64,000 bases of DNA from an uncultured cyanobacterium (GCA_963803805.1 CAWDOD010000001.1:95975-159974), one strand, 5' to 3'. Positions 1-64,000 are shown, counted from the first letter of the stretch. Notes: generated by a model from the sequence alone, not told the origin. A program made the numbers and translations.

Positions 1-595
1 CTGGTTTGTTTATATGTTCGTCTATTACTTGGTCAACAAGCTTGTTTTCGGCTATATATCTACCAGTAAAATAATGTTGCAAGGTAGGATCTATGAAGGA
101 ATAGCCAGAGGGAGTATTAATGAGTATTCCTTGATAATCTTCAAAGAGATTAAGAATATCTCCTGCTTCTAAATTAGGAAAGTTGAGGTTTTGCTCTATT
201 GAGCTATTGATTATTGCTATAACTTCATTTTTTGGTAAAGTTACTGTTGCATTTAGAGTATATTTGTAAGCTAACTCTGATAAAAGTAGCATTTCTAATT
301 CAGGGTATATATTTCTAAGTTCAGTAGGATGTAACTGCCTATAGTCGAGTTTGTGTAATAGTAAGTATAAAGCTTCTTCATATATTAAAGAGTCGCTTTT
401 ATAAGTTGAATTAAAGTCGGTTGGTGAAATTGAAGTGTGTTCACAAACATAACAGCGCAAGACTGAATTGAAGTAGCTTTTAGGATTAAGTAAATCCTGA
501 ACACAATCGCCGTTCCCCATTGCAGTTAGTATTGGCTTGAAAGCTGCTGTGTCTGTTTGAAGTAATTTTTTGAGATTGGATTGTTGTTTAATCAT
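1..595 (-). CDS. Partial ORF running off the window edge; resembles the C-terminal helical/winged-helix part of cyanobacterial NACHT proteins, without the P-loop
   Basis: Manual translation from ATG at 595 is open to the edge: ...LLLSELAYK...GILINTPSGYSFIDPTLQHYFTGRYIAEN, compare the NACHT YSFSHLTLQEYLTA motif. Confidence 0.5.
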   Translation of the reverse strand, partial: MIKQQSNLKKLLQTDTAAFKPILTAMGNGDCVQDLLNPKSYFNSVLRCYVCEHTSISPTDFNSTYKSDSLIYEEALYLLLHKLDYRQLHPTELRNIYPELEMLLLSELAYKYTLNATVTLPKNEVIAIINSSIEQNLNFPNLEAGDILNLFEDYQGILINTPSGYSFIDPTLQHYFTGRYIAENKLVDQVIDEHINKP

Positions 596-602
596 TTTGT
601 AC

Positions 603-1061
603 CTAAATTGTATTAATATTTAACTTAGCTATTTTTGTATTTTGGAGAAGATCGCTTAGACTTTTACATAAACTTTCTGGAATAACGATACCACTTTCTT
701 CAAACTCAAAAGTTTTTGAAGAAAGGTAAAAATATACATAGAAATTATAAATTTCCCCTAAGCAGTGCTTTTCATGTATTGATTTCCCTAACTCTTCTAT
801 AAGTAAAATAGCTGCTTTTTCTAAAAACTTAAGATAGCCATTTTCTCCATATGGAAAACAAGGTTCAGTTTCCCAGCGAATTTGTACTGTAATTACTGCT
901 ACTTCTGGTTCTTTTCCTAATAGCTTTAGTATCCAGTTTAGTAAAAACTTCCCTTCATAGTACCAACTATCAAGATCACCAGCTAGCTTATAAACGCCTG
1001 GATGAACACGTCCTCCAATGTATCTTTTCCAACCTTTGTGTCTAAGTTTCATAATTGACAA
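603..1061 (-). CDS. Hypothetical protein
   Basis: 152-aa ORF directly downstream of rep. Confidence 0.5.
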   Translation of the reverse strand: MSIMKLRHKGWKRYIGGRVHPGVYKLAGDLDSWYYEGKFLLNWILKLLGKEPEVAVITVQIRWETEPCFPYGENGYLKFLEKAAILLIEELGKSIHEKHCLGEIYNFYVYFYLSSKTFEFEESGIVIPESLCKSLSDLLQNTKIAKLNINTI

Positions 1062-1073
1062 ATTGATAAAAGG

Positions 1074-4000
1074 TCAAATCGCTGCAACCCACTGTCTGAT
1101 TAAGGCTTGCTTGCTCTTAGTTAGTAATTTGCAAGCTTGGTTGAGCTTCTTCCTTGTAAAGGTAGCTGCTAACTTCCCGTTGGAGTAGAGAGAGTTTTTT
1201 AAGTCTTCTGGGGAGTAGCAGTTGCTCAATAAATTTGTAGCAGCCTCAACTTCCGGGACTAGCAATCTCGCTATTTGTGGTACTTCGTAATATTGGTTAA
1301 AGAACATAGCAGACTGTTCTGGATGAAGTTCTAATTGCTCGAAAATAAGGAGATATCTAGAATCTAACTCTAATGTTGCTAGTAGTCTAGCTATCTTCTC
1401 AGTATCTCCTGAATCAATAGCTTGCAGGAAAGACTTGATGGTTATTTTAGAAGAATTTTCTGGTTGTGTAACCAGTGATTCTTCGGGTTGTTGAGTTTGT
1501 AGCAACACTTGTATAGCAGGGGATTGCAGATACTCGTTACAAAACAGCTTTGCAGCCTCTGGAAACTCATCAAGCTGACCATAGACTAGTTGCCATCTTT
1601 GTTCAATCTTAAGCCCTTTCAGGAAGCTACAAACTGCTTCTAAGCTTTTGTTGATAGCTGATATAAAGTTCTCTAAAAGAGCTTGCTGTTGTTGTTCGAT
1701 TTCTTTTTGGAGTTTTTCTTCATCTCTCTTCAACCAGAATGCAAACACTTCTTCTCTTTCATCCCAGATAGGAATTGCATTGCCTTCTTCATCAAAAACT
1801 GGTTTGTTGTCTTCGTCTTTCTCCCAACTGGGCATTACTGGGCCGTAGATTCTTACTTGCTTGCCTCTACCTCCTTCTTTCCCTAGCAAGGGGACATCTA
1901 GTCCAACTAACTTAAGTAGTTGTTTAAATATGGTTACTGGAGAGGAATTGGGATTGATGGTAACGCCTAACCATTCTTTGATTGCTGGGGCTTTTTCTAT
2001 ACAGACTTGCTGGAACTGAATTAGATCAGGGTCATCGTTACGGTGCATCTGTTTTTTGGCAAAGCGAAGTTTGGTAAAGCCGATTTCATCTAAACCTAAA
2101 ACTTTGGCCCATTTCTGGCTTTTATTTAAGTCGGGGGAGAAGTACTGCCCCTCAAATATTTGTGCCTGGGCGCTTCTTCTTGATTTGTGGGGTAAATGGG
2201 CGCGTCCAGCTTCTAGTTGGTAGTCAAGGTTCCAAAGCTTGTATAAGCCGGCCTCATCACGTTCTACTAAATCTGCCGTAACTGGTAAGCCGTATTTGAG
2301 CTTGATTATGCCTTTTTTTAGCTCCTTCTGTTCTTGGGGTGTTCTGGTTTGTTGATCTTGCAGGGTCTGTATTTCTTCTTCATTTTTATCGTTTGCACCC
2401 TCAACCCCCCGGCAATACCTTTGGTAGTTGGAGTTTCTGATTGTTTTAATTTCGGATTTTTTATTTTTGGCCGTTGCAGAATCATTCTCAACTTCTATAA
2501 CTTCGTATCCTTCCTCTTTAATGCCGATGAGAACTGATTCTCTGTAGGTAGACATTTCTAAGTTTATTAGCGCCGCCATTCGACACCAGGTTTGGAGCGC
2601 TGCGGGACAAACTTCTATTAGTTCTTCATCGTCGAAGAATGCTCCAGATTGAATGAGTAAGTTTAGGTGCTGCTTGGTTTTGTTTTGCTGGCTAGCATAG
2701 AGTGATTTACTGCTGGTTGAGCCATTACCAACTTTTTTAGAACCAGTTTTACTAGACCAAAAATAGCGAGGAACATTCTCTCTTACTCTTCTCAAAGACT
2801 GCCTAACACTATTTTCTGTCTGGACTCCGTAGGCTATGCCCCAAACACTATCAAAGTGACCCCTAACATCGAAACTTATCCCTGTCTCGATAATTGGGGA
2901 AGCGACGACAATATCGTACTGGGGTAGGATTTCGTTGAGGTTAGCCATACTACCATAGGCCGCATGGTTGGGATCTGCTAGGGTATCTTTGTCTATACGG
3001 AGGATTGAATACTGCCTCTTTTTAAAATTGTGTAGAAGTAAACAACCAAGCAGAATACTTTTTTGCATCGCTAACCAAATAATTGGTAACTCATTATTTT
3101 GCGATCGCAGGCTTAGTAATTTGGTTTCTAAAGTTTGGGTTCCCCAGGCTGATTTGGCTTGTTGCCCACTTAGGCAGATGAAGGCTTTACCTCCATTTAG
3201 TACGTGTTTTTCCAGATCATTTATCAGATGACCAGGATTATTTTCTGTGTAGTTGTAAAGTTTTGTTTTCTTCTTTCTCTGGTCATCGGCTACGATGGTG
3301 AGAGTTTTAACTTTATGTCCGATGATTTTTTGGTAGAAATTAACGGTCATGTCGTTGAGATCGGCACTGATGAGGATGACTTTGCCTCCAGTGGCAATGA
3401 TGTAACGAATTATCTCTTTAAGTCTTTGGAGAATTGGGACACGTTTTTTTCTTACTTCTGTATTGGCATTTAGTAGATGCCAGAGGCTTTGATCTGCTTC
3501 ATCTAAAAGCAACCAACAGCCATGAAGCGACTCTAATTCTTCTTCATTCCTAGCTACTTTGAGTAAAGAATCGTAACAAAGAACTTTGCCAAAACAACCT
3601 TCGTATTCGTCGGCTTCTTTTTCATTAACATTCATTAAGGAAAAGCGGTTAGCTTGGGCATTATTGAGAGTTTGGCGGTGGGTGAGGCTAATGGTTTTAC
3701 CACCGTTTTGCTGGTGTTGAGCAATTTTTTCCGCTACCGATTCGGTTTTTCCGGCCCCTTTAGGAGCGCGGAGGAGAATTAGTTGGTTGTCGGCGAAGTC
3801 GGTTAAATCTCCTAAGTAGGGAGATTTGTCAGTTAAGCGGATGACTTGATCTGGTTTCTTGGAGAGGCGTTTTTTGTAGTTTAACCAGAATGAGTGTAGG
3901 GATTGAGCAGAATCAACTACTAATTCAAAGGTTTCTGCCCCTACGTTATAGATAAAGTCGTCACAACCTTTACCGAACTTATTGTCCCAGTTCGTAACAA

Positions 4001-4757
4001 AAACGTCACAACCTTCTTTTTTAAAGAGTCTTCCGGTTTTACGAGTTGCGATCGCGACGTTTTTGATGGTTTTTTGCTTTGTATCCTCATCGAAAGCGAA
4101 GATGATTTTTCTACCTTTGGTGGCGAATATTTCTAAGTCGGGGATAAGCTTTGCTTTACCAATTTTCTGCCCTAAGTCATCTTTGGGAGCGCGGTAGCCT
4201 CCGTAGATGCCGGGAAGCCCTATTGCTGCGTAGCCTTGGGAGATTAAACAGGCGGTTTTTTTGGCCGCTTCTGTAATGGTGAGGGGGACTTGGGATTTAA
4301 TTACCCATCTCCAAAAACCTAGTGCTTGTCCCTCTACTACTTTGATATTTTCCGGGAGGGGTCGGTCGTAGCGGGCCGCGACCATTTTCCAAATTTTTAG
4401 GGACACCTTGGGGCAGAATATCCTTGTTGGAGTTTTGGGAGGATGTTCGTATTTTATTTGTTTTCTTTTACCGTATTCGACCCAGGAACGGGGGTGATCT
4501 GGTTTGAAACAACCCCAAGTCATCTCATGGTGGGTCAAAGGATCTACTCCATTAAACCAAAAGCCACCTTTTTCAGTGTGGGCATATTTGGTTAGGTAGT
4601 GTCTTCTTACCCTACCGTCGTTACGACGTTCTGATCTGGGTAGAGAACCAAGCAGCGCATCGAGAGCGGCGGCTCCTTCTAAGGAGTGGAAATTTAATGA
4701 GGCGATCTCTGGGGCGATCGCACTTTTTAGTAGTTCTTCTTGATGCTCTGATTTCAT
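1074..4757 (-). CDS. Plasmid replication primase-helicase (DUF3854 + CyRepA1-type)
   Basis: KYEHPPK, ITEAAKK, AIGLPGIYGG, FAFDED, KGCDD (TOPRIM-like DUF3854); Walker A APKGAGKT; Walker B LLLDE. Confidence 0.85.
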   Translation of the reverse strand: MKSEHQEELLKSAIAPEIASLNFHSLEGAAALDALLGSLPRSERRNDGRVRRHYLTKYAHTEKGGFWFNGVDPLTHHEMTWGCFKPDHPRSWVEYGKRKQIKYEHPPKTPTRIFCPKVSLKIWKMVAARYDRPLPENIKVVEGQALGFWRWVIKSQVPLTITEAAKKTACLISQGYAAIGLPGIYGGYRAPKDDLGQKIGKAKLIPDLEIFATKGRKIIFAFDEDTKQKTIKNVAIATRKTGRLFKKEGCDVFVTNWDNKFGKGCDDFIYNVGAETFELVVDSAQSLHSFWLNYKKRLSKKPDQVIRLTDKSPYLGDLTDFADNQLILLRAPKGAGKTESVAEKIAQHQQNGGKTISLTHRQTLNNAQANRFSLMNVNEKEADEYEGCFGKVLCYDSLLKVARNEEELESLHGCWLLLDEADQSLWHLLNANTEVRKKRVPILQRLKEIIRYIIATGGKVILISADLNDMTVNFYQKIIGHKVKTLTIVADDQRKKKTKLYNYTENNPGHLINDLEKHVLNGGKAFICLSGQQAKSAWGTQTLETKLLSLRSQNNELPIIWLAMQKSILLGCLLLHNFKKRQYSILRIDKDTLADPNHAAYGSMANLNEILPQYDIVVASPIIETGISFDVRGHFDSVWGIAYGVQTENSVRQSLRRVRENVPRYFWSSKTGSKKVGNGSTSSKSLYASQQNKTKQHLNLLIQSGAFFDDEELIEVCPAALQTWCRMAALINLEMSTYRESVLIGIKEEGYEVIEVENDSATAKNKKSEIKTIRNSNYQRYCRGVEGANDKNEEEIQTLQDQQTRTPQEQKELKKGIIKLKYGLPVTADLVERDEAGLYKLWNLDYQLEAGRAHLPHKSRRSAQAQIFEGQYFSPDLNKSQKWAKVLGLDEIGFTKLRFAKKQMHRNDDPDLIQFQQVCIEKAPAIKEWLGVTINPNSSPVTIFKQLLKLVGLDVPLLGKEGGRGKQVRIYGPVMPSWEKDEDNKPVFDEEGNAIPIWDEREEVFAFWLKRDEEKLQKEIEQQQQALLENFISAINKSLEAVCSFLKGLKIEQRWQLVYGQLDEFPEAAKLFCNEYLQSPAIQVLLQTQQPEESLVTQPENSSKITIKSFLQAIDSGDTEKIARLLATLELDSRYLLIFEQLELHPEQSAMFFNQYYEVPQIARLLVPEVEAATNLLSNCYSPEDLKNSLYSNGKLAATFTRKKLNQACKLLTKSKQALIRQWVAAI

Positions 4758-4846
4758 CTTAGGATTACCTTTTTGGGTGGTAGTCCTTAAGCTCAGTTTT
4801 TGAAAAACGCTATCTCGATTTCATCCGGAGATTATCACTTAACAAG

Positions 4847-4876
4847 TTGACAAATTCCGGAATTTGTCATTAATAT
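4847..4876 (+). promoter_or_regulatory. Sigma70-like promoter facing away from rep, overlapped by a perfect 22-bp palindrome
   Basis: TTGACA (4847-4852), 18 bp, TAATAT (4871-4876); TGACAAATTCCGGAATTTGTCA at 4848-4869. Confidence 0.5.
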
Positions 4877-5047
4877 AAGAATTAACAAACAAGTTTAGAA
4901 AAACAGGTGTTGGCAAATACAAAAGTTTTCTATTCTTGAAGTTGGAAATCGAGTACCGTATTACTTACTCCTTAAGGACTAGCTTAAACAGTTGTGACAT
5001 CCTGCTTAAGTAGAAAGTCATAGTGATATCGTTACTGATATATGATT

Positions 5048-5101
5048 CCGAACCGAACCCGTCTCTTTAACTAGGGGCGGGTTTTGTTCGGTTTTCTTTT
5101 T
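5048..5101 (+). terminator. GC-rich hairpin followed by a T-tract
   Basis: CCGAACCGAACCCGTCTC...GGGGCGGGTTTTGTTCGG then TTTTCTTTTT. Confidence 0.55.
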
Positions 5102-5467
5102 AAGTGTTTTGGTTGGCATCTTCCCAGTTATCAAAAATTGGGGATTCTCTAGCTAAGAAAGATAACAATCTCGCGTCAACTTCAACTGGAGTTGGCGAGT
5201 CACAAAATTGCTGCTTCTCTATGGTAGAGATAACTAACTCCACAGCCGCCTCTCGTTCGGTGTGACCAACGGCAATGGCCCCACGAACGTAACGACAACA
5301 GATTTGTATGGTTTAAAGTCTCAGGGGATACCCCGCGACTGAAGTTTTTAGGTTGTTTTGGGTGACATCAAAACGCATAAGGCAAGGATACACCATAAGT
5401 TACCAAGATTGCCAACTATTATTTGTCCAAATAATTAATTATTTACTCCAAAAAGGTAATTTTTCCT

Positions 5468-5794
5468 TCAATCGAGCGCATTACTAATAGCTTTTCCCAA
5501 GCTGTTCAGGGTACGATCACGAACAAAATCTGCTGCTGCTCTAGCACTCTCTGCCAGAATTGTATCTGTGTTAGGGGTTAGTTTGAGAGCGCTCCCTAAG
5601 TACCCTAAAGATTTGCAATAACAATCTGATAGGTTTGTTGAAGAAAGTCGTTTTACTACCCCATAATCGCCAGAATGGAACGCTTTGAGGGCTTTCTGGT
5701 GTAAATCTGTTTCTGGTTTTCCTAGTGTTTCAAGAATTGCATTAACAGCTTGTTGAACTCGTTCTTTAGTTAGTTCAGGTGTTGTTGTAATCAT
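5468..5794 (-). CDS. Hypothetical protein
   Basis: 108-aa ORF, co-oriented with 5808-6359. Confidence 0.6.
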   Translation of the reverse strand: MITTTPELTKERVQQAVNAILETLGKPETDLHQKALKAFHSGDYGVVKRLSSTNLSDCYCKSLGYLGSALKLTPNTDTILAESARAAADFVRDRTLNSLGKAISNALD

Positions 5795-5807
5795 TTTTGA
5801 GAGTATC

Positions 5808-6359
5808 CTATTGCTGATAGTCGTTTAATTTGTCCCTAGCTATTTGGGGGAAATAAGCAGATTCCCAGTTATCAGCTAAATGGGAACGAATTATTCTACC
5901 TACTATTTGGGGATAGGAATCGCGATAGATAATATGGGCTACCCTTAGTAGCACAAAGTTGTAGCGCGATAGCTTGATAGTGTTATATCCCCTTCTGTAC
6001 TGTGAATCTTTCGGAAGAGGTGGGATAGAGTCAATTGGTGATCTTCCGAAGTCTGGGAATTTATTCCCGTAGGGGGGCAAATCGTCTTCAGACTTGTCTC
6101 TAAGAGTAGTGAAATGCTTTGATGTAGTTATTCCTCTGGCTTTAGCATCAAGAATTCCCGCTCTGACATAGTAGTCGCGGTAACGCCTGAAGAATCCCTG
6201 TAGACAATTTTTTACAATTGAACTCTTGTCGTAATCTAGCTCTTCACAAGCCAGCATTAGTTTTTCCCAATCTTCGTCCAAAACAAGAACGTGACTGATC
6301 CTTAGTTCCTTGATCACAGTTTCATTGCAATAGCAGGTATTATGTCTCAATTTTCGCAT
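5808..6359 (-). CDS. Hypothetical protein, possibly tandem RHH-like domains
   Basis: Strand-helix-helix patterns ISHVLVLDEDWEKLMLACEELDYDKSSIVKNCL and TIKLSRYNFVLLRVAH...YPQIVGRIIRSHL. Confidence 0.45.
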   Translation of the reverse strand: MRKLRHNTCYCNETVIKELRISHVLVLDEDWEKLMLACEELDYDKSSIVKNCLQGFFRRYRDYYVRAGILDAKARGITTSKHFTTLRDKSEDDLPPYGNKFPDFGRSPIDSIPPLPKDSQYRRGYNTIKLSRYNFVLLRVAHIIYRDSYPQIVGRIIRSHLADNWESAYFPQIARDKLNDYQQ

Positions 6360-6464
6360 GAGTAGGTAACTACTGTAACATTTTAGTGTCTTTTTAAGCT
6401 ACTAAAATGAATTACTTTTTCATCTTTGTGAAAGATTATGCTATAAGAAGAAGGCGAACAAAAT

Positions 6465-6699
6465 TGGCAGCCAACAATTCAACCAAAATGGTAGCCAATA
6501 AAGGTGACACAAAATGGCTAAAAACTTTACAGAGACAGGATTAAACAACATGGAAACTACAGATTACCAAGATAAAAACGAGGCAGAGGTGGCTACCACC
6601 TTTACCAAAAAAGAGTTAATCGCCAAACTTGGCAGGTCAGATAGATGTGTCAGGGGATGGATCAAAACCGTAAAAGATGCTTATTCCTTCAAGCTGTGA
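6465..6699 (+). pseudogene. Truncated duplicate of the upstream region and 5' end of gene 7373-8125
   Basis: About 220-bp direct repeat, 6465-6684 vs 7324-7543; the ORF stops after 61 aa. Confidence 0.8.
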
Positions 6700-6834
6700 T
6701 CTCATTATGTTAAGCAAACTAGTGATTACAGGTCGCAAATTGAGGTACATCAGTCAGTAAGGAGGACACAGGATGGTCAAAAGCTTTATGGAAATAGGAT
6801 TTTAAAATATGGCATTAGAAGTTCTTGTAACTTA

Positions 6835-7155
6835 TTATTCATCCTCATCTTCATCTTCAAACCTAGTACGATGGCTGCGACTAGCCTCTTCGTAATAATC
6901 CCGAATTCCAGATATTACTTCTTGCTCACTTATACCTAAAGATTCAGCTTTCCTTCTAATAGCTTCTTCTGTGACTTCAGCATTAGCACGAAGCCATTCC
7001 AACAAAGCTGATTGTAGGATGTCTGCTTTGGTGAGTCCTAATATTCCACCAGAAACCATGACTTGATGATAAAGCTCGCGAGAAATAGAACCACGCATCT
7101 GCTGTTTGCTGGTTGTAATGACCTTTTCAGTCTTCTTGCTGCCTTTTTTTGCCAT
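6835..7155 (-). CDS. RHH/CopG-like transcriptional regulator
   Basis: QQMRGSISRELYHQVMVSGGILGLTKADILQSALLEWL; divergent from the 7373 operon. Confidence 0.6.
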   Translation of the reverse strand: MAKKGSKKTEKVITTSKQQMRGSISRELYHQVMVSGGILGLTKADILQSALLEWLRANAEVTEEAIRRKAESLGISEQEVISGIRDYYEEASRSHRTRFEDEDEDE

Positions 7156-7223
7156 TTCCTATTAACTGCATTGCTTGCTCTCTTACATATCATACCGCCC
7201 TTAAATGATTTGTAGATTCTGTT

Positions 7224-7277
7224 TGAGTACTCAGCAAGTACTTGATGAATATTTGCTGAGTACTTGACAAGTACTTA
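7224..7277. promoter_or_regulatory. Five palindromic boxes at an exact 11-bp period
   Basis: AGTACT at 7226, 7237, 7259, 7270 and AATATT at 7248. Confidence 0.75.
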
Positions 7278-7372
7278 GGGAAGCGATACTTTAAAAAAAA
7301 GCTGGCTACCACGATGGCAATAGTGGCAGCCAACAATTCAACCAAAATGGTAGCCAATAAAGGTGACACAAA

Positions 7373-8125
7373 ATGGCTAAAAACCTTACAGAGAAAAGAT
7401 TTAAAAACATGGAAACCACAGACTACCAAGATAAAAACGAGGCAGAGGTGGCTACCACCTTTACCAAGAAAGACTTAATCTCCGAACTTGGCAGGTCAGA
7501 TAGATGTGTCAGGGGATGGATTAAAGTAGCAAGAAATGCTTATCACTGGATGCCTGAGAAGGAATTAGTGATCAAAGATGGCAAACGTCATGTATACACC
7601 GCTTTTATTCTTGAGCAATTGAAAGCTATCAAATCTCACCTTGAAGCTGGTGGGACAATCGAGACTTGGGAGAACTCTGTAGTTCAACCTGTCAAGAAAG
7701 AGGTTGAGGAGGAAGTAAAGACTGTTCCCAGTTCAGCTATTGAAATACTAGGACAGCAGCTAGAAATCGGGTTAGATATTCCTACAATTCACACCACCGA
7801 GGGCTTAGTTGATCTAAATGCTTTAGAAACTTTCGGCACAGAAGCCTTAACTCACAACCAGGAAGAATTAGTTGCTGAACAAGAACGGTTAGCAAGAACT
7901 AAAAATAAAGTTGCAGATGGTTTGTTGTCTTTGGCTAAGCAAATCTTCACCAATCAAGTTGCTGAAGAAACTGAAAGGCAGACGGATTTAGAGAAAGCTA
8001 GCGCAGAAGGTTTTAACCAAGAACTTCTAAGAATACAAGCTTATGAGGGTGGAAAGATGGAAGCTCGTAAAGCTTATCAGAAAGTCAAAGCAAGCGTGGG
8101 AAAGTCTTCCTCTGCTCAGTCCTAA
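7373..8125 (+). CDS. N-terminal HTH-like DNA-binding protein with coiled coil
   Basis: FTKKDLISELGRSDRCVRGWIK helix-turn-helix pattern; helical C-terminus. Confidence 0.55.
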   Translation: MAKNLTEKRFKNMETTDYQDKNEAEVATTFTKKDLISELGRSDRCVRGWIKVARNAYHWMPEKELVIKDGKRHVYTAFILEQLKAIKSHLEAGGTIETWENSVVQPVKKEVEEEVKTVPSSAIEILGQQLEIGLDIPTIHTTEGLVDLNALETFGTEALTHNQEELVAEQERLARTKNKVADGLLSLAKQIFTNQVAEETERQTDLEKASAEGFNQELLRIQAYEGGKMEARKAYQKVKASVGKSSSAQS

Positions 8126-8185
8126 TTCTGCTACTGCTTGCAGTAGGAATGGGAATGGGATATTACCTTGCGAACCACAACAACA

Positions 8186-8275
8186 ATGAAACAACAAACC
8201 ATCAAAATCAGCATTGAACTCGCTCTATGGCTTCTTACTATTGCAGCTATTCATTACTTGAGCAATCGCCCATGA
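8186..8275 (+). CDS. 29-aa single-TM peptide (below the ORF-track cutoff)
   Basis: MKQQTIKISIELALWLLTIAAIHYLSNRP; ATGA overlap with the ATG at 8272. Confidence 0.4.
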   Translation: MKQQTIKISIELALWLLTIAAIHYLSNRP

Positions 8276-8445
8276 TAGCCAAGAACGATAGTAGCGAATA
8301 CAAACAGATAAATGGTTGTGTTCCAAAAGAGATAGCCATTAAATTCAAAGTTACCTGTCAGTTCTTGGAAATTCCTGTGAGTGAGGGAGTAGAACGAGCA
8401 TTGTTTTTGTGGCTGTTTTGGATCGAAATACAGAAGGAGCAATAG
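8272..8445 (+). CDS. Small RHH-like protein
   Basis: YKQINGCVPKEIAIKFKVTCQFLEIPVSEGVERAL; ORF track starts at 8227, the 8272 start is more likely. Confidence 0.5.
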   Translation: MIAKNDSSEYKQINGCVPKEIAIKFKVTCQFLEIPVSEGVERALFLWLFWIEIQKEQ

Positions 8446-8496
8446 TTGGCAAAGACTATCGCTCCAAACTCAATAATAACCTAACCAATTGTAACC

Positions 8497-8652
8497 ATGA
8501 ATACTCCAGGTATCAAAACATTAATAGGAGTTTGTTGCATCGCCACTGCGATCGCAATACTTGTTGGAGGCATTTTTATAGCTATTGATGCTAATTCGGC
8601 TACTGCTAACAGTAACTCAACAAGCCAGACAAGAGGGAGTAGCAGAAGGTAG
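8497..8652 (+). CDS. 51-aa single-TM protein (below the ORF-track cutoff)
   Basis: MNTPGIKTLIGVCCIATAIAILVGGIFIAIDANSA... Confidence 0.4.
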   Translation: MNTPGIKTLIGVCCIATAIAILVGGIFIAIDANSATANSNSTSQTRGSSRR

Positions 8653-8732
8653 ATAGGAAAAAGCAGCCGGGGAGTGTCGTCCGAAGTATGTCAAAAATCC
8701 GGCTGCAATAGGATTCATTACTGGTAACTATT

Positions 8733-8927
8733 ATGGACGAAAACAAAAGCGCTTTGCAAAAAGAGGCTCCTTATTTGCTAAAGCTTCAAGAAAATTTATC
8801 TCAAGCTTCCTTTGAAAAACTCAAAGCGAAGAGGATGCAATTGATGAATCAGCTTAGAGAACTACAAGTTGACTACCAAGCTTATGTACAGACTTGGTTG
8901 AACTTGTACTCCGATTCCGATAACTAA
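8733..8927 (+). CDS. Small coiled-coil protein
   Basis: 64-aa helical ORF within the operon. Confidence 0.45.
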   Translation: MDENKSALQKEAPYLLKLQENLSQASFEKLKAKRMQLMNQLRELQVDYQAYVQTWLNLYSDSDN

Positions 8928-8950
8928 AAATCAACAATTAGGAGATTAAA

Positions 8951-9628
8951 ATGGTAAGAAGAAAAGCAGAAATAGAAGCAGAATTAGCAGCAAAAAACGA
9001 ACGGTTGCAGGAAGTGCTTGGTGAGCTAAAGGAGGCAAAGAATCAGCTTCAACCGACTAAACCTAGTAAGCTTGCCCAAACGAAGGTTCCGGGTTTACCT
9101 AACTTTACCCCTAAAACTTCAAAGGGTATGATTCCCCAGTTCAATGAAGGGGATTTCGTAATCAAAGACCCTTTAAACCCAAAGCTACCAACTGTATCCA
9201 TCGAGCAGCATGAGGAGGCTGTTGAGAATTATAAGGGGGCAAATCGCGCTCTTGATCTTTATGGAATGGGTTTTGACACCACAGGCAAAATGTTTAGTGT
9301 TGTTGGCAAACGAGCTAAAGCTGTTGGTGCTGGTATTGATGCTGTAACCGAAACAGAAAAAACTAGGGGAGCTTTCCTTAACTATTTAGGGCAGTTGCAG
9401 TCTAACCAACAATCTGCGATCGCATTAAACGCAGCAACATATAAAACGGGGATAGACTCTCAATCAGCAGCATTCACCATAACTGGACTGGACTACTCTT
9501 TGCAGGAAGCTGAAGTGAAGAGTCAGCTTGCTTTAGGTAAGTTAGCAGAAACTAGCAACAAACTCAGATTACTCAAAGAATCTTTGGGTAACGATTTTAT
9601 TGAAGCCAAAGCAGAAGAAACCGTGTAA
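8951..9628 (+). CDS. Coiled-coil hypothetical protein
   Basis: AGGAG ribosome-binding site; 225 aa. Confidence 0.65.
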   Translation: MVRRKAEIEAELAAKNERLQEVLGELKEAKNQLQPTKPSKLAQTKVPGLPNFTPKTSKGMIPQFNEGDFVIKDPLNPKLPTVSIEQHEEAVENYKGANRALDLYGMGFDTTGKMFSVVGKRAKAVGAGIDAVTETEKTRGAFLNYLGQLQSNQQSAIALNAATYKTGIDSQSAAFTITGLDYSLQEAEVKSQLALGKLAETSNKLRLLKESLGNDFIEAKAEETV

Positions 9629-9637
9629 AAGGAGTAA

Positions 9638-11815
9638 ATGATGATGAAACTTGATAAGAAAAAAGAAGAAGCTTTTTTTCTTATTACTTCTGCCTTGCTG
9701 GGGACTGGCATCGGTTTTGCAATAGGATTTGGGGTCAAAGCATCTCCAGTTGTAGTAGCTGCTGTAGCGGCTGCTGGAGGCTTGCCGGCAGCCTTAATTA
9801 CCTACCAGGTATCAGATAGTAGAAATAGTAGGAAGCACCTACAAGAGGTCAAAAAACTTAATCAGGCCCATCGGAAGGAATTAAAAGAAGCTAAAGCCAA
9901 ACTAGTTAAGTCTTCTAATCAATTGGAGAGGATATTTTATGCTAATACCTGTTTAGAAAAAGAAAATAGGGTTATTCCTAGGTTGAGGAAGGAAATAGCT
10001 GATTTATCTGCTGACTTAGAAGCAAGAATAGAAGCAATTAAGGTACTAGAAGAAGCAAACGAAACCTGGGAAGAAGGTTTTGATGACTTGTTAGAGAAGC
10101 AGTCAAACTCTAAGGCTCAACTGCTTGCTCAGCAAAGAGTTAGGGAAGAGCTTGTTTCTGTTTTTGACCATCATAACGGCTTTACTAAAAAAGCTATGAG
10201 TATAGCTTCGCAGATGGGGAAATTAGTAGAGGAAGCTGAGGGTAAAAATGATGCTTTGATCCTCAAAGATAAAGATGCAATGCTTCATTTTATGGATTCC
10301 TTAGAAGATTCTGGTAAGACTATGGCAGAAGCTAAGGCGGCATTTGCTGAAGAGAAGAATATCCTCAATGCCAAAATTCTTCATTTGGAGCGTCAGAATA
10401 AAGGTGAGTTGTTAGAGCCAGAATATGGCCAACACGGCTATGATATTCCGGCTCAAATAGCTACTGATATTTGCCGAATCCTATGGAATAAGCATCAAGT
10501 ACCTTTGAGGTTAGAAGGGGTAGAAACCTCTAGAAGTGGGTTAAGTACAGCAGGATATGGTTATGGGGGTAATCAAGATTCTACCCAGCTTGTTAGCTTT
10601 ATTAAAGACAAATCAAAAGCTCTTTGTGAACAGTTAGGGATTCATAAAATAACCAAGGTTGAGAAACTTGCGATCGCACCAGTGATTGCAGTTAGTTTTT
10701 TACGTGAATCAGTATTGAAAGAATCTGAGATTAAACTTCTGATTGGGAGTGGGGAAGAGTTCTTGAATTATGTAGTTAACCACCCAATCAGGTATAGGTT
10801 GATAGCAGATCCTGGTGAGGGTAAAACTCCTACTACGGCTGTTATGTTATCGGCAATTCTTAAGTCTGGTTGCAAGACGGGTAACGTTCCCAATGGGCGC
10901 AAAGTTCCTCATACTTTAGTAGACGTTAGCTATCCAGATAGATACAGTTCTATTAAGGATGAAGAATATCCTTTAGATCGTTTTCTAAAGTATGCAACTA
11001 CAAGAGAAGCAGTTAACAGCTTCAATCAGGCTATTGAGGAATGGGAATATAGAAAAACTCATTTAGATTATGCTAAAAAGGTTTTTCAGATTCTTTTCTG
11101 GGATGAATTTGACAATACGATAAGTAGTGCTTCTAGTCCTAAAGATGTTGCTAACTCTCTTAAGATTTTACTAAAAGAAGGAGGACATTCCAACATTGGT
11201 TGGATACTCTCTGGACAGTCAGTAATGACTCGTCAGATACCGGGCTTTACTAACGATGATCGGAGTTTGTTTACTGAAATAGTTATTGGTATTCCTAAAA
11301 TTAGGAAATATTTACAAAACTATGGGAGAAAGCTAGGGGACAAAGTTAACAAAAAGCTATTAGAGAATCTTGATAGTATTGACGACTACGTTACTAGCAG
11401 AAATAGCAATATTGTCGATTCAGCTAGATTATTAAGAGTTAGTTTAGTAGTTGATAGCAAATCACCAAAACTTTTCTTCCTTCCTAACTTTGACTTAGCT
11501 AACTTTGACGAGGAAGCTATTAGAAACTCAGAGAATGTAGCGAAACAAATTAGAAATGGAAGCTACCAAAGTAGATCCCAGACTAATGGGGGAGCAAAAG
11601 CTAAAAGCCAGTCAGGTCAACTGGTTAACCTATCCCAAGATTTGCCCCCACAAATGACTATAGAGGTACAACCCCAAACCCCAATTAGTAAGAAGATACC
11701 TTGTTGTCCTAAGTGTAACAGTACCAACTTAGGGAAGAAATCAGCTAAGAGGTATTTATGTAAAGATTGTAGAAAAACTACAGGTGAACATTTGGTTAAT
11801 TGGAAGAAAGTTTAG
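9638..11815 (+). CDS. Membrane-anchored coiled-coil P-loop ATPase (FtsK/HerA/VirD4-like) with C-terminal Zn ribbon
   Basis: Two N-terminal TM segments; Walker A ADPGEGKT; Walker B ILFWDE; SGQ sensor; CPKC...CKDC. Confidence 0.6.
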   Translation: MMMKLDKKKEEAFFLITSALLGTGIGFAIGFGVKASPVVVAAVAAAGGLPAALITYQVSDSRNSRKHLQEVKKLNQAHRKELKEAKAKLVKSSNQLERIFYANTCLEKENRVIPRLRKEIADLSADLEARIEAIKVLEEANETWEEGFDDLLEKQSNSKAQLLAQQRVREELVSVFDHHNGFTKKAMSIASQMGKLVEEAEGKNDALILKDKDAMLHFMDSLEDSGKTMAEAKAAFAEEKNILNAKILHLERQNKGELLEPEYGQHGYDIPAQIATDICRILWNKHQVPLRLEGVETSRSGLSTAGYGYGGNQDSTQLVSFIKDKSKALCEQLGIHKITKVEKLAIAPVIAVSFLRESVLKESEIKLLIGSGEEFLNYVVNHPIRYRLIADPGEGKTPTTAVMLSAILKSGCKTGNVPNGRKVPHTLVDVSYPDRYSSIKDEEYPLDRFLKYATTREAVNSFNQAIEEWEYRKTHLDYAKKVFQILFWDEFDNTISSASSPKDVANSLKILLKEGGHSNIGWILSGQSVMTRQIPGFTNDDRSLFTEIVIGIPKIRKYLQNYGRKLGDKVNKKLLENLDSIDDYVTSRNSNIVDSARLLRVSLVVDSKSPKLFFLPNFDLANFDEEAIRNSENVAKQIRNGSYQSRSQTNGGAKAKSQSGQLVNLSQDLPPQMTIEVQPQTPISKKIPCCPKCNSTNLGKKSAKRYLCKDCRKTTGEHLVNWKKV

Positions 11816-12009
11816 CTTAACAAGGTGATAAGCAAATTTGTTTGTCACCTTAAGTTTTAAGCAAGCTTTATATTTAGTTCTTTTCAAAAACTAGAATAAA
11901 CTAACTTCCAAAAGTGTAGACTCAGGTATTTTTAACTTTTGCTTCAGTCAGCTTACTAAAAGAAAGAGACAAGCTACCTGAAGAAGCAGTAATTTATTAA
12001 AGCAATATT

Positions 12010-12456
12010 ATGACTCGCTACCGAGAATATCTATATTCAAAAGAATGGCAAAATAACCATAGAGTCTGGTTGAAGAAAGCCAACCACAGATGCTGTATAC
12101 TTCCTTGGTTAAAATTGGGACAAGTTAAGGGAAAGTACCATCCTTACTCAATCCACCATACCAATTATGAAAACCTTGGCTCCGAGAAGTTTGGGCATGA
12201 TGTTTTACCTGTATCTCGGTTTACCCATCGGTTTATTATTCATGGTGTTTTATCAGGTTTTAAGCGTCCTTCTGAACAAAAGATATATCCTAACTTACCT
12301 CAAAGAATTGCCCATAATTGGGGACGATTAGTTTTAAATAGACCTGCTCAATGCTTACTCATAGGTTTATTAGCAAGTCTTGTTTGGACATTTAATTGGG
12401 CTTATTCAGTGGCGATAATTTTGTTCTATACAGGTTTACAAGTTTGGTTTGACTAA
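12010..12456 (+). CDS. Degenerate HNH-endonuclease-like protein with C-terminal TM helices
   Basis: YREYLYSKEW...HHTNYENLGSE...H pattern; hydrophobic tail. Confidence 0.5.
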   Translation: MTRYREYLYSKEWQNNHRVWLKKANHRCCILPWLKLGQVKGKYHPYSIHHTNYENLGSEKFGHDVLPVSRFTHRFIIHGVLSGFKRPSEQKIYPNLPQRIAHNWGRLVLNRPAQCLLIGLLASLVWTFNWAYSVAIILFYTGLQVWFD

Positions 12457-13411
12457 CTATAGAATTTTACAACTATTAGATATGCAATACGATCAACCAG
12501 ACTATCTACCTAAATTCAATCAAACTAGGGGCTATATTCCTAGTAGTTTTAATTTAATAAGAGCGTTCAACGAGCTTTGTCTTGAACCTCAATTTCTTAG
12601 CGATCAGTACTACCAAGCTTGTAGTCGATTAGGAGTTACTTGGAGCCAGTGCCAAGGAATTAAGTATTACCTTCAGTTATATAAGCTTTGTCGAGAAGTT
12701 AAAGGTAAGCTTTATCCCACAGGATTAGGTACTAATTTACTTCACGAATGGGACGGCTGCTTAGAGAATATTAATTCTCTTTATTTGCTGCATTGGAAGT
12801 CTCTACAATCACCTTGTTATTCTGCTTCTCTTTGGTGTCTCTTTTTTCAAAGTAACTTCTCTGAATTCACTAAGCAGGAACTCATTTTAGGCTTACAAAG
12901 GTTTGTTAAAAGCGAGAAACTAAATGTAGCTCGCTCTTCTATTATTTGCGATTGTGATTGGTTAATTAATAGTTATAGCCACGATTATTCTTGGACTAAA
13001 AGCCCCTTCAACCGCTTCCAGGGAAAGGTTAGCCTTGATGTGCTTCATACAACGAATAAATTTAACCAACAGAAAACATACATTTGGGAGTTCCTCAAAC
13101 AAGGAAAACCGGATGTAGATGAGGCAGTAATTCTGGCTGCTTGTTTGGAGTTTGCAGGTAGTCGTGGATTAATTTCTTTGACAAATCTTACTTATGCACC
13201 TGGCTCTCCGGGTAGGGCTTTTAAGTTGCTGCATGACCTAGCCTTAACAGAGAAGCTGGAGCGGGTGATTAAAGATTGGCAACTACACTCAGAGGTGCAG
13301 TTACTTGTAGATGAAAATAACGCGGTTAGTCTCCAGGTATTAGTTGAGCCTAAAAAATTCGCATTTGAGGTACTAAATAAATATTATGAGCATTACTGCC
13401 ATGAAGGATGA
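12449..13411 (+). CDS. DUF4007 (SspB-like) protein, divergent
   Basis: RLGV, PTGLGTNLL, WDGCLENINSLYLLHW and SSIICD match the DUF4007 pattern. Confidence 0.6.
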   Translation: MTNYRILQLLDMQYDQPDYLPKFNQTRGYIPSSFNLIRAFNELCLEPQFLSDQYYQACSRLGVTWSQCQGIKYYLQLYKLCREVKGKLYPTGLGTNLLHEWDGCLENINSLYLLHWKSLQSPCYSASLWCLFFQSNFSEFTKQELILGLQRFVKSEKLNVARSSIICDCDWLINSYSHDYSWTKSPFNRFQGKVSLDVLHTTNKFNQQKTYIWEFLKQGKPDVDEAVILAACLEFAGSRGLISLTNLTYAPGSPGRAFKLLHDLALTEKLERVIKDWQLHSEVQLLVDENNAVSLQVLVEPKKFAFEVLNKYYEHYCHEG

Positions 13412-14360
13412 CGTAAGGGCTTACTTAGATTCTATTGGTAGAGTTTCTCTGCTTAAAGCTGATGAAGAGGTACTGTTGGCTAAGGAGATTGCTCACTCTT
13501 CTAAGTTAAAAGTAGTTGGTGAGGAGCTTGCTAATGAATTAGGGCGACAACCAACTAAATCAGAGTGGGCTAGGGCTGTTGGTTTATCTGTAGACGAACT
13601 TGTTTATAAGTTAGAACTAGGGCAAAGCGCCAGAGACAAAATGATTAAAGCCAACTTGCGCTTAGTTGTCAAGATGGCAAAGAAGTATACCGGCCGTGGC
13701 TTGGATTTTATGGATCTAATTCAGGAAGGTAATCTTGGGCTGTTCAAAGCAGTAGAAATGTTTGATTACCGCAAGGGTTATAAGTTTTCTACTTATGCTT
13801 ATTGGTGGATTTTTCAGTCTATTAATCGGGGCATTGCTCAAAGGGGAAGAATAATTCGTTTGCCTGTTCATTTGCAGGAGAAGTACACCAAGATAAACAA
13901 GGCAACAGGGAGGCTTGCCAGGAAATTAGGGTGCTATCCTTCCCTGGCAGAATTATCTCTTGAGGCAAGAATAGAGCCAGAGGAACTTGAGAGATTGAGA
14001 AAATGCTTTGCGAGTGTTGCCTCTTTAAATATTAAGATTGGAGAAGAGCAAGACAAGGAACTTCTCGACTTCATCGCTACTGATGCACCGGATGAAGAAT
14101 TAATTCAAACTGAACTTGAAGAAAAGGTTGCTCAACTGTTAAGAGAAGTTCTCAATCCACAGGAAGAGGAAGTTCTTCGTTTACGCTACCGCATTGGGCA
14201 AAAACAGCCTAGCAATAGCGAAAAACCAATCAGCCTGAAAAAAGTGGGTGAGGCGATGAATAACATCTCAAGAGAGAGAGTGCGACAGATTGAGGCGAAA
14301 GCTTTTGAAAAGCTGAAAAATGAAGAAGCTTTTTGGGAACTAATTGAATTTTTACGTTAG
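13386..14360 (+). CDS. Sigma-70 family (RpoD/group 2-like) sigma factor
   Basis: DDVRAYL, ANLRLVVKMAKKY, DLIQEGNLGL, KFSTYAYWWI, SRERVRQIE. Confidence 0.92.
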   Translation: MSITAMKDDVRAYLDSIGRVSLLKADEEVLLAKEIAHSSKLKVVGEELANELGRQPTKSEWARAVGLSVDELVYKLELGQSARDKMIKANLRLVVKMAKKYTGRGLDFMDLIQEGNLGLFKAVEMFDYRKGYKFSTYAYWWIFQSINRGIAQRGRIIRLPVHLQEKYTKINKATGRLARKLGCYPSLAELSLEARIEPEELERLRKCFASVASLNIKIGEEQDKELLDFIATDAPDEELIQTELEEKVAQLLREVLNPQEEEVLRLRYRIGQKQPSNSEKPISLKKVGEAMNNISRERVRQIEAKAFEKLKNEEAFWELIEFLR

Positions 14361-14434
14361 GAGGGGCAGCGCAACGGGACGATCATCCGACGCTAACCCC
14401 AACGACAACCAAGCAAGAGAAGGTTGACAAAACT

Positions 14435-15922
14435 ATGATAGCAACAACAACTGATACTGAACCAATCGTTTTATCCCTATTTAGTGGGGTAGGAGGCTTA
14501 GATTTGGGTTTCCATGCCCAAGGATTAGAAATTGCGATCGCAATCGAGGCTGATGAAAATGCAGCTTCTCAATACCAGAAGAATTTCCCAAAAACTAAGG
14601 TAATTCAAGAGGATATTAGTCAAGTAAAAGTTAAGGATATTGCTAAGCTTTTAGACCCGCAGCGCCCTTTGATTATTATTGGTGGGCCACCTTGTCAGGG
14701 ATTCTCTCAAGCAGGGACGAGGGAGGTAGATGATCCGCGTAACTTGATGATTGGGGAGTTTTTACGGTTTGTGGTTGAATTGAAACCTACTTTCTTTATC
14801 ATGGAGAATGTCACAGGAGTATTAATTCCTCGTTACAAGGAATTAATTGAGGGGTATCGTACCTCGGTAACAGAAGCTGGCTATCAACTTAGTGAATGGG
14901 TTTTAAATGCTGTTGATTTCGGTGTTCCCCAGAATCGGAAGCGGTTATTTTGGGTTGGAGGGCTTGAAGAGAAGCTGATTGCACCTCCTCCGGCTTATTC
15001 GGAACCAACAACTGTTAGGGCTGCAATCGCAGATTTAGTGGGATACGATGAGGCGACTTGGACTAGGGATAAGCGAGGGGAATTTGCTCAATATCTTCTG
15101 GAAATTTTTCCTCCTATTACTGGTTGGGATGAATCGAGGTTAAGTAATTGCCAGCAGACTAATCACTCCTTAAAGGTAATTAAACGGTTTAAAGCTACTC
15201 CTAACGGTCAGTTAGAGCCGATTAGTCACTTTTATCGTCTTGACTGGGAAGGGGTTGCACCAACTGTCCGGGCTGGTGGTCGGGATAGGCATACGGCTAC
15301 ACGTCCAATTCATCCCCAAGAACATCGGGTCGTTACTCCCAGGGAAGCTGCACGGTTGCAGTCTTTTCCTGACTGGTTTGAGTTCTCAACTCCTAAAACC
15401 CATGCCCACCAGCAGATTGGTAACGCAGTACCTCCTTTATTAGCTTATTTTATTGCTGGAGTTGTTAAGAGGAGTTTTCCTGATCCTGCTGATAGTTTAG
15501 TTGAGCAGTTGAATTGGTTGCAGCAGCAGTTGCAGGAGAAAGATAAGGTTATTGAAAAGCTACAAGCTAATCTTGAACAACTGAAGAAAGTAAATGTACT
15601 TAGGGATGAGGAACTTTACTCTGGGGCTAAGGTATTGGTGCTTGAAGATGATTACTGGCAGGGCTGCACGGGGGTAGTTACTGGCAGAAATGGTGGTGGT
15701 TGGTGGGTAAATTTAGATGCAAGTTGTACAGGGAACGATGTGATTAGTCGTGTCGTTTTCAAGGCACGGCAGTTAACAGCTAATTTACCTGATTTTAATA
15801 GCTTGGTTTTTCAAGCACACAAGCAGCGTTATGCCAATGAGAATGAGAGGTTGCGCTTTAGACTGAATGGTTTGCAAAAAAGACTTGAAGAATTTGAAAC
15901 TAACGAAAGGAAGGCTAGTTAG
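14435..15922 (+). CDS. C5-cytosine DNA methyltransferase with coiled-coil C-terminal extension
   Basis: FSGVGG, GPPCQGFS, ENV, QNRKR, REAARLQSFPD, IGNAV. Confidence 0.92.
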   Translation: MIATTTDTEPIVLSLFSGVGGLDLGFHAQGLEIAIAIEADENAASQYQKNFPKTKVIQEDISQVKVKDIAKLLDPQRPLIIIGGPPCQGFSQAGTREVDDPRNLMIGEFLRFVVELKPTFFIMENVTGVLIPRYKELIEGYRTSVTEAGYQLSEWVLNAVDFGVPQNRKRLFWVGGLEEKLIAPPPAYSEPTTVRAAIADLVGYDEATWTRDKRGEFAQYLLEIFPPITGWDESRLSNCQQTNHSLKVIKRFKATPNGQLEPISHFYRLDWEGVAPTVRAGGRDRHTATRPIHPQEHRVVTPREAARLQSFPDWFEFSTPKTHAHQQIGNAVPPLLAYFIAGVVKRSFPDPADSLVEQLNWLQQQLQEKDKVIEKLQANLEQLKKVNVLRDEELYSGAKVLVLEDDYWQGCTGVVTGRNGGGWWVNLDASCTGNDVISRVVFKARQLTANLPDFNSLVFQAHKQRYANENERLRFRLNGLQKRLEEFETNERKAS

Positions 15923-16513
15923 ATGAGTAATGAACCTATGAGTACGGATGTGGTTTTGGGTGGAGATGCTACCCAGGATGATTGGTTGGTTGAGACTTCG
16001 ACTCAAAATGACTTAAGGAGTAAGATTAGGAACTACTGTCTCAACTTCGAGACTAGGGGTATGGGGTTAAATAAACTGTGTGAGATTTCTTTAGAGTATT
16101 TGATGGAAAGCATTGAATATAGTGATGTTCAAGGAGTACTTGAACAGAGTGATGTCTCACAGCGAGATGTTGACTGCTGGTTACACAATGGTTACGAATT
16201 GAATGTTAATTTCTTTGAAAATGTAGCTTATGAATCTAGCTTTTTGAGTGAGGATGCTTTCAATACTTTAAAGAGTAAGCTAGCTCGGTGGTGCGAGTAC
16301 CTACCGGAAGAGAAGGGAATTGCGATCGCTAAAAATCTTATTGGTTGGAAGGTATACTTTTTTGAAGAGAATGATTTTATTTGGGCGCTTCAAGAAAGTG
16401 TGGATACAAGTAGTAGCACGGGGGATATTAATTTTAGTGTGGGCAAGGAGAATGCAATGGCTTTAGAAGCGTTGCTGAAAGACAATGATATTCCTTATTC
16501 TACTGGGAGTTAA
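15923..16513 (+). CDS. Hypothetical protein, paralog of 18580-19158
   Basis: Shared DWLV...KLCE.SL and KENAMALE.LLK...IPYS. Confidence 0.7.
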   Translation: MSNEPMSTDVVLGGDATQDDWLVETSTQNDLRSKIRNYCLNFETRGMGLNKLCEISLEYLMESIEYSDVQGVLEQSDVSQRDVDCWLHNGYELNVNFFENVAYESSFLSEDAFNTLKSKLARWCEYLPEEKGIAIAKNLIGWKVYFFEENDFIWALQESVDTSSSTGDINFSVGKENAMALEALLKDNDIPYSTGS

Positions 16514-16627
16514 GGGACTGTGGACTTATACAGTCTTGAAAATATCGCTACAGAGATGATAGGGGAGCAGAAGGTTTCTGTTCGGTTCCGGAATTGTCTC
16601 TGTAGTTTCCTTGCGGAAGCCTATGGA

Positions 16628-17964
16628 TTGACACTCCCCTGCCTAAAGGCGAGGGGATTCTTCCTTCATAGACCCAGCTTGTTTAGACAGGTTTTCACCA
16701 ATCCAAATAGAGGCTAAATCTCCAGAAGCGTGAGTTCCCGTATGCCCTACGGTACTTAAGGCTCGATTCAGAATATTAATGGCTGCGTTATGGTCGCGGT
16801 CTAGAGTACATCCACACTGACACGTATGTGTGCGAGTACTCAGAGATTTTTTGACCGTTGCACCACAACTAGAGCAATCTTGGGATGTGTAAGCCGGATT
16901 AACCGCAACGGTCGTCTTGCCGAATACCTTCCCGTAGCGCTCTAGCCAAGTTCTGAACTGATACCAACCTACATCATTAATCGATTTAGCCAGACAGTGA
17001 TTTTTAACCAAATTCCGAACTCTCAAGTCTTCATAAGCTACCAAATCGTTAGACTGGATTACGCACCGTGCCAATTTTACGGCATGGTCTTTACGTTGCC
17101 TACTTATCTTAAGATGCTGTCTACCGAGTCGATTAATCGCTTTTTTGCGGTTAGCAGAACCTTTCTTTTTGCGAGAAACCCGACGCTGATGAAACTTCGT
17201 GCGTTCCTCTCCTAAGCGATAGAATCTAGGGTTAGGAACTGTTTCGCTGTTGGAGTCGGTATAAAACTCCTTCAGTCCCACGTCTAACCCAATTGCCCGT
17301 CCACTTGGGTTGATGGACTCTTCCCGTTCTACTTTCACGCAGAACTGGACATAATAACCATCAGCACGACGAATAATGCGAACACGCTTAATAGAGTCGA
17401 TATCGTAGAAGTGGAGGTCGTAACCACCTTTGAGCTTGAGTTTACCAATTCCCTTCTTGTCGGTGAAACTGATGTGCTTTCGCTCCTCGGACAATTTCCA
17501 ACCACTAACTTTGTACTCAACAGAGCGCGTGTTCTGCTTGAATTTCGGATAGCCTTTTTTACCTACTACTTTCAGTTTGCAGTTAGCGTAGAATCGTAAA
17601 ATACTTGACCATGCACGCTCTACTGAGGTTTGGCAAGCGTGAGAATTTAGTTCTTTGACAAAAGAAAACTCGGTTCTAAGTTTGGTGTTGTAGCGAAAAA
17701 TCTCTTTTTTGCCAATGTTGTGATTATCCATCCAATATCGTAGACATTTGTTCCGAACAAACTGTGCGGTACGAATAGCTTCTAGGATTGCTGAAGATTG
17801 CTGTGGGTTGGGGTAGGCTTTAAATTCTAAGACTATCACTCTTGATCAACCTGTTTATCGCGCTTCAGATTGATTCTACAATATCACCGCCTCAAACTTC
17901 CACTCTATCTGACCAACCCTCAAAGTCCCCCTAGAAGGGGGAGGCTTGAAACCCATTATCTTTG
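16628..17964 (-). mobile_element. IS200/IS605-family TnpB-only (IS1341-type) element
   Basis: Minus strand: TTGAC then CAAAGATAATGGG with left-end hairpin; right-end hairpin ending GGGGAGTGTCAA; no tnpA. Confidence 0.85.
16643..17839 (-). CDS. tnpB: TnpB RNA-guided nuclease
   Basis: RuvC motifs GLDVG, AYEDL, DRDHNAA; Zn finger CSSC...CQC. Confidence 0.95.
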   Translation of the reverse strand: MIVLEFKAYPNPQQSSAILEAIRTAQFVRNKCLRYWMDNHNIGKKEIFRYNTKLRTEFSFVKELNSHACQTSVERAWSSILRFYANCKLKVVGKKGYPKFKQNTRSVEYKVSGWKLSEERKHISFTDKKGIGKLKLKGGYDLHFYDIDSIKRVRIIRRADGYYVQFCVKVEREESINPSGRAIGLDVGLKEFYTDSNSETVPNPRFYRLGEERTKFHQRRVSRKKKGSANRKKAINRLGRQHLKISRQRKDHAVKLARCVIQSNDLVAYEDLRVRNLVKNHCLAKSINDVGWYQFRTWLERYGKVFGKTTVAVNPAYTSQDCSSCGATVKKSLSTRTHTCQCGCTLDRDHNAAINILNRALSTVGHTGTHASGDLASIWIGENLSKQAGSMKEESPRL

Positions 17965-18579
17965 GTCAAGCAGCGCTGGACAAAAGCAGAGGGAGAACTA
18001 GCAGTTAGGGAAACAGTTGCTGCCGCCGCTTACTTAGCCTCCCAAAGGGAAAGCATTTATCCCTTTCGTCCGTTACTTGGATGTCAAGGCGTGGATACCG
18101 AGCAATATAAACGTTGTGTAGCAGAAGTACTTAATCATGCTCAAAGTACTGATGTGATTGGGCTTGGGGGATGGTGTATTCTAGGTCGTAAGAAAAGCTA
18201 TTTACCTGTATTTGAGGAAACTACTAGGGAAGTAATTCCTATGATTGCTGAAGCGGGTTGTACTCAAGTACATATTTTCGGCGTAACTTGGTACAAGCCG
18301 TCTCCAGGATTCCCTGTACCTCCGCTCCAGAGGTTACTGCATGAGTGTGACAAATTTGGTATTTCGGCATCTACAGATGGTACTTCCCCTATAGGAAGTG
18401 CTTTGTGGAAGAATATTAAGAAATCGGGGGCAGATTTTAACTATTGGAGACATAATTTGGCTTGGGTTAAGGCCAAATTAGCTACTTTAAGAGAGTCTTC
18501 AGAGTATCAGAAGTGTAGCAAAGAAGACTATATTAGTAAGCAATTACGCTTGTTTTAAAAAATCAATAGGGGAGTTATT

Positions 18580-19158
18580 ATGAGCAACACGTCAACGAAC
18601 GATTGGCTTGTTAGCGACTCATCTCAAGACAGTTTGAAAAAAAAGATTGAAGGCTATTGTGGTGATTTTGAAGTGGTCAGTTTAGCTTTAGATAAATTGT
18701 GCGAACTTTCGTTAATTTGGTTAGTAAGTAATGCCAACGAAGCTACTATTCCAGCAGCAGTTGCGGTGGGTTGTATTCCTTACCCAGATATAGATACTAA
18801 TAATGGCCAGAATAACACGGGGGAAGATATTATTTTGCTTGGTGTTGAAAATCTTCCTTTATTTAAAGATGTTGAGTATAAGCCTAGTCTTTTAAATAAG
18901 GGAGCTTTTGAGGATTTAAAGAATTTGTTAAGTGATTGGCGCGACGATCTTTCGGAGGAAGAAGGAATTAGGATAGCTAGGCATCTCATTTGTTTATTAG
19001 TAGATTCGTTGGACGAGGATCAGTTTCTAAATGTGCTTCAAGATAATGTAAATGTAGCTAGTGAGGGAAGCGAGGTTACTTTTGGCATTGCCAAGGAAAA
19101 CGCTATGGCTTTAGAATCACTCCTAAAAGAGTGGGAAATACCTTACTCCGTTATGTAA
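18580..19158 (+). CDS. Hypothetical protein, paralog of 15923-16513
   Basis: Same conserved blocks as its paralog. Confidence 0.7.
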   Translation: MSNTSTNDWLVSDSSQDSLKKKIEGYCGDFEVVSLALDKLCELSLIWLVSNANEATIPAAVAVGCIPYPDIDTNNGQNNTGEDIILLGVENLPLFKDVEYKPSLLNKGAFEDLKNLLSDWRDDLSEEEGIRIARHLICLLVDSLDEDQFLNVLQDNVNVASEGSEVTFGIAKENAMALESLLKEWEIPYSVM

Positions 19159-19204
19159 TTTTCTTGAAACAAAATATACTCTACTCTATCTTGCAGCTTT
19201 TTGG

Positions 19205-20003
19205 TTATGTCCTCTTTCTTCCTTCAGGGCTAATAACATCTTCAGTTAATAATCGTTTACGAACTTTAGCAACCGTAACATCGGAAACGAAGCCTAACTC
19301 TTTTGCGATCGCACGGTTGCTTTTATTACTCATCTCGCCACGTAGAGCTTGTTCTACTCTCTTGGCTTTTTCTTCATAGACTTCTTTTTTTAGGAGTGTA
19401 AGTAGTTCACACTTCTGCTCAAAGTTTAAAGAGTTGATTATTGCATTTAGGTATTGTTTTGCTGGTACTTCCTCTTGGGTTGTGTCGGCTGTTTTTTCTT
19501 CTTCCTTGATTAGCCAAGCTGGTTTACCAACGACATATAATTTTGATTTACTACGGGTTAAAGCTACATACAGAAGATTATCTTCCTGTTGCCGTTGCCA
19601 TTGCGTTTGGTTCCGCCAAGTTAGAGGGAGGTCGTTGGCTTGGAGTATGAAAATACGCTCTCCTTCTAAACCTTTGGCTCTATGTACTGTAGAGAGAGTT
19701 ACGGTGGGCAATTAAATCTAATTTTTGAGCAATCTTTTTGTATTTCTTACTATCAACTAAATTATAAGTATTTCTTAGCTTTAAATATTACTTAGTTAGT
19801 TGCCATCCAGCACTGTGGAGAGTGGAAATTGAACTTTTCCATTCTATGCCAAATTTCCTTACTAAATCTTGAGAGTTAGCCTTGCCAAAAACAATAATTT
19901 TAATTCTGCTATACTTTGTATCATTGCTTTTCAGAGCTTTTGCTATCATCTCTAAAGTAGTACTTTTACCACTTCCTGCTACAGCATTACAAATAGCATT
20001 TCC
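19205..20003 (-). pseudogene. UvrD/Rep-like SF1 helicase remnant with internal deletion
   Basis: N-terminal fragment NAVAGSGKSTT...STLHS ends in a stop; C-terminal fragment STVHRAKGLE...LLYVALTRSK is in another frame, followed by an HTH-like tail. Confidence 0.8.
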
Positions 20004-20073
20004 TTAGAATCTTCCTACAGTGTAGCCTAACTGAAATTGAACTCTTTTATTGTTAGTATAAAAGCCAAAGAAA

Positions 20074-20421
20074 ATGAATAGCAACGACGATAACCCCTTT
20101 GTCAATGGTAATTGTCCCTATGGAGGGAATTGCATTGACAATGCTTCACCTCCTGATTGCGCCATCAATAACTACTGCTTTAACTTTAAGTCTCCCCAGG
20201 AGAAAACAGACTGGGAAAAAGACTACTTAAGCTATTCGTATTATGCCTCTTACGGCGGATTCAAATTTGGAGGTAGCACTCCAGAGGAATCCCAAGATAA
20301 AGCTTATAGCTACTATAAGTCAAGCACTCCAGTAAGTGAAAGAGATGGAGAGCCAGAGATCAAAGTGTTCACAAGTGAAGGTAAGCAAATTGAAAAAAAG
20401 GTAATTTGGGGAAGAGACTAA
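20074..20421 (+). CDS. Hypothetical protein with Cys-rich N-terminus
   Basis: 115-aa ORF. Confidence 0.5.
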   Translation: MNSNDDNPFVNGNCPYGGNCIDNASPPDCAINNYCFNFKSPQEKTDWEKDYLSYSYYASYGGFKFGGSTPEESQDKAYSYYKSSTPVSERDGEPEIKVFTSEGKQIEKKVIWGRD

Positions 20422-20465
20422 ATTAGTAACTTTTCTCTTTCCTTCATCTTCATTGTGTATAAAGT

Positions 20466-20497
20466 TCAAGACACCGGATATTCCTCCGGTGTCTTGA
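20466..20497. terminator. 13-bp hairpin between convergent genes
   Basis: TCAAGACACCGGA-N6-TCCGGTGTCTTGA. Confidence 0.7.
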
Positions 20498-20521
20498 TTT
20501 GATAGTAAGTTTGTAGATTAA

Positions 20522-21511
20522 TCAGCTAGGGCCGTCACTTTCTCCGTAGGCTCCTAATGGTAGTTCCCAGTTGTCAACTTTGATGTCGTAGTGAAGATCC
20601 CAATCAGGATCTCTTAGCTCTTTGATTATTTCTGGTGTTAGTCCGGCATAGGGTATTCCAGAATTTGCGATCGCAGCAATACTGGTTTTTACTCCTTTGC
20701 TACTAGGTGGTTTGATAGTTTGGCTACTTCCTTCTTCTTTCCGAGCTATTGCTTCAAAGCGCTCTGGCATTGCCTTCTTAGCACTGGCAAACTGGTTTTT
20801 ATTGCCGAAGATACAGAAGGCACAACTTAGTCTTGCAAAGCCTGCTCTGTAAGCCGGGGAAGGGTTTATTTTGTATAGTTCTATCATGAACCATACCTGT
20901 TGCTCCTTCCACTTGTGTATAGGTCGCCATCTGTCTACGTGGCGAAGTAGTTTGGGGTTATTGCGACAATCGCTTTCATGGGGTTCTAGCTCTTGGTATT
21001 TAGCTCTTGCAGTAGATTCTTCGGCTCTTTCTCCAGAGATTACTAGGGTTCTGGAGTTATTAAATCTAGGTTGGTTGACGATTGCAGTCTTAGCAACACA
21101 TATCTTCAGGATAGCGCTGCACCATCTTCCTTTGTTGATATTTCCTAGAGCAGGGAAGATACCGCGAGTTAGCCCCTTGCCTCTATTACCTCCTGCTTTT
21201 GTAAGCCCTATGGGAGTCTCGAAGTAGGTAGGTAGGCTTTTTTCATTATTTCTCTCTAATTCTCTTTTAAATCCCCCTTCTTTCCAGGAGAAGTAGATGG
21301 GGATATCGAAGTGCTTGGCTACCGCTCTACAGTAGCCTATGGCATGGGGCCAATCCATAAACTCCTCAGACTTACCATCGACAAGGTGATGCCAAATTTC
21401 TATTTTCTCCTTGGGAACTCCCAGGAATAGCAGGTATAGAAGGGATGCAAGGCTATCTTTGCCCCCTGAGAAGAATACTATGTAGCGGTCGTAGTTTAGA
21501 TAGTCTTGCAT
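20522..21511 (-). CDS. PAPS-reductase-like (PP-loop) protein of the plasmid/phage type
   Basis: FSGGKDS, GERAEESTARA, RLSCAFCIF. Confidence 0.85.
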   Translation of the reverse strand: MQDYLNYDRYIVFFSGGKDSLASLLYLLFLGVPKEKIEIWHHLVDGKSEEFMDWPHAIGYCRAVAKHFDIPIYFSWKEGGFKRELERNNEKSLPTYFETPIGLTKAGGNRGKGLTRGIFPALGNINKGRWCSAILKICVAKTAIVNQPRFNNSRTLVISGERAEESTARAKYQELEPHESDCRNNPKLLRHVDRWRPIHKWKEQQVWFMIELYKINPSPAYRAGFARLSCAFCIFGNKNQFASAKKAMPERFEAIARKEEGSSQTIKPPSSKGVKTSIAAIANSGIPYAGLTPEIIKELRDPDWDLHYDIKVDNWELPLGAYGESDGPS

Positions 21512-21735
21512 TTGTTACAAAGCTGAATGTTGTTTTTATATGCAATTTGTTGCGTATAGCTATGTTATAGTATATGATTGAGAAATGCAAGGTTTTTTCG
21601 CTTTTTTCTGAAACTGTTGCAATTACTACAATATAGATAAGGCAGGAGTTTGCATAGAATATTAATCTTGGTATTGCACGAATATTTCATGGTAGGATAC
21701 AAGTGCAATGAGCAGTTGTCCATCTAGAAGAAATT

Positions 21736-22488
21736 ATGAGTATTATCAAACAGATTGTAGGTGAAGAAGCTTACAACAATGCTCCTGATGACAATGTTTG
21801 GGAAGAGGAGAAAACAAGTCAGCAGGAGAGAGTGGAGGAATTGCAGTTGGAGTTGTTTAAATTTTTACCACCCACATTGTCTAAAGATTTACCTGGAAAG
21901 CAAGCCTTAAGCAATGCTCCGTTGTTTAAGGATTTACCTACTGCAAGGTATTCCTGCATTGTTGTAGATCCGCCTTGGTTCTACAGGCTAAGGAATAAAG
22001 ATAAAAGTCACCGTAATAAAATACCTTATCCACCAATGGCTATTGAGGATATTCTCAAGCTACCAGTCCCTGATCTCTGTAGCGAACAGGGGACAGTACT
22101 TTGGTTATGGTTTACTAACAACCATATGATTGAAGCTGGACGTTGTATAGAGGAGTGGGGATTCACTCTCAAAACTATACTCACTTGGGAAAAAATTTCC
22201 CAGTCTGGTAAAACCCGAATAGGGACGGGTCATTGGCTAAGGAATGCTACAGAGCATTGTGTTTTAGCAACCAAGGGTAAAGTTCCCAGTTTTTCTCACC
22301 TCCGGAAGCTGACTAATCAGCCGACGATCCTACACGCTCTAAGACGTGAGCATTCTAGGAAACCAGAGAAGTTTTTTACTTTAGTCGAGGGACTTTGTGA
22401 AGGGCCAAGACTGGAAATGTTTGCTAGGGAGAAGCGTCCAGGGTGGGATGCTTGGGGGAATGAAACGGAGAAATTTGAATGCCTATAA
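21736..22488 (+). CDS. MT-A70 family adenine methyltransferase
   Basis: VVDPPW, LWLWFTN, EHSRKP, LEMFAR, GWDAWGNE. Confidence 0.92.
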   Translation: MSIIKQIVGEEAYNNAPDDNVWEEEKTSQQERVEELQLELFKFLPPTLSKDLPGKQALSNAPLFKDLPTARYSCIVVDPPWFYRLRNKDKSHRNKIPYPPMAIEDILKLPVPDLCSEQGTVLWLWFTNNHMIEAGRCIEEWGFTLKTILTWEKISQSGKTRIGTGHWLRNATEHCVLATKGKVPSFSHLRKLTNQPTILHALRREHSRKPEKFFTLVEGLCEGPRLEMFAREKRPGWDAWGNETEKFECL

Positions 22489-22910
22489 TCATTAGAAAAT
22501 ATAACCCAACACTTTTAAATACTCCTGGAGTAATTTATTGTGCTAGGAAGAGTCAGGATTTAGGTTTAGGAAATCCTTTTTCTCATTTAAAAAATAGTAG
22601 AGCCAAGTTTCAGGTTAATACTTTAGAGGAATCTCTTAAGGAATATAGGAGATGGTTGTGGAAGCTTATCAAGTTTTTTGAAGGTGGGCAAGTACAACTA
22701 GAAAGCTGGGAGCAGTTATATTTGAATAGAGTTGTCAACTTAGCGAAGGAAATTAGAGAAGGCAAAGTTGATACTTTGGTTTGTTTTTGCGTTAACAAAA
22801 GCAACTATAATTACGATAAGTATTCTGTTAAACAATGCCATACAGAAATACTGTATGGAGCTTGCTGTTACTTACAACGTAAAGGAGATGAAATAAAGTT
22901 AGACAAGTAA
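22479..22910 (+). CDS. DUF4326 protein
   Basis: LGNPF, YRRWL, LVCFC, CHTEIL. Confidence 0.7.
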   Translation: MPIIIRKYNPTLLNTPGVIYCARKSQDLGLGNPFSHLKNSRAKFQVNTLEESLKEYRRWLWKLIKFFEGGQVQLESWEQLYLNRVVNLAKEIREGKVDTLVCFCVNKSNYNYDKYSVKQCHTEILYGACCYLQRKGDEIKLDK

Positions 22911-22972
22911 CAGAAGCATAAACAGAAAACTGATTTTTTGATAAAATTAAACAACAACTACTTACTTAGAAA

Positions 22973-23512
22973 ATGGGACATAGACTTGATAACTGGTTAC
23001 AAGAATTAAATAGTGAAGCGGCAGCAGACGAATATGATGTCTTGTGTCGCTCTTTGCGAAGGAAAAAAGGCTTTGGTCTATTTTTTGTGCAGTGTAACTC
23101 AGAGGAAAGAAAAAGCATTGAAGAAAGCTTGCATCTAGATATTCAGGATAAAGAAATTGCTGTTTTAAACCTTACTAAACCTATTAATAGCCTCTATGAT
23201 GAAGTTGAAGCAGTTTCTGGTATAGATGAAGCTAATATCTTGTTCATTTCTGGATTAGAATATTCTTTTTGTGAATATGAAAAATCTGTTTATGAAGGTA
23301 GCTTTTCTGATGGTAAGAAGGAGCTTTCTCACGATTGGCGAGGTGTTCCTCGCTTTCTAGGTCATCTGAACTTACAAAGGGATAGATTTCGAGAAGACTT
23401 TGATCTTTCTTTTGTTTTCTTTCTTGACCCTTCTAGCATTGACTATTTTATTAGACGCGCTCCTGATTTATTTGATTGGAGAAATGGTCTTTATCGGTTT
23501 GGTTCTACTTAG
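22973..23512 (+). CDS. Stand-alone N-terminal domain typical of cyanobacterial TPR proteins (inactive STAND-like)
   Basis: GFGLFFVQC...HLNLQRDRF...RRAPDLFDWRNG; no TPRs follow. Confidence 0.5.
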   Translation: MGHRLDNWLQELNSEAAADEYDVLCRSLRRKKGFGLFFVQCNSEERKSIEESLHLDIQDKEIAVLNLTKPINSLYDEVEAVSGIDEANILFISGLEYSFCEYEKSVYEGSFSDGKKELSHDWRGVPRFLGHLNLQRDRFREDFDLSFVFFLDPSSIDYFIRRAPDLFDWRNGLYRFGST

Positions 23513-23543
23513 AATATTTCATTTTTTGTCAAGGTCTAGGTAA

Positions 23544-24059
23544 TTGAAATCATTTTTCTTTGATGAGACTATGACTTTAAAGGTACTTTTACTATCAGTG
23601 CATCCAGAACATTCAAATAATATATTTAATGGCTCTAAGTCAGTTGAGTTGAGGCGCACTAAACCCAAACTTGAAGAAAGAGATATTATAATTGTTTACG
23701 CTTCTTCTCCTAAGAAATCGATTGTTGGTATTGTAACTGTAAAAGAAGTTGTTAGAAAGCCAGTAGAGCAGCTTTGGTTAGATGTTGAAGATAAAGCTGG
23801 TATTTCTTATGAGAAATTCACGAATTATTTTTCTGGACGTTCTACTGGTTGTGGTATTTTTTTGCATAAAAGGTTTCGATGTCTACAGACTATTAGCCTT
23901 GAAGAATTACGCCAAAACTGGGATAACTTTCATCCTCCCCAAAGTTATCGTTATTTGAAACCGGATGAGATAGAAATTTTTAAGGAGAAGTTTGATTGTG
24001 ATGTTTACAAAATTTGTCAGCAGAGCCAAACTTTTTTGAGTTCTACTCAAAGCAAATGA
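23544..24059 (+). CDS. ASCH domain protein
   Basis: LLSVHP...IFNGSKSVELRR...YASSP...PPQSYRY. Confidence 0.85.
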   Translation: MKSFFFDETMTLKVLLLSVHPEHSNNIFNGSKSVELRRTKPKLEERDIIIVYASSPKKSIVGIVTVKEVVRKPVEQLWLDVEDKAGISYEKFTNYFSGRSTGCGIFLHKRFRCLQTISLEELRQNWDNFHPPQSYRYLKPDEIEIFKEKFDCDVYKICQQSQTFLSSTQSK

Positions 24060-24143
24060 AAAGTCAGATGTAGTTAGATTTTCACGGAAATACTCGGTTT
24101 AAGTCTAATATGCGATCGCTAACCTTCCAAGTTATGTTTAAAC

Positions 24144-24881
24144 TTAAGGCAGAGATTCACAAGCAATACCATCTTGATCACGATCTAGCTGGTGAGGGTC
24201 GCTGGGGTCAGAATCTAGTAGGGACTGCGCTTCTGCTTTGCTACCGAAGTCGGAACAGTTATAGTCGTTGTTAGGGTTAGATTCTACTGTTGAATCTGGA
24301 ATCGTTTTATCTTCTGTGTTAGATTTTTGCTTGCGAAAGTCCCAAGGCATAGTGGGATTATCTTGATTCCAAAAAGCAAGTTTTTGCTCTTGGGCTTTAG
24401 TCTCAGCGTCCAAATAGAGTTGTTGAGTATCGCTGCAACTATTAAGGTACTGTCGATAAACGACTGCCTGCCCTTCTTCAACCATTTGCAGGTTAATAGA
24501 CTTAGTACCAACATAAACTTCAGCTACGGTACGACCATAGCGGTCTTGTTCTATTTCTCGTAGTTTTACAACTTGTCCTTTGGGTAAAAGTTCTTGGAGC
24601 CTATCTCGTGATTGACTTCCCCAAGGAGACTGGGTAGTTTCAGGAGCATCTATACAAGCGAGTCTTATGGTCGTATTTTCCCCTTCGAGATTAACTCGGA
24701 GGGTATCTCCATCTCCAGTGCTGATTACTGTAGCTTCGAGTAGATTAGATGTCTCTAAAGGTAAGGGGCTTTGTGAGGGTTGTGGGGGGTTTTGCTCTTG
24801 GGATGTATTTGTAGAGTTGCTTGAAGACTGACATCCAAGCATAAGTAAAAGAAGTGGTAAGAGCAAAAAAGTTTTTCTCAT
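24144..24881 (-). CDS. Thermonuclease (SNase) lipoprotein with Excalibur Ca-binding domain
   Basis: Lipobox [28 protein letters not shown]...[11 protein letters not shown]. Confidence 0.9.
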
Positions 24882-25150
24882 AAGGTTAACTGTAGTCAGA
24901 ATCTTCTTTTGGGGTGAAGGAAAAATTACCCCACCTCCTTTATTATTTCATCAAAAGCTTCACGTACAAGGCATCAAAGGTTTGGGCTGGTTTGATAACT
25001 GTAACTAATTCAGCAAGACAGCGATCGCAACTCTTGTGTGAATTAGTAAAGGTGTTTTCGCAGAAGAATCTTGCCCTACCAGGGTGTAGTTGTGTAAGCT
25101 CATTTTCTCAACCAAGACATTAAGATACTTTCAACTAAAGCGAAGACTTC

Positions 25151-25363
25151 TCAAATAAGCAGCTGCTGGCAAGGAATATTATCTGCAATGGTAGATGTTA
25201 CATAAGCATCTTTTATAAGAATGCTGTCTTCTGGTGAAGCATCAAACTCGATTGAACTGCCAGGTGAAAGAAATCTTTCTAAGCCAACAATCACAACGAT
25301 CTGAAAAGCATTCGTAGTGTTTTCATAGCGGCAACGTAATTGTTCCATTGTGCTATCCCTCAT
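25151..25363 (-). CDS. DUF1830-like small protein
   Basis: CRYENTTNAFQIV...ERFLSPG...ADNIPCQQL. Confidence 0.6.
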   Translation of the reverse strand: MRDSTMEQLRCRYENTTNAFQIVVIVGLERFLSPGSSIEFDASPEDSILIKDAYVTSTIADNIPCQQLLI

Positions 25364-25590
25364 AAGTAAGGTTAAATGACATTACATTTATCCTCACTCA
25401 TTGCTGTAGCACTTACTGCTTTAGTTGCTTTAGGACTTAGACGATGCTGTTTAGGCTAACAAGTCTGACTTTCTTCTACTGTCTGACTTAGTGTCTGTCT
25501 TTATTCTTGCCCGCCTGACTTACACAGAGATTGTTAATATCGAGAAAAAATCTAGTAACATTAAACGAACAACATTTGGATGCTTAAGAT

Positions 25591-28500
25591 ATGAGCCGCT
25601 CTGTCTGTATTAAGTCTGAATTCATCGCAAAAGTTAAAAATGCACTTAAGCACAGAAATCTGAGTCAGAAGGCATTGGCAGATCATCTTTTATTTTGTCG
25701 CTCTACAGTGAATAAATTTTGCAATGGCAAAGCAGTAGACCGCAGCAAGGCCCAGGAAATTTGCTTTAGATTAGAATTAGACTTGGAAGAAATAACAGGT
25801 TATTCCCATCCAATACCAGGCATTAAAAGAAGAGTGGACTGGGGAAAGGCAATAGATACGTCTGATCTCTCTGCACGAGAAGAAGAACTAAATGTACTGG
25901 AGCAGAGAATTGTTGAGGATAACTGTAGGGTAGTTCTAATTGAAGGAATGCAAGGGATGGGCAAAACAAATCTCTCCTATCGATTAGGTAAGCAGATCCA
26001 ACAGCATTTTGATTTTATTATTTGGAGATCACTAGATGACTATGCTTCTTCTGAAGAATTATTCGCCGATTTACTTGAATTTTTTACCGCAGGAGAGCCA
26101 GGAGAAGAATCTTTAGTGAGCGACGAAGAAAGTTGGAGAACTTTGACTTCATACTTAAAGAAATATCGTTGCTTGCTAATTTTCCCAAACACTGATTTTT
26201 TCCTACAAGATTACGCCTTACATCAAAGATATGGGAAGTTTGTGAAATGGATGATAGAAGAGCAAGGAAAAAGTTGCCTAATTATAACTAGTGATATTGA
26301 ACCTAAAGAAATCGTTCAATTAAGAGGAAATAAATTTCTTCATTGCATAAAAATAGAGCCGTTAATAGTTTCTGAAATTAAAAAGATTTTTAATGATATT
26401 GGAATTTTTAGTGGTTCTAGTGAAGATTGGATTGCATTGCAGGAAACCTACTCTGGCAATCCATTTGTTCTGAAAAATATAGCAGTTAATATTCATCAAT
26501 CATTTGGCGGAAATATAACTAATTTTATTAATTTTGCTGAAGTCGTTTTTAATGGAGTTGAAAAATTTCTTGACCTTCAAATAGGTTATCTTTCAAAAGA
26601 AGAGGAAACTTTAATGTATTGGTTGGCAATTTATCGACATCCTATAAATTTATTTGAGTTGAATGATATTGTTTCAAGTTTTTCTCGTGATCGCCTTTTA
26701 TCTACTGTCAAAAACCTCCGTCTACGCTTTTTTGTTGAATCTGATGGAGAAAGTATCCTTGTTCAACCACCCATGATTCAGGAGTTTTTCGTTAAACGAT
26801 TAATCAATCAGATTACTGAAGAAATTATTGATGAAAGACTTTCGTTATTAGATGCTTTTCCTTTATTAATTGCAGCTAAAAAAAGAACTGTGCAAAAAGA
26901 TCAAGAGAAATTTATTCTCAAGCCAATAATTGTTCGCCTTAGAAATGAATTAGGCACAGATAGACACGTTGAAACTTGCTTAAGAAAAATTCTTAGCCAG
27001 CATCAGAACTTGATGAATCAGGCTACTGGTTATGCAAATGGAAATATTGTCAATCTACTTACTCAATTAGATATTATTAGTTTCAATGGTCACAACCTCT
27101 CTAACCTAGTTATCAGAAATGCTGATTTCAGAGATGTAAATTTGCATAATGTAGATTTTTATAAGAGCGATCTTTCAGATTCCATTTTCTTGAATTCCTT
27201 TAGTAATGTCTTGTCAGTAGCCTTTAGTCCTGATGGTCAATTTCTAGCAATAGGAGATACAAATGATAATATTTATATCTGGAAATTAACTGAAGGAAAG
27301 CTTATTCTGAAACATATTTTTACCAGCCATAACTATTGGGTAAGAACCGTGGTATTTAGTCCTGATAGTAAGGTTATTGCTAGTGGTGGTGAGGATGGAA
27401 CAATTTATTTGAGAGCAATTGAGACAGGAAAAGAGCTAGTTAATTTTGATGGACATATTGATAGGGTTCGATCAGTAGCCTTCAGTTCAAATGGCCAACT
27501 TCTAGCAAGTGGTGGTGATGACAAAACAGTTAGAATTTGGGATTTAACTCGGAATGAACTTATCCATGTTTTAATAGAACATCAAGACAAAGTTAGATCA
27601 GTCGTTTTTCATCCCGTAGATAATGTCTTAATTAGTTTGAGTCAAGATAACAAAATTTGTTTATGGGCAATTAGCTCTCAATCCGTAAGATTGAAAAAAT
27701 CATTTAAACTTCAAGAAAATGGTAAGAACATCACACGCACACTTGCTATTAGTCCAGATGGAAAAATTTTAGCTAGCGGTAGTGATGATGGTGTAGTACG
27801 TTTTTGGAATCCAGAAACAGGGGCATTTATCAAAAATCTTGAACATCGTCATACTAACTGGATTAGAAGTATTGCTTTTAGTCCCAAAGGAGATCAATTA
27901 GCTAGTGCGGGCGAGGACAGATTAATTTACTTATGGAATGCTATTACAGGTGAATGCCTACATACCTTACGTGGTCATACTGGACGAGTTTGGTCTGTTG
28001 CATTTCATCCCTTTGAATCATGGCTGGCTAGCGGGGATGATAGACTAAAAGTTAAGCTTTGGCACACTGAAACGAGCGAGTGTCTAAGAGGGTTCAAAGG
28101 ATATAGTCAAGAGACAAGACCTATTACGTTTAGTCCTGATGGAGAGAATTTAGCAACTGGTAACAACTATTCGATTGTGGATTTAAAGAATAGTTCGACA
28201 GGAGAAACAAAATCATTTCTCCGGACATATAGTGGAAACATTTGGTCACTTGCATTTAGTCCAGATGCTCATAGGTTGGTAGGAGGAAGCGATGATACAA
28301 TGATTAGAATATGGGATCTTCTCCAGCCAAAAAAACCTCCTGAAACTTTGAAAGGACACGGTAATTGGGTAAGGACAGTTGCCTGTAGTAGAAATGGAAA
28401 ATTGGTTGCAAGCGGTAGTGACGACAAAACTGTGAGGTTGTGGGATGCTTACGATTCTAAGTGCTTGCATACTTTCACTGGACATACCGATTGGGTTCGT

Positions 28501-29100
28501 GCAGTCTTTTTTCATCCTAAAAATTCAGTGTTGGCAAGTGGTAGCGACGATGGAACAGTCAAACTATGGGATCTTGATTCTTATAAGTTAATTGGAACGT
28601 TAAAGGCGAATCAACACCAAATCTGGACGATATCGATTCATCCAGAGAAAGATATACTAGCTAGTGGAAGTAATGACAACACTATCAACATTTGGGATCT
28701 CCAAGAGCAACGGCTACTGATGACTCTTAAAGAGCATCGAAACTGGATTTCATCTCTCGCTTTCAGTGCTGACGGTAGATGGCTAGCAAGCGGGAGTTAT
28801 GACAGCACGATACGTCTTTGGGAGCTTTCATCAGATCAATATATTTGTCGTAAAATCCTCCAAGGACACGGAAAAGCCGTTATTTCAGTATCTTTTCATC
28901 CTAAGCAACCGAGGTTGGTAAGTACTAGTAAAGATGGCAGTATTAAGTTGTGGGATATTGAAACAGGGGATGTATTAGATACCTGGCGCTCATTAAGACC
29001 TTATGAAGGTTTAAACATTACCGAAGTTACTGGTATAACGTCAACCCAAAAATTATGTTTAAAGGCCTTAGGCGCAGTAGAGTGCAAGAGTCCTTTTTAA
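25591..29100 (+). CDS. HTH + NB-ARC/STAND + pentapeptide + WD40 protein
   Basis: XRE-like N-terminus, GMQGMGKT, about 14 WD40 repeats, terminal RPYEGLNIT. Confidence 0.9.
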   Translation: MSRSVCIKSEFIAKVKNALKHRNLSQKALADHLLFCRSTVNKFCNGKAVDRSKAQEICFRLELDLEEITGYSHPIPGIKRRVDWGKAIDTSDLSAREEELNVLEQRIVEDNCRVVLIEGMQGMGKTNLSYRLGKQIQQHFDFIIWRSLDDYASSEELFADLLEFFTAGEPGEESLVSDEESWRTLTSYLKKYRCLLIFPNTDFFLQDYALHQRYGKFVKWMIEEQGKSCLIITSDIEPKEIVQLRGNKFLHCIKIEPLIVSEIKKIFNDIGIFSGSSEDWIALQETYSGNPFVLKNIAVNIHQSFGGNITNFINFAEVVFNGVEKFLDLQIGYLSKEEETLMYWLAIYRHPINLFELNDIVSSFSRDRLLSTVKNLRLRFFVESDGESILVQPPMIQEFFVKRLINQITEEIIDERLSLLDAFPLLIAAKKRTVQKDQEKFILKPIIVRLRNELGTDRHVETCLRKILSQHQNLMNQATGYANGNIVNLLTQLDIISFNGHNLSNLVIRNADFRDVNLHNVDFYKSDLSDSIFLNSFSNVLSVAFSPDGQFLAIGDTNDNIYIWKLTEGKLILKHIFTSHNYWVRTVVFSPDSKVIASGGEDGTIYLRAIETGKELVNFDGHIDRVRSVAFSSNGQLLASGGDDKTVRIWDLTRNELIHVLIEHQDKVRSVVFHPVDNVLISLSQDNKICLWAISSQSVRLKKSFKLQENGKNITRTLAISPDGKILASGSDDGVVRFWNPETGAFIKNLEHRHTNWIRSIAFSPKGDQLASAGEDRLIYLWNAITGECLHTLRGHTGRVWSVAFHPFESWLASGDDRLKVKLWHTETSECLRGFKGYSQETRPITFSPDGENLATGNNYSIVDLKNSSTGETKSFLRTYSGNIWSLAFSPDAHRLVGGSDDTMIRIWDLLQPKKPPETLKGHGNWVRTVACSRNGKLVASGSDDKTVRLWDAYDSKCLHTFTGHTDWVRAVFFHPKNSVLASGSDDGTVKLWDLDSYKLIGTLKANQHQIWTISIHPEKDILASGSNDNTINIWDLQEQRLLMTLKEHRNWISSLAFSADGRWLASGSYDSTIRLWELSSDQYICRKILQGHGKAVISVSFHPKQPRLVSTSKDGSIKLWDIETGDVLDTWRSLRPYEGLNITEVTGITSTQKLCLKALGAVECKSPF

Positions 29101-29170
29101 ACGAAGTCCGGTTTAACTGCTCGATACTGTTACTCAAGTGAAGACAAAGAATTTTACAGTCCCCAGTTGT

Positions 29171-29608
29171 TTACTTTTCAATGTCGTCTACCCAGTTGCA
29201 ATTAGGACAGTTCCACTCATCCTTTGGTAAACAAATTCCACCAAAATCAAAACCACACTCAGGGCAAATTCCAGTGAAGAAGGGATGATTGTTTAAAATA
29301 TCTAACTGCTCTTCTCTGGTGTACTTGGGAGTGTGTAAGATTAACTCGCCATTGTAGTAACTAGCCCCTTGAGGTTCCCATAGTTCATCTGATTTTTCTA
29401 GCTCTGGGTTTGGTTTAAAGTCTGAGCAGCTATTTTCCTCAATGCCATAAGGATGTATGGCGCAAACGATGTGGGGGTTTCTAGAATAAAACAAGCAGCG
29501 ATCGCAATCTGAAATTTTGCCCATTTGAGTATTAAGGTAGATTTTAGAACAAATTCTTTCGGAATTAGTATTGACTAAAAAGGTACAAAAAATGGCTTTT
29601 GTTTCCAA
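29171..29608 (-). CDS. DUF6464-like Cys-rich protein
   Basis: CDRCLFYSRNPHIVCAIHPYG; CPEC...CPNC. Confidence 0.6.
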   Translation of the reverse strand: METKAIFCTFLVNTNSERICSKIYLNTQMGKISDCDRCLFYSRNPHIVCAIHPYGIEENSCSDFKPNPELEKSDELWEPQGASYYNGELILHTPKYTREEQLDILNNHPFFTGICPECGFDFGGICLPKDEWNCPNCNWVDDIEK

Positions 29609-30217
29609 ATATACTTGCTAATGGGAATGTTATCGAGGATTTCAGTGCCATCGACAACACGGAAAACTTTGCCTCTACCTTTTTTGAGAAATTCCTGGGG
29701 CAAGACAAATCTTTCTCGAAACAGGAATATAAGAATAAACAGCTTCCTGCCTTGTCTGAGGGCTGCTTTAGCTTGAATCAAACTACCGCTCGTATCGGAA
29801 GCCTCCACGATCACCGTCGCTTGACATAGTTTTATTGCGCTCTGGGAAAAATCCTCGATTACTTCTGTAATCTCGTTGAGAATAAAAGTAAAAAGGCACT
29901 TGGCTAACGAGAAGATGAGTTTGAGATATTTTCTGTTGCAACTGGCGATTTGAGCGAGGGTAGTACTCATTAAGGGGAGTTCCTATAACTCCTATAGTTC
30001 TACCCCCAGCTTCAAGAGCAGCTAGATGTGCAGCAGTATCTATACCTTCTGCCAAGCCGCTCATAACTGTAATGTTGTTATTAACAAGTAAACGTGCTAA
30101 CTTCTTAGCTCGTCTTAAGCCTTCAGGAGATGCTTTACGGGCCCCCACCACCGAAACAATCTTAGTGTGGAGTAGATCGAGAATTCCTTGATAGTTTAGC
30201 AAAGCTGATTCCTCCAC
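29575..30217 (-). pseudogene. dprA: DprA/SMF protein, frameshifted near 29825
   Basis: VVGAR, SGLAEGIDTAAH, FPERNKTMS in one frame; ATVIVEASDTSGSL in another. Confidence 0.8.
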
Positions 30218-30620
30218 TATTCATAGCTTTTGTGCTTGAGTCTAACAGGAGTATAGCTTTCAAGAGTTAGATTAATTAATCTGCGATCGCATGATTAATC
30301 ATTATAAGAATGCGTAGACAAAGCCTGTCATAGGCATGGCTAACAGCTAATAGCTAATAGTATATAAATACCAACTTCCTTTGCTCTTTCTAATTAGTCG
30401 TGAGAATTCATCTTCTTTGTACTAATTTTTCTGTCTCCCTACTAGAAATAACACTCTCCCTCCTTTATTTACTCACTTTCTAACTTTAAACCTGGAAAAG
30501 ATTTTTTTGTAAAGGAATGTTGCAGAAAAGGCAAAGCTTAAAATCTCCCAGTTCCCTAATTTGTGAAAATACTCATGAAGTTAGACAATAAAGCCAGCAT
30601 GAATTACGGAAGTAACTTTC

Positions 30621-31601
30621 ATGGTGGAACGTTTGTTGGGAGAAAACCAAGAGGGGAGTCTCAGGTTAAGGACACCCCTTCCTTTAGCTTGCCACCCAGC
30701 AGAAGTTTATTTAGATAGTTTGGCTCCTGGTTCGAGGACGACCATGAGGCAAGCTCTAAATGCGATCGCGTCCATATTAACCAACGGAGAATGTGATGCC
30801 CTCTCCTTAGATTGGTCGAAATTACGTTATGTCCATACAGCCACAGTTCGGTCTGTACTAGTAAAAAAGAAATTAGCCCCAGCAACCACTAATAAAATGT
30901 TGTGTGCCTTGCGTAGAGTGTTAGGGGAGGCGCAAAAGTTAGACTTAATCTCTAGTAGTGACTATACCAAAGCTATTAGTATTAGTAACGTTAAAGAAGA
31001 CTCCCGGTTGAGGGGACGTTTAATACAGCGTGAAGAAGTAGCCTTACTTTTGGAATTATTAGAAGAAGGGAGAAATAAAAAAGAACCAGGATACGCTCAA
31101 CCCATTGATATTAGGGATATGGCTTTAATTGCCATATTGAGGGGAGGAGGGCTACGGCGTAATGAAGTAGTCAGGTTGGAGTTGAAAGACTTTAACCCCA
31201 GGACAGGAGCAGTGGAAGTGCGCCAGGGTAAGGGGGGTAAAAGTAGAATTGTTTATTTGCCAGAGGTGGCGGTGGAGTTGGTGATTAAATGGTTAGGTAT
31301 TAGAGGGCGTAAGAGTGGGGCTTTGTTATGTCCAGTGGTTAAGGGAGGAAAAATAGTAATTCGCCACATTAGTGCGGATGCGGTGGGTAAGACTTTGCAA
31401 AGATTGGGGAAAAAGGCTGGGTTAGCTTCTTTTTCAGCCCATGATTTTCGGAGGACATTTTGTTCTGAACTGTTGGATTTGGGTGCAGATATAGTGACGG
31501 TGCAGAAGTTAGCAGGTCATGCTTCTCCTGCTACTACAGCGATTTATGACCGTCGGGGGGAAGAGGTGAAGCGTTCTGCTATTCGGAAAATGAAGTTTTA
31601 G
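30621..31601 (+). CDS. Tyrosine recombinase/integrase
   Basis: GLRRNE, KGGK, HDFRRT, LAGH and catalytic Y (AIYD). Confidence 0.93.
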   Translation: MVERLLGENQEGSLRLRTPLPLACHPAEVYLDSLAPGSRTTMRQALNAIASILTNGECDALSLDWSKLRYVHTATVRSVLVKKKLAPATTNKMLCALRRVLGEAQKLDLISSSDYTKAISISNVKEDSRLRGRLIQREEVALLLELLEEGRNKKEPGYAQPIDIRDMALIAILRGGGLRRNEVVRLELKDFNPRTGAVEVRQGKGGKSRIVYLPEVAVELVIKWLGIRGRKSGALLCPVVKGGKIVIRHISADAVGKTLQRLGKKAGLASFSAHDFRRTFCSELLDLGADIVTVQKLAGHASPATTAIYDRRGEEVKRSAIRKMKF

Positions 31602-31696
31602 AGGGTGGGTATCTGCTCGTTAAAATAGAGCCAAGGGTTTTTCCCACCTTACTAGTGGTTTGTCCAGATTGTAACTATCAAGTGTACGACCCTTAA

Positions 31697-31740
31697 CCTT
31701 TACCCCTTAACCGTCAATTGAAAATTGACAGAATACTAGC
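31697..31740. repeat. About 45-bp element with an inverted copy at 50018-50061
   Basis: Shared CCGTCAATTGAAAATTGACA-N3-TACTAGC preceded by CCCCTTA-type heptamers. Confidence 0.75.
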
Positions 31741-32491
31741 CATGTCTGTTGCCAAAGAATTAGCACCTAAGCAAAATAGCCCAGAAGTAGAGGAACAAAC
31801 CTCATCTGGGGAAACTTGGAGGGAACAGCGAGAAGATGTTATCTTTCCTCCTGGTGACTTGTACAGTGATGAACCCCCCTTGGAAACTGAACTGCATCTA
31901 CGGCAAATAATTATCTTGCTGCAAAGCCTCGAATGGTTATGGAAAGATAGAAACGATTTCTATAGTGCTGGTAATCTTACCATTTACTATAGTCCTAACC
32001 AGAAGAAGTCAGAAGACTTTCGCGGCCCAGACTTTTTCGTAGTTTTGGGAGCAGAAAGGAAAACCAGAAAAAGCTGGGTAGTGTGGGAAGAAAATGGTCA
32101 ATATCCCCATGTGATTGTGGAAATTCTTTCTTCTAGTACCGCGAATATAGATAAGGACTTCAAAAAACAACTTTATCAAAACACCTTCCGCACCCCAGAT
32201 TATTTCTGGTTTGACCCCTACAGCTTAGAATTGGCAGGCTTTCATTTAGTAGATGGAGAATATCAGCCTCTAGAAGCTGATAGCCAAGAGCGCCTGTGGA
32301 GTCAGCAGTTAGGTTTGTATTTGGGAATTGACAACGAGCAGTTACGTTTTTTCACCACGGAAGGGAAGTTAGTTCCTACCCCAGAAGAAACCGCAGAAGA
32401 GTTGGCCACTCAAGCAGAGCAATCGGCGGCTCAAGCAGAAAGATTTGCTGCTAAACTGCGGGAGTTGAATATCGATCCTGATGCCATTTAG
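31718..32491 (+). CDS. Uma2 family (DUF820) endonuclease
   Basis: SDEPPLETELH, GPDFFVV, VEILS, YFWFDP; ATG at 31742 is the likelier start. Confidence 0.9.
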   Translation: MKIDRILAMSVAKELAPKQNSPEVEEQTSSGETWREQREDVIFPPGDLYSDEPPLETELHLRQIIILLQSLEWLWKDRNDFYSAGNLTIYYSPNQKKSEDFRGPDFFVVLGAERKTRKSWVVWEENGQYPHVIVEILSSSTANIDKDFKKQLYQNTFRTPDYFWFDPYSLELAGFHLVDGEYQPLEADSQERLWSQQLGLYLGIDNEQLRFFTTEGKLVPTPEETAEELATQAEQSAAQAERFAAKLRELNIDPDAI

Positions 32492-32900
32492 ATTCACAGT
32501 TATTGGTGCTTCGAGGGGTGGGGTGGCAGCTAATCCAAAACTTTCCATGATTTCCCTAGTAGTTAAGTAGCCGTCATCTTCACCAGTAGGGGTAAGGGCG
32601 ATCGCAACCTGTACTAAAAGTTCTCCTCAAGCTCCTACCAACTCCAAAATCAAACCCTTAACCACATCTGGACACCAATCACTACCTAAAATTTCCAACA
32701 ATAAAGGAGAACTTTGGCTCTCAACCTTATAAATCGCCTTCACTAGGAAAAAAAGACGGGCTTCGCCTATTCGGTAGGGACGGTTGAATTAGATAATAGA
32801 CGATGGATAATGGTTTACAGGGATTGATGAGGCTCTAACGGCAGCGATACGTACCTTCTTTTTCACCATACCCCACACCCCACCCCCTAAACCCTGTCTC

Positions 32901-33212
32901 CTTTTGACCTAACTTTTTTTCTGAATAGCCCTTAAGGTGGAAACAAGGCAAAAATTAAGGTTTTGAAATTGTTAAATCCTTTACTATGACTGAATTATAG
33001 CGGTAATTTTGTGCCAAAAATCTAAGGGGGTCAGGGAATGGCTGAAATGCCTATTCTTTCGTTGACCCCCTTAGATTCATATCCCTGTAAGGGTTTTAGA
33101 GGTTGTAATTTGATTTTATTAGAAACTATTGTCAATTATTTAGGGGTAAATTTGACCCCCTTAGATTTGATGGTTTATAATCTTCTCATACCAAGGCTTT
33201 CATAAGCCGAGG
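32901..33212 (+). promoter_or_regulatory. CRISPR leader 1, homologous to 38414-38725
   Basis: Alignable over about 310 bp; last ~75 bp nearly identical. Confidence 0.8.
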
Positions 33213-33394
33213 GGTTCACCAATTACCTAAATTGGTCTTGTTGGAAACCCGCCTAAGCTAGGAGAAAACCCACCAAGGGTTATATCGGGTTCACCAATTA
33301 CCTAAATTGGTCTTGTTGGAAACATGAACTGGAGAGTAGTTGTTGTCTCAGTCATGATGGTTCACCAATTACCTAAATTGGTCTTGTTGGAAAC
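33213..33394 (+). CRISPR. CRISPR array 1: 3 repeats, 2 spacers
   Basis: (G)GTTCACCAATTACCTAAATTGGTCTTGTTGGAAAC; 35-nt core starts at 33214, 33289, 33360. Confidence 0.95.
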
Positions 33395-33416
33395 CTGAAC
33401 AGTTTGCAGAGATAAA

Positions 33417-33444
33417 AAAGGTTAGAGCTTAAGCTCTAACCTTT
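33417..33444. terminator. Perfect 28-bp palindrome downstream of array 1
   Basis: AAAGGTTAGAGCTTAAGCTCTAACCTTT. Confidence 0.65.
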
Positions 33445-33498
33445 AAGTTTTGCTAACACAAGGGCAAAACAAAAAGCTACCAAAATTAGTAAACTTTA

Positions 33499-33534
33499 GT
33501 TTCCAACAATACCGATTAAAGCTAATCGGTGAAG
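33499..33534 (-). repeat. Single inverted CRISPR-repeat variant
   Basis: Minus strand CTTCACCGATTAGCTTTAATCGGTATTGTTGGAAAC; stem preserved by a compensatory change. Confidence 0.8.
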
Positions 33535-33673
33535 CTAGTAATACACCAGACTTGAATTAATCAAAAAAATGTTTTTTCAGTAATTCCTTAATCTAGTGCA
33601 GAACTTACACATAACTGTAGGGGAAATGAACCGAACAAAACAGGTCATTTTGACCTTGATTTTTTCTGTTTAG

Positions 33674-33994
33674 TTATTTACTAACTTTCTCTTTCTCCTG
33701 GCAAAGAATTTCTAAAAGTTCATCAGGAATCTCTTCAAAATGCTCAAGTAGGAAATCCATGAATGCTAAATTCCTCAAATCATGGGGTTGGGGACGACGG
33801 TAATAATGATTCCTTTTGAACCATCTTTGTACAGTAGAGTAGGAACGGGAACAGATTTGAGCCATTTGCTCATAAGTAACTGACCACTTGAGATAAAACC
33901 TTTGGGGAGATAAACCCAACTCGCAATTAGCATAAAGCCTAATTAAATCTAGCTCTCGCTCACCTAAAGAATCTGACATAATATTACTCCACAA
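33674..33994 (-). CDS. Small HTH protein
   Basis: VTYEQMAQICSRSYSTVQRWF. Confidence 0.7.
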   Translation of the reverse strand: MWSNIMSDSLGERELDLIRLYANCELGLSPQRFYLKWSVTYEQMAQICSRSYSTVQRWFKRNHYYRRPQPHDLRNLAFMDFLLEHFEEIPDELLEILCQEKEKVSK

Positions 33995-34301
33995 CTGCTT
34001 CTAAATCTTCTTCCCAAGCAAAATCAAACTGACACCAGGAATAGCTAAAGGAACTGCTATCTAAAACAATTAAATAACACCAACTCCAACTTTTAAGATG
34101 TCGAGAATAAGTGTAAAAAACTCCTGCAATTACTCCCCAATCAAAACAATCATCAAGGGGTAGCCAGCGTACCTTAACCCCATAAACAAACTTGGGTTTC
34201 TTAACTTTTGACCAGTCAATATCTGTCAGTGGTTGCAATTTTGCTAAAGGTAGTAACTGAACCACTGATTGGGTATTTTGTCTCAGCATATCCTCTCCCA
34301 T
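33984..34301 (-). CDS. Hypothetical protein (DUF1392/SH3-like), translationally coupled to cas2
   Basis: PKFVYGVKVRW...WGVIAG...WCYLIVL; start overlaps the cas2 stop. Confidence 0.5.
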   Translation of the reverse strand: MGEDMLRQNTQSVVQLLPLAKLQPLTDIDWSKVKKPKFVYGVKVRWLPLDDCFDWGVIAGVFYTYSRHLKSWSWCYLIVLDSSSFSYSWCQFDFAWEEDLEAVVE

Positions 34302-34579
34302 CAGGCGAAAAAAACTTCATCATCAATGGCATAATCTGGTTTAATTCCTAGTACAGTAACTTTATGGCGACAAGGTTGGGAAAGGGGATAAAATCTCAAC
34401 TGATCCTCCTTGGCATTTAATAACTTACTGAGCCTTGGTAATAGCTTCTTGTACTGGCGTGGATTCAAAACCAGTTCAAACACAGACTTTTGCACTCGCA
34501 AACCGTAAGCTTCCAATAATTTGGATACCCTAGTACGGCGACGGTCATCTACAATGTCATAGCAAACTAAGTAAAACAT
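34301..34579 (-). CDS. cas2: CRISPR-associated Cas2
   Basis: YLVCYDIVDDRRR...RVQKSVFE...DQLRFYPL. Confidence 0.95.
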   Translation of the reverse strand: MFYLVCYDIVDDRRRTRVSKLLEAYGLRVQKSVFELVLNPRQYKKLLPRLSKLLNAKEDQLRFYPLSQPCRHKVTVLGIKPDYAIDDEVFFA

Positions 34580-34583
34580 TAGA

Positions 34584-34616
34584 TAGGTAATAGGTAATAA
34601 GTAATAGGTAATAGGT
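34584..34616. repeat. Heptamer tandem repeat (STRR-like)
   Basis: TAGGTAA x4.7. Confidence 0.7.
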
Positions 34617-34653
34617 GTTACAGCTATTACCTATTTTCTGTCTTGAATTCCTG

Positions 34654-35649
34654 TTAACAATTAGGAAAATTAGTGTGGCATAACATGGGACGATAAAAAT
34701 CTCTGATGCCCACAATGCAAGCTAAATACTCCTTAACCTGTAACTCAATGCAACGGCGATAGGTAACTTTTCCTGCCCGTAAATGCTTCACAGGAGTATC
34801 TAATTTAGCTTCCCAAGCTTTAATGAATTTCCGCAAAGGTAGGGGATAAAGATGGATTTCTCCCTCTTCATCAGGCAAGGTAAAATCAGAGCAATTAATA
34901 ATGCGATCGCTAGTTAATTGAAGAACAAAAGAATCAACAAAAATTGCCCCTAACTCCAGCATTAAATCAGCAACTAAAGGTAAGGTATATTCCACCTCAT
35001 TATGAAAGTTGCTAATATTAGGGTCGAGTCCCACCTGCTCTAAGCAAGTCCTGATTTTGTCCCCTAAAAAGATGTAGCCTAGGTTTAATAAACAAGCTAA
35101 TTGCTGGCTAACTTCATCTTGGTGATAGGTCTTTAACCAGTCTGGAGGCAGCAAACTATCTAAAGCTGTAAAGTAGATTTCATCGGCTTTTTCTTCTAAC
35201 TTAGTAAAGGTATGAAAACCTTTAACCAGAGGCAAATTGTCCTCAATTTTCTTGAGTATGCAAACAGCTTTCTCTACAGATGCTTGATGATTATTTAATT
35301 GCTTAAGTAAATTAGAGCGATTATGACAACTAGCCCTTAAAATACTTTCGGTGGTTTCCCAAGTAAACTCATGGTTTTGGCAATATCGTAACTGCTTTTG
35401 CTGATGCTTGATAGTAGCTTGCCCAGGACTATGATAGGGCTTTTCTTGTTCGAGGAAGAGCAGAGGAATATTGAGAGAGCGTACCAATTTGAGGGCTTCT
35501 TGAGAAATATTAGTATAGCCAAAGAGAACGATTTCTTCGACTTTAGCAATAGCTACTTGGTAAGAAAAGCTGCGATTAGGGAAGACATGAAAGTTGGTTT
35601 TGTCTGCCTTTAATAAAGCTCCTGGTTCAGGAATATAGAGAGTAGTCAT
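34654..35649 (-). CDS. cas1: Degenerate Cas1 paralog
   Basis: MTTLYIPEPG, IVLFG, LLNLGY, NFH, LVADLMLE; aligns with the Cas1 domain of RT-Cas1. Confidence 0.85.
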   Translation of the reverse strand: MTTLYIPEPGALLKADKTNFHVFPNRSFSYQVAIAKVEEIVLFGYTNISQEALKLVRSLNIPLLFLEQEKPYHSPGQATIKHQQKQLRYCQNHEFTWETTESILRASCHNRSNLLKQLNNHQASVEKAVCILKKIEDNLPLVKGFHTFTKLEEKADEIYFTALDSLLPPDWLKTYHQDEVSQQLACLLNLGYIFLGDKIRTCLEQVGLDPNISNFHNEVEYTLPLVADLMLELGAIFVDSFVLQLTSDRIINCSDFTLPDEEGEIHLYPLPLRKFIKAWEAKLDTPVKHLRAGKVTYRRCIELQVKEYLACIVGIRDFYRPMLCHTNFPNC

Positions 35650-35822
35650 GTTCTAAAAAAGATAAACAAGTAATAAGTAAAAGCCTGTATTTGTCCAGAT
35701 AACTTGTTAGTTTTTTCTGAGATTTGACTTTTAACTTGCTTCCATCTTTTCAGTGGCTATATGAGTACTTGTATGAGTAAAAATGGAAAAGTATGAGTTG
35801 ATATATGAGTTTTATATGACTT

Positions 35823-35852
35823 AAAAAAAAGCTAGAGAATTAATCTCTAGCT
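35823..35852 (-). terminator. Intrinsic terminator after the wHTH gene
   Basis: AGCTAGAGA-N5-TCTCTAGCT with a T8 tract on the minus strand. Confidence 0.7.
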
Positions 35853-35858
35853 GGAGGG

Positions 35859-36152
35859 CTATTGTTTTTGGTAATTTAGCCGTTTGAGCATCTTTTTGCC
35901 CTTACTTTTGCTAATTCGGAAGCTGAGTTTACCGTTTTTGCTGCTACGTTGAACAACTCGAATAAAGCCTTCATCTTCCAAACCTAACAAGTGATGACTA
36001 AGCCGAGATATATCACCTCCTCGTAAATGACTTAAAGCGCATAATTGAGCTTTAGTAATCCCAGGTTGAGTTGCGATCGCTAGGAAAAGAATTTTCCTAA
36101 CTCCGGAAAGAGGTTTCCGCAAGGGATGACCTCGGTGCGACAACAATTTCAT
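35859..36152 (-). CDS. Winged-HTH (MarR/ArsR-like) regulator
   Basis: ILFLAIATQPGITKAQL...SRLSHHLLGLEDEGFIRV...FRISKSKG. Confidence 0.7.
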   Translation of the reverse strand: MKLLSHRGHPLRKPLSGVRKILFLAIATQPGITKAQLCALSHLRGGDISRLSHHLLGLEDEGFIRVVQRSSKNGKLSFRISKSKGKKMLKRLNYQKQ

Positions 36153-36332
36153 GGTTGCACCGAGGTATATGAGTATCTGTATGAGAAGATTTGTCTGACT
36201 AAATACATTCCTAGCTCATAGGAAAGTTAAATCGTTTTGGAACAACTCATACAACCCCTCAAGAAAAGTCATACAAGTACTCATATAGCCCCTGAAAACA
36301 TGGAAGAGAAGTAAATTCAAGGGGTAAATAGG

Positions 36333-38309
36333 ATGCAAATTGAACCAATAGAACTGATAACAGCTTGGCAACAAGTGCGTAATCGTAGTCCGGCGGCGGG
36401 GGTAGATGGTATTACCTTAGATTTGTTTGCGGGGGTAGCCAAAGAACAACTAAGAAACTTAAAACGAGAACTGGAACGGGAATACTACCAAGCCAGTCCT
36501 GCTAAAGGTTTTTACTTAAAGAAAAAGAGCGGAGGTCAACGTTTAATTGGTATTCCCACAGTACGCGATCGCGTGGTACAAAGATTGACCCTCCAATCAA
36601 TTTACCCCACCTTAGAAACGGAATTTCCCACCCATAGTTATGGCTACCGTCCAGGGCATTCTGTACAAATGGCCATAGAACATTTCTCGGAATATTACCG
36701 AGAAAGACCCACTTGGGTAATCAAAGCAGATATTGCTCAGTTCTTCGATAGCCTTATTTGGGCCATTTTGCTCGAAAGTCTCGAAGATATTGCTATAGAG
36801 CAGTTTTGGGAACAGCTTATTGCCGGGCAATTGCAGGCGGGAATAAGGTTGCAAGGGCAGTGGTTTAACCCTGGTAAAGGAGTATTACAAGGAGGCATTT
36901 TATCAGGTGCTTTAGCAAACCTTTACCTCAGTGAGTTTGACCGTTACTGTGCTGATTTTGGTATCCAAATTGTGCGCTATGGGGATGATTTTGTCATTGC
37001 CACTGGAGGTTTATTAGAAGCTACAAGGGTTTTAGCCCAAGTGAGTCAGTGGTTGGAGGATATTTACCTAACCCTACAACCAGAGAAAACCCAGATTTTT
37101 GCCCCTAGTGAGGAGTTTGTTTTCCTGGGCTATAGGTTTCAGGGGGGAGAAATTATTCCCCCTCCCTCTAAAAGTCGTAGCACCTCAGCTAAACCCAAAC
37201 AAAGACCAGCACCAGAATCCAGACCCCCCAAAGCCTGTAGCATCCTCAAACCTTCTTCCTACCACCATCAAGTCAACCAAGATTTTTACTGGAGTGATTC
37301 TATGACTACTCTTTATGTGACTGAACAGGGAGCCTATCTCAAGGTACGACACCAACAGTTTCAGGTTTTCCACCACCAGGAATTACGCATTACTGTTCCC
37401 GTGAATCGGGTGAGCCATATTGTTCTCTTTGGCTGTTGTAATCTTTCCCACGGGGCAGTGCAACTGGCCCTGAAACGACGTATTCCGGTGATGTATCTTT
37501 CCCACCAAGGACGTTACTTCGGCCGTTTACAAACCGATGGCATGGCAGAAATTGATTACCTCCTATTGCAAATGCAGCGTCATCAAGAACCAGCTTTTCA
37601 ACGTCGGCAGGCAGAAGTTATAGTTATGGCTAAACTGCACAATTCCCGTAAGCTGTTACTACGGATGAATCGGGGCAAAAAGATTACTAAGGTGAATAAA
37701 GCCGTTAATAAAATTGCCCAGATTATTGATAAGCTACCCTCCGCTAAATCTGTTGAGAGTTTGTTAGGTTATGAAGGGCAAAGCGCCCATTTATACTACC
37801 AAGCTTTAGGAATGCTTTTTAATGGTAAGTTTGCCTTCGAGAAGCGTACCCGCCGTCCTCCCACCGACCCCATTAATAGTCTGCTCAGTTTGGGTTATAC
37901 TCTGTTGCACCAAAATGTTTTTTCTTTGGTACAGGCAGTAGGTTTACATACCCATTTTGGTAATCTCCATACCCCCCGTCGTAATCATCCGGCTTTAGTT
38001 TCTGATTTAATCGAGGAGTTTCGCGCCCCAGTGGTGGATTCTTTCATTGCTTACTTGGTTAATTCCAAGATTTTCAAGCAAGGGGATTTTACTCCAGCAG
38101 ACGGAAGGGGTGGGGTTTATCTTCATCCTGGTTCTTTGCGGAAGTATCTTAAGCATTGGCAAGAGAAGTTACAGACTCAGGTTACTCACCCCCATACAGG
38201 TTATAAGGTGAGTTATTACCGTTGTTTGGAGTTACAGGTTTGGGAGTATATTGCTTGTTTGAAGGGAGAGCAGGAGGTTTATCGGCCGATGATGTGGAAG
38301 ATCAAATAG
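36333..38309 (+). CDS. cas1: Reverse transcriptase-Cas1 fusion
   Basis: RT motifs AGVDG, GIPTVRDR, ADIAQFFD, QGG, RYGDD; Cas1 motifs GYEG, RRPPTDPIN, GNLH, SDLIEEFR. Confidence 0.95.
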   Translation: MQIEPIELITAWQQVRNRSPAAGVDGITLDLFAGVAKEQLRNLKRELEREYYQASPAKGFYLKKKSGGQRLIGIPTVRDRVVQRLTLQSIYPTLETEFPTHSYGYRPGHSVQMAIEHFSEYYRERPTWVIKADIAQFFDSLIWAILLESLEDIAIEQFWEQLIAGQLQAGIRLQGQWFNPGKGVLQGGILSGALANLYLSEFDRYCADFGIQIVRYGDDFVIATGGLLEATRVLAQVSQWLEDIYLTLQPEKTQIFAPSEEFVFLGYRFQGGEIIPPPSKSRSTSAKPKQRPAPESRPPKACSILKPSSYHHQVNQDFYWSDSMTTLYVTEQGAYLKVRHQQFQVFHHQELRITVPVNRVSHIVLFGCCNLSHGAVQLALKRRIPVMYLSHQGRYFGRLQTDGMAEIDYLLLQMQRHQEPAFQRRQAEVIVMAKLHNSRKLLLRMNRGKKITKVNKAVNKIAQIIDKLPSAKSVESLLGYEGQSAHLYYQALGMLFNGKFAFEKRTRRPPTDPINSLLSLGYTLLHQNVFSLVQAVGLHTHFGNLHTPRRNHPALVSDLIEEFRAPVVDSFIAYLVNSKIFKQGDFTPADGRGGVYLHPGSLRKYLKHWQEKLQTQVTHPHTGYKVSYYRCLELQVWEYIACLKGEQEVYRPMMWKIK

Positions 38310-38413
38310 GAATGAGGAATGCGCCAAGCTTTTTAAGCTTTGAGCAGTTGGCTTTTGAGTAACTTTTCCTTACACCTTTTTCAGCACAAAGCTGTTGTAA
38401 AAAGTCAAGTTCG

Positions 38414-38725
38414 TTTTGACCTAACTTTTTTCCTGAATAGTTCCTAAACTGGAAACAAGGCAAAAATCACGGTTTTATAATTGCCAAATCACTTGCTCTG
38501 CATAACTTTTAGCTTGAAAAATCTTCTTGAGATCCGTAGGGGTCACCGAATGGCTGAAACCCTTATTCTTTCGTAGACCCCTGCGGATCTACTTCTGTGT
38601 AAGGGGTCTAGAGCTTATGAACAAGTGTTTATTAGTAAGAATTCTCAACTATTTGGGGGTAAATTTGACCCCCTCGGATTTGATGGTTTATAATCTCCTT
38701 ATACCAAGGCTTTCATAAGCCAAGG
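38414..38725 (+). promoter_or_regulatory. CRISPR leader 2
   Basis: Homologous to leader 1. Confidence 0.8.
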
Positions 38726-39170
38726 GGTTCACCAATTACCTAAATTGGTCTTGTTGGAAACACCTAAACCCCCCATTACTTTGTCAACATTGTTCAAGGT
38801 TCACCAATTACCTAAATTGGTCTTGTTGGAAACCAATATCATCTGACTTTTCATCCATAAACTTACTTGCTGGTTCACCAATTACCTAAATTGGTCTTGT
38901 TGGAAACAGTAAGCATGGAGTGGCGTCAATGCCTACGCAAACCCGGTTCACCAATTACCTAAATTGGTCTTGTTGGAAACCTTCACTAGGGGTTTTTCCA
39001 GTGCCTTCAAATGGGTTCACCAATTACCTAAATTGGTCTTGTTGGAAACCGGTGTAGTCGAAAAGAGAGAGACTAATCATCATAAGAAGTTCACCAATTA
39101 CCTAAATTGGTCTTGTTGGAAACCACTTTAAAAACAAGGCGGTCAAAAAGCCCAAAAAGGGTTCACCAAT
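38726..39170 (+). CRISPR. CRISPR array 2: 6 full repeats, 6 spacers, 7th repeat cut by ISAs1
   Basis: Cores at 38727, 38799, 38873, 38946, 39015, 39089; partial GTTCACCAAT at 39161. Confidence 0.96.
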
Positions 39171-40422
39171 CAGGGCGAACGCATCTAAATAGAGTGAAAA
39201 GCGCGAAAGTAAGAAACAAAGAAGTAGATTAGTACAACAACGCCAGAAATCTGAGAATCTACTGCAATGAAACTAAAACCGAAAATCACACTAATAGACC
39301 ACTTCACAGAATTAACAGACCCAAGGGTAGAGCGAACAAAAGAACATAAGCTAATAGATATAGTGGTGATAGGGATTTGTGCAGTAATCTGTGGAGCAGA
39401 CACCTGGGTGGGAATAGAAACCTATGGCAAAGCAAAATACCAATGGTTAAAGCAGTTCTTGGAGCTAGCAAATGGAATACCATCTCATGATACTTTTTCA
39501 AGGGTGTTTGCTCGTATAGACCCAAAGGAATTTCAAGGCTGTTTTCTGAGTTGGGTAAAATCAATCAGCAAGTTGATTCCATCGGAAGTTATCAGCATAG
39601 ATGGTAAAACTCTGAGACATTCTGAGGACAAAGGAAGTAACAAAAGAGCAATTCATTTGGTAAGTGCCTGGGCAAGTTCTCAAAGATTAGTACTGGGACA
39701 ACAGAAAGTAGAGGAAAAGTCCAATGAAATTACCGCAATACCTGAGTTACTAAAGGTCTTGGAAATATCAGGATGTATAGTCACAATTGATGCGATGGGA
39801 ACTCAGAAAAAAATTGCCCAACTAATCATTTCTCAAGAAGCTGACTATTGCCTGGCCCTAAAAGGCAATCAAGGAAACATCCATGAAGATGTCAAGCAAT
39901 TATTTACTCAAGCCCAAGCTCAACAATGGCAAAATATCGACCATAACTTCTTTGAGACGGTAGAGAAAGGTCATGGGCGTGTTGAGATTCGCCGTTATTG
40001 GACAATGGCCAATGTGGAATTTTTAATTGATAGTGAGCAATGGGTTGGACTTAAGAGTATTGGTATGGTTGAATCAAAGCGGACTTTTGCAGGAGAAACT
40101 ACCTCGGAAATTCGCTACTATCTCAATAGTTTTCCTTCTGATGCCCAAATGTTTGCCCATGCTGTTCGTAGTCACTGGGGAGTGGAAAATTGCCTTCATT
40201 GGGTCTTAGATGTTGCCTTTAGGGAGGATGATTGTCCTATTCGTAAAGATAATGCTCCTGAAAATTTTGCTTTACTACGCCACATTGCTCTCAATCTTCT
40301 TTCCCAGGAGAAAACTGCCTCTATGGGAGTTCAGAACAAGCGTCTTCAAGCTGCTTGGGATGATGACTATCTTGCCAGAGTTTTGAGAATTTGACCTTTT
40401 ATTTTTAGATGCGTTTGCCCTG
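39171..40422 (+). mobile_element. ISAs1-family insertion sequence
   Basis: IRs CAGGGCGAACGCATCTAAA and TTTAGATGCGTTTGCCCTG (1 mismatch). Confidence 0.92.
39267..40394 (+). CDS. ISAs1 transposase
   Basis: DPR, IPSHDTF, IDGKTLR, KSNEI, TIDAMG, HWGVEN. Confidence 0.95.
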   Translation: MKLKPKITLIDHFTELTDPRVERTKEHKLIDIVVIGICAVICGADTWVGIETYGKAKYQWLKQFLELANGIPSHDTFSRVFARIDPKEFQGCFLSWVKSISKLIPSEVISIDGKTLRHSEDKGSNKRAIHLVSAWASSQRLVLGQQKVEEKSNEITAIPELLKVLEISGCIVTIDAMGTQKKIAQLIISQEADYCLALKGNQGNIHEDVKQLFTQAQAQQWQNIDHNFFETVEKGHGRVEIRRYWTMANVEFLIDSEQWVGLKSIGMVESKRTFAGETTSEIRYYLNSFPSDAQMFAHAVRSHWGVENCLHWVLDVAFREDDCPIRKDNAPENFALLRHIALNLLSQEKTASMGVQNKRLQAAWDDDYLARVLRI

Positions 40423-40457
40423 CGTTGCTGAGGCTCTAACTTTCTTTTAATTGATAC

Positions 40458-40808
40458 TTGTTTTATACTTGCTTAAGTAAGTTCGTTTTAAGCAAAGGGT
40501 GGGAAGTATTGATTGCTGGTAGAACGCCTGAACTAACCATTAAATTTACTGAAAAACCGGAACTGCCTGAGCAAGGTAAGAAAGTTGCTTTAGAAGTAAA
40601 AGCAGAAAATGGTGCTGTTGTGAGAGCGGAGGTTAATCGGAAGACTCTTAAAAAGCAGTTAACTAAAGCTGAGACAGAGGGATGGGACAGTTGGATAGCA
40701 GTGCTTTCTGGAAAAATGAGTTCTTTTTCTGAAGAAGGTGTAATCGAATTAGAAGGTGCAGGAGTAAGTATTTTTGGCTCTACCAAACTTGCAATGTCAA
40801 ACTATTAA
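40458..40808 (+). CDS. Hypothetical OB-fold-like plasmid protein
   Basis: ELTIKF...WIAVLSGK; start uncertain. Confidence 0.4.
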   Translation: MFYTCLSKFVLSKGWEVLIAGRTPELTIKFTEKPELPEQGKKVALEVKAENGAVVRAEVNRKTLKKQLTKAETEGWDSWIAVLSGKMSSFSEEGVIELEGAGVSIFGSTKLAMSNY

Positions 40809-41527
40809 AAAACAACTAGCACAAGCCTTGTTGTATAAGCACTTCGGCTTTTAATAGTTTGATTTCTTATAAACAAACGAATTTATTAGACTTGGTGCGT
40901 TTTTCAGCGCTTTTGTGCATTCTAGGTTCGGTAGAACCGTATTTTTGAAGTTAAATCAAAAGAAAATAACGTTGACTAAGTAAGTCTTCATCGGAGTAAG
41001 ATTCAGGAACACGAGCAACATCGGTGGGAAAGTCGCTTTTAAGAGGGCGATCAGAATCAGAACGCTTACTACCATACCGGTTCCTAAGCTTAGAAATCTC
41101 GCCATAATGAATAAGCCGTTCTAGATCTTCATAAGAGGAATAGCTTTCAGGGTCAGACATAGAAGGTTTCGTGTAAACCAAAGACTTCACTATCACAACA
41201 ATTGTGACATAGCTTCCCGAAAATTATGACATAATTGATATTAGGCTTTGTCTTGTTGACAGTAAACTCTGCCGTTTTGACTATTTTCGGAGATGTCTAA
41301 TGGTCAAAGAGCAGTGAGGGTTCGTGTGATCGCATTGAGAGTAAATTAAGTATTTAGAAGTTAAATGTTTATTCAGGTTACGTTTATATTACAGAAAAAC
41401 TTTAGGTTACTAGAACGAAGAATATAGACTTAGCAAGAGTTGTAAAAAATTAAACTAGAAGCTGTCGCCCAAAACAGCTTCTGTTTAGTTGTAGTACAAA
41501 AGGAAGAAAACTTGGGGCTTCAGTACA

Positions 41528-41887
41528 CTAGTCATTATTAGGAAAAGTGCATTTAACCTCAATAGCAACATTACTTTCTGCCGAACCTTCAGTGATGTAA
41601 GGAATACCAGCTTTACCGCCAATCTTCAAACCAAAAGAAATTTTAACTTCCTCAACATTTGCAGCACTAAAATTTCTAAAGGCACTAATCACATAAGTTG
41701 CGTAACCTCGAATCATCCTGGCAGCTTTTTTCATCTCAACAGTTCTACTGTTTCCTCCCCGGCCTGGACGACCATCACCCTCATCATCTTTAGGAAAATC
41801 TACTGATTTAGTTTCAATAAAAATTTCGTACTCTTCACCCTTATCGTCAGTGTAGGTAAGCTTTTGAATTTGGGAAGGTTCAGGCAT
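41528..41887 (-). CDS. CU044_2847/Trypco-like peptidase co-occurring protein
   Basis: VEEVKISFGLKIGGKAGIPYITEGSAESNVAIEV; divergent from the caspase gene. Confidence 0.75.
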   Translation of the reverse strand: MPEPSQIQKLTYTDDKGEEYEIFIETKSVDFPKDDEGDGRPGRGGNSRTVEMKKAARMIRGYATYVISAFRNFSAANVEEVKISFGLKIGGKAGIPYITEGSAESNVAIEVKCTFPNND

Positions 41888-41966
41888 AATGAAAACTCTC
41901 CTGACAAGAATAATGACTGTTTGCTAAGATTCTACAATCTATTGTTACAAAAGCTATTGCTCCCAG

Positions 41967-43529
41967 ATGGCTAAACGCTATGCTTTAGTAGTTGCGATTT
42001 CAAAGTATGAACACTTACGTCCTCTGGAGAATGTGATCAGAGATGGAAAAGCTATTGCCCAGAAATTAGACGATCATGGTTTTGGAGTAACAAAATATCC
42101 TCCAAAATGGATTGAAAAAGAATATCGCGAAGAACTTAAGTCATCTTTGGTATCTACTGAAGATTTATTACGCGAAATAGAGGAGTTTCTTTTTGATACA
42201 GCCCAAAACAGTGAAGCTCTAATCTACTTAGCTGGTCATGGTTTAAGAGTAAAAGGTTGCTCTCAGAGAATCCCTCCCAAAGCCTACTTTGCTGTTTCTG
42301 ATAGTCGCAGCGATGGTAGAAATGCCATCCCTTTTACAGACCTCAATACCCTTTTTGCTCAAGCTCGTAGTGAAGCTCATTTAAGCAGCTTAGTAGTTTT
42401 GCTAGATTGCTGTCATGCAGGTATGGCTTTTGAGGGAACCGTTGAAAGAGAAATATTCCAATCTAGTTTTACAGCCTTTCAGAACCAACCTAGCTACGGA
42501 ATTTTGGCATCTTGCCGTGGTCATCAAGAGTCTTATGAATTGGGGGAACATGGCTTATTTACCAGCAAAGTACTTGAAGGGCTGAAGCCAGGGAATGCTG
42601 ATGAGAATGGCGTAATTTCTTTTAATCGCCTTGCCGATTACGTTAACCTGAAGCTGCAAAATATGGGTCAAGAATCGGTTGATTTAGCTTTTAAGGGTTC
42701 GGCAATTCAATTGGTAAGTTACTCAAAGGAATTAATCTCAGACATAACAGGAACAGCTCAAAATAGTTTCATCCAAGCTCTACAGGAACTAAATTATGCA
42801 GGTGAAGATAAACTATTTACAGATTTTCTTGAGGTAGAATCACCATCCTTGCCAGTAGGTGCGTTTTGGATACGTGCTGAAGAGGGTGGTGGTCAGCGCT
42901 GGTTAATAAACCGCCTCTGGCAAAAGAAAGTCCCTTTCTACCCTCAAGCTATTAAATATCCCTTCTTCATCAATAAAAGGTGGACAATCAACACAATCTG
43001 GGAAAAAGTAGGAGCTACTTTAGCCGTAGGAACTGAACCAGAAGAGATTGTCGAAGAACTGTACAACTTTTGGGTCAAACCTAATACGGTAGCTTTAGCC
43101 TTATACGGAGTAGAACGTTTGACGAAGGCTGATTTAGAAGAGCTATTCATCTCCTTTTGGCGACCCTTAACCCAAAAAGCTGCTCAGCAAAGTAATTCAG
43201 ACCTACCTTTGCTACTATTTTTAATTGACACTGGTATTAAAGATAACTGTGATTGCTGTTTAGAGCATCTCCAAGAATATGACTGCGATCGCCCTTGGCT
43301 ACCCGTTGAATTCCCTTTAAAGCCTTTTAGGAGAAAAAGCTTAGTTAACTGGGCCAACGCTCACCACCAAATAATTCAACCTTTGTTGAGAAACTGCTCA
43401 TCAATGCAAGAATTTAATCAGCAGCTCGAAAGTTGTAACCGTCGCGAGGATCTATGTCCAGAAGACGTGCTAGAAAAAATTTGTCAACTTTGTGGCCAAG
43501 AGCATTTTGAAATAACTTTCAACATTTGA
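41967..43529 (+). CDS. Caspase-like (C14) peptidase fused to an inactive-STAND-like domain
   Basis: YALVVAISKY; catalytic dyad LAGHG and LDCCHAG. Confidence 0.85.
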   Translation: MAKRYALVVAISKYEHLRPLENVIRDGKAIAQKLDDHGFGVTKYPPKWIEKEYREELKSSLVSTEDLLREIEEFLFDTAQNSEALIYLAGHGLRVKGCSQRIPPKAYFAVSDSRSDGRNAIPFTDLNTLFAQARSEAHLSSLVVLLDCCHAGMAFEGTVEREIFQSSFTAFQNQPSYGILASCRGHQESYELGEHGLFTSKVLEGLKPGNADENGVISFNRLADYVNLKLQNMGQESVDLAFKGSAIQLVSYSKELISDITGTAQNSFIQALQELNYAGEDKLFTDFLEVESPSLPVGAFWIRAEEGGGQRWLINRLWQKKVPFYPQAIKYPFFINKRWTINTIWEKVGATLAVGTEPEEIVEELYNFWVKPNTVALALYGVERLTKADLEELFISFWRPLTQKAAQQSNSDLPLLLFLIDTGIKDNCDCCLEHLQEYDCDRPWLPVEFPLKPFRRKSLVNWANAHHQIIQPLLRNCSSMQEFNQQLESCNRREDLCPEDVLEKICQLCGQEHFEITFNI

Positions 43530-43545
43530 GGATTAACTTAGCATC

Positions 43546-44529
43546 ATGACAGGGAAACTAAACTATTCTGGAGAGCCAAAATATCAACCCCAAAAACCTG
43601 GCTTAGATAGCCAGGGAAGGCGTTTATTTCCCTATCTGCCAGAGCCAAATCTAATCAAAGCTGTCAATCTAGCCCTAGCCTTGGAGCGTCCCCTGCTCAT
43701 ACAAGGTGAACCAGGTTGCGGTAAAACCCTCATTGCTAGAGCTATTGCCTACGAATTTGGTCAAAAGTATCTTCAAGGTAAAGAGGAATGGCCCTATTTC
43801 CGTTGGAATATCACCTCCCGCACTGAAGCTCAACAAGGGCGCTACACCTTCGATGCTTTGGGTAAGCTGCGAGATGCTCAAATGGTAGGTATAGAATACC
43901 TTACCCCACAACAAAGAGGAGCTTTAAACCAAAGGTTAGCAGACCCTGAAGGTTACATACTTTGGGGGCCATTAGGTCAAGCCTTTCGTGAACAAAACCA
44001 TCGTCCCATACTACTAATAGATGAAATAGATAAAGCTGATGTAGACTTTCCCAACGACTTACTCTCAGAACTAGAAGAACCTCGCTTTAGGGTTACTGAA
44101 ACTCAAAAGCCAGTTGTGGCTAGACAGCAGCCCATTGTCATCATCACCAGTAACTCAGAAAGAGAACTTCCCGAAGCCTTTTTAAGACGCTGCTTATTTT
44201 ATTGGTTGGAGTTTCCTGAAGAAACAAGGTTGCGAAAAATAGTCTCTTTACACTTTCCTGAGTATGAACTAGTAAAGCTATTTGACCAAGCCATTTCTCA
44301 ATTTTTCAAAGTTCGTAATAAACTTGCGACTCGAAGAAGTGGCAATAAGCAGGCTAGCACCAGTGAGCTACTTGATTGGCTAAGGATTTTGACTAACTTA
44401 CCTGCTGAGGAGGCTTTGATAGCAGTAGAAAATGTTTTTACTGATGCTGCTCAGCTTGGTATCTTGGTTAAATCTAAAGCAGATTTAGAAGCAATCAAAA
44501 GAGATATTGGTGAGGTAAATAATCAGTAG
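43546..44529 (+). CDS. MoxR family AAA+ ATPase
   Basis: GEPGCGKT, LLIDEIDKAD, TSNSERELPEAFLRRC. Confidence 0.93.
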   Translation: MTGKLNYSGEPKYQPQKPGLDSQGRRLFPYLPEPNLIKAVNLALALERPLLIQGEPGCGKTLIARAIAYEFGQKYLQGKEEWPYFRWNITSRTEAQQGRYTFDALGKLRDAQMVGIEYLTPQQRGALNQRLADPEGYILWGPLGQAFREQNHRPILLIDEIDKADVDFPNDLLSELEEPRFRVTETQKPVVARQQPIVIITSNSERELPEAFLRRCLFYWLEFPEETRLRKIVSLHFPEYELVKLFDQAISQFFKVRNKLATRRSGNKQASTSELLDWLRILTNLPAEEALIAVENVFTDAAQLGILVKSKADLEAIKRDIGEVNNQ

Positions 44530-44532
44530 AAA

Positions 44533-45588
44533 ATGGTGAGTCTACCTACCTTACCCTTGTTTGAATTGTTCCAAGAGTTGCGTGTACCTCTTTCGCTGCA
44601 ACCAGATCAGTATGTCTGGCTTTTGGAAGGACTGAAGCAGGGTTTTGGTTGTGAAAGTGTAGATGACTTGAAAGAAGTTTGTCGTCTGCTCTGGCTGAAA
44701 TCAAGAGATTCCCAAGCTGAAAAAGCATTTGAAACTACTTTCAATCGCTACATTAAAAAACATCAACAAACACTTCAATCAGTAACAACATCCTCATCAG
44801 CGAGAAAAGAAACTGTAAACCGCTCAACAAGCCAACAAAATACATATCCAACTTATCAACCAGCTACTAATCAAACCACAGCGCCTCAAAGCACTAGCTC
44901 CAACCTGCGTTTAACTAGTGCTTATCAAACAACTCAAGAAATGGAAGTCACTCAATCTCAGCAAGGCTATATTCTCAAAGTCAGTGATTTTCCTTTCTTA
45001 TTACGCCAAACACGCCATGCTTGGTTACGTCTGCGTTATCCTCAAAAAAGAGGAGAGACTTCTCAGATTGACATACCAGCAACAATAAGAAAAATTGGTT
45101 GTTATGGTATTTGCCTAGAGCCAGAAACAAAACCACAACTGATTAATCAAATTGAGTTGGTCTTTTTAGAAGATAGAGAAGGTTCAATGATTCCTTTTCG
45201 TCCTATAATTGATGGTTTATTTACCACAGTAGAAAAGAACCGTTTTCAGAGAGTTTATCGCTACTTTTTCCGTAACTGTCCTGGTGATTTCGTCTATTTA
45301 CGACCCAAAGGAACAGATACTATCCTTTTAGAAGACTTACCCTTAAGACCGCAAAGAACTATTTTAGTAATTATTAGTGATGCTGGTGCTGCTAGGGGAG
45401 GTCATAGTTTTCGTAGACTGGAGATGACAGAAAAATTTTTGAGTGCAGTACAGCCAAGAATAAAATCTTTACTGTGGATTAATCCCTTACCTTACAAAAG
45501 GTGGACAGGAACAACCGCAGCAGATATAGCTGGTTTGATGGGAGTCAAAATGTTTGAAATGTCCGCTATCAGTGAATATTTATCATGA
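44533..45588 (+). CDS. vWA/CoxE-like protein
   Basis: DREGSM, ISDAGAARG, WINPLP. Confidence 0.85.
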   Translation: MVSLPTLPLFELFQELRVPLSLQPDQYVWLLEGLKQGFGCESVDDLKEVCRLLWLKSRDSQAEKAFETTFNRYIKKHQQTLQSVTTSSSARKETVNRSTSQQNTYPTYQPATNQTTAPQSTSSNLRLTSAYQTTQEMEVTQSQQGYILKVSDFPFLLRQTRHAWLRLRYPQKRGETSQIDIPATIRKIGCYGICLEPETKPQLINQIELVFLEDREGSMIPFRPIIDGLFTTVEKNRFQRVYRYFFRNCPGDFVYLRPKGTDTILLEDLPLRPQRTILVIISDAGAARGGHSFRRLEMTEKFLSAVQPRIKSLLWINPLPYKRWTGTTAADIAGLMGVKMFEMSAISEYLS

Positions 45589-47237
45589 ATCTAACCAAGG
45601 AAAGGGAGAAAGCAAAAGATGAGGTAATACGCTTTACCCAAAAGTGGGGAAGAGATTACCTTAATTTGGCTTGTCATGCTGCCTTTCCTTTAGCCATAAC
45701 CCCAGAGTTGGCTTATTGTCTGCGTGAGAATTTCCTCCCTGAGTGTCCTTGGTTTGCTGTTGCCGACTTGATTTTATCTTCCCTTTGTGACCCAGTAGGA
45801 GATGAATTATATGAGATGGATGCCATAGTACGAGATGTGCTGCTACGCCGTCTAGCTAAGGATGCGCGATTCGGGGCAGCTCGTCTTCAGAGTATGGGGG
45901 AGTTTATGGGAGCTTACATTGGGGCAAAGTTACCAACAAATTCCCTAGCAGGACGTGATTTTGGTGTCGGTTTAGAATGGGTAGCTTTGGCATATATTCA
46001 TAGTGAAGATGCTAATCTATTGCGGGAAAAAATTCAGCAAGAATTGCAAAGAGGACGAGGAGAAGTAAGAGAGCGCTTAGCTAGTTTTCTAGATGCTCAA
46101 GAAGATTTATTAGTTGCTGCTGGTTTAGAACCGTTGCTTATTTCTACTCAAGTTCAATTAGATATTGGTGTAATCTTAGAAACTTTTGAAGCGGAAATTG
46201 TCAGCATTATTTCTGAAGAAGAATCTCAAACTGAGGAAGAGTATAGCACTTGGGAATTTGAAACAGTTTTTGTTAATGAGCGAGGAGAAATTATTGAAAC
46301 TCAGCAGTGCCAAGGTTACTACTTTGAGGAGTTTTTAGCAGAGGATGTACCTCCTTTGGTAATGGTAGCTATACCTGAAGGAGAATTTATTATGGGTTCT
46401 CCTCCGGAAGAGAAAAAAAGATACGATGATGAAGGGCCCCAACATCCTGTTAAAGTTAAACCCTTTTTTATGGCTCAAACTCCCATTACTCAAGGACAAT
46501 GGCGTATTGTAGCAGCAATGGAACAGGTAGGAAAAGAGTTAGACCCTAATCCTTCCAACTTTAAAGATGATGACCATCCTGTGGAGGAAGTGAGTTGGTA
46601 TGATGCCATAGAATTTTGCGCTCGGTTGTCGCGTCATACAGGTAAAGATTATCGTCTGCCTAGTGAAGCTGAGTGGGAATATGCTTGTCGGGCAGTTACC
46701 AGTGAATCATCATGGCTTACGGAAGAAGGTGAACCATTTCTTACTGAACAGGGTGAACAATTGCTAACTGAGGGGGAGCCTGATATTAGAAAAAGTTCTT
46801 ATTCTCCTTTTCATTTTGGTGAGACTCTTACAACTGATTTAGCTAACTATAATGGTTCAGTGTATAAGAATGAGCCTGAAGGAAAAAGTCGAGGTGGAAC
46901 TAGCCCTGTTAAGAGTTTTCCACCTAATGCCTTTGGTTTATACGATATGCACGGGTTAGTTTGGGAGTGGTGTTTAGATCCTTGGCATGGGAGCTATGAA
47001 AACGCACCAGCAGATAGTAGGGTGTGGGATGAAGAAAATAATGATAATCATTATCAAAAAATAGCGGATAATATTAAAGTTTTGTTAAGTGATGAGCGTA
47101 GTCGTATTCGGCGCGGCGGTTCCTGGTTCAGCTCTCCGAGGGTCTGTCGCTCTGCTTCTCGCGTCGTCGACTATCCCGATTTTCGTAGCTTCAGCTACGG
47201 TTTTCGTGTTGTCTGCGGAGCTGCGAGGACTCTTTAG
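45585..47237 (+). CDS. DGR target 1: helical N-terminal domain + FGE-sulfatase (C-type lectin fold) domain
   Basis: RLPSEAEWEYACRA, NAFGLYDMHG, RGGSW, GFRVV; VR at the 3' end. Confidence 0.92.
   Translation: MNLTKEREKAKDEVIRFTQKWGRDYLNLACHAAFPLAITPELAYCLRENFLPECPWFAVADLILSSLCDPVGDELYEMDAIVRDVLLRRLAKDARFGAARLQSMGEFMGAYIGAKLPTNSLAGRDFGVGLEWVALAYIHSEDANLLREKIQQELQRGRGEVRERLASFLDAQEDLLVAAGLEPLLISTQVQLDIGVILETFEAEIVSIISEEESQTEEEYSTWEFETVFVNERGEIIETQQCQGYYFEEFLAEDVPPLVMVAIPEGEFIMGSPPEEKKRYDDEGPQHPVKVKPFFMAQTPITQGQWRIVAAMEQVGKELDPNPSNFKDDDHPVEEVSWYDAIEFCARLSRHTGKDYRLPSEAEWEYACRAVTSESSWLTEEGEPFLTEQGEQLLTEGEPDIRKSSYSPFHFGETLTTDLANYNGSVYKNEPEGKSRGGTSPVKSFPPNAFGLYDMHGLVWEWCLDPWHGSYENAPADSRVWDEENNDNHYQKIADNIKVLLSDERSRIRRGGSWFSSPRVCRSASRVVDYPDFRSFSYGFRVVCGAARTL
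47114..47237 (+). repeat. DGR variable repeat VR1
   Basis: 11 differences from TR, all at TR adenines, plus one 3' T/G difference. Confidence 0.95.
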
Positions 47238-47358
47238 CCCTTTGCTCTCTTGCCCTCTTGCTCTTTTAAATTTTTTTGAAATATTAAGAAAAACTTCAAA
47301 CTATAGACAATTTGTTAATAAATTGGTACAGACTAATTGCTGTAGATTTTGATTTACT

Positions 47359-47706
47359 TTGAGAGTGAATGAGTTACCAATTATTCAAAAAACCTATGAT
47401 TTAATCAAATGGTATATTCCTATTATCAACCGCTTACCTCGTAATCATCGTTTTGCTTTAGGAGAGCGTATTACTGACAACCTTTACAATTTATTAGAAA
47501 ATTTACTTCGCGCTCGTTATCTCAAAGAAAACAAATTACAATTTCTTAGTAATCTCAATACTCAAATAGATATTTTACGTTATCAAACCCGCTTATTATA
47601 TGACTTTAGCCTAATTTCTGAACGCCGCTACGGTTATGTTAATCAACAAATTGATAGTATTGGTAAAGATTTAGGTGGCTGGATTAAGTCTTTGAAAAAA
47701 TTATGA
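47359..47706 (+). CDS. avd: DGR accessory variability determinant
   Basis: [11 protein letters not shown]...RFALGERI...IGKDLGGW; overlaps the RT start. Confidence 0.92.
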
Positions 47707-48761
47707 AGCGCTACGGCAATCTCTGGTCACAAATTACTGCCTGGGAAAATTTACTTCTAGCCTCGCGTCAAGCTCAAAAAGGCAAGCGCTTTCGAGATAA
47801 TGTCTTAGCTTTTAATCACAACCTGGAAAAGGAGTTGCTGCAACTACAAAAAGAACTACAGGAGAGAACTTATCTACCAGGTCAATACAAAACCTTTAGA
47901 ATTTTTGAGCCAAAACCGCGTCTAATTTCCGCAGCACCTTATCGAGATAGAGTAGTTCACCACACTTTTTGCAATATCGTTGCTCCTCTTATTGAAAAAT
48001 CTTTCATTCCCGATAGTTATGCTAATCGTCAAGGGTATGGAACTCATAGAGCTTTGAAGCGTTTTATTAAGTTTGCTCGCTCTAGCCGCTACATTTTGCA
48101 GTGTGACATTTGTAAATACTTTCCTAGCCTTGACCATGAAATTCTGAAAAGAATGCTCAGAAGTAAGATTAAATGCCAAGAGACACTCTGGTTAATTGAG
48201 CTAATTATTGATAGTAGTAATGCTCAGGAAGCAGTTGTTGATTACTTCCCTGGAGATGATCTGTTGACTCCTGTTATGAGGCGTAAAGGCTTACCAATTG
48301 GTAATTTAACTAGCCAGTTTCTCGCTAACTTTTATCTTGATAAGTTTGACCATTTTATCAAACACGAACTCAAAGTAAAAAAATACTTACGTTATGTAGA
48401 TGACTTTGCGTTGTTCAGTGATGATCTAGAATTTTTGCGACAAGCTCGTTACGCTATAGAAGACTATTTAACCACCATTCGCTTAAAAATACATCCTATC
48501 AAAAGTCAGTTATTTGCTACTGAATATGGAGCAAATTTCTTGGGATTTCGTATTTTTCCTGAGCGAATCAGAGTTCGCAATGATAACCTCCGCAAAGCTA
48601 GACGCAGGCTTAAAAAACTACAACGAAGTTATGCTCAAGGACAAGTTAGTCTAGAAAAGCTTTGCCAAAGTCTCCAGAGTTGGGAAGCTCATTTGAAATA
48701 TGGGGATACTTACCAGCTACGAAAAGATATATTCAGGCACTACAGTTTTTCTCGCCAGTAG
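47703..48761 (+). CDS. DGR reverse transcriptase
   Basis: [40 protein letters not shown]. Confidence 0.95.
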
Positions 48762-48823
48762 TTAATAGTTAAGAAATGTAGAGTTTTACTTTATGCTGTA
48801 TTCGGGACAGGCAAAGCAAAAGA

Positions 48824-48945
48824 CGGCGGTTCCTGGAACAACAATCCGAGGAACTGTCGCTCTGCTTATCGCAACGACGACTATCCCGATTTTCGTAGCT
48901 TCAGCTACGGTTTTCGTGTTGTCTGCGGAGCTGCGAGTACTCTTT
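48824..48945 (+). ncRNA. DGR template repeat (TR)
   Basis: CGGCGGTTCCTGGAACAACAATCCGAGGAAC...; homologous to both VRs, AAC-rich in the 5' half. Confidence 0.93.
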
Positions 48946-49075
48946 CGTGCCAGAGCTGGCAAATGGGAATTTGTCGGGCGTGCCAAGAAAGAGTCCAGAC
49001 CTGTTCCGGTGATGCTATAGGCATCCGAAAATAAACCGGAGTCAAGTATGCTAGTAAGCAAAGCTGAAAGTTTAC

Positions 49076-49948
49076 TTGGCTCCTCCTATGTCGAAACTAG
49101 TTATTCAGCGACGAAAACAGCAATTTGTTTACTTTATTGAAGATAAAGGCAGACTGAACTTAGATATGGTGCAGATCCCTGCTGGTCGTTTTCTCATGGG
49201 TTCGCCAGAAGATGAACTAGAACGCTCAGATAGTGAAGGGCCACAGCATGAAGTAGCAGTAACTAGTTTCTTCATGGGACGTTACCCCATAACTCAAGCA
49301 CAATGGCGTAGAGTAGTCCAAATGCCAAAGGTAGCTAGAGATTTGGAAGTAAATCCTTCTCACTTCAAGGGAGATAAGCGGCCAGTTGAGAATGTGAGTT
49401 GGTACGATGCTATAGAATTTTGCGCCCGTCTGTCTCACCATACTCAAAGAAACTATCGCCTACCTAGTGAAGCAGAGTGGGAATATGCTTGTAGAGCTAA
49501 TACGAGAACGCCATTTCACTTTGGGGAGACTATTAGTACTGACTTCGCTAACTATGATGGTAACTATGTTTACGGAGGAGGAATAAAAGGAGAGTATCGA
49601 GAAGAAACAACAGAAGTAGACTATTTCCGAGTAGTTAATAATTTTGGTCTGAGTGATATGCACGGGTTAGTTTGGGAGTGGTGTTTAGATCCCTGGCATG
49701 GGAGCTATGAAAATGCACCAGCAGATAGCAGGGTATGGGATGAAGACAATAATGATAATCATTATCAAAAAATAGCAGATGATATTGAAGTTTTGTTAAG
49801 TGATAAGCGCAGTCGTATTTTGCGCGGCGGTTCCTGGGACGGCTATCCGTGGCTCTGTCGCTCTGCTTGTCGCGGCGACGTCTATCCCGATTTTCGTAGC
49901 TTCAGCTACGGTTTTCGTGTTGTCTGCGGAGCTGCGAGGACTCTTTAG
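49076..49948 (+). CDS. DGR target 2: stand-alone FGE-sulfatase domain protein
   Basis: Same FGS motifs; VR at the 3' end; ATG at 49088 is a possible start. Confidence 0.92.
   Translation: MAPPMSKLVIQRRKQQFVYFIEDKGRLNLDMVQIPAGRFLMGSPEDELERSDSEGPQHEVAVTSFFMGRYPITQAQWRRVVQMPKVARDLEVNPSHFKGDKRPVENVSWYDAIEFCARLSHHTQRNYRLPSEAEWEYACRANTRTPFHFGETISTDFANYDGNYVYGGGIKGEYREETTEVDYFRVVNNFGLSDMHGLVWEWCLDPWHGSYENAPADSRVWDEDNNDNHYQKIADDIEVLLSDKRSRILRGGSWDGYPWLCRSACRGDVYPDFRSFSYGFRVVCGAARTL
49825..49948 (+). repeat. DGR variable repeat VR2
   Basis: 11 differences from TR, all at TR adenines, plus the same 3' T/G difference. Confidence 0.95.
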
Positions 49949-50260
49949 CCCTTTGCTCTCTTGCCCTTTAGCCCTTTTTAAAATTTTTTCAATGATATGA
50001 TACCTTCATTTAGCAATGCTAGTAGTATGTCAATTTTCAATTGACGGGTAAAGGGGTAAGGGGTAGAGCTATAGGCGTTTCGCAGTTGGCGTTAGCCTTG
50101 CCGTAAGACTAAGCTAAAATCAGGGATCTTTGGATACTTCATTAGTTGGAGTACACCAACTTGCGATCGCACAACCTTTGGTAGTGTTCTTTCTTGTACA
50201 AAGTTTTAGTAAAATGAGTTAAACTACGGCTGTACAGCCGTAGTGGAGCTTGAGGGCTTA

Positions 50261-51255
50261 TAGTTATTTTAATTAAGTTTGAGACAATAAGAAGGTAAAA
50301 TGAAAAGAGTATATTTATAATAGCTCAACATAATGCCATACAGTCTAGATTTAAGAAAAAAGGTCATAAAATATATAGAAGATGGTGGAAAGATTAGGGA
50401 AGCAGCAAAAGTCTTTAACATTGGAAGAGCGACAATATACAGATGGTTAGAGCGTGAGAATCTGGAAGCCACGAAGGTAGAACGCCGTCAAAGAAAACTG
50501 GATTGGAAAGCATTAGAACAAGATGTCAAAGAAAATCCAGATGCTAAACTATCGCAAAGAGCCAAGAAATTTGGGGTAAATCCAAGTGCGATCTTCTATG
50601 CTCTCAAAAAAATGAAGATAACTAGGAAAAAAAAAGAACTTCGTTATCGAGAAAGAAACAGACTTGAAAGAATTAAGTATTTAAGAGCATTAAGAGAATT
50701 AATAAAAATCTACGGAAGTGAAAGCCTAGTGTTTATTGACGAGTCAGGATTTGAGGAGATGCAGTCGGTGCATTATGGATGGTCAAAAAGCGGTGTGACC
50801 CCGCGTCGGCGTAAGACGCAAGGGAACGCACACCAAGAAAGGCAAAAACTGTATGGAGAAAAACAAGGTAAACGAGGTAAAAGAGAGAATCTAGTAGCTG
50901 GTAGAAGAAAAAAGTCAAAAAACTTAATAGCCCCAATGTTGTTTAGAGGAAGTCTGAATGCAGAAGGATTTGAAGGATGGTTAAGGAAGTATTTATTACC
51001 ATCATTAACCATAGCGTCGGTACTAATTATGGATAATGCACCAATTCATAGGAAAAGAATGATTAGAGAGTTAGTGAAAGAAGCAGGTCATGAAGTATTA
51101 TTCTTGCCGAAATATTCTCCTGACTTCAATGATATTGAGCATGATTTTAGTGCTTTAAAGAGAGGAAGAATGTATGCAGATTCTGGAACATCTGTAGATG
51201 AAATTATTCGTAACTATTGTGCAGCTTAATGTCTCATTGTTATTTAAAATAACTA
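50261..51255 (+). mobile_element. IS630-family (ISY100-like) insertion sequence
   Basis: IRs TAGTTATTTTAATTAAGTTTGAGACA and TGTCTCATTGTTATTTAAAATAACTA; TA on each side. Confidence 0.9.
50333..51229 (+). CDS. IS630 transposase with a ~17-aa in-frame insertion
   Basis: YSLDLRKKV, FIDESG, MDNAPIH, LPKYSPDFNDIE. Confidence 0.92.
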   Translation: MPYSLDLRKKVIKYIEDGGKIREAAKVFNIGRATIYRWLERENLEATKVERRQRKLDWKALEQDVKENPDAKLSQRAKKFGVNPSAIFYALKKMKITRKKKELRYRERNRLERIKYLRALRELIKIYGSESLVFIDESGFEEMQSVHYGWSKSGVTPRRRKTQGNAHQERQKLYGEKQGKRGKRENLVAGRRKKSKNLIAPMLFRGSLNAEGFEGWLRKYLLPSLTIASVLIMDNAPIHRKRMIRELVKEAGHEVLFLPKYSPDFNDIEHDFSALKRGRMYADSGTSVDEIIRNYCAA

Positions 51256-51365
51256 TAGTAACAGTACAGAAGTTAGCAGGTCATGCTTCTCCTGCTACTA
51301 CAGCGATTTATGACCGTCGGGGGGAAGAGGTGAAACGTTCTGCGATTCGGAAGATGAAGTTTTAG
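51256..51365 (+). pseudogene. 3' remnant of a second tyrosine recombinase
   Basis: Near-identical to 31492-31601; the coding differences are synonymous. Confidence 0.88.
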
Positions 51366-51591
51366 AAGGTTCAGGCTGTATTGCTTACTGAATATAAGAC
51401 TTAATCGGAAATAGCTGGAAAAATTCGCTGAATAGCTTACTGAGTAAAGGTTATAGTGATTCTTTAATGCAAACATCTAAAACTCTTGTACAGTAAGGAT
51501 TTCAAGCATTTTTTCTTAAAACCGATAAAGTCTATACTTTATAGCTCTTTGAAAACCTGATGAGTACAAAAGGACTTACCAGAAATCCAAA

Positions 51592-51608
51592 TTTCATAAC
51601 TGTTTCAT
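51592..51608 (+). promoter_or_regulatory. CopR-type direct-repeat box
   Basis: TTTCAT-N5-TTTCAT upstream of copA. Confidence 0.7.
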
Positions 51609-51660
51609 ATTCTTGAGCAAAACTTAGGAATAGCTTTGTGTCCTATCAACACTAGGAACT

Positions 51661-53535
51661 ATGAATCTTAAACTAAACCGATTAAGCAGACGCAACTTTT
51701 TACGTTTTACTACTGGGGCAGGTATAGCTGTTGGGCTAGAACAACTGATTCCCCGTTATGCTAAAGCACTCCCAGGTATTCAGCAAGCTCAATATCCAGA
51801 CATCGTTGAGTTGAAGATTCAAGAAACGAGTTTAAAAATTGGCGATCACACCACCCAAGCTTTAACGGTTAATGGTTCAATACCAGGATCTTTAGTGCGT
51901 TTCAAAGAAGGACAAACCGCCACAATTAGAGTAACCAACCAACTGAAAAAAGATACCTCAATTCATTGGCATGGCATTATCCTTCCCCCAGAAATGGATG
52001 GTGTTCCCGGTTTAAGTTTTGCCGGAATAAGACCAGGACAAACCTTCACTTACAAGTTTCCCCTCAACCAAAGCGGCACATACTGGTATCACAGTCATAG
52101 TGGGCTACAAGAACAAAGAGGTCATTTTGGGCCTCTCATTGTCGATCCCCTAGAACCTGAACCTTTTGAGTATGACCAAGACTATATCATCATGCTCTCT
52201 GATTGGACATTTGAAGAACCCCATGATGTCCTCAGTAATCTTAAAAAGATGCCCGCCTTCTACAACTACCAAAGAAGAACTGTTGGTAGCCTCGCTGAAG
52301 ATTGGGAATGGAAAGGGATGAGAATGGACCCAACCGATATTGCTGATATTACCGGGGCAACTTATACCTATTTAATGAATGGTTTAGCTCCAGATTCCAA
52401 CTGGACAGCAGTTTTTAAACCAGGTAATAAAGTGCGACTACGGTTTATTAACGCTGCGGCAATGACCTTTTTTGATGTACGTATTCCGGGATTGAAAATG
52501 ACCGTTGTTCAGGCAGATGGTCAAAATGTACAACCTGTCAGTGTCGATGAATTCCGTATTGGGGTTGCAGAAACCTATGACGTGATTGTAGAACCTCAAG
52601 ATGAGCAAGCCTACACCATCTTTGCAGAAACAATGGATCGCAGTGGTTATGCCCGTGGTACATTAGCTATTCGTCAAGGACTCAGCGCCCCCCTGCCTGA
52701 ACGCCGCCAGCGCCCTCTACGCACTATGGCTGATATGGGCATGAATCATGATATGTCAGGTATGAATGGTGGCTCTTCGATGAATCATGATATGTCAGGT
52801 ATGAATGGCGATTCTTCGATAAATCATGATATGTCAGGTATGAATGGCGGCTCTTCGATGAACCATGATATGTCAGGTATGAATGGCGGCTCTTCGATAA
52901 ATCATGATATGTCAGGTATGAATGGCGATTCTTCGATGAACCATGATATGTCAGGTATGAATGGTGACTCTTCAATGAATCATGATATGTCTACTCCTAC
53001 ACCACACGGTGATGACGATCATGGTTTAGGTAATGCAGGCGTACCTATGATGGTCAGAAGTCGCCTACATGAACCAGGCATAGGGTTAGAAAACACCGGG
53101 ACTCGCGTACTAGTTTATACTGATCTCCGCAGTGTATCTCCAGGCTACGACCAAAGGAAGCCTGAACGAGAACTTGAACTACATCTTACTGGCAATATGG
53201 AACGGTATATGTGGTCTTTTGATGGCAAAAAGTATTCCCAAGAAAAACAAATCACTTTCTACAACGGTGAAAGACTGCGCTTGATTATGGTCAATGACAC
53301 CATGATGGAACATCCCATTCATCTTCATGGGATGTGGATGGAACTAGATAATGGTGCAGGAAAATACAAACCTCGTAAACACACGATTAACGTCAAACCA
53401 GCAGAAAGGCTAGCAGTAGAAATCAACGTTGATGCGCCAGGAAAATGGGCTTTCCATTGCCATTTGCTCTACCACATGAAAGTAGGAATGTTTCGCACTG
53501 TAGCTGTTATTGATCGCCCAGCAGGAGTAAGTTAA
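51661..53535 (+). CDS. copA: Copper-resistance multicopper oxidase
   Basis: Tat signal SRRNFL; HWHG, WYHSH, HPIHLHG, HCHLLYH; Met-rich insert. Confidence 0.93.
   Translation: MNLKLNRLSRRNFLRFTTGAGIAVGLEQLIPRYAKALPGIQQAQYPDIVELKIQETSLKIGDHTTQALTVNGSIPGSLVRFKEGQTATIRVTNQLKKDTSIHWHGIILPPEMDGVPGLSFAGIRPGQTFTYKFPLNQSGTYWYHSHSGLQEQRGHFGPLIVDPLEPEPFEYDQDYIIMLSDWTFEEPHDVLSNLKKMPAFYNYQRRTVGSLAEDWEWKGMRMDPTDIADITGATYTYLMNGLAPDSNWTAVFKPGNKVRLRFINAAAMTFFDVRIPGLKMTVVQADGQNVQPVSVDEFRIGVAETYDVIVEPQDEQAYTIFAETMDRSGYARGTLAIRQGLSAPLPERRQRPLRTMADMGMNHDMSGMNGGSSMNHDMSGMNGDSSINHDMSGMNGGSSMNHDMSGMNGGSSINHDMSGMNGDSSMNHDMSGMNGDSSMNHDMSTPTPHGDDDHGLGNAGVPMMVRSRLHEPGIGLENTGTRVLVYTDLRSVSPGYDQRKPERELELHLTGNMERYMWSFDGKKYSQEKQITFYNGERLRLIMVNDTMMEHPIHLHGMWMELDNGAGKYKPRKHTINVKPAERLAVEINVDAPGKWAFHCHLLYHMKVGMFRTVAVIDRPAGVS
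52741..52992 (+). repeat. 39-bp coding tandem repeat
   Basis: (M/I)NHDMSGMNG(G/D)SS x6 plus a partial unit. Confidence 0.95.
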
Positions 53536-54609
53536 GTGAAAAATTTAATACAAACCTTAGCTACAGCGATATTACTGAGTTTAGCAAGCATATTAACTCA
53601 GACCTCAGAAATATCTGCCCAGAATTTACCATCACCACCAACAGAAGCGAAGAGTTTTACTGAGTCAGAAACTACTGATGAAGAAGAACCAATAAGCTAC
53701 TCAGCAAAACAACTTGCTGAGCAACCTATCAAAATTTCTAACCCAGAACAACCTCCTTTATTTGACTCCAAAGATGAAGCTTTAGAAGTAGCTGGTGAAG
53801 AATTAGAAGTACTAGACACTATTGATTCTCTAGCTACTAGTGATGCCGGATTTCCAGCAAGGGAAGAGTCTCAAGAAGATAAGGAATTAATTACTGAGGA
53901 GCGATTGCAGTTATCCCAAAATAATAGCCAAACTCCAGAAGATTGGCCTGAACCTATTGATGATAATCAAATTTTCTGGTTATTACTGCTAGATCAGCTA
54001 GAGTACCGTGCTAATGATGGTGAAGATTCTTTTAACTGGGACATTCTAAGCTGGGTTGGGGGAGACTATGAACGACTCTGGATTAAGAGTGAGGGAGAAG
54101 TTGGTCTAGATGCTGGAGATGGAGAAGCGGAACTACAACTCCTCTATGGTAGGCTTATTAGTCCTTTCTGGGATTTACAAGCGGGTGTACGATACGAGCA
54201 GTTATATAGTTCTGAGGGTGGCCCTGGACGAGTTTTTGGAGTGATAGGAGTTCAAGGGTTAGCCCCGTACTTTTTTGAAGTTGATGCTGCTCTTTTTGTG
54301 AGTCAACAAGGAGATGTTTCAGCAAGATTTTCCGCCGAATACCAGTTACTCCTTTCTCAAAAACTAATTTTACAACCTGAATTTGAAACTAATATTGCTC
54401 TGCAAACAGTAGAAGAATTTGGTGTAGGTTCTGGGATTAACGATGTTGAATTAGGCTTGCGATTACGCTACGAATTTAACCGTCAATTTGCCCCCTATGT
54501 TGGTATTAACTGGACAAGAAAATTAGGCGCTACTGCTGATTTTGCCAGGGCAGAGGGTGAGAGTACTGATAACTTTGCTATTGTAGGAGGAATTAGACTA
54601 CTGTTTTGA
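53536..54609 (+). CDS. copB: Copper-resistance outer-membrane protein B
   Basis: DQLEYR, WVGGDYERLWIKSEGE, GLAPYFFE, GLRLRYE, FAPYVG. Confidence 0.92.
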   Translation: MKNLIQTLATAILLSLASILTQTSEISAQNLPSPPTEAKSFTESETTDEEEPISYSAKQLAEQPIKISNPEQPPLFDSKDEALEVAGEELEVLDTIDSLATSDAGFPAREESQEDKELITEERLQLSQNNSQTPEDWPEPIDDNQIFWLLLLDQLEYRANDGEDSFNWDILSWVGGDYERLWIKSEGEVGLDAGDGEAELQLLYGRLISPFWDLQAGVRYEQLYSSEGGPGRVFGVIGVQGLAPYFFEVDAALFVSQQGDVSARFSAEYQLLLSQKLILQPEFETNIALQTVEEFGVGSGINDVELGLRLRYEFNRQFAPYVGINWTRKLGATADFARAEGESTDNFAIVGGIRLLF

Positions 54610-54744
54610 AATTTCCCGTACAAATAATTAACTCCTCTTAGTCTACTAATATGAAATGGTCAATTTTAACTATTAGCTTGGTCTTAAAGCTATAGCTAAT
54701 TTATTTGTCGTCTGGTTTCTTCTATTTAATATAACTTTATCTTT

Positions 54745-55062
54745 ATGTTTTTCTCAGCATCACCAGTCTTCGCCCATAGTGAACAATTTCACCAAAGGGA
54801 AGAGCCTCAAGAAACAGAAAATAAGCCTGCTGAAAATACTGCTACAGAAGAAAAAGAAGGGATGCAAATGTCGGAAGAAGAGGCTTCAACTTCTCCTGCC
54901 ACAGAAGAGAAAAAAGCTTCGGAAACACATACTTCAGTGCAGCAATCTCCACAACAAACAGCAAATTTTCTGCTTCAACCTGGAGAAGGAGTATTTTTAT
55001 TACTCTTATTTAGTCCGCTATTACTCTACACCATGAAACATCGCTTTTATCACCGCTCATAA
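54745..55062 (+). CDS. Hypothetical secreted/anchored protein
   Basis: SPVFAH signal end, acidic linker, C-terminal TM; true start may be upstream. Confidence 0.5.
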   Translation: MFFSASPVFAHSEQFHQREEPQETENKPAENTATEEKEGMQMSEEEASTSPATEEKKASETHTSVQQSPQQTANFLLQPGEGVFLLLLFSPLLLYTMKHRFYHRS

Positions 55063-55165
55063 ATCTATTTTCCCTGACTAACTCATTGATAGTTAGTAAC
55101 TGTTCACTGTTTACTGATAACTGAAATGACCCCTTTGCCTACTTCTAAAAAGAGTAAACTTCAAT

Positions 55166-55450
55166 ATGGCAATCAACAAAGCGCGTCTTCGCCAACTACA
55201 CTTTTGGTTTGCGCCAATCATGGTTTTTCCGGTACTTTTAACTTTAGTCACTGGTTCTCTTTTCCAAGTAGCAGTAATTACTAATAAAGCTAACGATTTC
55301 TTATGGCTTTTAGATTGGCATCGAGGTAAATTTGGTCGGATTAATCTAGAAACGATTTACCCTTTCTTAAACGCCTTTGGACTACTACTCTTAGCAATCA
55401 CAGGTATTATGATGTGGTGGCAAACTCGTCCCCGTAAAGTGAAGAAATAG
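55166..55450 (+). CDS. Small PepSY-TM-like membrane protein
   Basis: LRQLHFW...TLVTG...LDWHRG...ITGIMMW. Confidence 0.7.
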   Translation: MAINKARLRQLHFWFAPIMVFPVLLTLVTGSLFQVAVITNKANDFLWLLDWHRGKFGRINLETIYPFLNAFGLLLLAITGIMMWWQTRPRKVKK

Positions 55451-55479
55451 ACGATAGTTTAATCATTTACTCTCCTTCA

Positions 55480-56835
55480 TTAAGCAAAAGGCAAATAAAC
55501 GCTGAAAGTACTACCTTCTCCTAAACAACTTTGCACTTCAATTCTACCTTGATGGGCTTCGGCAATGGCTAAAGCAATGGGTAATCCTAAACCAAATCCC
55601 CCGGTGTTTCTGGAGCGATCGCAACCAATACGATAAAAACGCTTAAAAACTTCTTCTTGTTGCTCTGGGGCAATACCAACCCCTGTATCTTTAACCCTAA
55701 TAACAGCTTTTTCTAAAGAAGGAGCAACTTCTAAAATTACCGTTACCTTGCCTCCACTGGGAGTGTAGTTAATAGCATTAGTAACTAAGTTAGCTACCAA
55801 GCGATATAACTGTTCTTCATTACCTTTAACTTTAATAGTTTGATTCACTCTTATTTCTAACCCCAATTCTACCTTAACCTTTCTCCCTAAAGGGGCTAGT
55901 TCTTCAGTTAAATCACTAACTAAGTCATTAATGCAAATGCGATCACACTCCTGATTAGGCAAAGATAATAACCCTTTTTGATCTGCCCTCGAAAGAAGCA
56001 ACAACCCCTCTACAAGCTGCACTAAGCGGGAATTTTGCCGAGCAATTACCTTAAGAGTTTCTTGTACTTCTGCCTCTTTTAAATGAGCTATCCTCTGGGT
56101 AGACTCTACCGTCGCACGAATAGCTGCTAAGGGGGTACGCAACTCATGGGCAGCATCAGCCGTAAACTGCTGAATTTGTTTATAAGACTGATAAACAGGT
56201 TCCATAGCCAGTTTAGCTAACCACCAACTAGCTATGGTCACTACAACCATAGTTAGAGGTAATCCTAATAGCAAAATTAGTCTGACACTGGCTAAATATT
56301 TGTTTGTCTGTTGAAGAGAACGCCCGACCAGAAGATAGCCCCAGACTTGATTGTCTTTGGTATGAAGTAAAAGGGAAGTTTGTTGATAATCTTTATTGTG
56401 CTTATCCTTTAGGGCAAGCCACTTTTGCTCTACAGATGTGGTTGATAGATTACGAGGGAATGCACCAGCGTAAGCGATGAGCTTTCCGGAGTTATCCATT
56501 AAACTTAGGTAATAATCATCTTGGACTATAGCGTTAGCCAAAGCGTGACTGGTGTGATTACTCTGAGTAAAGCAAGTCTTGTGAACTAGGCAAAGATTAG
56601 GTAAGAATCTAGCTTCTTCAAAGTCTATTTTTCCTGGTTCAACTAACGTAGATTCCAAACTATTATGAATAGTAGCAGAAACAGACCTTAGCTCCCTTTC
56701 TACGGTAACGCGATGGGCATGGACAATTGCTTCATAAACACCAAAGCCAAACAAATAAAGTATCCCACCCATTATTCCCGCATACCAACTAGCTAACTGC
56801 CACCGTGTTGTCTTAAATAATTTATTCTGCCTCAC
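55480..56835 (-). CDS. Sensor histidine kinase (RppB/CopS-like)
   Basis: ADAAHELRTPL, NLVTNAINYT, DTGVG, GFGLGL. Confidence 0.92.
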   Translation of the reverse strand: MRQNKLFKTTRWQLASWYAGIMGGILYLFGFGVYEAIVHAHRVTVERELRSVSATIHNSLESTLVEPGKIDFEEARFLPNLCLVHKTCFTQSNHTSHALANAIVQDDYYLSLMDNSGKLIAYAGAFPRNLSTTSVEQKWLALKDKHNKDYQQTSLLLHTKDNQVWGYLLVGRSLQQTNKYLASVRLILLLGLPLTMVVVTIASWWLAKLAMEPVYQSYKQIQQFTADAAHELRTPLAAIRATVESTQRIAHLKEAEVQETLKVIARQNSRLVQLVEGLLLLSRADQKGLLSLPNQECDRICINDLVSDLTEELAPLGRKVKVELGLEIRVNQTIKVKGNEEQLYRLVANLVTNAINYTPSGGKVTVILEVAPSLEKAVIRVKDTGVGIAPEQQEEVFKRFYRIGCDRSRNTGGFGLGLPIALAIAEAHQGRIEVQSCLGEGSTFSVYLPFA

Positions 56836-56963
56836 AAACTAAGTCCTTCCAGCAAGAGTATATTCATGTGGATTAATAGTGATACAAAATCCGGCACGTG
56901 AAAAACCTGCTATAAAATTCCTAAGCAAATGTCTAAGACCTCTGCTGCGGTGCTGCCTACTCC

Positions 56964-57662
56964 CTACTCCCTTTCTATCTTAAATCGATACCCCAAACCA
57001 TAAACTGTCTCAATCACCGACTCGCAATTATATTGTTCCAGTTTACGCCGTAAAAGACGTATTTGCGCCGCAACTACATTACTCATTGGTTCTGTGCCAA
57101 CTTCCCACATTTGGTCTAAGATTTGCTCACGGGTAAGGATTTGCCCAGGATGCCTCATAAAGTACTCTAAAAGCTGAAATTCCTTGGCAGTGAGAATAAT
57201 TTCTTGTTTTTCTCCTTGAACATTTTCCCAGGAAACCTGGTGGGTTGCATAATCTAAACAAAGATTCCCCACTTGCAACTTAGGTGGTTGCAAGTGGGGA
57301 GAGCGCCGTTGCAAAGCCCGCATTCTCGCTAATAGTTCCGCCATACCAAAAGGTTTAACCAAATAATCATCAGCACCAGCGTCTAAACCAGCTACTTTAT
57401 CTGCTTGGGTATCTTTGGCAGTAAGCATCAAAATAGGTAGAGGATTGTCTTGCGATCGCAGCTTTTTTACCAGTTCTAATCCTGATTGCCCCGGCAACAA
57501 CCAATCAAATATTGCTAAGGTATATTCTGTCCAATCACTCTCCAAAAGCCCCCAAGCTTCATTACCATCACCAACCAAATCCACAATATAAGCTTCTTGC
57601 TGGAGAGTACGTTTAATTGCTCTACCTAAATCTGGTTCATCTTCTACTAAAAGAACACGCAT
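56964..57662 (-). CDS. OmpR-family response regulator (RppA/CopR-like)
   Basis: LLVEDE, FDWLLP, GADDYLVKPF, ETVYGLGY. Confidence 0.93.
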   Translation of the reverse strand: MRVLLVEDEPDLGRAIKRTLQQEAYIVDLVGDGNEAWGLLESDWTEYTLAIFDWLLPGQSGLELVKKLRSQDNPLPILMLTAKDTQADKVAGLDAGADDYLVKPFGMAELLARMRALQRRSPHLQPPKLQVGNLCLDYATHQVSWENVQGEKQEIILTAKEFQLLEYFMRHPGQILTREQILDQMWEVGTEPMSNVVAAQIRLLRRKLEQYNCESVIETVYGLGYRFKIERE

Positions 57663-57685
57663 AGCTTCTTTTCAACCATTAGCTA

Positions 57686-59766
57686 CTAAGCTAGTTTAGC
57701 TCTCCTCAAAAGCACAGCATTAATCGCTACAATAACTGTTGACAAACTCATTAACAAAGCTCCAACAGCAGGAGAAAGCACAAAGCCCCAAGCAGAAAGC
57801 ACTCCAGCCGCTAAAGGAATAGCCAGAAAATTGTAACCTGTGGCCCAAAAGAGATTCTGAATCATCTTACTGTAGGTTTTCTTTGCTAAATTCAGAGCCT
57901 TAACCGCATCTAAAGGATCATCTTCAATTAAAACTAAATCAGCAGATTCAATAGCTACATTAGTACCTGCCCCAATTGCCAAACCCATATTAGCCTCCAG
58001 TAATGCTGCTGCATCATTAACCCCATCACCAACAAAAGCCGTTGGTTGCTCTTGTTTGAGCCGTTTGATAATATTTACTTTGTCTTCAGGTAATACACGG
58101 GCATAGTATTTATCAATACCCAAATCCTTAGCTACGGTTTTAGCAACCGCCTCCGCATCCCCTGTAATCATTACTGGTTGTATATTTTCTGCCTTTAACT
58201 TATTAATGCTTTCCCTGGCCCTTTCTCTAACCTTGTCTGCTAAAGAAATAACAGCGATCGCTCTTTCCTCATCCAGCAAAACCACTGCGCTTTCCCCTCT
58301 CTCATCGGCAATTTCCAAGCCCCTTTGCAAAGAAAAAGGTAAATTCAACTGCAACTCTTCAATCCATTCTGGTCTACCAACTTGATAAATTTTACCATTA
58401 ACTATACCTTTAACCCCTCTGCCTGTAACGGTTTCAAAATCCCTCATCTCAGGTAAATCTAGTTGTTCAGTTTCTGCGGTTTCAACTATCGCTTTACCTA
58501 AAGGATGTTCTGAAGAAGTTTCCAAAGCTGCTGCGATCGCTAAAGCTTCCTCTCTATGCAGACTATCAGTATAAACTTTCTCTACTCCAAAATGTCCTTC
58601 TGTCAGGGTTCCCGTCTTATCAAAAGCCATAGTCTTAATATCTTTAGCCCTTTCTAAAGCATCACGATTACGCACCAAAATACCATTCTTAGCAGCCAAA
58701 GCCGTAGAGTTAGCAATAACCAAAGGTATAGCTAAACCTAAAGCATGGGGGCAGGTAATTACTAAAACAGTTACCGTGCGGTTAATAGCAAATACTAAAT
58801 CAGATAAAGATAACCAAACAATAAACGTCAACGTCCCTGCTGCAATCGCAATCAAAGTTAGCCAAAAAGCAGTACGATCTGCTAATACCTGATAACGACT
58901 GCGGGAATTTTGCGCTTCCTCCACCAAACGCATAATTTGGCTTAGGGTAGTTTCATTGCCAGTACGAGTAACTTTAACTTTAACCGAACCAGCATTGTTA
59001 ACCGAACCAGCAACCACCTCATCCCCTTCTCCTCTAGGAATGAGACGAGATTCCCCCGTTAAAAATGATTCATCTACTTCCGTTGTTCCTTCGATTACCT
59101 CCCCATCGTTAGGAATTTGTTCCCCAGGACGAATCAAAATGACATCCTTTACCTTCACCTGAGTAACAGGTACGTCCTCGACTTTACCATTGCGTAACAA
59201 ATGGGCTTGGGCTGGAACTAATTCTTTAAGAGACTCCAAAGCCTGGGATGCACCTTGTACTGAAGCCATCTCTATCCAATGCCCCAGCAGCATAATATCC
59301 ACTAAAGTAGCCAATTCCCAATAAAAAGGCTCCCCCTCAAGTCCCAAAGACACCGCTAGGCTATAGACAAAAGCTACAGTAATTGCTAAGGCAATCAAGG
59401 TCATCATACCAATCTTGCCCTGCAACTCTTGCCCTGCAACTCTTGCCATGCTCCTTTAAGGAATACCCAACCTCCATAGAAGTAAATAATAATTCCAAAA
59501 ATAGGATTGATCCAGTTAGAAGCAGGAAATTCGGCAGCTTGATAGCCTAACCAACTTTGCAGTTGAGTTGAAAAGTAAAGTATTGGTATGGTTAAGATTA
59601 AACAGATAAAAAAGCGACGCTTAAATATTTCTGGACTATGGCCAGCGTGTTTGTCATGTCCACCATGACCGTGATGACTGTGATGACCGTGAGGCCCATG
59701 ATGAGAGTTACGATGATGTTGATGTTCTTCTCTAATCTCTTCCATAAAACCTATCCTGAAATGCAA
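57686..59766 (-). pseudogene. P1B-type (CopB-like, His-rich N-terminus) copper ATPase, frameshifted
   Basis: TGES, CPH, DKTGT, GDGVND; 14-bp tandem duplication at 59413-59440 splits the frame. Confidence 0.9.
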
Positions 59767-59774
59767 CTATCTTT

Positions 59775-59806
59775 ACTTTCCAATCTCCACTCCACTGGAG
59801 AGTCAA
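59775..59806 (-). promoter_or_regulatory. MerR-type promoter/operator
   Basis: TTGACT with CTCCA...TGGAG dyad; -10 is weak. Confidence 0.55.
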
Positions 59807-59843
59807 ACAACTGTTAACTTATGCGATCGCAATTTGTCCTCCA

Positions 59844-60296
59844 CTACTCCATCAAAGCTTTCATAATTCGTATTTCCTCCTTTTGGGTTTGAACAATCTC
59901 TGTACATAACTCTTCAATAGGAGGATTCGTTATAGAAGCTTGCTGACAAACAAGAATAGCCGCAGCATGATGGGGAATCATTGAATGGAGAAATTGCTGA
60001 TTTCCTACTCCTGTTTGCGATCGCAAAAGAGTCCAGAACAAAACTATCGCTACCGTTGCTACTCCCAGAAGTATAAAGTTCAACTTCTTGTTGTGGTACA
60101 TCGAACCCATTGTCAATAACATAATAATCAGCATTGGTGCAATCATTAGCCCTGCCATGTACACTTGGTTGAGACTAATAAACAAATTGCTGAATACATT
60201 CACCCGTGAAAACATTAAAGCAAACATCACGACATAAGAGATTGATAGGGAAATCAGCAAGCGAACATAAGGGTTCATATCTAATTTAGATTTCAT
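59844..60296 (-). CDS. DUF305 membrane protein
   Basis: FLHSMIPHHAAAI...QKEEIRIM. Confidence 0.85.
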   Translation of the reverse strand: MKSKLDMNPYVRLLISLSISYVVMFALMFSRVNVFSNLFISLNQVYMAGLMIAPMLIIMLLTMGSMYHNKKLNFILLGVATVAIVLFWTLLRSQTGVGNQQFLHSMIPHHAAAILVCQQASITNPPIEELCTEIVQTQKEEIRIMKALME

Positions 60297-60428
60297 AATT
60301 AATTTTCAAACCCCATAAACTGGCTAGGTTAAACAAACTTTTCTTCGGGTTATTGAGCAACGTTGAACACTTTTTAGGGGATAAAGAACAAATATTACCT
60401 TGCTCCCCATCCCCCAAATCCTAATTGT

Positions 60429-60764
60429 CTAAGCAGCAACAGCAGCAATCTTCTTATATTCTTCCACTGCTTCCTTACAAGCTTGAGCGCACTTTTGACA
60501 ATGATCCATATTGTGAGAACCACATTCATCAGCACAGGCTTGGCAAATCTCAGCACAAGCCTTAGCTAAATGAGCAATAAAGCGAGAACCACGCACCATA
60601 TAAGTCGCCAAAGTACGACAGATTTCTGCACAATCTAAGCAAGTACGAGCGCATTTAAACATATCAGGCTTTCCTGTACAAGCCTCGGCACAATGTTCAC
60701 ACTCTACTGCACATTTCATGGCGATATCAAAACTAGATTGATATTTTTCATGAACTAACAACAT
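60429..60764 (-). CDS. Four-helix-bundle copper storage protein (Csp3/DUF326)
   Basis: Repeated CxxxCxxCxxxC motifs. Confidence 0.9.
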   Translation of the reverse strand: MLLVHEKYQSSFDIAMKCAVECEHCAEACTGKPDMFKCARTCLDCAEICRTLATYMVRGSRFIAHLAKACAEICQACADECGSHNMDHCQKCAQACKEAVEEYKKIAAVAA

Positions 60765-60989
60765 TAGATGTTTCCTATTACTTTATTTCACAATAAAACA
60801 ATAAGATAAACAGTCTCATTACTGCTTCTCTCAACCGAAGTAATAAGAAAAATATAATATTATCTCTTAGGTTTTATTAGCATTTCATCACGATTTCATC
60901 TTTATTTGATAAGGCAAGGGATTAAATTACAGAAATTAGTTTGTTAGCATTAATTGATTGTCTTTAATTCAATCGATTAATGCCTATCA

Positions 60990-61244
60990 TTAGCTTTTTT
61001 GCCCAATACCAACAGCCTTTAGCTGGTCTAGGTCAGGTTTCCCTATTAATACTAAATGACCATTAACTGAGATTGCTGGAACTCCATTAACTCCATATTC
61101 CTTTGCCTTAGCAAAATTGTCCTCTTCCCTCAAATCGTAAACTGATACCTGGCAACTAGGACAAGCTAATTCCTGTACCAACTTGACAGTTTCATCACAT
61201 AAAGGACAATCGGCAGTAAAGATTTCTACTTGGCGTTTATTCAT
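60990..61244 (-). CDS. Thioredoxin/glutaredoxin-like protein
   Basis: CPLC, CPSC, GVPAI. Confidence 0.85.
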   Translation of the reverse strand: MNKRQVEIFTADCPLCDETVKLVQELACPSCQVSVYDLREEDNFAKAKEYGVNGVPAISVNGHLVLIGKPDLDQLKAVGIGQKS

Positions 61245-62053
61245 CTTTGAAACTTGTATTCTCTAATATTCTGCACTTGAACGGCTTCAACAGACTCTAC
61301 TTCTTTTGTCTTTGTTACCTCCGTTTCTGATGTCGCAGCAGAGAAAATCAGCATTGCTCCCATAATTGCCATAATTGCATTCTCAGTAAAGCTAACCACT
61401 CCCAAAGGGGCTTTAGAATTGCCCCCCACACAAGCGCAGTTGAGTGCCAACTTGTCAATATATACCGCTTTGAATACCGAAACGCCTCCGCTAACACCAA
61501 TAAGCAAAGAAGTTATCCCTGTCGCTAAAGGGGCAATTCCAGAAAGAAAACCCAGTCCAATTGCTAACTCAGCAAAGGGATAGACTTTTGCATAAGGTTT
61601 AACTCGTTTGGTTATCAAGTCATATTTAGCAAAACTCTCAGCAAAAGATTCAATATCCATCAGCTTTAAAGAAGCTAGTAGGGACAAGGAGTATCCCATA
61701 AATCCCGTTACTCCCGCAGTAGTTGCCAAAGCCATTAGTCCTGCGGTGGAAAATATAGCGATGACAGGAGTGTAAGAATATTCTGCACCTTCTGCTTCAA
61801 CGTCTAATTTTTCAGCTAAATCTGTGTAACCACCAACTCTTTCCTCACCAAAGAAAATCTGCGGTGTGGTTGAGACTTGATGCTTTGCTTTAAATGCTTC
61901 AGTTTCTTCTTTCGACTTCAGTTTGTTATCTTCAAACTCAATTTCCTTTTCCTCAAGTAAGTTGACTGCCTTTAACCCCCAAGGACATTCGTGTTCTGGG
62001 GTAGACATTCTATACAGTCTCACTTTCTCTTTGGTAGTTGTAGTATTAGCCAT
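61241..62053 (-). CDS. Glutaredoxin + MauE/DoxX membrane protein
   Basis: CPWG, TTPQIF, GGYTDL, CACVGG. Confidence 0.85.
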   Translation of the reverse strand: MANTTTTKEKVRLYRMSTPEHECPWGLKAVNLLEEKEIEFEDNKLKSKEETEAFKAKHQVSTTPQIFFGEERVGGYTDLAEKLDVEAEGAEYSYTPVIAIFSTAGLMALATTAGVTGFMGYSLSLLASLKLMDIESFAESFAKYDLITKRVKPYAKVYPFAELAIGLGFLSGIAPLATGITSLLIGVSGGVSVFKAVYIDKLALNCACVGGNSKAPLGVVSFTENAIMAIMGAMLIFSAATSETEVTKTKEVESVEAVQVQNIREYKFQR

Positions 62054-62085
62054 GATTTTATTTAGTTTCAGTTTCCTATAAATTT

Positions 62086-62117
62086 ATGATAAAGTCTCTA
62101 AATTACTGGAGAGTCAA
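62086..62117 (-). promoter_or_regulatory. MerR-type promoter with 20-bp spacer
   Basis: TTGACT-N20-TATCAT with TCTCCA...TAGAGA dyad. Confidence 0.65.
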
Positions 62118-62179
62118 GGCTGGACAGCATAAATTCTACTGAAGTAAATTCAACAAAGAAAGTAGAGCCTAATTAACCA

Positions 62180-63652
62180 TCAAGCTTGAATCATCAAATT
62201 CCCCATCATGCCTAAATCTTCATGGTCAAGAATGTGACAATGATAAACAGTTTTACCAGCAAAGTCCCGGAAGGGAATGCGAACACGAACAGTTTCATTT
62301 CTCTTAACCAAAACAGTATCTCGCCAAGCCAATAGTTTCTCTGTTTTTCCATCACGACTAATTACTTGAAAAGCGTGGCCGTGAACGTGGAAAGGATGAT
62401 CCATCACTCCAACATTACTTATTTCCCAATCTTCTACAGTACCTAATTGGGCTTTTGTATCTATGCGATCGCCTTTGTAAGGTTCACCGTTAATTAAAAA
62501 GCCCATGCCTACACCAGGATTCATACCGTGATTGAGTTCAAAACGTCTCACCTGTTGGGTTTCTGGCAAAGCAGGGATAGATGCAAGCTTACTTGGTAAA
62601 GATAAAGATAGGGATTCAACAGGAGATTCGTAGTTCAGTGTAGCTAAGGTAAGAGGTTTGTCGCTGGGATTATTTCTATTCCCCCCCATCATTCCTCTAC
62701 CACCCATCATCCCTATACCACCTCGGTCATAAGGTAAACTAACTAAGCGATATTTTCCAGGTTTGTGATTGCCTTTAACTAAAACTTCAGCACGTTGTCC
62801 GGGAGTTAGCAGTAATTCCCTAACTTCTACTGGTTCATTAAATGCCCCGCCATCGGTAGCAATCTGATAGAAAGGATGATCTTCTAAAGCCAGTCTATAA
62901 AAGCGGGAAGGAGAAGCGTTAAGAATCCGCAACCGCAACAATCCTGCTTCTGATACAGAAAGACGGGGATTGACTTGCCCGTTGACTGTGATTATATCTC
63001 CTTCTCGCCCTGCCATTAGAGACATATGCTTAGAAGCCATTGGTTTACCATCTTTATCTAAAGCAAAGTCTTGCAGTACCAGAAATTCTTCCTTTGCTGC
63101 TTTTATCTCCGGAATTTCGTCTAACTCACCCCGTACAATAAATAAACCTGCTAACCCCCCAAACAATTGTTCTGCCACTAAACCGTGGAGATGAGGGTGA
63201 TACCAAAAGGTTCCAGCCGGATGATTAGGGGGAATCTGAAATTCATAGGTTAGTTTGTCCCCTGGTTCAATTTTTAGGAAGACATTATCTGCATTACCTG
63301 TAATGGGAATATGCAACCCGTGGTAGTGAATATTGGTTGCCTGGGAGAGGTTGTTAGTAAAGTGAATGCGAACCTGATCCCCTGCTTTCGTTTCCAAGCG
63401 GGGTGCAGGAACTTGTCCATTGTAAGTTAATAAATATGCTTGCTTCCTACCCAAATTAACAAGGCGTTCACTAGCTTCCAAATCTAACTCTAGTAAACCA
63501 CCTTTGCTTTGATGGAGTTTAGGTAAATCCAGAGACGAATTTGATGAAGCTTGGGTGTTACTAGCCTGATTTCCGGCACAACTGGCAATGATAGCAGATC
63601 CAGCACTAGCAGCACTTAAAGTGAGAAACTGGCGACGATTAATTCTAGCCAT
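62180..63652 (-). CDS. Multicopper oxidase (CueO/SufI-like), Tat-exported lipoprotein
   Basis: NRRQFL, IASC, HYHG, WYHPH, HPFHVHG, HCHILDHED. Confidence 0.92.
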   Translation of the reverse strand: MARINRRQFLTLSAASAGSAIIASCAGNQASNTQASSNSSLDLPKLHQSKGGLLELDLEASERLVNLGRKQAYLLTYNGQVPAPRLETKAGDQVRIHFTNNLSQATNIHYHGLHIPITGNADNVFLKIEPGDKLTYEFQIPPNHPAGTFWYHPHLHGLVAEQLFGGLAGLFIVRGELDEIPEIKAAKEEFLVLQDFALDKDGKPMASKHMSLMAGREGDIITVNGQVNPRLSVSEAGLLRLRILNASPSRFYRLALEDHPFYQIATDGGAFNEPVEVRELLLTPGQRAEVLVKGNHKPGKYRLVSLPYDRGGIGMMGGRGMMGGNRNNPSDKPLTLATLNYESPVESLSLSLPSKLASIPALPETQQVRRFELNHGMNPGVGMGFLINGEPYKGDRIDTKAQLGTVEDWEISNVGVMDHPFHVHGHAFQVISRDGKTEKLLAWRDTVLVKRNETVRVRIPFRDFAGKTVYHCHILDHEDLGMMGNLMIQA

Positions 63653-63653
63653 G

Positions 63654-63725
63654 ATTGATTAGATGAAGTTGTGTTAAATTGATTAGATGAAGTTGTGTTA
63701 AATTGATTAGATGAAGTTGTGTTAA
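63654..63725. repeat. 24-bp perfect tandem repeat x3
   Basis: ATTGATTAGATGAAGTTGTGTTAA at 63654, 63678, 63702. Confidence 0.95.
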
Positions 63726-64000
63726 TAAGATTGATATTCCTTAAATACTTCAACTTCCCCTTTATCATCGAACGCTAGTACTTGAAACGGTTGCTTGGTT
63801 TCCCCTGCTTCCATCCCTGGTGTCCCCAGAGGCATTCCTGGTACAGCTAAACCTACCATTTCTGGTTTTTTAGCTAAGAAACGTTTGATATCGTCAGCAG
63901 GGATATGTCCTTCCATAACATAGCCATCAATGATAGTGGTGTGACAAGAAGCTAATTCTGCTGGAATATTATGTTTTTGCTTGAGAGCTTCCATCTCTTC
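63722..64000 (-). CDS. DUF411 metal-binding protein (5' end outside the window)
   Basis: SCHT...EGHIPA...GLAVPGMPLGTPGME. Confidence 0.88.
   Translation of the reverse strand, partial: EEMEALKQKHNIPAELASCHTTIIDGYVMEGHIPADDIKRFLAKKPEMVGLAVPGMPLGTPGMEAGETKQPFQVLAFDDKGEVEVFKEYQSY

Follow-up and report, generated by a model that had tools for sequence, protein, structure and literature searches.

The locus analysed here is a complete DGR whose two targets are FGS receptors of a caspase–MoxR–vWA system, and the cassette as a whole is an iSTAND-type MoxR–vWA 'ternary' conflict system with its own DGR, a type of defence that has already been described; cell killing is probably the outcome of this caspase-based cassette. 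It lies at positions 41528–49948 of the window (the whole 64,000-nucleotide stretch that was analysed, from the uncultured cyanobacterium assembly GCA_963803805.1) and consists of genes for a Trypco1/Pepco protein, a caspase-iSTAND, an AAA_5/MoxR-like ATPase, a CoxE-type vWA protein, T1, Avd and RT, followed by the 122-nt TR and T2 (Table 1). Pfam searches placed every gene named in the earlier sequence-only reading where that reading had put it, and its identification of a complete DGR with two FGS receptors in a caspase–MoxR–vWA system was right, as judged by domain calls and by A-specific TR/VR differences. All Pfam scores quoted for the cassette genes exceed the curated cut-offs, the exception being the bpMoxR model, which reached 18.2 bits on the ATPase (cut-off 27). 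Searches of the genome found one DGR-type RT, two DGR-type FGS genes (T1 and T2) and one iSTAND gene, and no others. The nearest named relatives of the cassette proteins were in Spirulinaceae MAGs.

Table 1. Features of the cassette, with positions in the window, strand and supporting evidence.
Feature	Position	Strand	Evidence
Trypco1/Pepco small protein, 119 aa	41528..41887	-	Pfam Trypco1 65.5 bits; NCBIfam CU044_2847 74.6 bits (cut-off 23)
Caspase-iSTAND, 520 aa	41967..43529	+	Peptidase_C14 53.3 bits (cut-off 21.4); iSTAND 64.9 bits (cut-off 24)
MoxR-like AAA+ ATPase (AAA_5 type), 327 aa	43546..44529	+	Pfam AAA 43.0, AAA_5 40.2 bits (AAA_5 cut-off 22)
CoxE-type vWA protein, 351 aa	44533..45588	+	VWA_CoxE 38.9 bits (cut-off 26.4)
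T1 (target 1), 550 aa	45585..47237	+	FGE-sulfatase 170.4 bits, residues 260-543
VR1, 3' end of T1	47114..47235	+	12 mismatches to TR, 11 at TR adenines
Avd, 115 aa	47359..47706	+	bAvd 73.2 bits (cut-off 40); NCBIfam DivGenRetAVD equivalog 130 bits (cut-off 80)
DGR RT, 352 aa	47703..48761	+	RVT_1 77.3 bits; YVDD, IGNLTSQ motifs
TR, 122 nt	48824..48945	+	Repeat comparison with VR1, VR2
Structured RNA element (Rfam RT-14 motif), directly 3' of TR	48940..49082	+	RF02921 49.2 bits
T2 (target 2), 290 aa from TTG start	49076..49948	+	FGE-sulfatase 169.9 bits, residues 30-283
VR2, 3' end of T2	49825..49946	+	12 mismatches to TR, 11 at TR adenines

Comparison with a congener adds to what has been described that the cassette is a discrete 8.5-kb unit, 90% identical between the two strains, with boundaries at exactly 41527–50020 and no similarity outside them, and that, to judge from dN/dS (0.65 for T2 and 0.08–0.26 for the other cassette genes), purifying selection acts on all eight genes. 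The order Trypco1, caspase-iSTAND, MoxR, vWA, T1 was kept in 8/8 orthologous loci, counting only those long enough to show gene order. The vWA protein and T1 were encoded by separate genes in the same proportion of loci (8/8), a consistency that is also new.

Signalling proteins and the proposed chain of events

The caspase-iSTAND protein has an intact caspase dyad, with the His in YLAGHG and the Cys in LDCCHAG. In its iSTAND domain the Walker A lysine is replaced by Gln (GGGQRW), the Q and W being nearly invariant across 92 relatives, and the STAND module is, by its sequence, inactive; a model of residues 255–520 (pLDDT 92.9) matched only an AAA+ base plus lid. The ATPase motifs of the MoxR-like protein are intact (Walker A GEPGCGKT, Walker B LLIDEID) and its AAA_5 match spans the full profile, and no MoxR-specific equivalog passed in an NCBIfam search of this protein. 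In the vWA protein a low-complexity linker joins an N-terminal helical domain to the vWA domain; the helical segment, a MIDAS-like motif (Dx(D/E)GSM) and SDAGAARGG are conserved in nine orthologues. Its stop codon overlaps the T1 start in the ATGA that had been noted from the sequence, and a second ATGA overlap joins the avd stop to the RT start.

T1 comprises a vWA-L helical module (about residues 1–200), a linker and an FGS/C-type-lectin-fold domain that ends in VR1. The N-terminal module was present in 85 proteins, including fusions behind CoxE-vWA (P0065–P0069, P0078), and is elsewhere followed by GUN4, TPR, pentapeptide, HEAT and further domains; it is putatively equated with 'vWA-L' by position and description, Pfam holding no vWA-L model. 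T2 is an FGS/CLec domain alone, ending in VR2, with no vWA-L, and has a possible alternative ATG start at 49088. It matched TvpA (2y3c), a solved DGR variable protein, at E = 7e-16, and no tie between T2 and the signalling proteins was visible.

The Trypco1 gene is transcribed divergently from the caspase gene and adjoins it in 9/9 orthologous loci. The protein has a conserved DxRPxRG loop and a conserved C-terminus, I-x-V-K-x-x-F-P, followed by a variable tail of 3–17 residues. By analogy with the experiments of the Evans 2025 preprint (PMC12642450), which show a Pepco (Trypco1/2) to be a pore toxin of the beta-barrel kind that a neighbouring protease activates, a small Trypco1-family protein there too being encoded beside a defence-linked protease, it is likely a protease-activated pore-forming executioner. 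The pair described there is a Streptomyces Pepco and the trypsin-like Avs4, a serine protease, whereas here an iSTAND scaffold carries a caspase as the protease, and the sensor lies on other proteins. The characterised Pepco is cut after a conserved Ile (Ile97) about 20 residues from its end, compared with the shorter tail that follows F-P here, and the DxRPxRG loop may be an alternative candidate cleavage site.

The reading that we consider reasonably probable is that the cassette is an iSTAND MoxR–vWA system in which DGR-varied receptors act as sensors of invaders and the caspase acts through a Trypco1 pore to cause cell death. Avd and RT would reverse-transcribe the TR RNA, which includes the structured element on its 3' side, and the resulting cDNA, mutagenised at adenines, would replace VR1 and VR2; in the cytoplasm, the lectin-fold tips of T1, and perhaps also those of T2, would then bind an invader molecule. 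The vWA-L module would couple T1 to the MoxR ATPase and to the separately encoded vWA protein, these two would remodel or assemble caspase-iSTAND, and the active caspase would cut the neighbouring Trypco1/Pepco, giving a membrane pore and death of the infected cell. The iSTAND systems were defined by Kaur 2020 (PMC7159879), the sensor model was proposed by Dore 2024 (PMC10907252), and a 2026 preprint (10.64898/2026.09.08.750141) describes a MoxR–vWA pair that relays signals from variable sensor domains in Actinobacteria; our literature search found no experiments on any iSTAND system.

A more specific and rather doubtful version is that the ternary system is a STAND (NLR-like) receptor split across polypeptides, an idea suggested because the iSTAND and vWA-L models match successive stretches of the same solved chains: 19–263 then 280–389 of Cdc6/Orc1 (2qby_A), 156–403 then 395–567 of ZAR1 (6j5t_G), 118–335 then 350–577 of Dark (8y6p_Q) and 12–268 then 261–350 of 2qen_A. 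Caspase-iSTAND would then contribute the effector and an NBD-HD1 whose nucleotide site is dead, T1 the missing winged-helix/arm and a hypermutable sensor, and MoxR–vWA an ATP-driven switch in trans, doing what a normal NOD does for itself. The modelled likeness of the T1 vWA-L fold to the STAND NTPase winged-helix/arm segment that is absent from the iSTAND protein is new, as a lead only.

The opposite polarity was stated by Kaur 2020 and 2021, as given in the summary by Dore 2024 and in passages of those papers: the iSTAND senses the invader (e.g. its nucleic acid), MoxR activates the caspase, which cleaves the vWA component, and the FGS domains are released as diversified effectors that neutralise invader molecules rather than acting as upstream sensors. 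In its favour, the iSTAND fold is like that of Orc/Cdc6-type AAA+ domains, a group that binds nucleic acids, and of the non-target proteins caspase-iSTAND has diverged most between the congeners (82% identity); its dN/dS of 0.24, however, gives no sign of diversifying selection overall. Since the vWA protein and T1 are already separate proteins, cleavage is not needed for FGS release, and the constant presence beside the caspase of a dedicated protease substrate, of a family with an experimentally shown death effector, also argues against this polarity, which we regard as unlikely.

The DGR and the state of its template

Avd, RT and TR are all intact. The RT is 64–72% identical to RTs adjoining TR/VR pairs in relatives and has the IGxxxSQ motif that is a hallmark of DGR RTs. 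In the 122-nt register, the eleven adenine sites at which each VR had been said to differ from TR were recovered, but the claim that these were the only differences did not hold, as both VRs share one further mismatch, a T-to-G at TR 48938. The peptides quoted earlier were correct, FSSPRV..SRVVD belonging to VR1 and DGYPWL..CRGDV to VR2. Because adenine makes up only 18% of TR (22 in 122 nt), chance falls far short of explaining why 22 of the 24 mismatches are at A, and mismatches are also A-specific in the congener (17/18 and 17/19 at A) and in the relative L010 (13/15 and 8/9). The T-to-G difference falls within the 3' constant part, 8 nt before the homology ends, and the congener keeps the same difference, which looks like a TR/VR discriminator. 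Between the congeners, nonsynonymous to synonymous changes in the VR windows were 22.5 to 2.5 (T1) and 20 to 1 (T2).

The RF02921 match 3' of TR exceeded the gathering score of 48.1 bits, while the equivalent place in the congener fell below it (46.2 bits); folding of the RT-to-T2 spacer gave z = -4.55. No significant DNA hairpin followed the VRs (z = -0.94 and +0.52), a search for remote VRs gave none beyond VR1 and VR2, and Logan contigs of related strains from four metagenome runs of one study ended at the repeats. The prototype DGR of Bordetella phage BPP-1 has Avd, RT and TR, and its mutagenesis is adenine-specific and alters a VR at the C-terminus of a protein with the C-type-lectin fold; the cassette differs from it in its cellular, cytoplasmic signalling context, its avd–RT–TR order and its two targets, and in that no VR-flanking hairpin was detected.

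TR has fewer adenines here than in the congener (22 against 30): nine of the 11 differences between the two TRs are A-to-non-A, and the outgroup TRs (L004, L010) retain AAC codons at the matching places. All nine derived letters are present in both VRs, a mirroring of TR adenine loss that is new, so sequence has moved between TR and the VRs recently, after the split from the congener. In the 3' half of the variable region TR, VR1 and VR2 are identical, including the five remaining adenines, and the five single-adenine TR codons among codons 20–28 show no change in either VR. Together with the adenine loss, these unchanged codons fit either an element in decay or a most recent transfer that went by recombination without mutagenesis. 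TR may itself have taken up VR-type, A-mutagenised sequence; if so, TRs are not fully shielded from their own element.

These patterns, with the lack of a detected VR hairpin, are what would be expected if the DGR were recently frozen or decaying, its VR differences historical, its TR eroding by VR exchange and its receptors changing by ordinary mutation or recombination only. Against this, RT and Avd are not only intact but strongly constrained (dN/dS 0.08 and 0.19), the RT-14-like RNA and the T/G marker have been retained, and fourteen TR adenines persist in AAY-rich codons, at which VR1 and VR2 differ. The AAC/AAT codons are left only in the 5' half of TR, and the diversity that the present TR allows is about 2e12 amino-acid variants per receptor. 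We consider a frozen element quite unlikely and retain the reading of a DGR that supplies varied sensors.

Genomic context and related systems

The 160-kb contig encodes ParA/ParB, a MobA/VirD2 relaxase, a TraG/TraD coupling protein and DUF3854; no tRNA was found on it, and no housekeeping families turned up among the ORFs scanned. The earlier description of the cassette as apparently plasmid-borne is thus supported as far as a conjugative-plasmid-like contig is concerned, while a plasmid is unproven, the contig showing no end overlap that would indicate a circle. It is very unlikely that the cassette instead serves regulation, development or kin recognition in a filamentous cyanobacterium, as a programmed-cell-death module whose receptors the DGR would tune to endogenous or environmental ligands. 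Vallota-Eastman 2020 (PMC7517822) argues for tuning of regulatory pathways and notes that orthocaspases do more than mediate cell death, but the cassette has CRISPR, methylase and transposase genes around it on this plasmid-like, mobile contig, has different surroundings in the two congeners and is patchy (full-length caspase-iSTAND in 10/201 genomes of the order), and Pepco modules work in phage defence.

The cassette resembles the iSTAND systems of Kaur 2020 in its MoxR-like ATPase without VMAP-type extensions, CoxE-type vWA with an N-terminal helical domain, third component of iSTAND with N-terminal caspase, and FGS C-terminal domain behind vWA-L. In the passages available from that paper, it is for VMAP systems that the link to DGRs is set out, as opposed to an iSTAND system as here, although its source-data tables may already list such loci; the VMAP pairings are Trypco–trypsin and hydrolase–caspase, compared with Trypco1 and caspase here. 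The likeness extends to the clade-5 cellular DGRs of multicellular bacteria in Dore 2024 (examples being purple sulfur bacteria and cyanobacterial clade 5E), which have avd–RT–TR, two CLec targets (one short and CLec-only, one long) proposed as antigen sensors, MoxR upstream, adjacent Trypco1 and caspase or trypsin genes and, in some loci, distinct vWA genes. The three points that the sequence-only reading had singled out were all already in print: a separate gene for the vWA-L effector occurs in 'a minority of iSTAND systems' (Kaur 2020 and Kaur 2021 eLife, the latter noting the vWA-L split), a short second target is among those of Dore 2024, and cyanobacterial DGRs on plasmids were reported by Vallota-Eastman 2020.

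A further relative is the conjugative plasmid pREC1 of Acaryochloris marina MBIC10699, which carries CU044_2847 (Trypco1), a protease, MoxR, a long and a short FGE and RT/Avd, its RT being 66.5% identical to that of the cassette. It differs in having a serine protease instead of caspase-iSTAND, a long target encoded as a single gene (884 aa), a separate vWA gene being absent, and a DGR that faces the other way relative to its targets.

Identity of the cassette and its working model

The 8.5-kb cassette can securely be assigned to the iSTAND ternary systems served by a diversity-generating retroelement (DGR). The ORF map, the Pfam scan and the comparison of the template repeat (TR) with the two variable repeats (VR1 and VR2) bore out the sequence-only reading, which had proposed a complete DGR together with a caspase-MoxR-vWA system, and every gene in its list was recovered. 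The ATGA overlap of the vWA gene and T1 (the long FGS target, ending in VR1) is real, as is that of avd and the reverse transcriptase (RT) gene. The features which that reading held to be notable (plasmid location, split vWA and receptor genes, and a lone second receptor, the short FGS-only target T2, ending in VR2) are all three already in print. The architecture may also be listed already in the supplementary tables or figures of Kaur 2020/2021 or Dore 2024, and the addition made here, at the level of sequence, is TR erosion with letters common to both VRs.

Features of the cassette, with dN/dS against the congener (genome G027, locus L003)
Feature	Window position	Strand	dN/dS	Basis or remark
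Trypco1	41528-41887	-	0.12	ORF map + Pfam
Peptidase_C14 + iSTAND (caspase-iSTAND)	41967-43529		0.24	ORF map + Pfam
AAA/AAA_5 ATPase (MoxR)	43546-44529		0.12	ORF map + Pfam
VWA_CoxE protein	44533-45588		0.15	ORF map + Pfam
T1, FGE-sulfatase (FGS) protein, 550 aa	45585-47237		0.26	ORF map + Pfam
VR1	47114-47235			copy of 122-nt repeat
bAvd	47359-47706		0.19	ORF map + Pfam
RVT_1 reverse transcriptase	47703-48761		0.08	ORF map + Pfam
TR	48824-48945			copy of 122-nt repeat
RT-14 motif	48940-49082			directly 3' of TR; Rfam, 49.2 bits (gathering score 48.1)
T2, FGS-only protein, 290 aa	49076-49948		0.65	ORF map + Pfam
VR2	49825-49946			copy of 122-nt repeat

NCBIfam rates Avd as an equivalog, at 130 bits where the cut-off is 80, and assigns Trypco1 to the CU044_2847 family. 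The catalytic dyad of the caspase is intact (His in YLAGHG; Cys in LDCCHAG). The ATPase motifs are GEPGCGKT (Walker A) and LLIDEID (Walker B), those of the RT are YVDD and IGNLTSQ, and in the vWA protein a variant MIDAS motif, Dx(D/E)GSM, is conserved alongside SDAGAARGG. The Walker A of the iSTAND domain reads GGGQRW, with Gln and Trp nearly invariant in 92 aligned relatives, so the Walker A lysine has been lost family-wide.

Residues 51-100 of the caspase-iSTAND protein (window ~42117-42266) are far more diverged from the congener than the remainder of the gene (dN 0.32 and dS 1.24; gene means 0.10 and 0.41) and may have been exchanged by recombination or form a variable loop. Orthocaspases favour cleavage at basic residues. 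In Trypco1, a DxRPxRG motif is kept in most of nine orthologues within an otherwise variable acidic loop, and could be a candidate Arg-specific orthocaspase site, alternative to cleavage of the C-terminal tail; another candidate site would lie behind the conserved Lys of I-x-V-K.

PADLOC gave no system-level match to the cassette, only generic caspase, AAA and RT matches. A comparable set of genes (Trypco1, serine protease, MoxR, long-FGE, short-FGE, RT and Avd) is present at the Acaryochloris pREC1 locus. By analogy with three sources, the signal would pass from the receptor to vWA/MoxR, then to the caspase and finally to a Trypco1 pore. The relevant parts of these sources are the sensor proposal of Dore 2024, where the receptor lies upstream; the experimental mechanism of Evans 2025 for Pepco (the Trypco1/2-type effector), namely pore formation, shown for a Pepco paired with a serine protease; and the account in a 2026 preprint of signals from variable sensors being relayed by a MoxR-vWA pair. 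Kaur, in contrast to Dore, proposes a receptor that acts downstream.

DGR-diversified ternary systems are a proposed bacterial analogue of hypermutating immune receptors, and the present compact locus looks a suitable place to test this proposal, with its eight genes within 8.5 kb of a probably mobile replicon, two separate receptor genes, an intact caspase dyad and an adjoining Trypco1/Pepco gene. It could address both the licensing of Pepco by the caspase and the upstream (Dore) versus downstream (Kaur) placing of the receptor.

The N-terminal module of T1

Residues 1-255 of T1 match 85 proteins, mostly cyanobacterial module-plus-FGS proteins of ~500-590 aa, the closest being 91% identical in a Spirulinaceae MAG. 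In six proteins (P0065-P0069 and P0078) the module follows a CoxE-vWA domain in a single chain. In position and description it corresponds to 'vWA-L', the alpha-helical linker described in Kaur 2021, according to which a minority of iSTAND systems encode this linker separately from vWA. Other C-termini found on the module are GUN4, TPR, pentapeptide, HEAT, tubulin-like and M15 peptidase domains; the GUN4 protein encoded on the contig of the cassette is unrelated to vWA-L. No Pfam family was assigned to vWA-L in 52 vWA-L proteins scanned at E <= 1.

The AlphaFold model of the module (52-row alignment; mean pLDDT 76, >80 for residues 1-110) predicts a helical domain with a β-hairpin, followed by further helices. 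Foldseek against the PDB returned nothing at E <= 0.001 with this model, and VIA-align against 48,161 chains placed STAND proteins on top, always at the segment after the NTPase. The model of the iSTAND part (92-row alignment, pLDDT 92.9) fits the AAA+ base and lid of partly the same chains and stops there. The two models cover consecutive segments on 2qby_A, 6j5t_G, 8y6p_Q, 2qen_A and 1fnn_B. In a feature search of the ESM Atlas the first cluster with a name was 'MalT winged helix', at only 0.76. A complex prediction of the iSTAND part with vWA-L (score 0.00, run without controls) counts neither for nor against. As a lead from these models, vWA-L may correspond to the STAND winged-helix/arm; if this is true, the 'linker' would tie the ternary systems mechanistically to NLR architecture.

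Template erosion and exchange among the repeats

Each VR differs from TR by 12 mismatches, 11 of which fall at TR adenines, as the sequence-only reading had counted; its statement that all differences were of this kind did not hold, since both VRs have in common a T-to-G change at TR 48938. The VR peptides it reported were correct (FSSPRV..SRVVD for VR1 and DGYPWL..CRGDV for VR2). TR reads in frame GGSW NNN P R N CRSA Y R N D D Y..., with AAC/AAT codons, and has 22 adenines in 122 nt. In its present form it still permits ~2.4e12 amino-acid variants across 16 variable codons.

Compared with the TR of the congener, the present TR differs at 11 sites, and at nine of these (repeat positions 53, 56, 59, 68, 69, 75, 77, 78 and 81) an adenine of the congener is G or T here, the adenine count being 30 in the congener and 22 in the present strain. 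AAC codons are retained at the matching places in the outgroup TRs of loci L004 and L010 (sequences read by eye), so the loss of adenines is derived in the present strain. The changes are of the kind that a DGR itself makes, and the affected part of TR therefore looks like a VR-type tract. VR1 and VR2 carry identical letters at all nine derived sites, from which it follows that sequence was passed among the three copies after divergence from the congener. Five adenines are left in the eroded tract (codons 20-28), and neither VR alters any of them; in the 5' half of TR, each VR has changes at 11 of 14 adenines. The pattern is compatible with recent non-mutagenic exchange (gene conversion) across the 3' half or with selection acting on the residues concerned. 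TR erosion offers a natural way to trace how recently, and in which direction, TR and VRs exchanged sequence. Closer relatives to polarise the changes were not found with a 20-nt constant-region pattern in metagenome and genome collections, where its matches (7 and 12 loci, respectively) were all distant cyanobacterial FGS or RT loci, 62–72% identical.

The ends of T1 and T2 (window 46806-47289 and 49511-50000) are also alike, with ~82–90% nucleotide identity over the last ~110 codons and the 3' flanks, including 21 identical nucleotides after the stop codons, against ~55% amino-acid identity over the remainder of the genes. Long T1/T2 repeats are present in relatives too (813 nt at 92% in L010; 780 nt at 84% in L008), and this pattern suggests that the two genes have repeatedly undergone gene conversion or re-duplication.

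Weinberg 2017 (PMC5737381) includes RT-14 among its RT-associated RNA motifs; in the congener the motif lies at the same place with 46.2 bits, under the gathering score. The 314-nt spacer from RT to T2 folds with z = -4.55, and a fold test 3' of VR1 and VR2 found no significant DNA hairpin at either. Upstream of TR there is an 8-nt match (GTATTCGG) with 16 extra TR bases after it, which was put down to chance or to a vestige. Logan contigs from four sediment-metagenome runs of one study represent strains roughly 88–95% alike and end at 47126/47127, the start of the three-copy repeat; because the repeat alone would cause such a break, it is uninformative on VR heterogeneity.

Genome-wide, there is one DGR RT (a second RT match is an RT-Cas1 fusion), one iSTAND gene and three FGS genes, two of them T1 and T2. 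No remote VR was found in the genome search, and a weak 65-nt TR-like match on contig C11 is not an FGS gene, given that the genome has only three.

Conservation, replicon and neighbouring genes

Similarity to the congener runs over 41527-50020 at 90.4% identity and ends on both sides, so the eight genes form a discrete unit whose surroundings differ between the two strains. In the window, the cassette lies between IS4-like and IS630 transposase genes; just past its end in the congener, the place of the IS630 is taken by a group II intron domain (L003 10601-10678, minus strand; Rfam RF00029, 44.4 bits). In the VR-containing windows, nonsynonymous changes outnumber synonymous ones by 22.5 to 2.5 in T1 and by 20 to 1 in T2. 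Judged from these comparisons of two strains, the machinery is conserved and the tips alone are diversified.

A caspase-iSTAND search of a sample of 201 genomes of the same order (E <= 1e-10) gave some match in 61 and a full-length match in only 10, the present genome included. Of the nine other loci, L007 is truncated where its contig ends. Trypco1 is divergently upstream of caspase-iSTAND in all nine; in all eight that extend far enough, MoxR, vWA and T1 come next in an unchanged order, with vWA and T1 as separate ORFs. Adjacent avd and RT genes are present in three of the eight (L003, L004 and L010) and a second short FGS gene in six (none was seen in L006, and L004 ends too early). Three of the five genomes lacking an adjacent RT have one 64–68% identical elsewhere, and two have none at E <= 1e-20. 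TR/VR mismatches in the relatives fall at adenines in 17/18 and 17/19 cases in L003, 14/19 in L004, and 13/15 and 8/9 in L010. The orthologous locus lies on the chromosome in three complete genomes from a different genus. The MoxR gene of L008 (4100-5190; genome G073, also without a detectable DGR RT) matches in three overlapping pieces, with a longest ORF of 287 aa and a local direct repeat at ~70-nt offset, and is probably disrupted by tandem duplication. The T1 orthologue of L011 (6197-9859, minus strand; genome G179) has 1220 aa, with a ~126-nt repeat array between vWA-L and the FGS domain.

The window is the final 64 kb of a 160-kb contig that encodes ParA/ParB, a MobA/VirD2 relaxase, a TraG/TraD coupling protein, a 2128-aa Strawberry-notch-like helicase, a DUF3854 protein, type III CRISPR genes and many transposases. 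No tRNA was found on the contig and no housekeeping family among 107 ORFs scanned, and its ends do not overlap. Its gene content agrees with the earlier 'apparently plasmid-borne', and the contig is probably plasmid-like or an integrative conjugative element. Six cyanobacterial plasmids, pREC1 among them, carry RTs 66–69% identical to that of the cassette; no caspase-iSTAND relative was found on PLSDB plasmids (tblastn, E <= 1e-20), and megablast of the cassette against PLSDB gave a 44-nt match only.

Two small CRISPR arrays (window 33213-33400 and 38726-39129, in which a 36-nt repeat occurs 3 and 6 times, respectively) flank genes for Cas1 (34654-35649, minus strand) and an RT-Cas1 fusion (36333-38309, plus strand), and a second RT-based adaptive system therefore lies 2.4 kb from the DGR cassette; type III genes (Cmr2/Cas10 and RAMP) are located elsewhere on the contig. 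A 1169-aa protein (25591-29100, plus strand) with ~11 WD40 repeats in its C-terminal half, and no family called at the threshold used in its N-terminal ~500 residues, may be another STAND-like conflict protein. A cluster of DNA-modification genes occupies 12449-15922 and 20522-22488 (DUF4007, sigma-70-like, C5 cytosine methylase, PAPS-reductase-domain protein and MT-A70 methylase). A copper-resistance cluster (51661-63652) comprises two multicopper oxidases, CopB, a histidine kinase/response regulator pair, DUF305, DUF326, a MauE/glutaredoxin protein and a P-type ATPase, the N-terminal part of which may be a separate 120-aa ORF.
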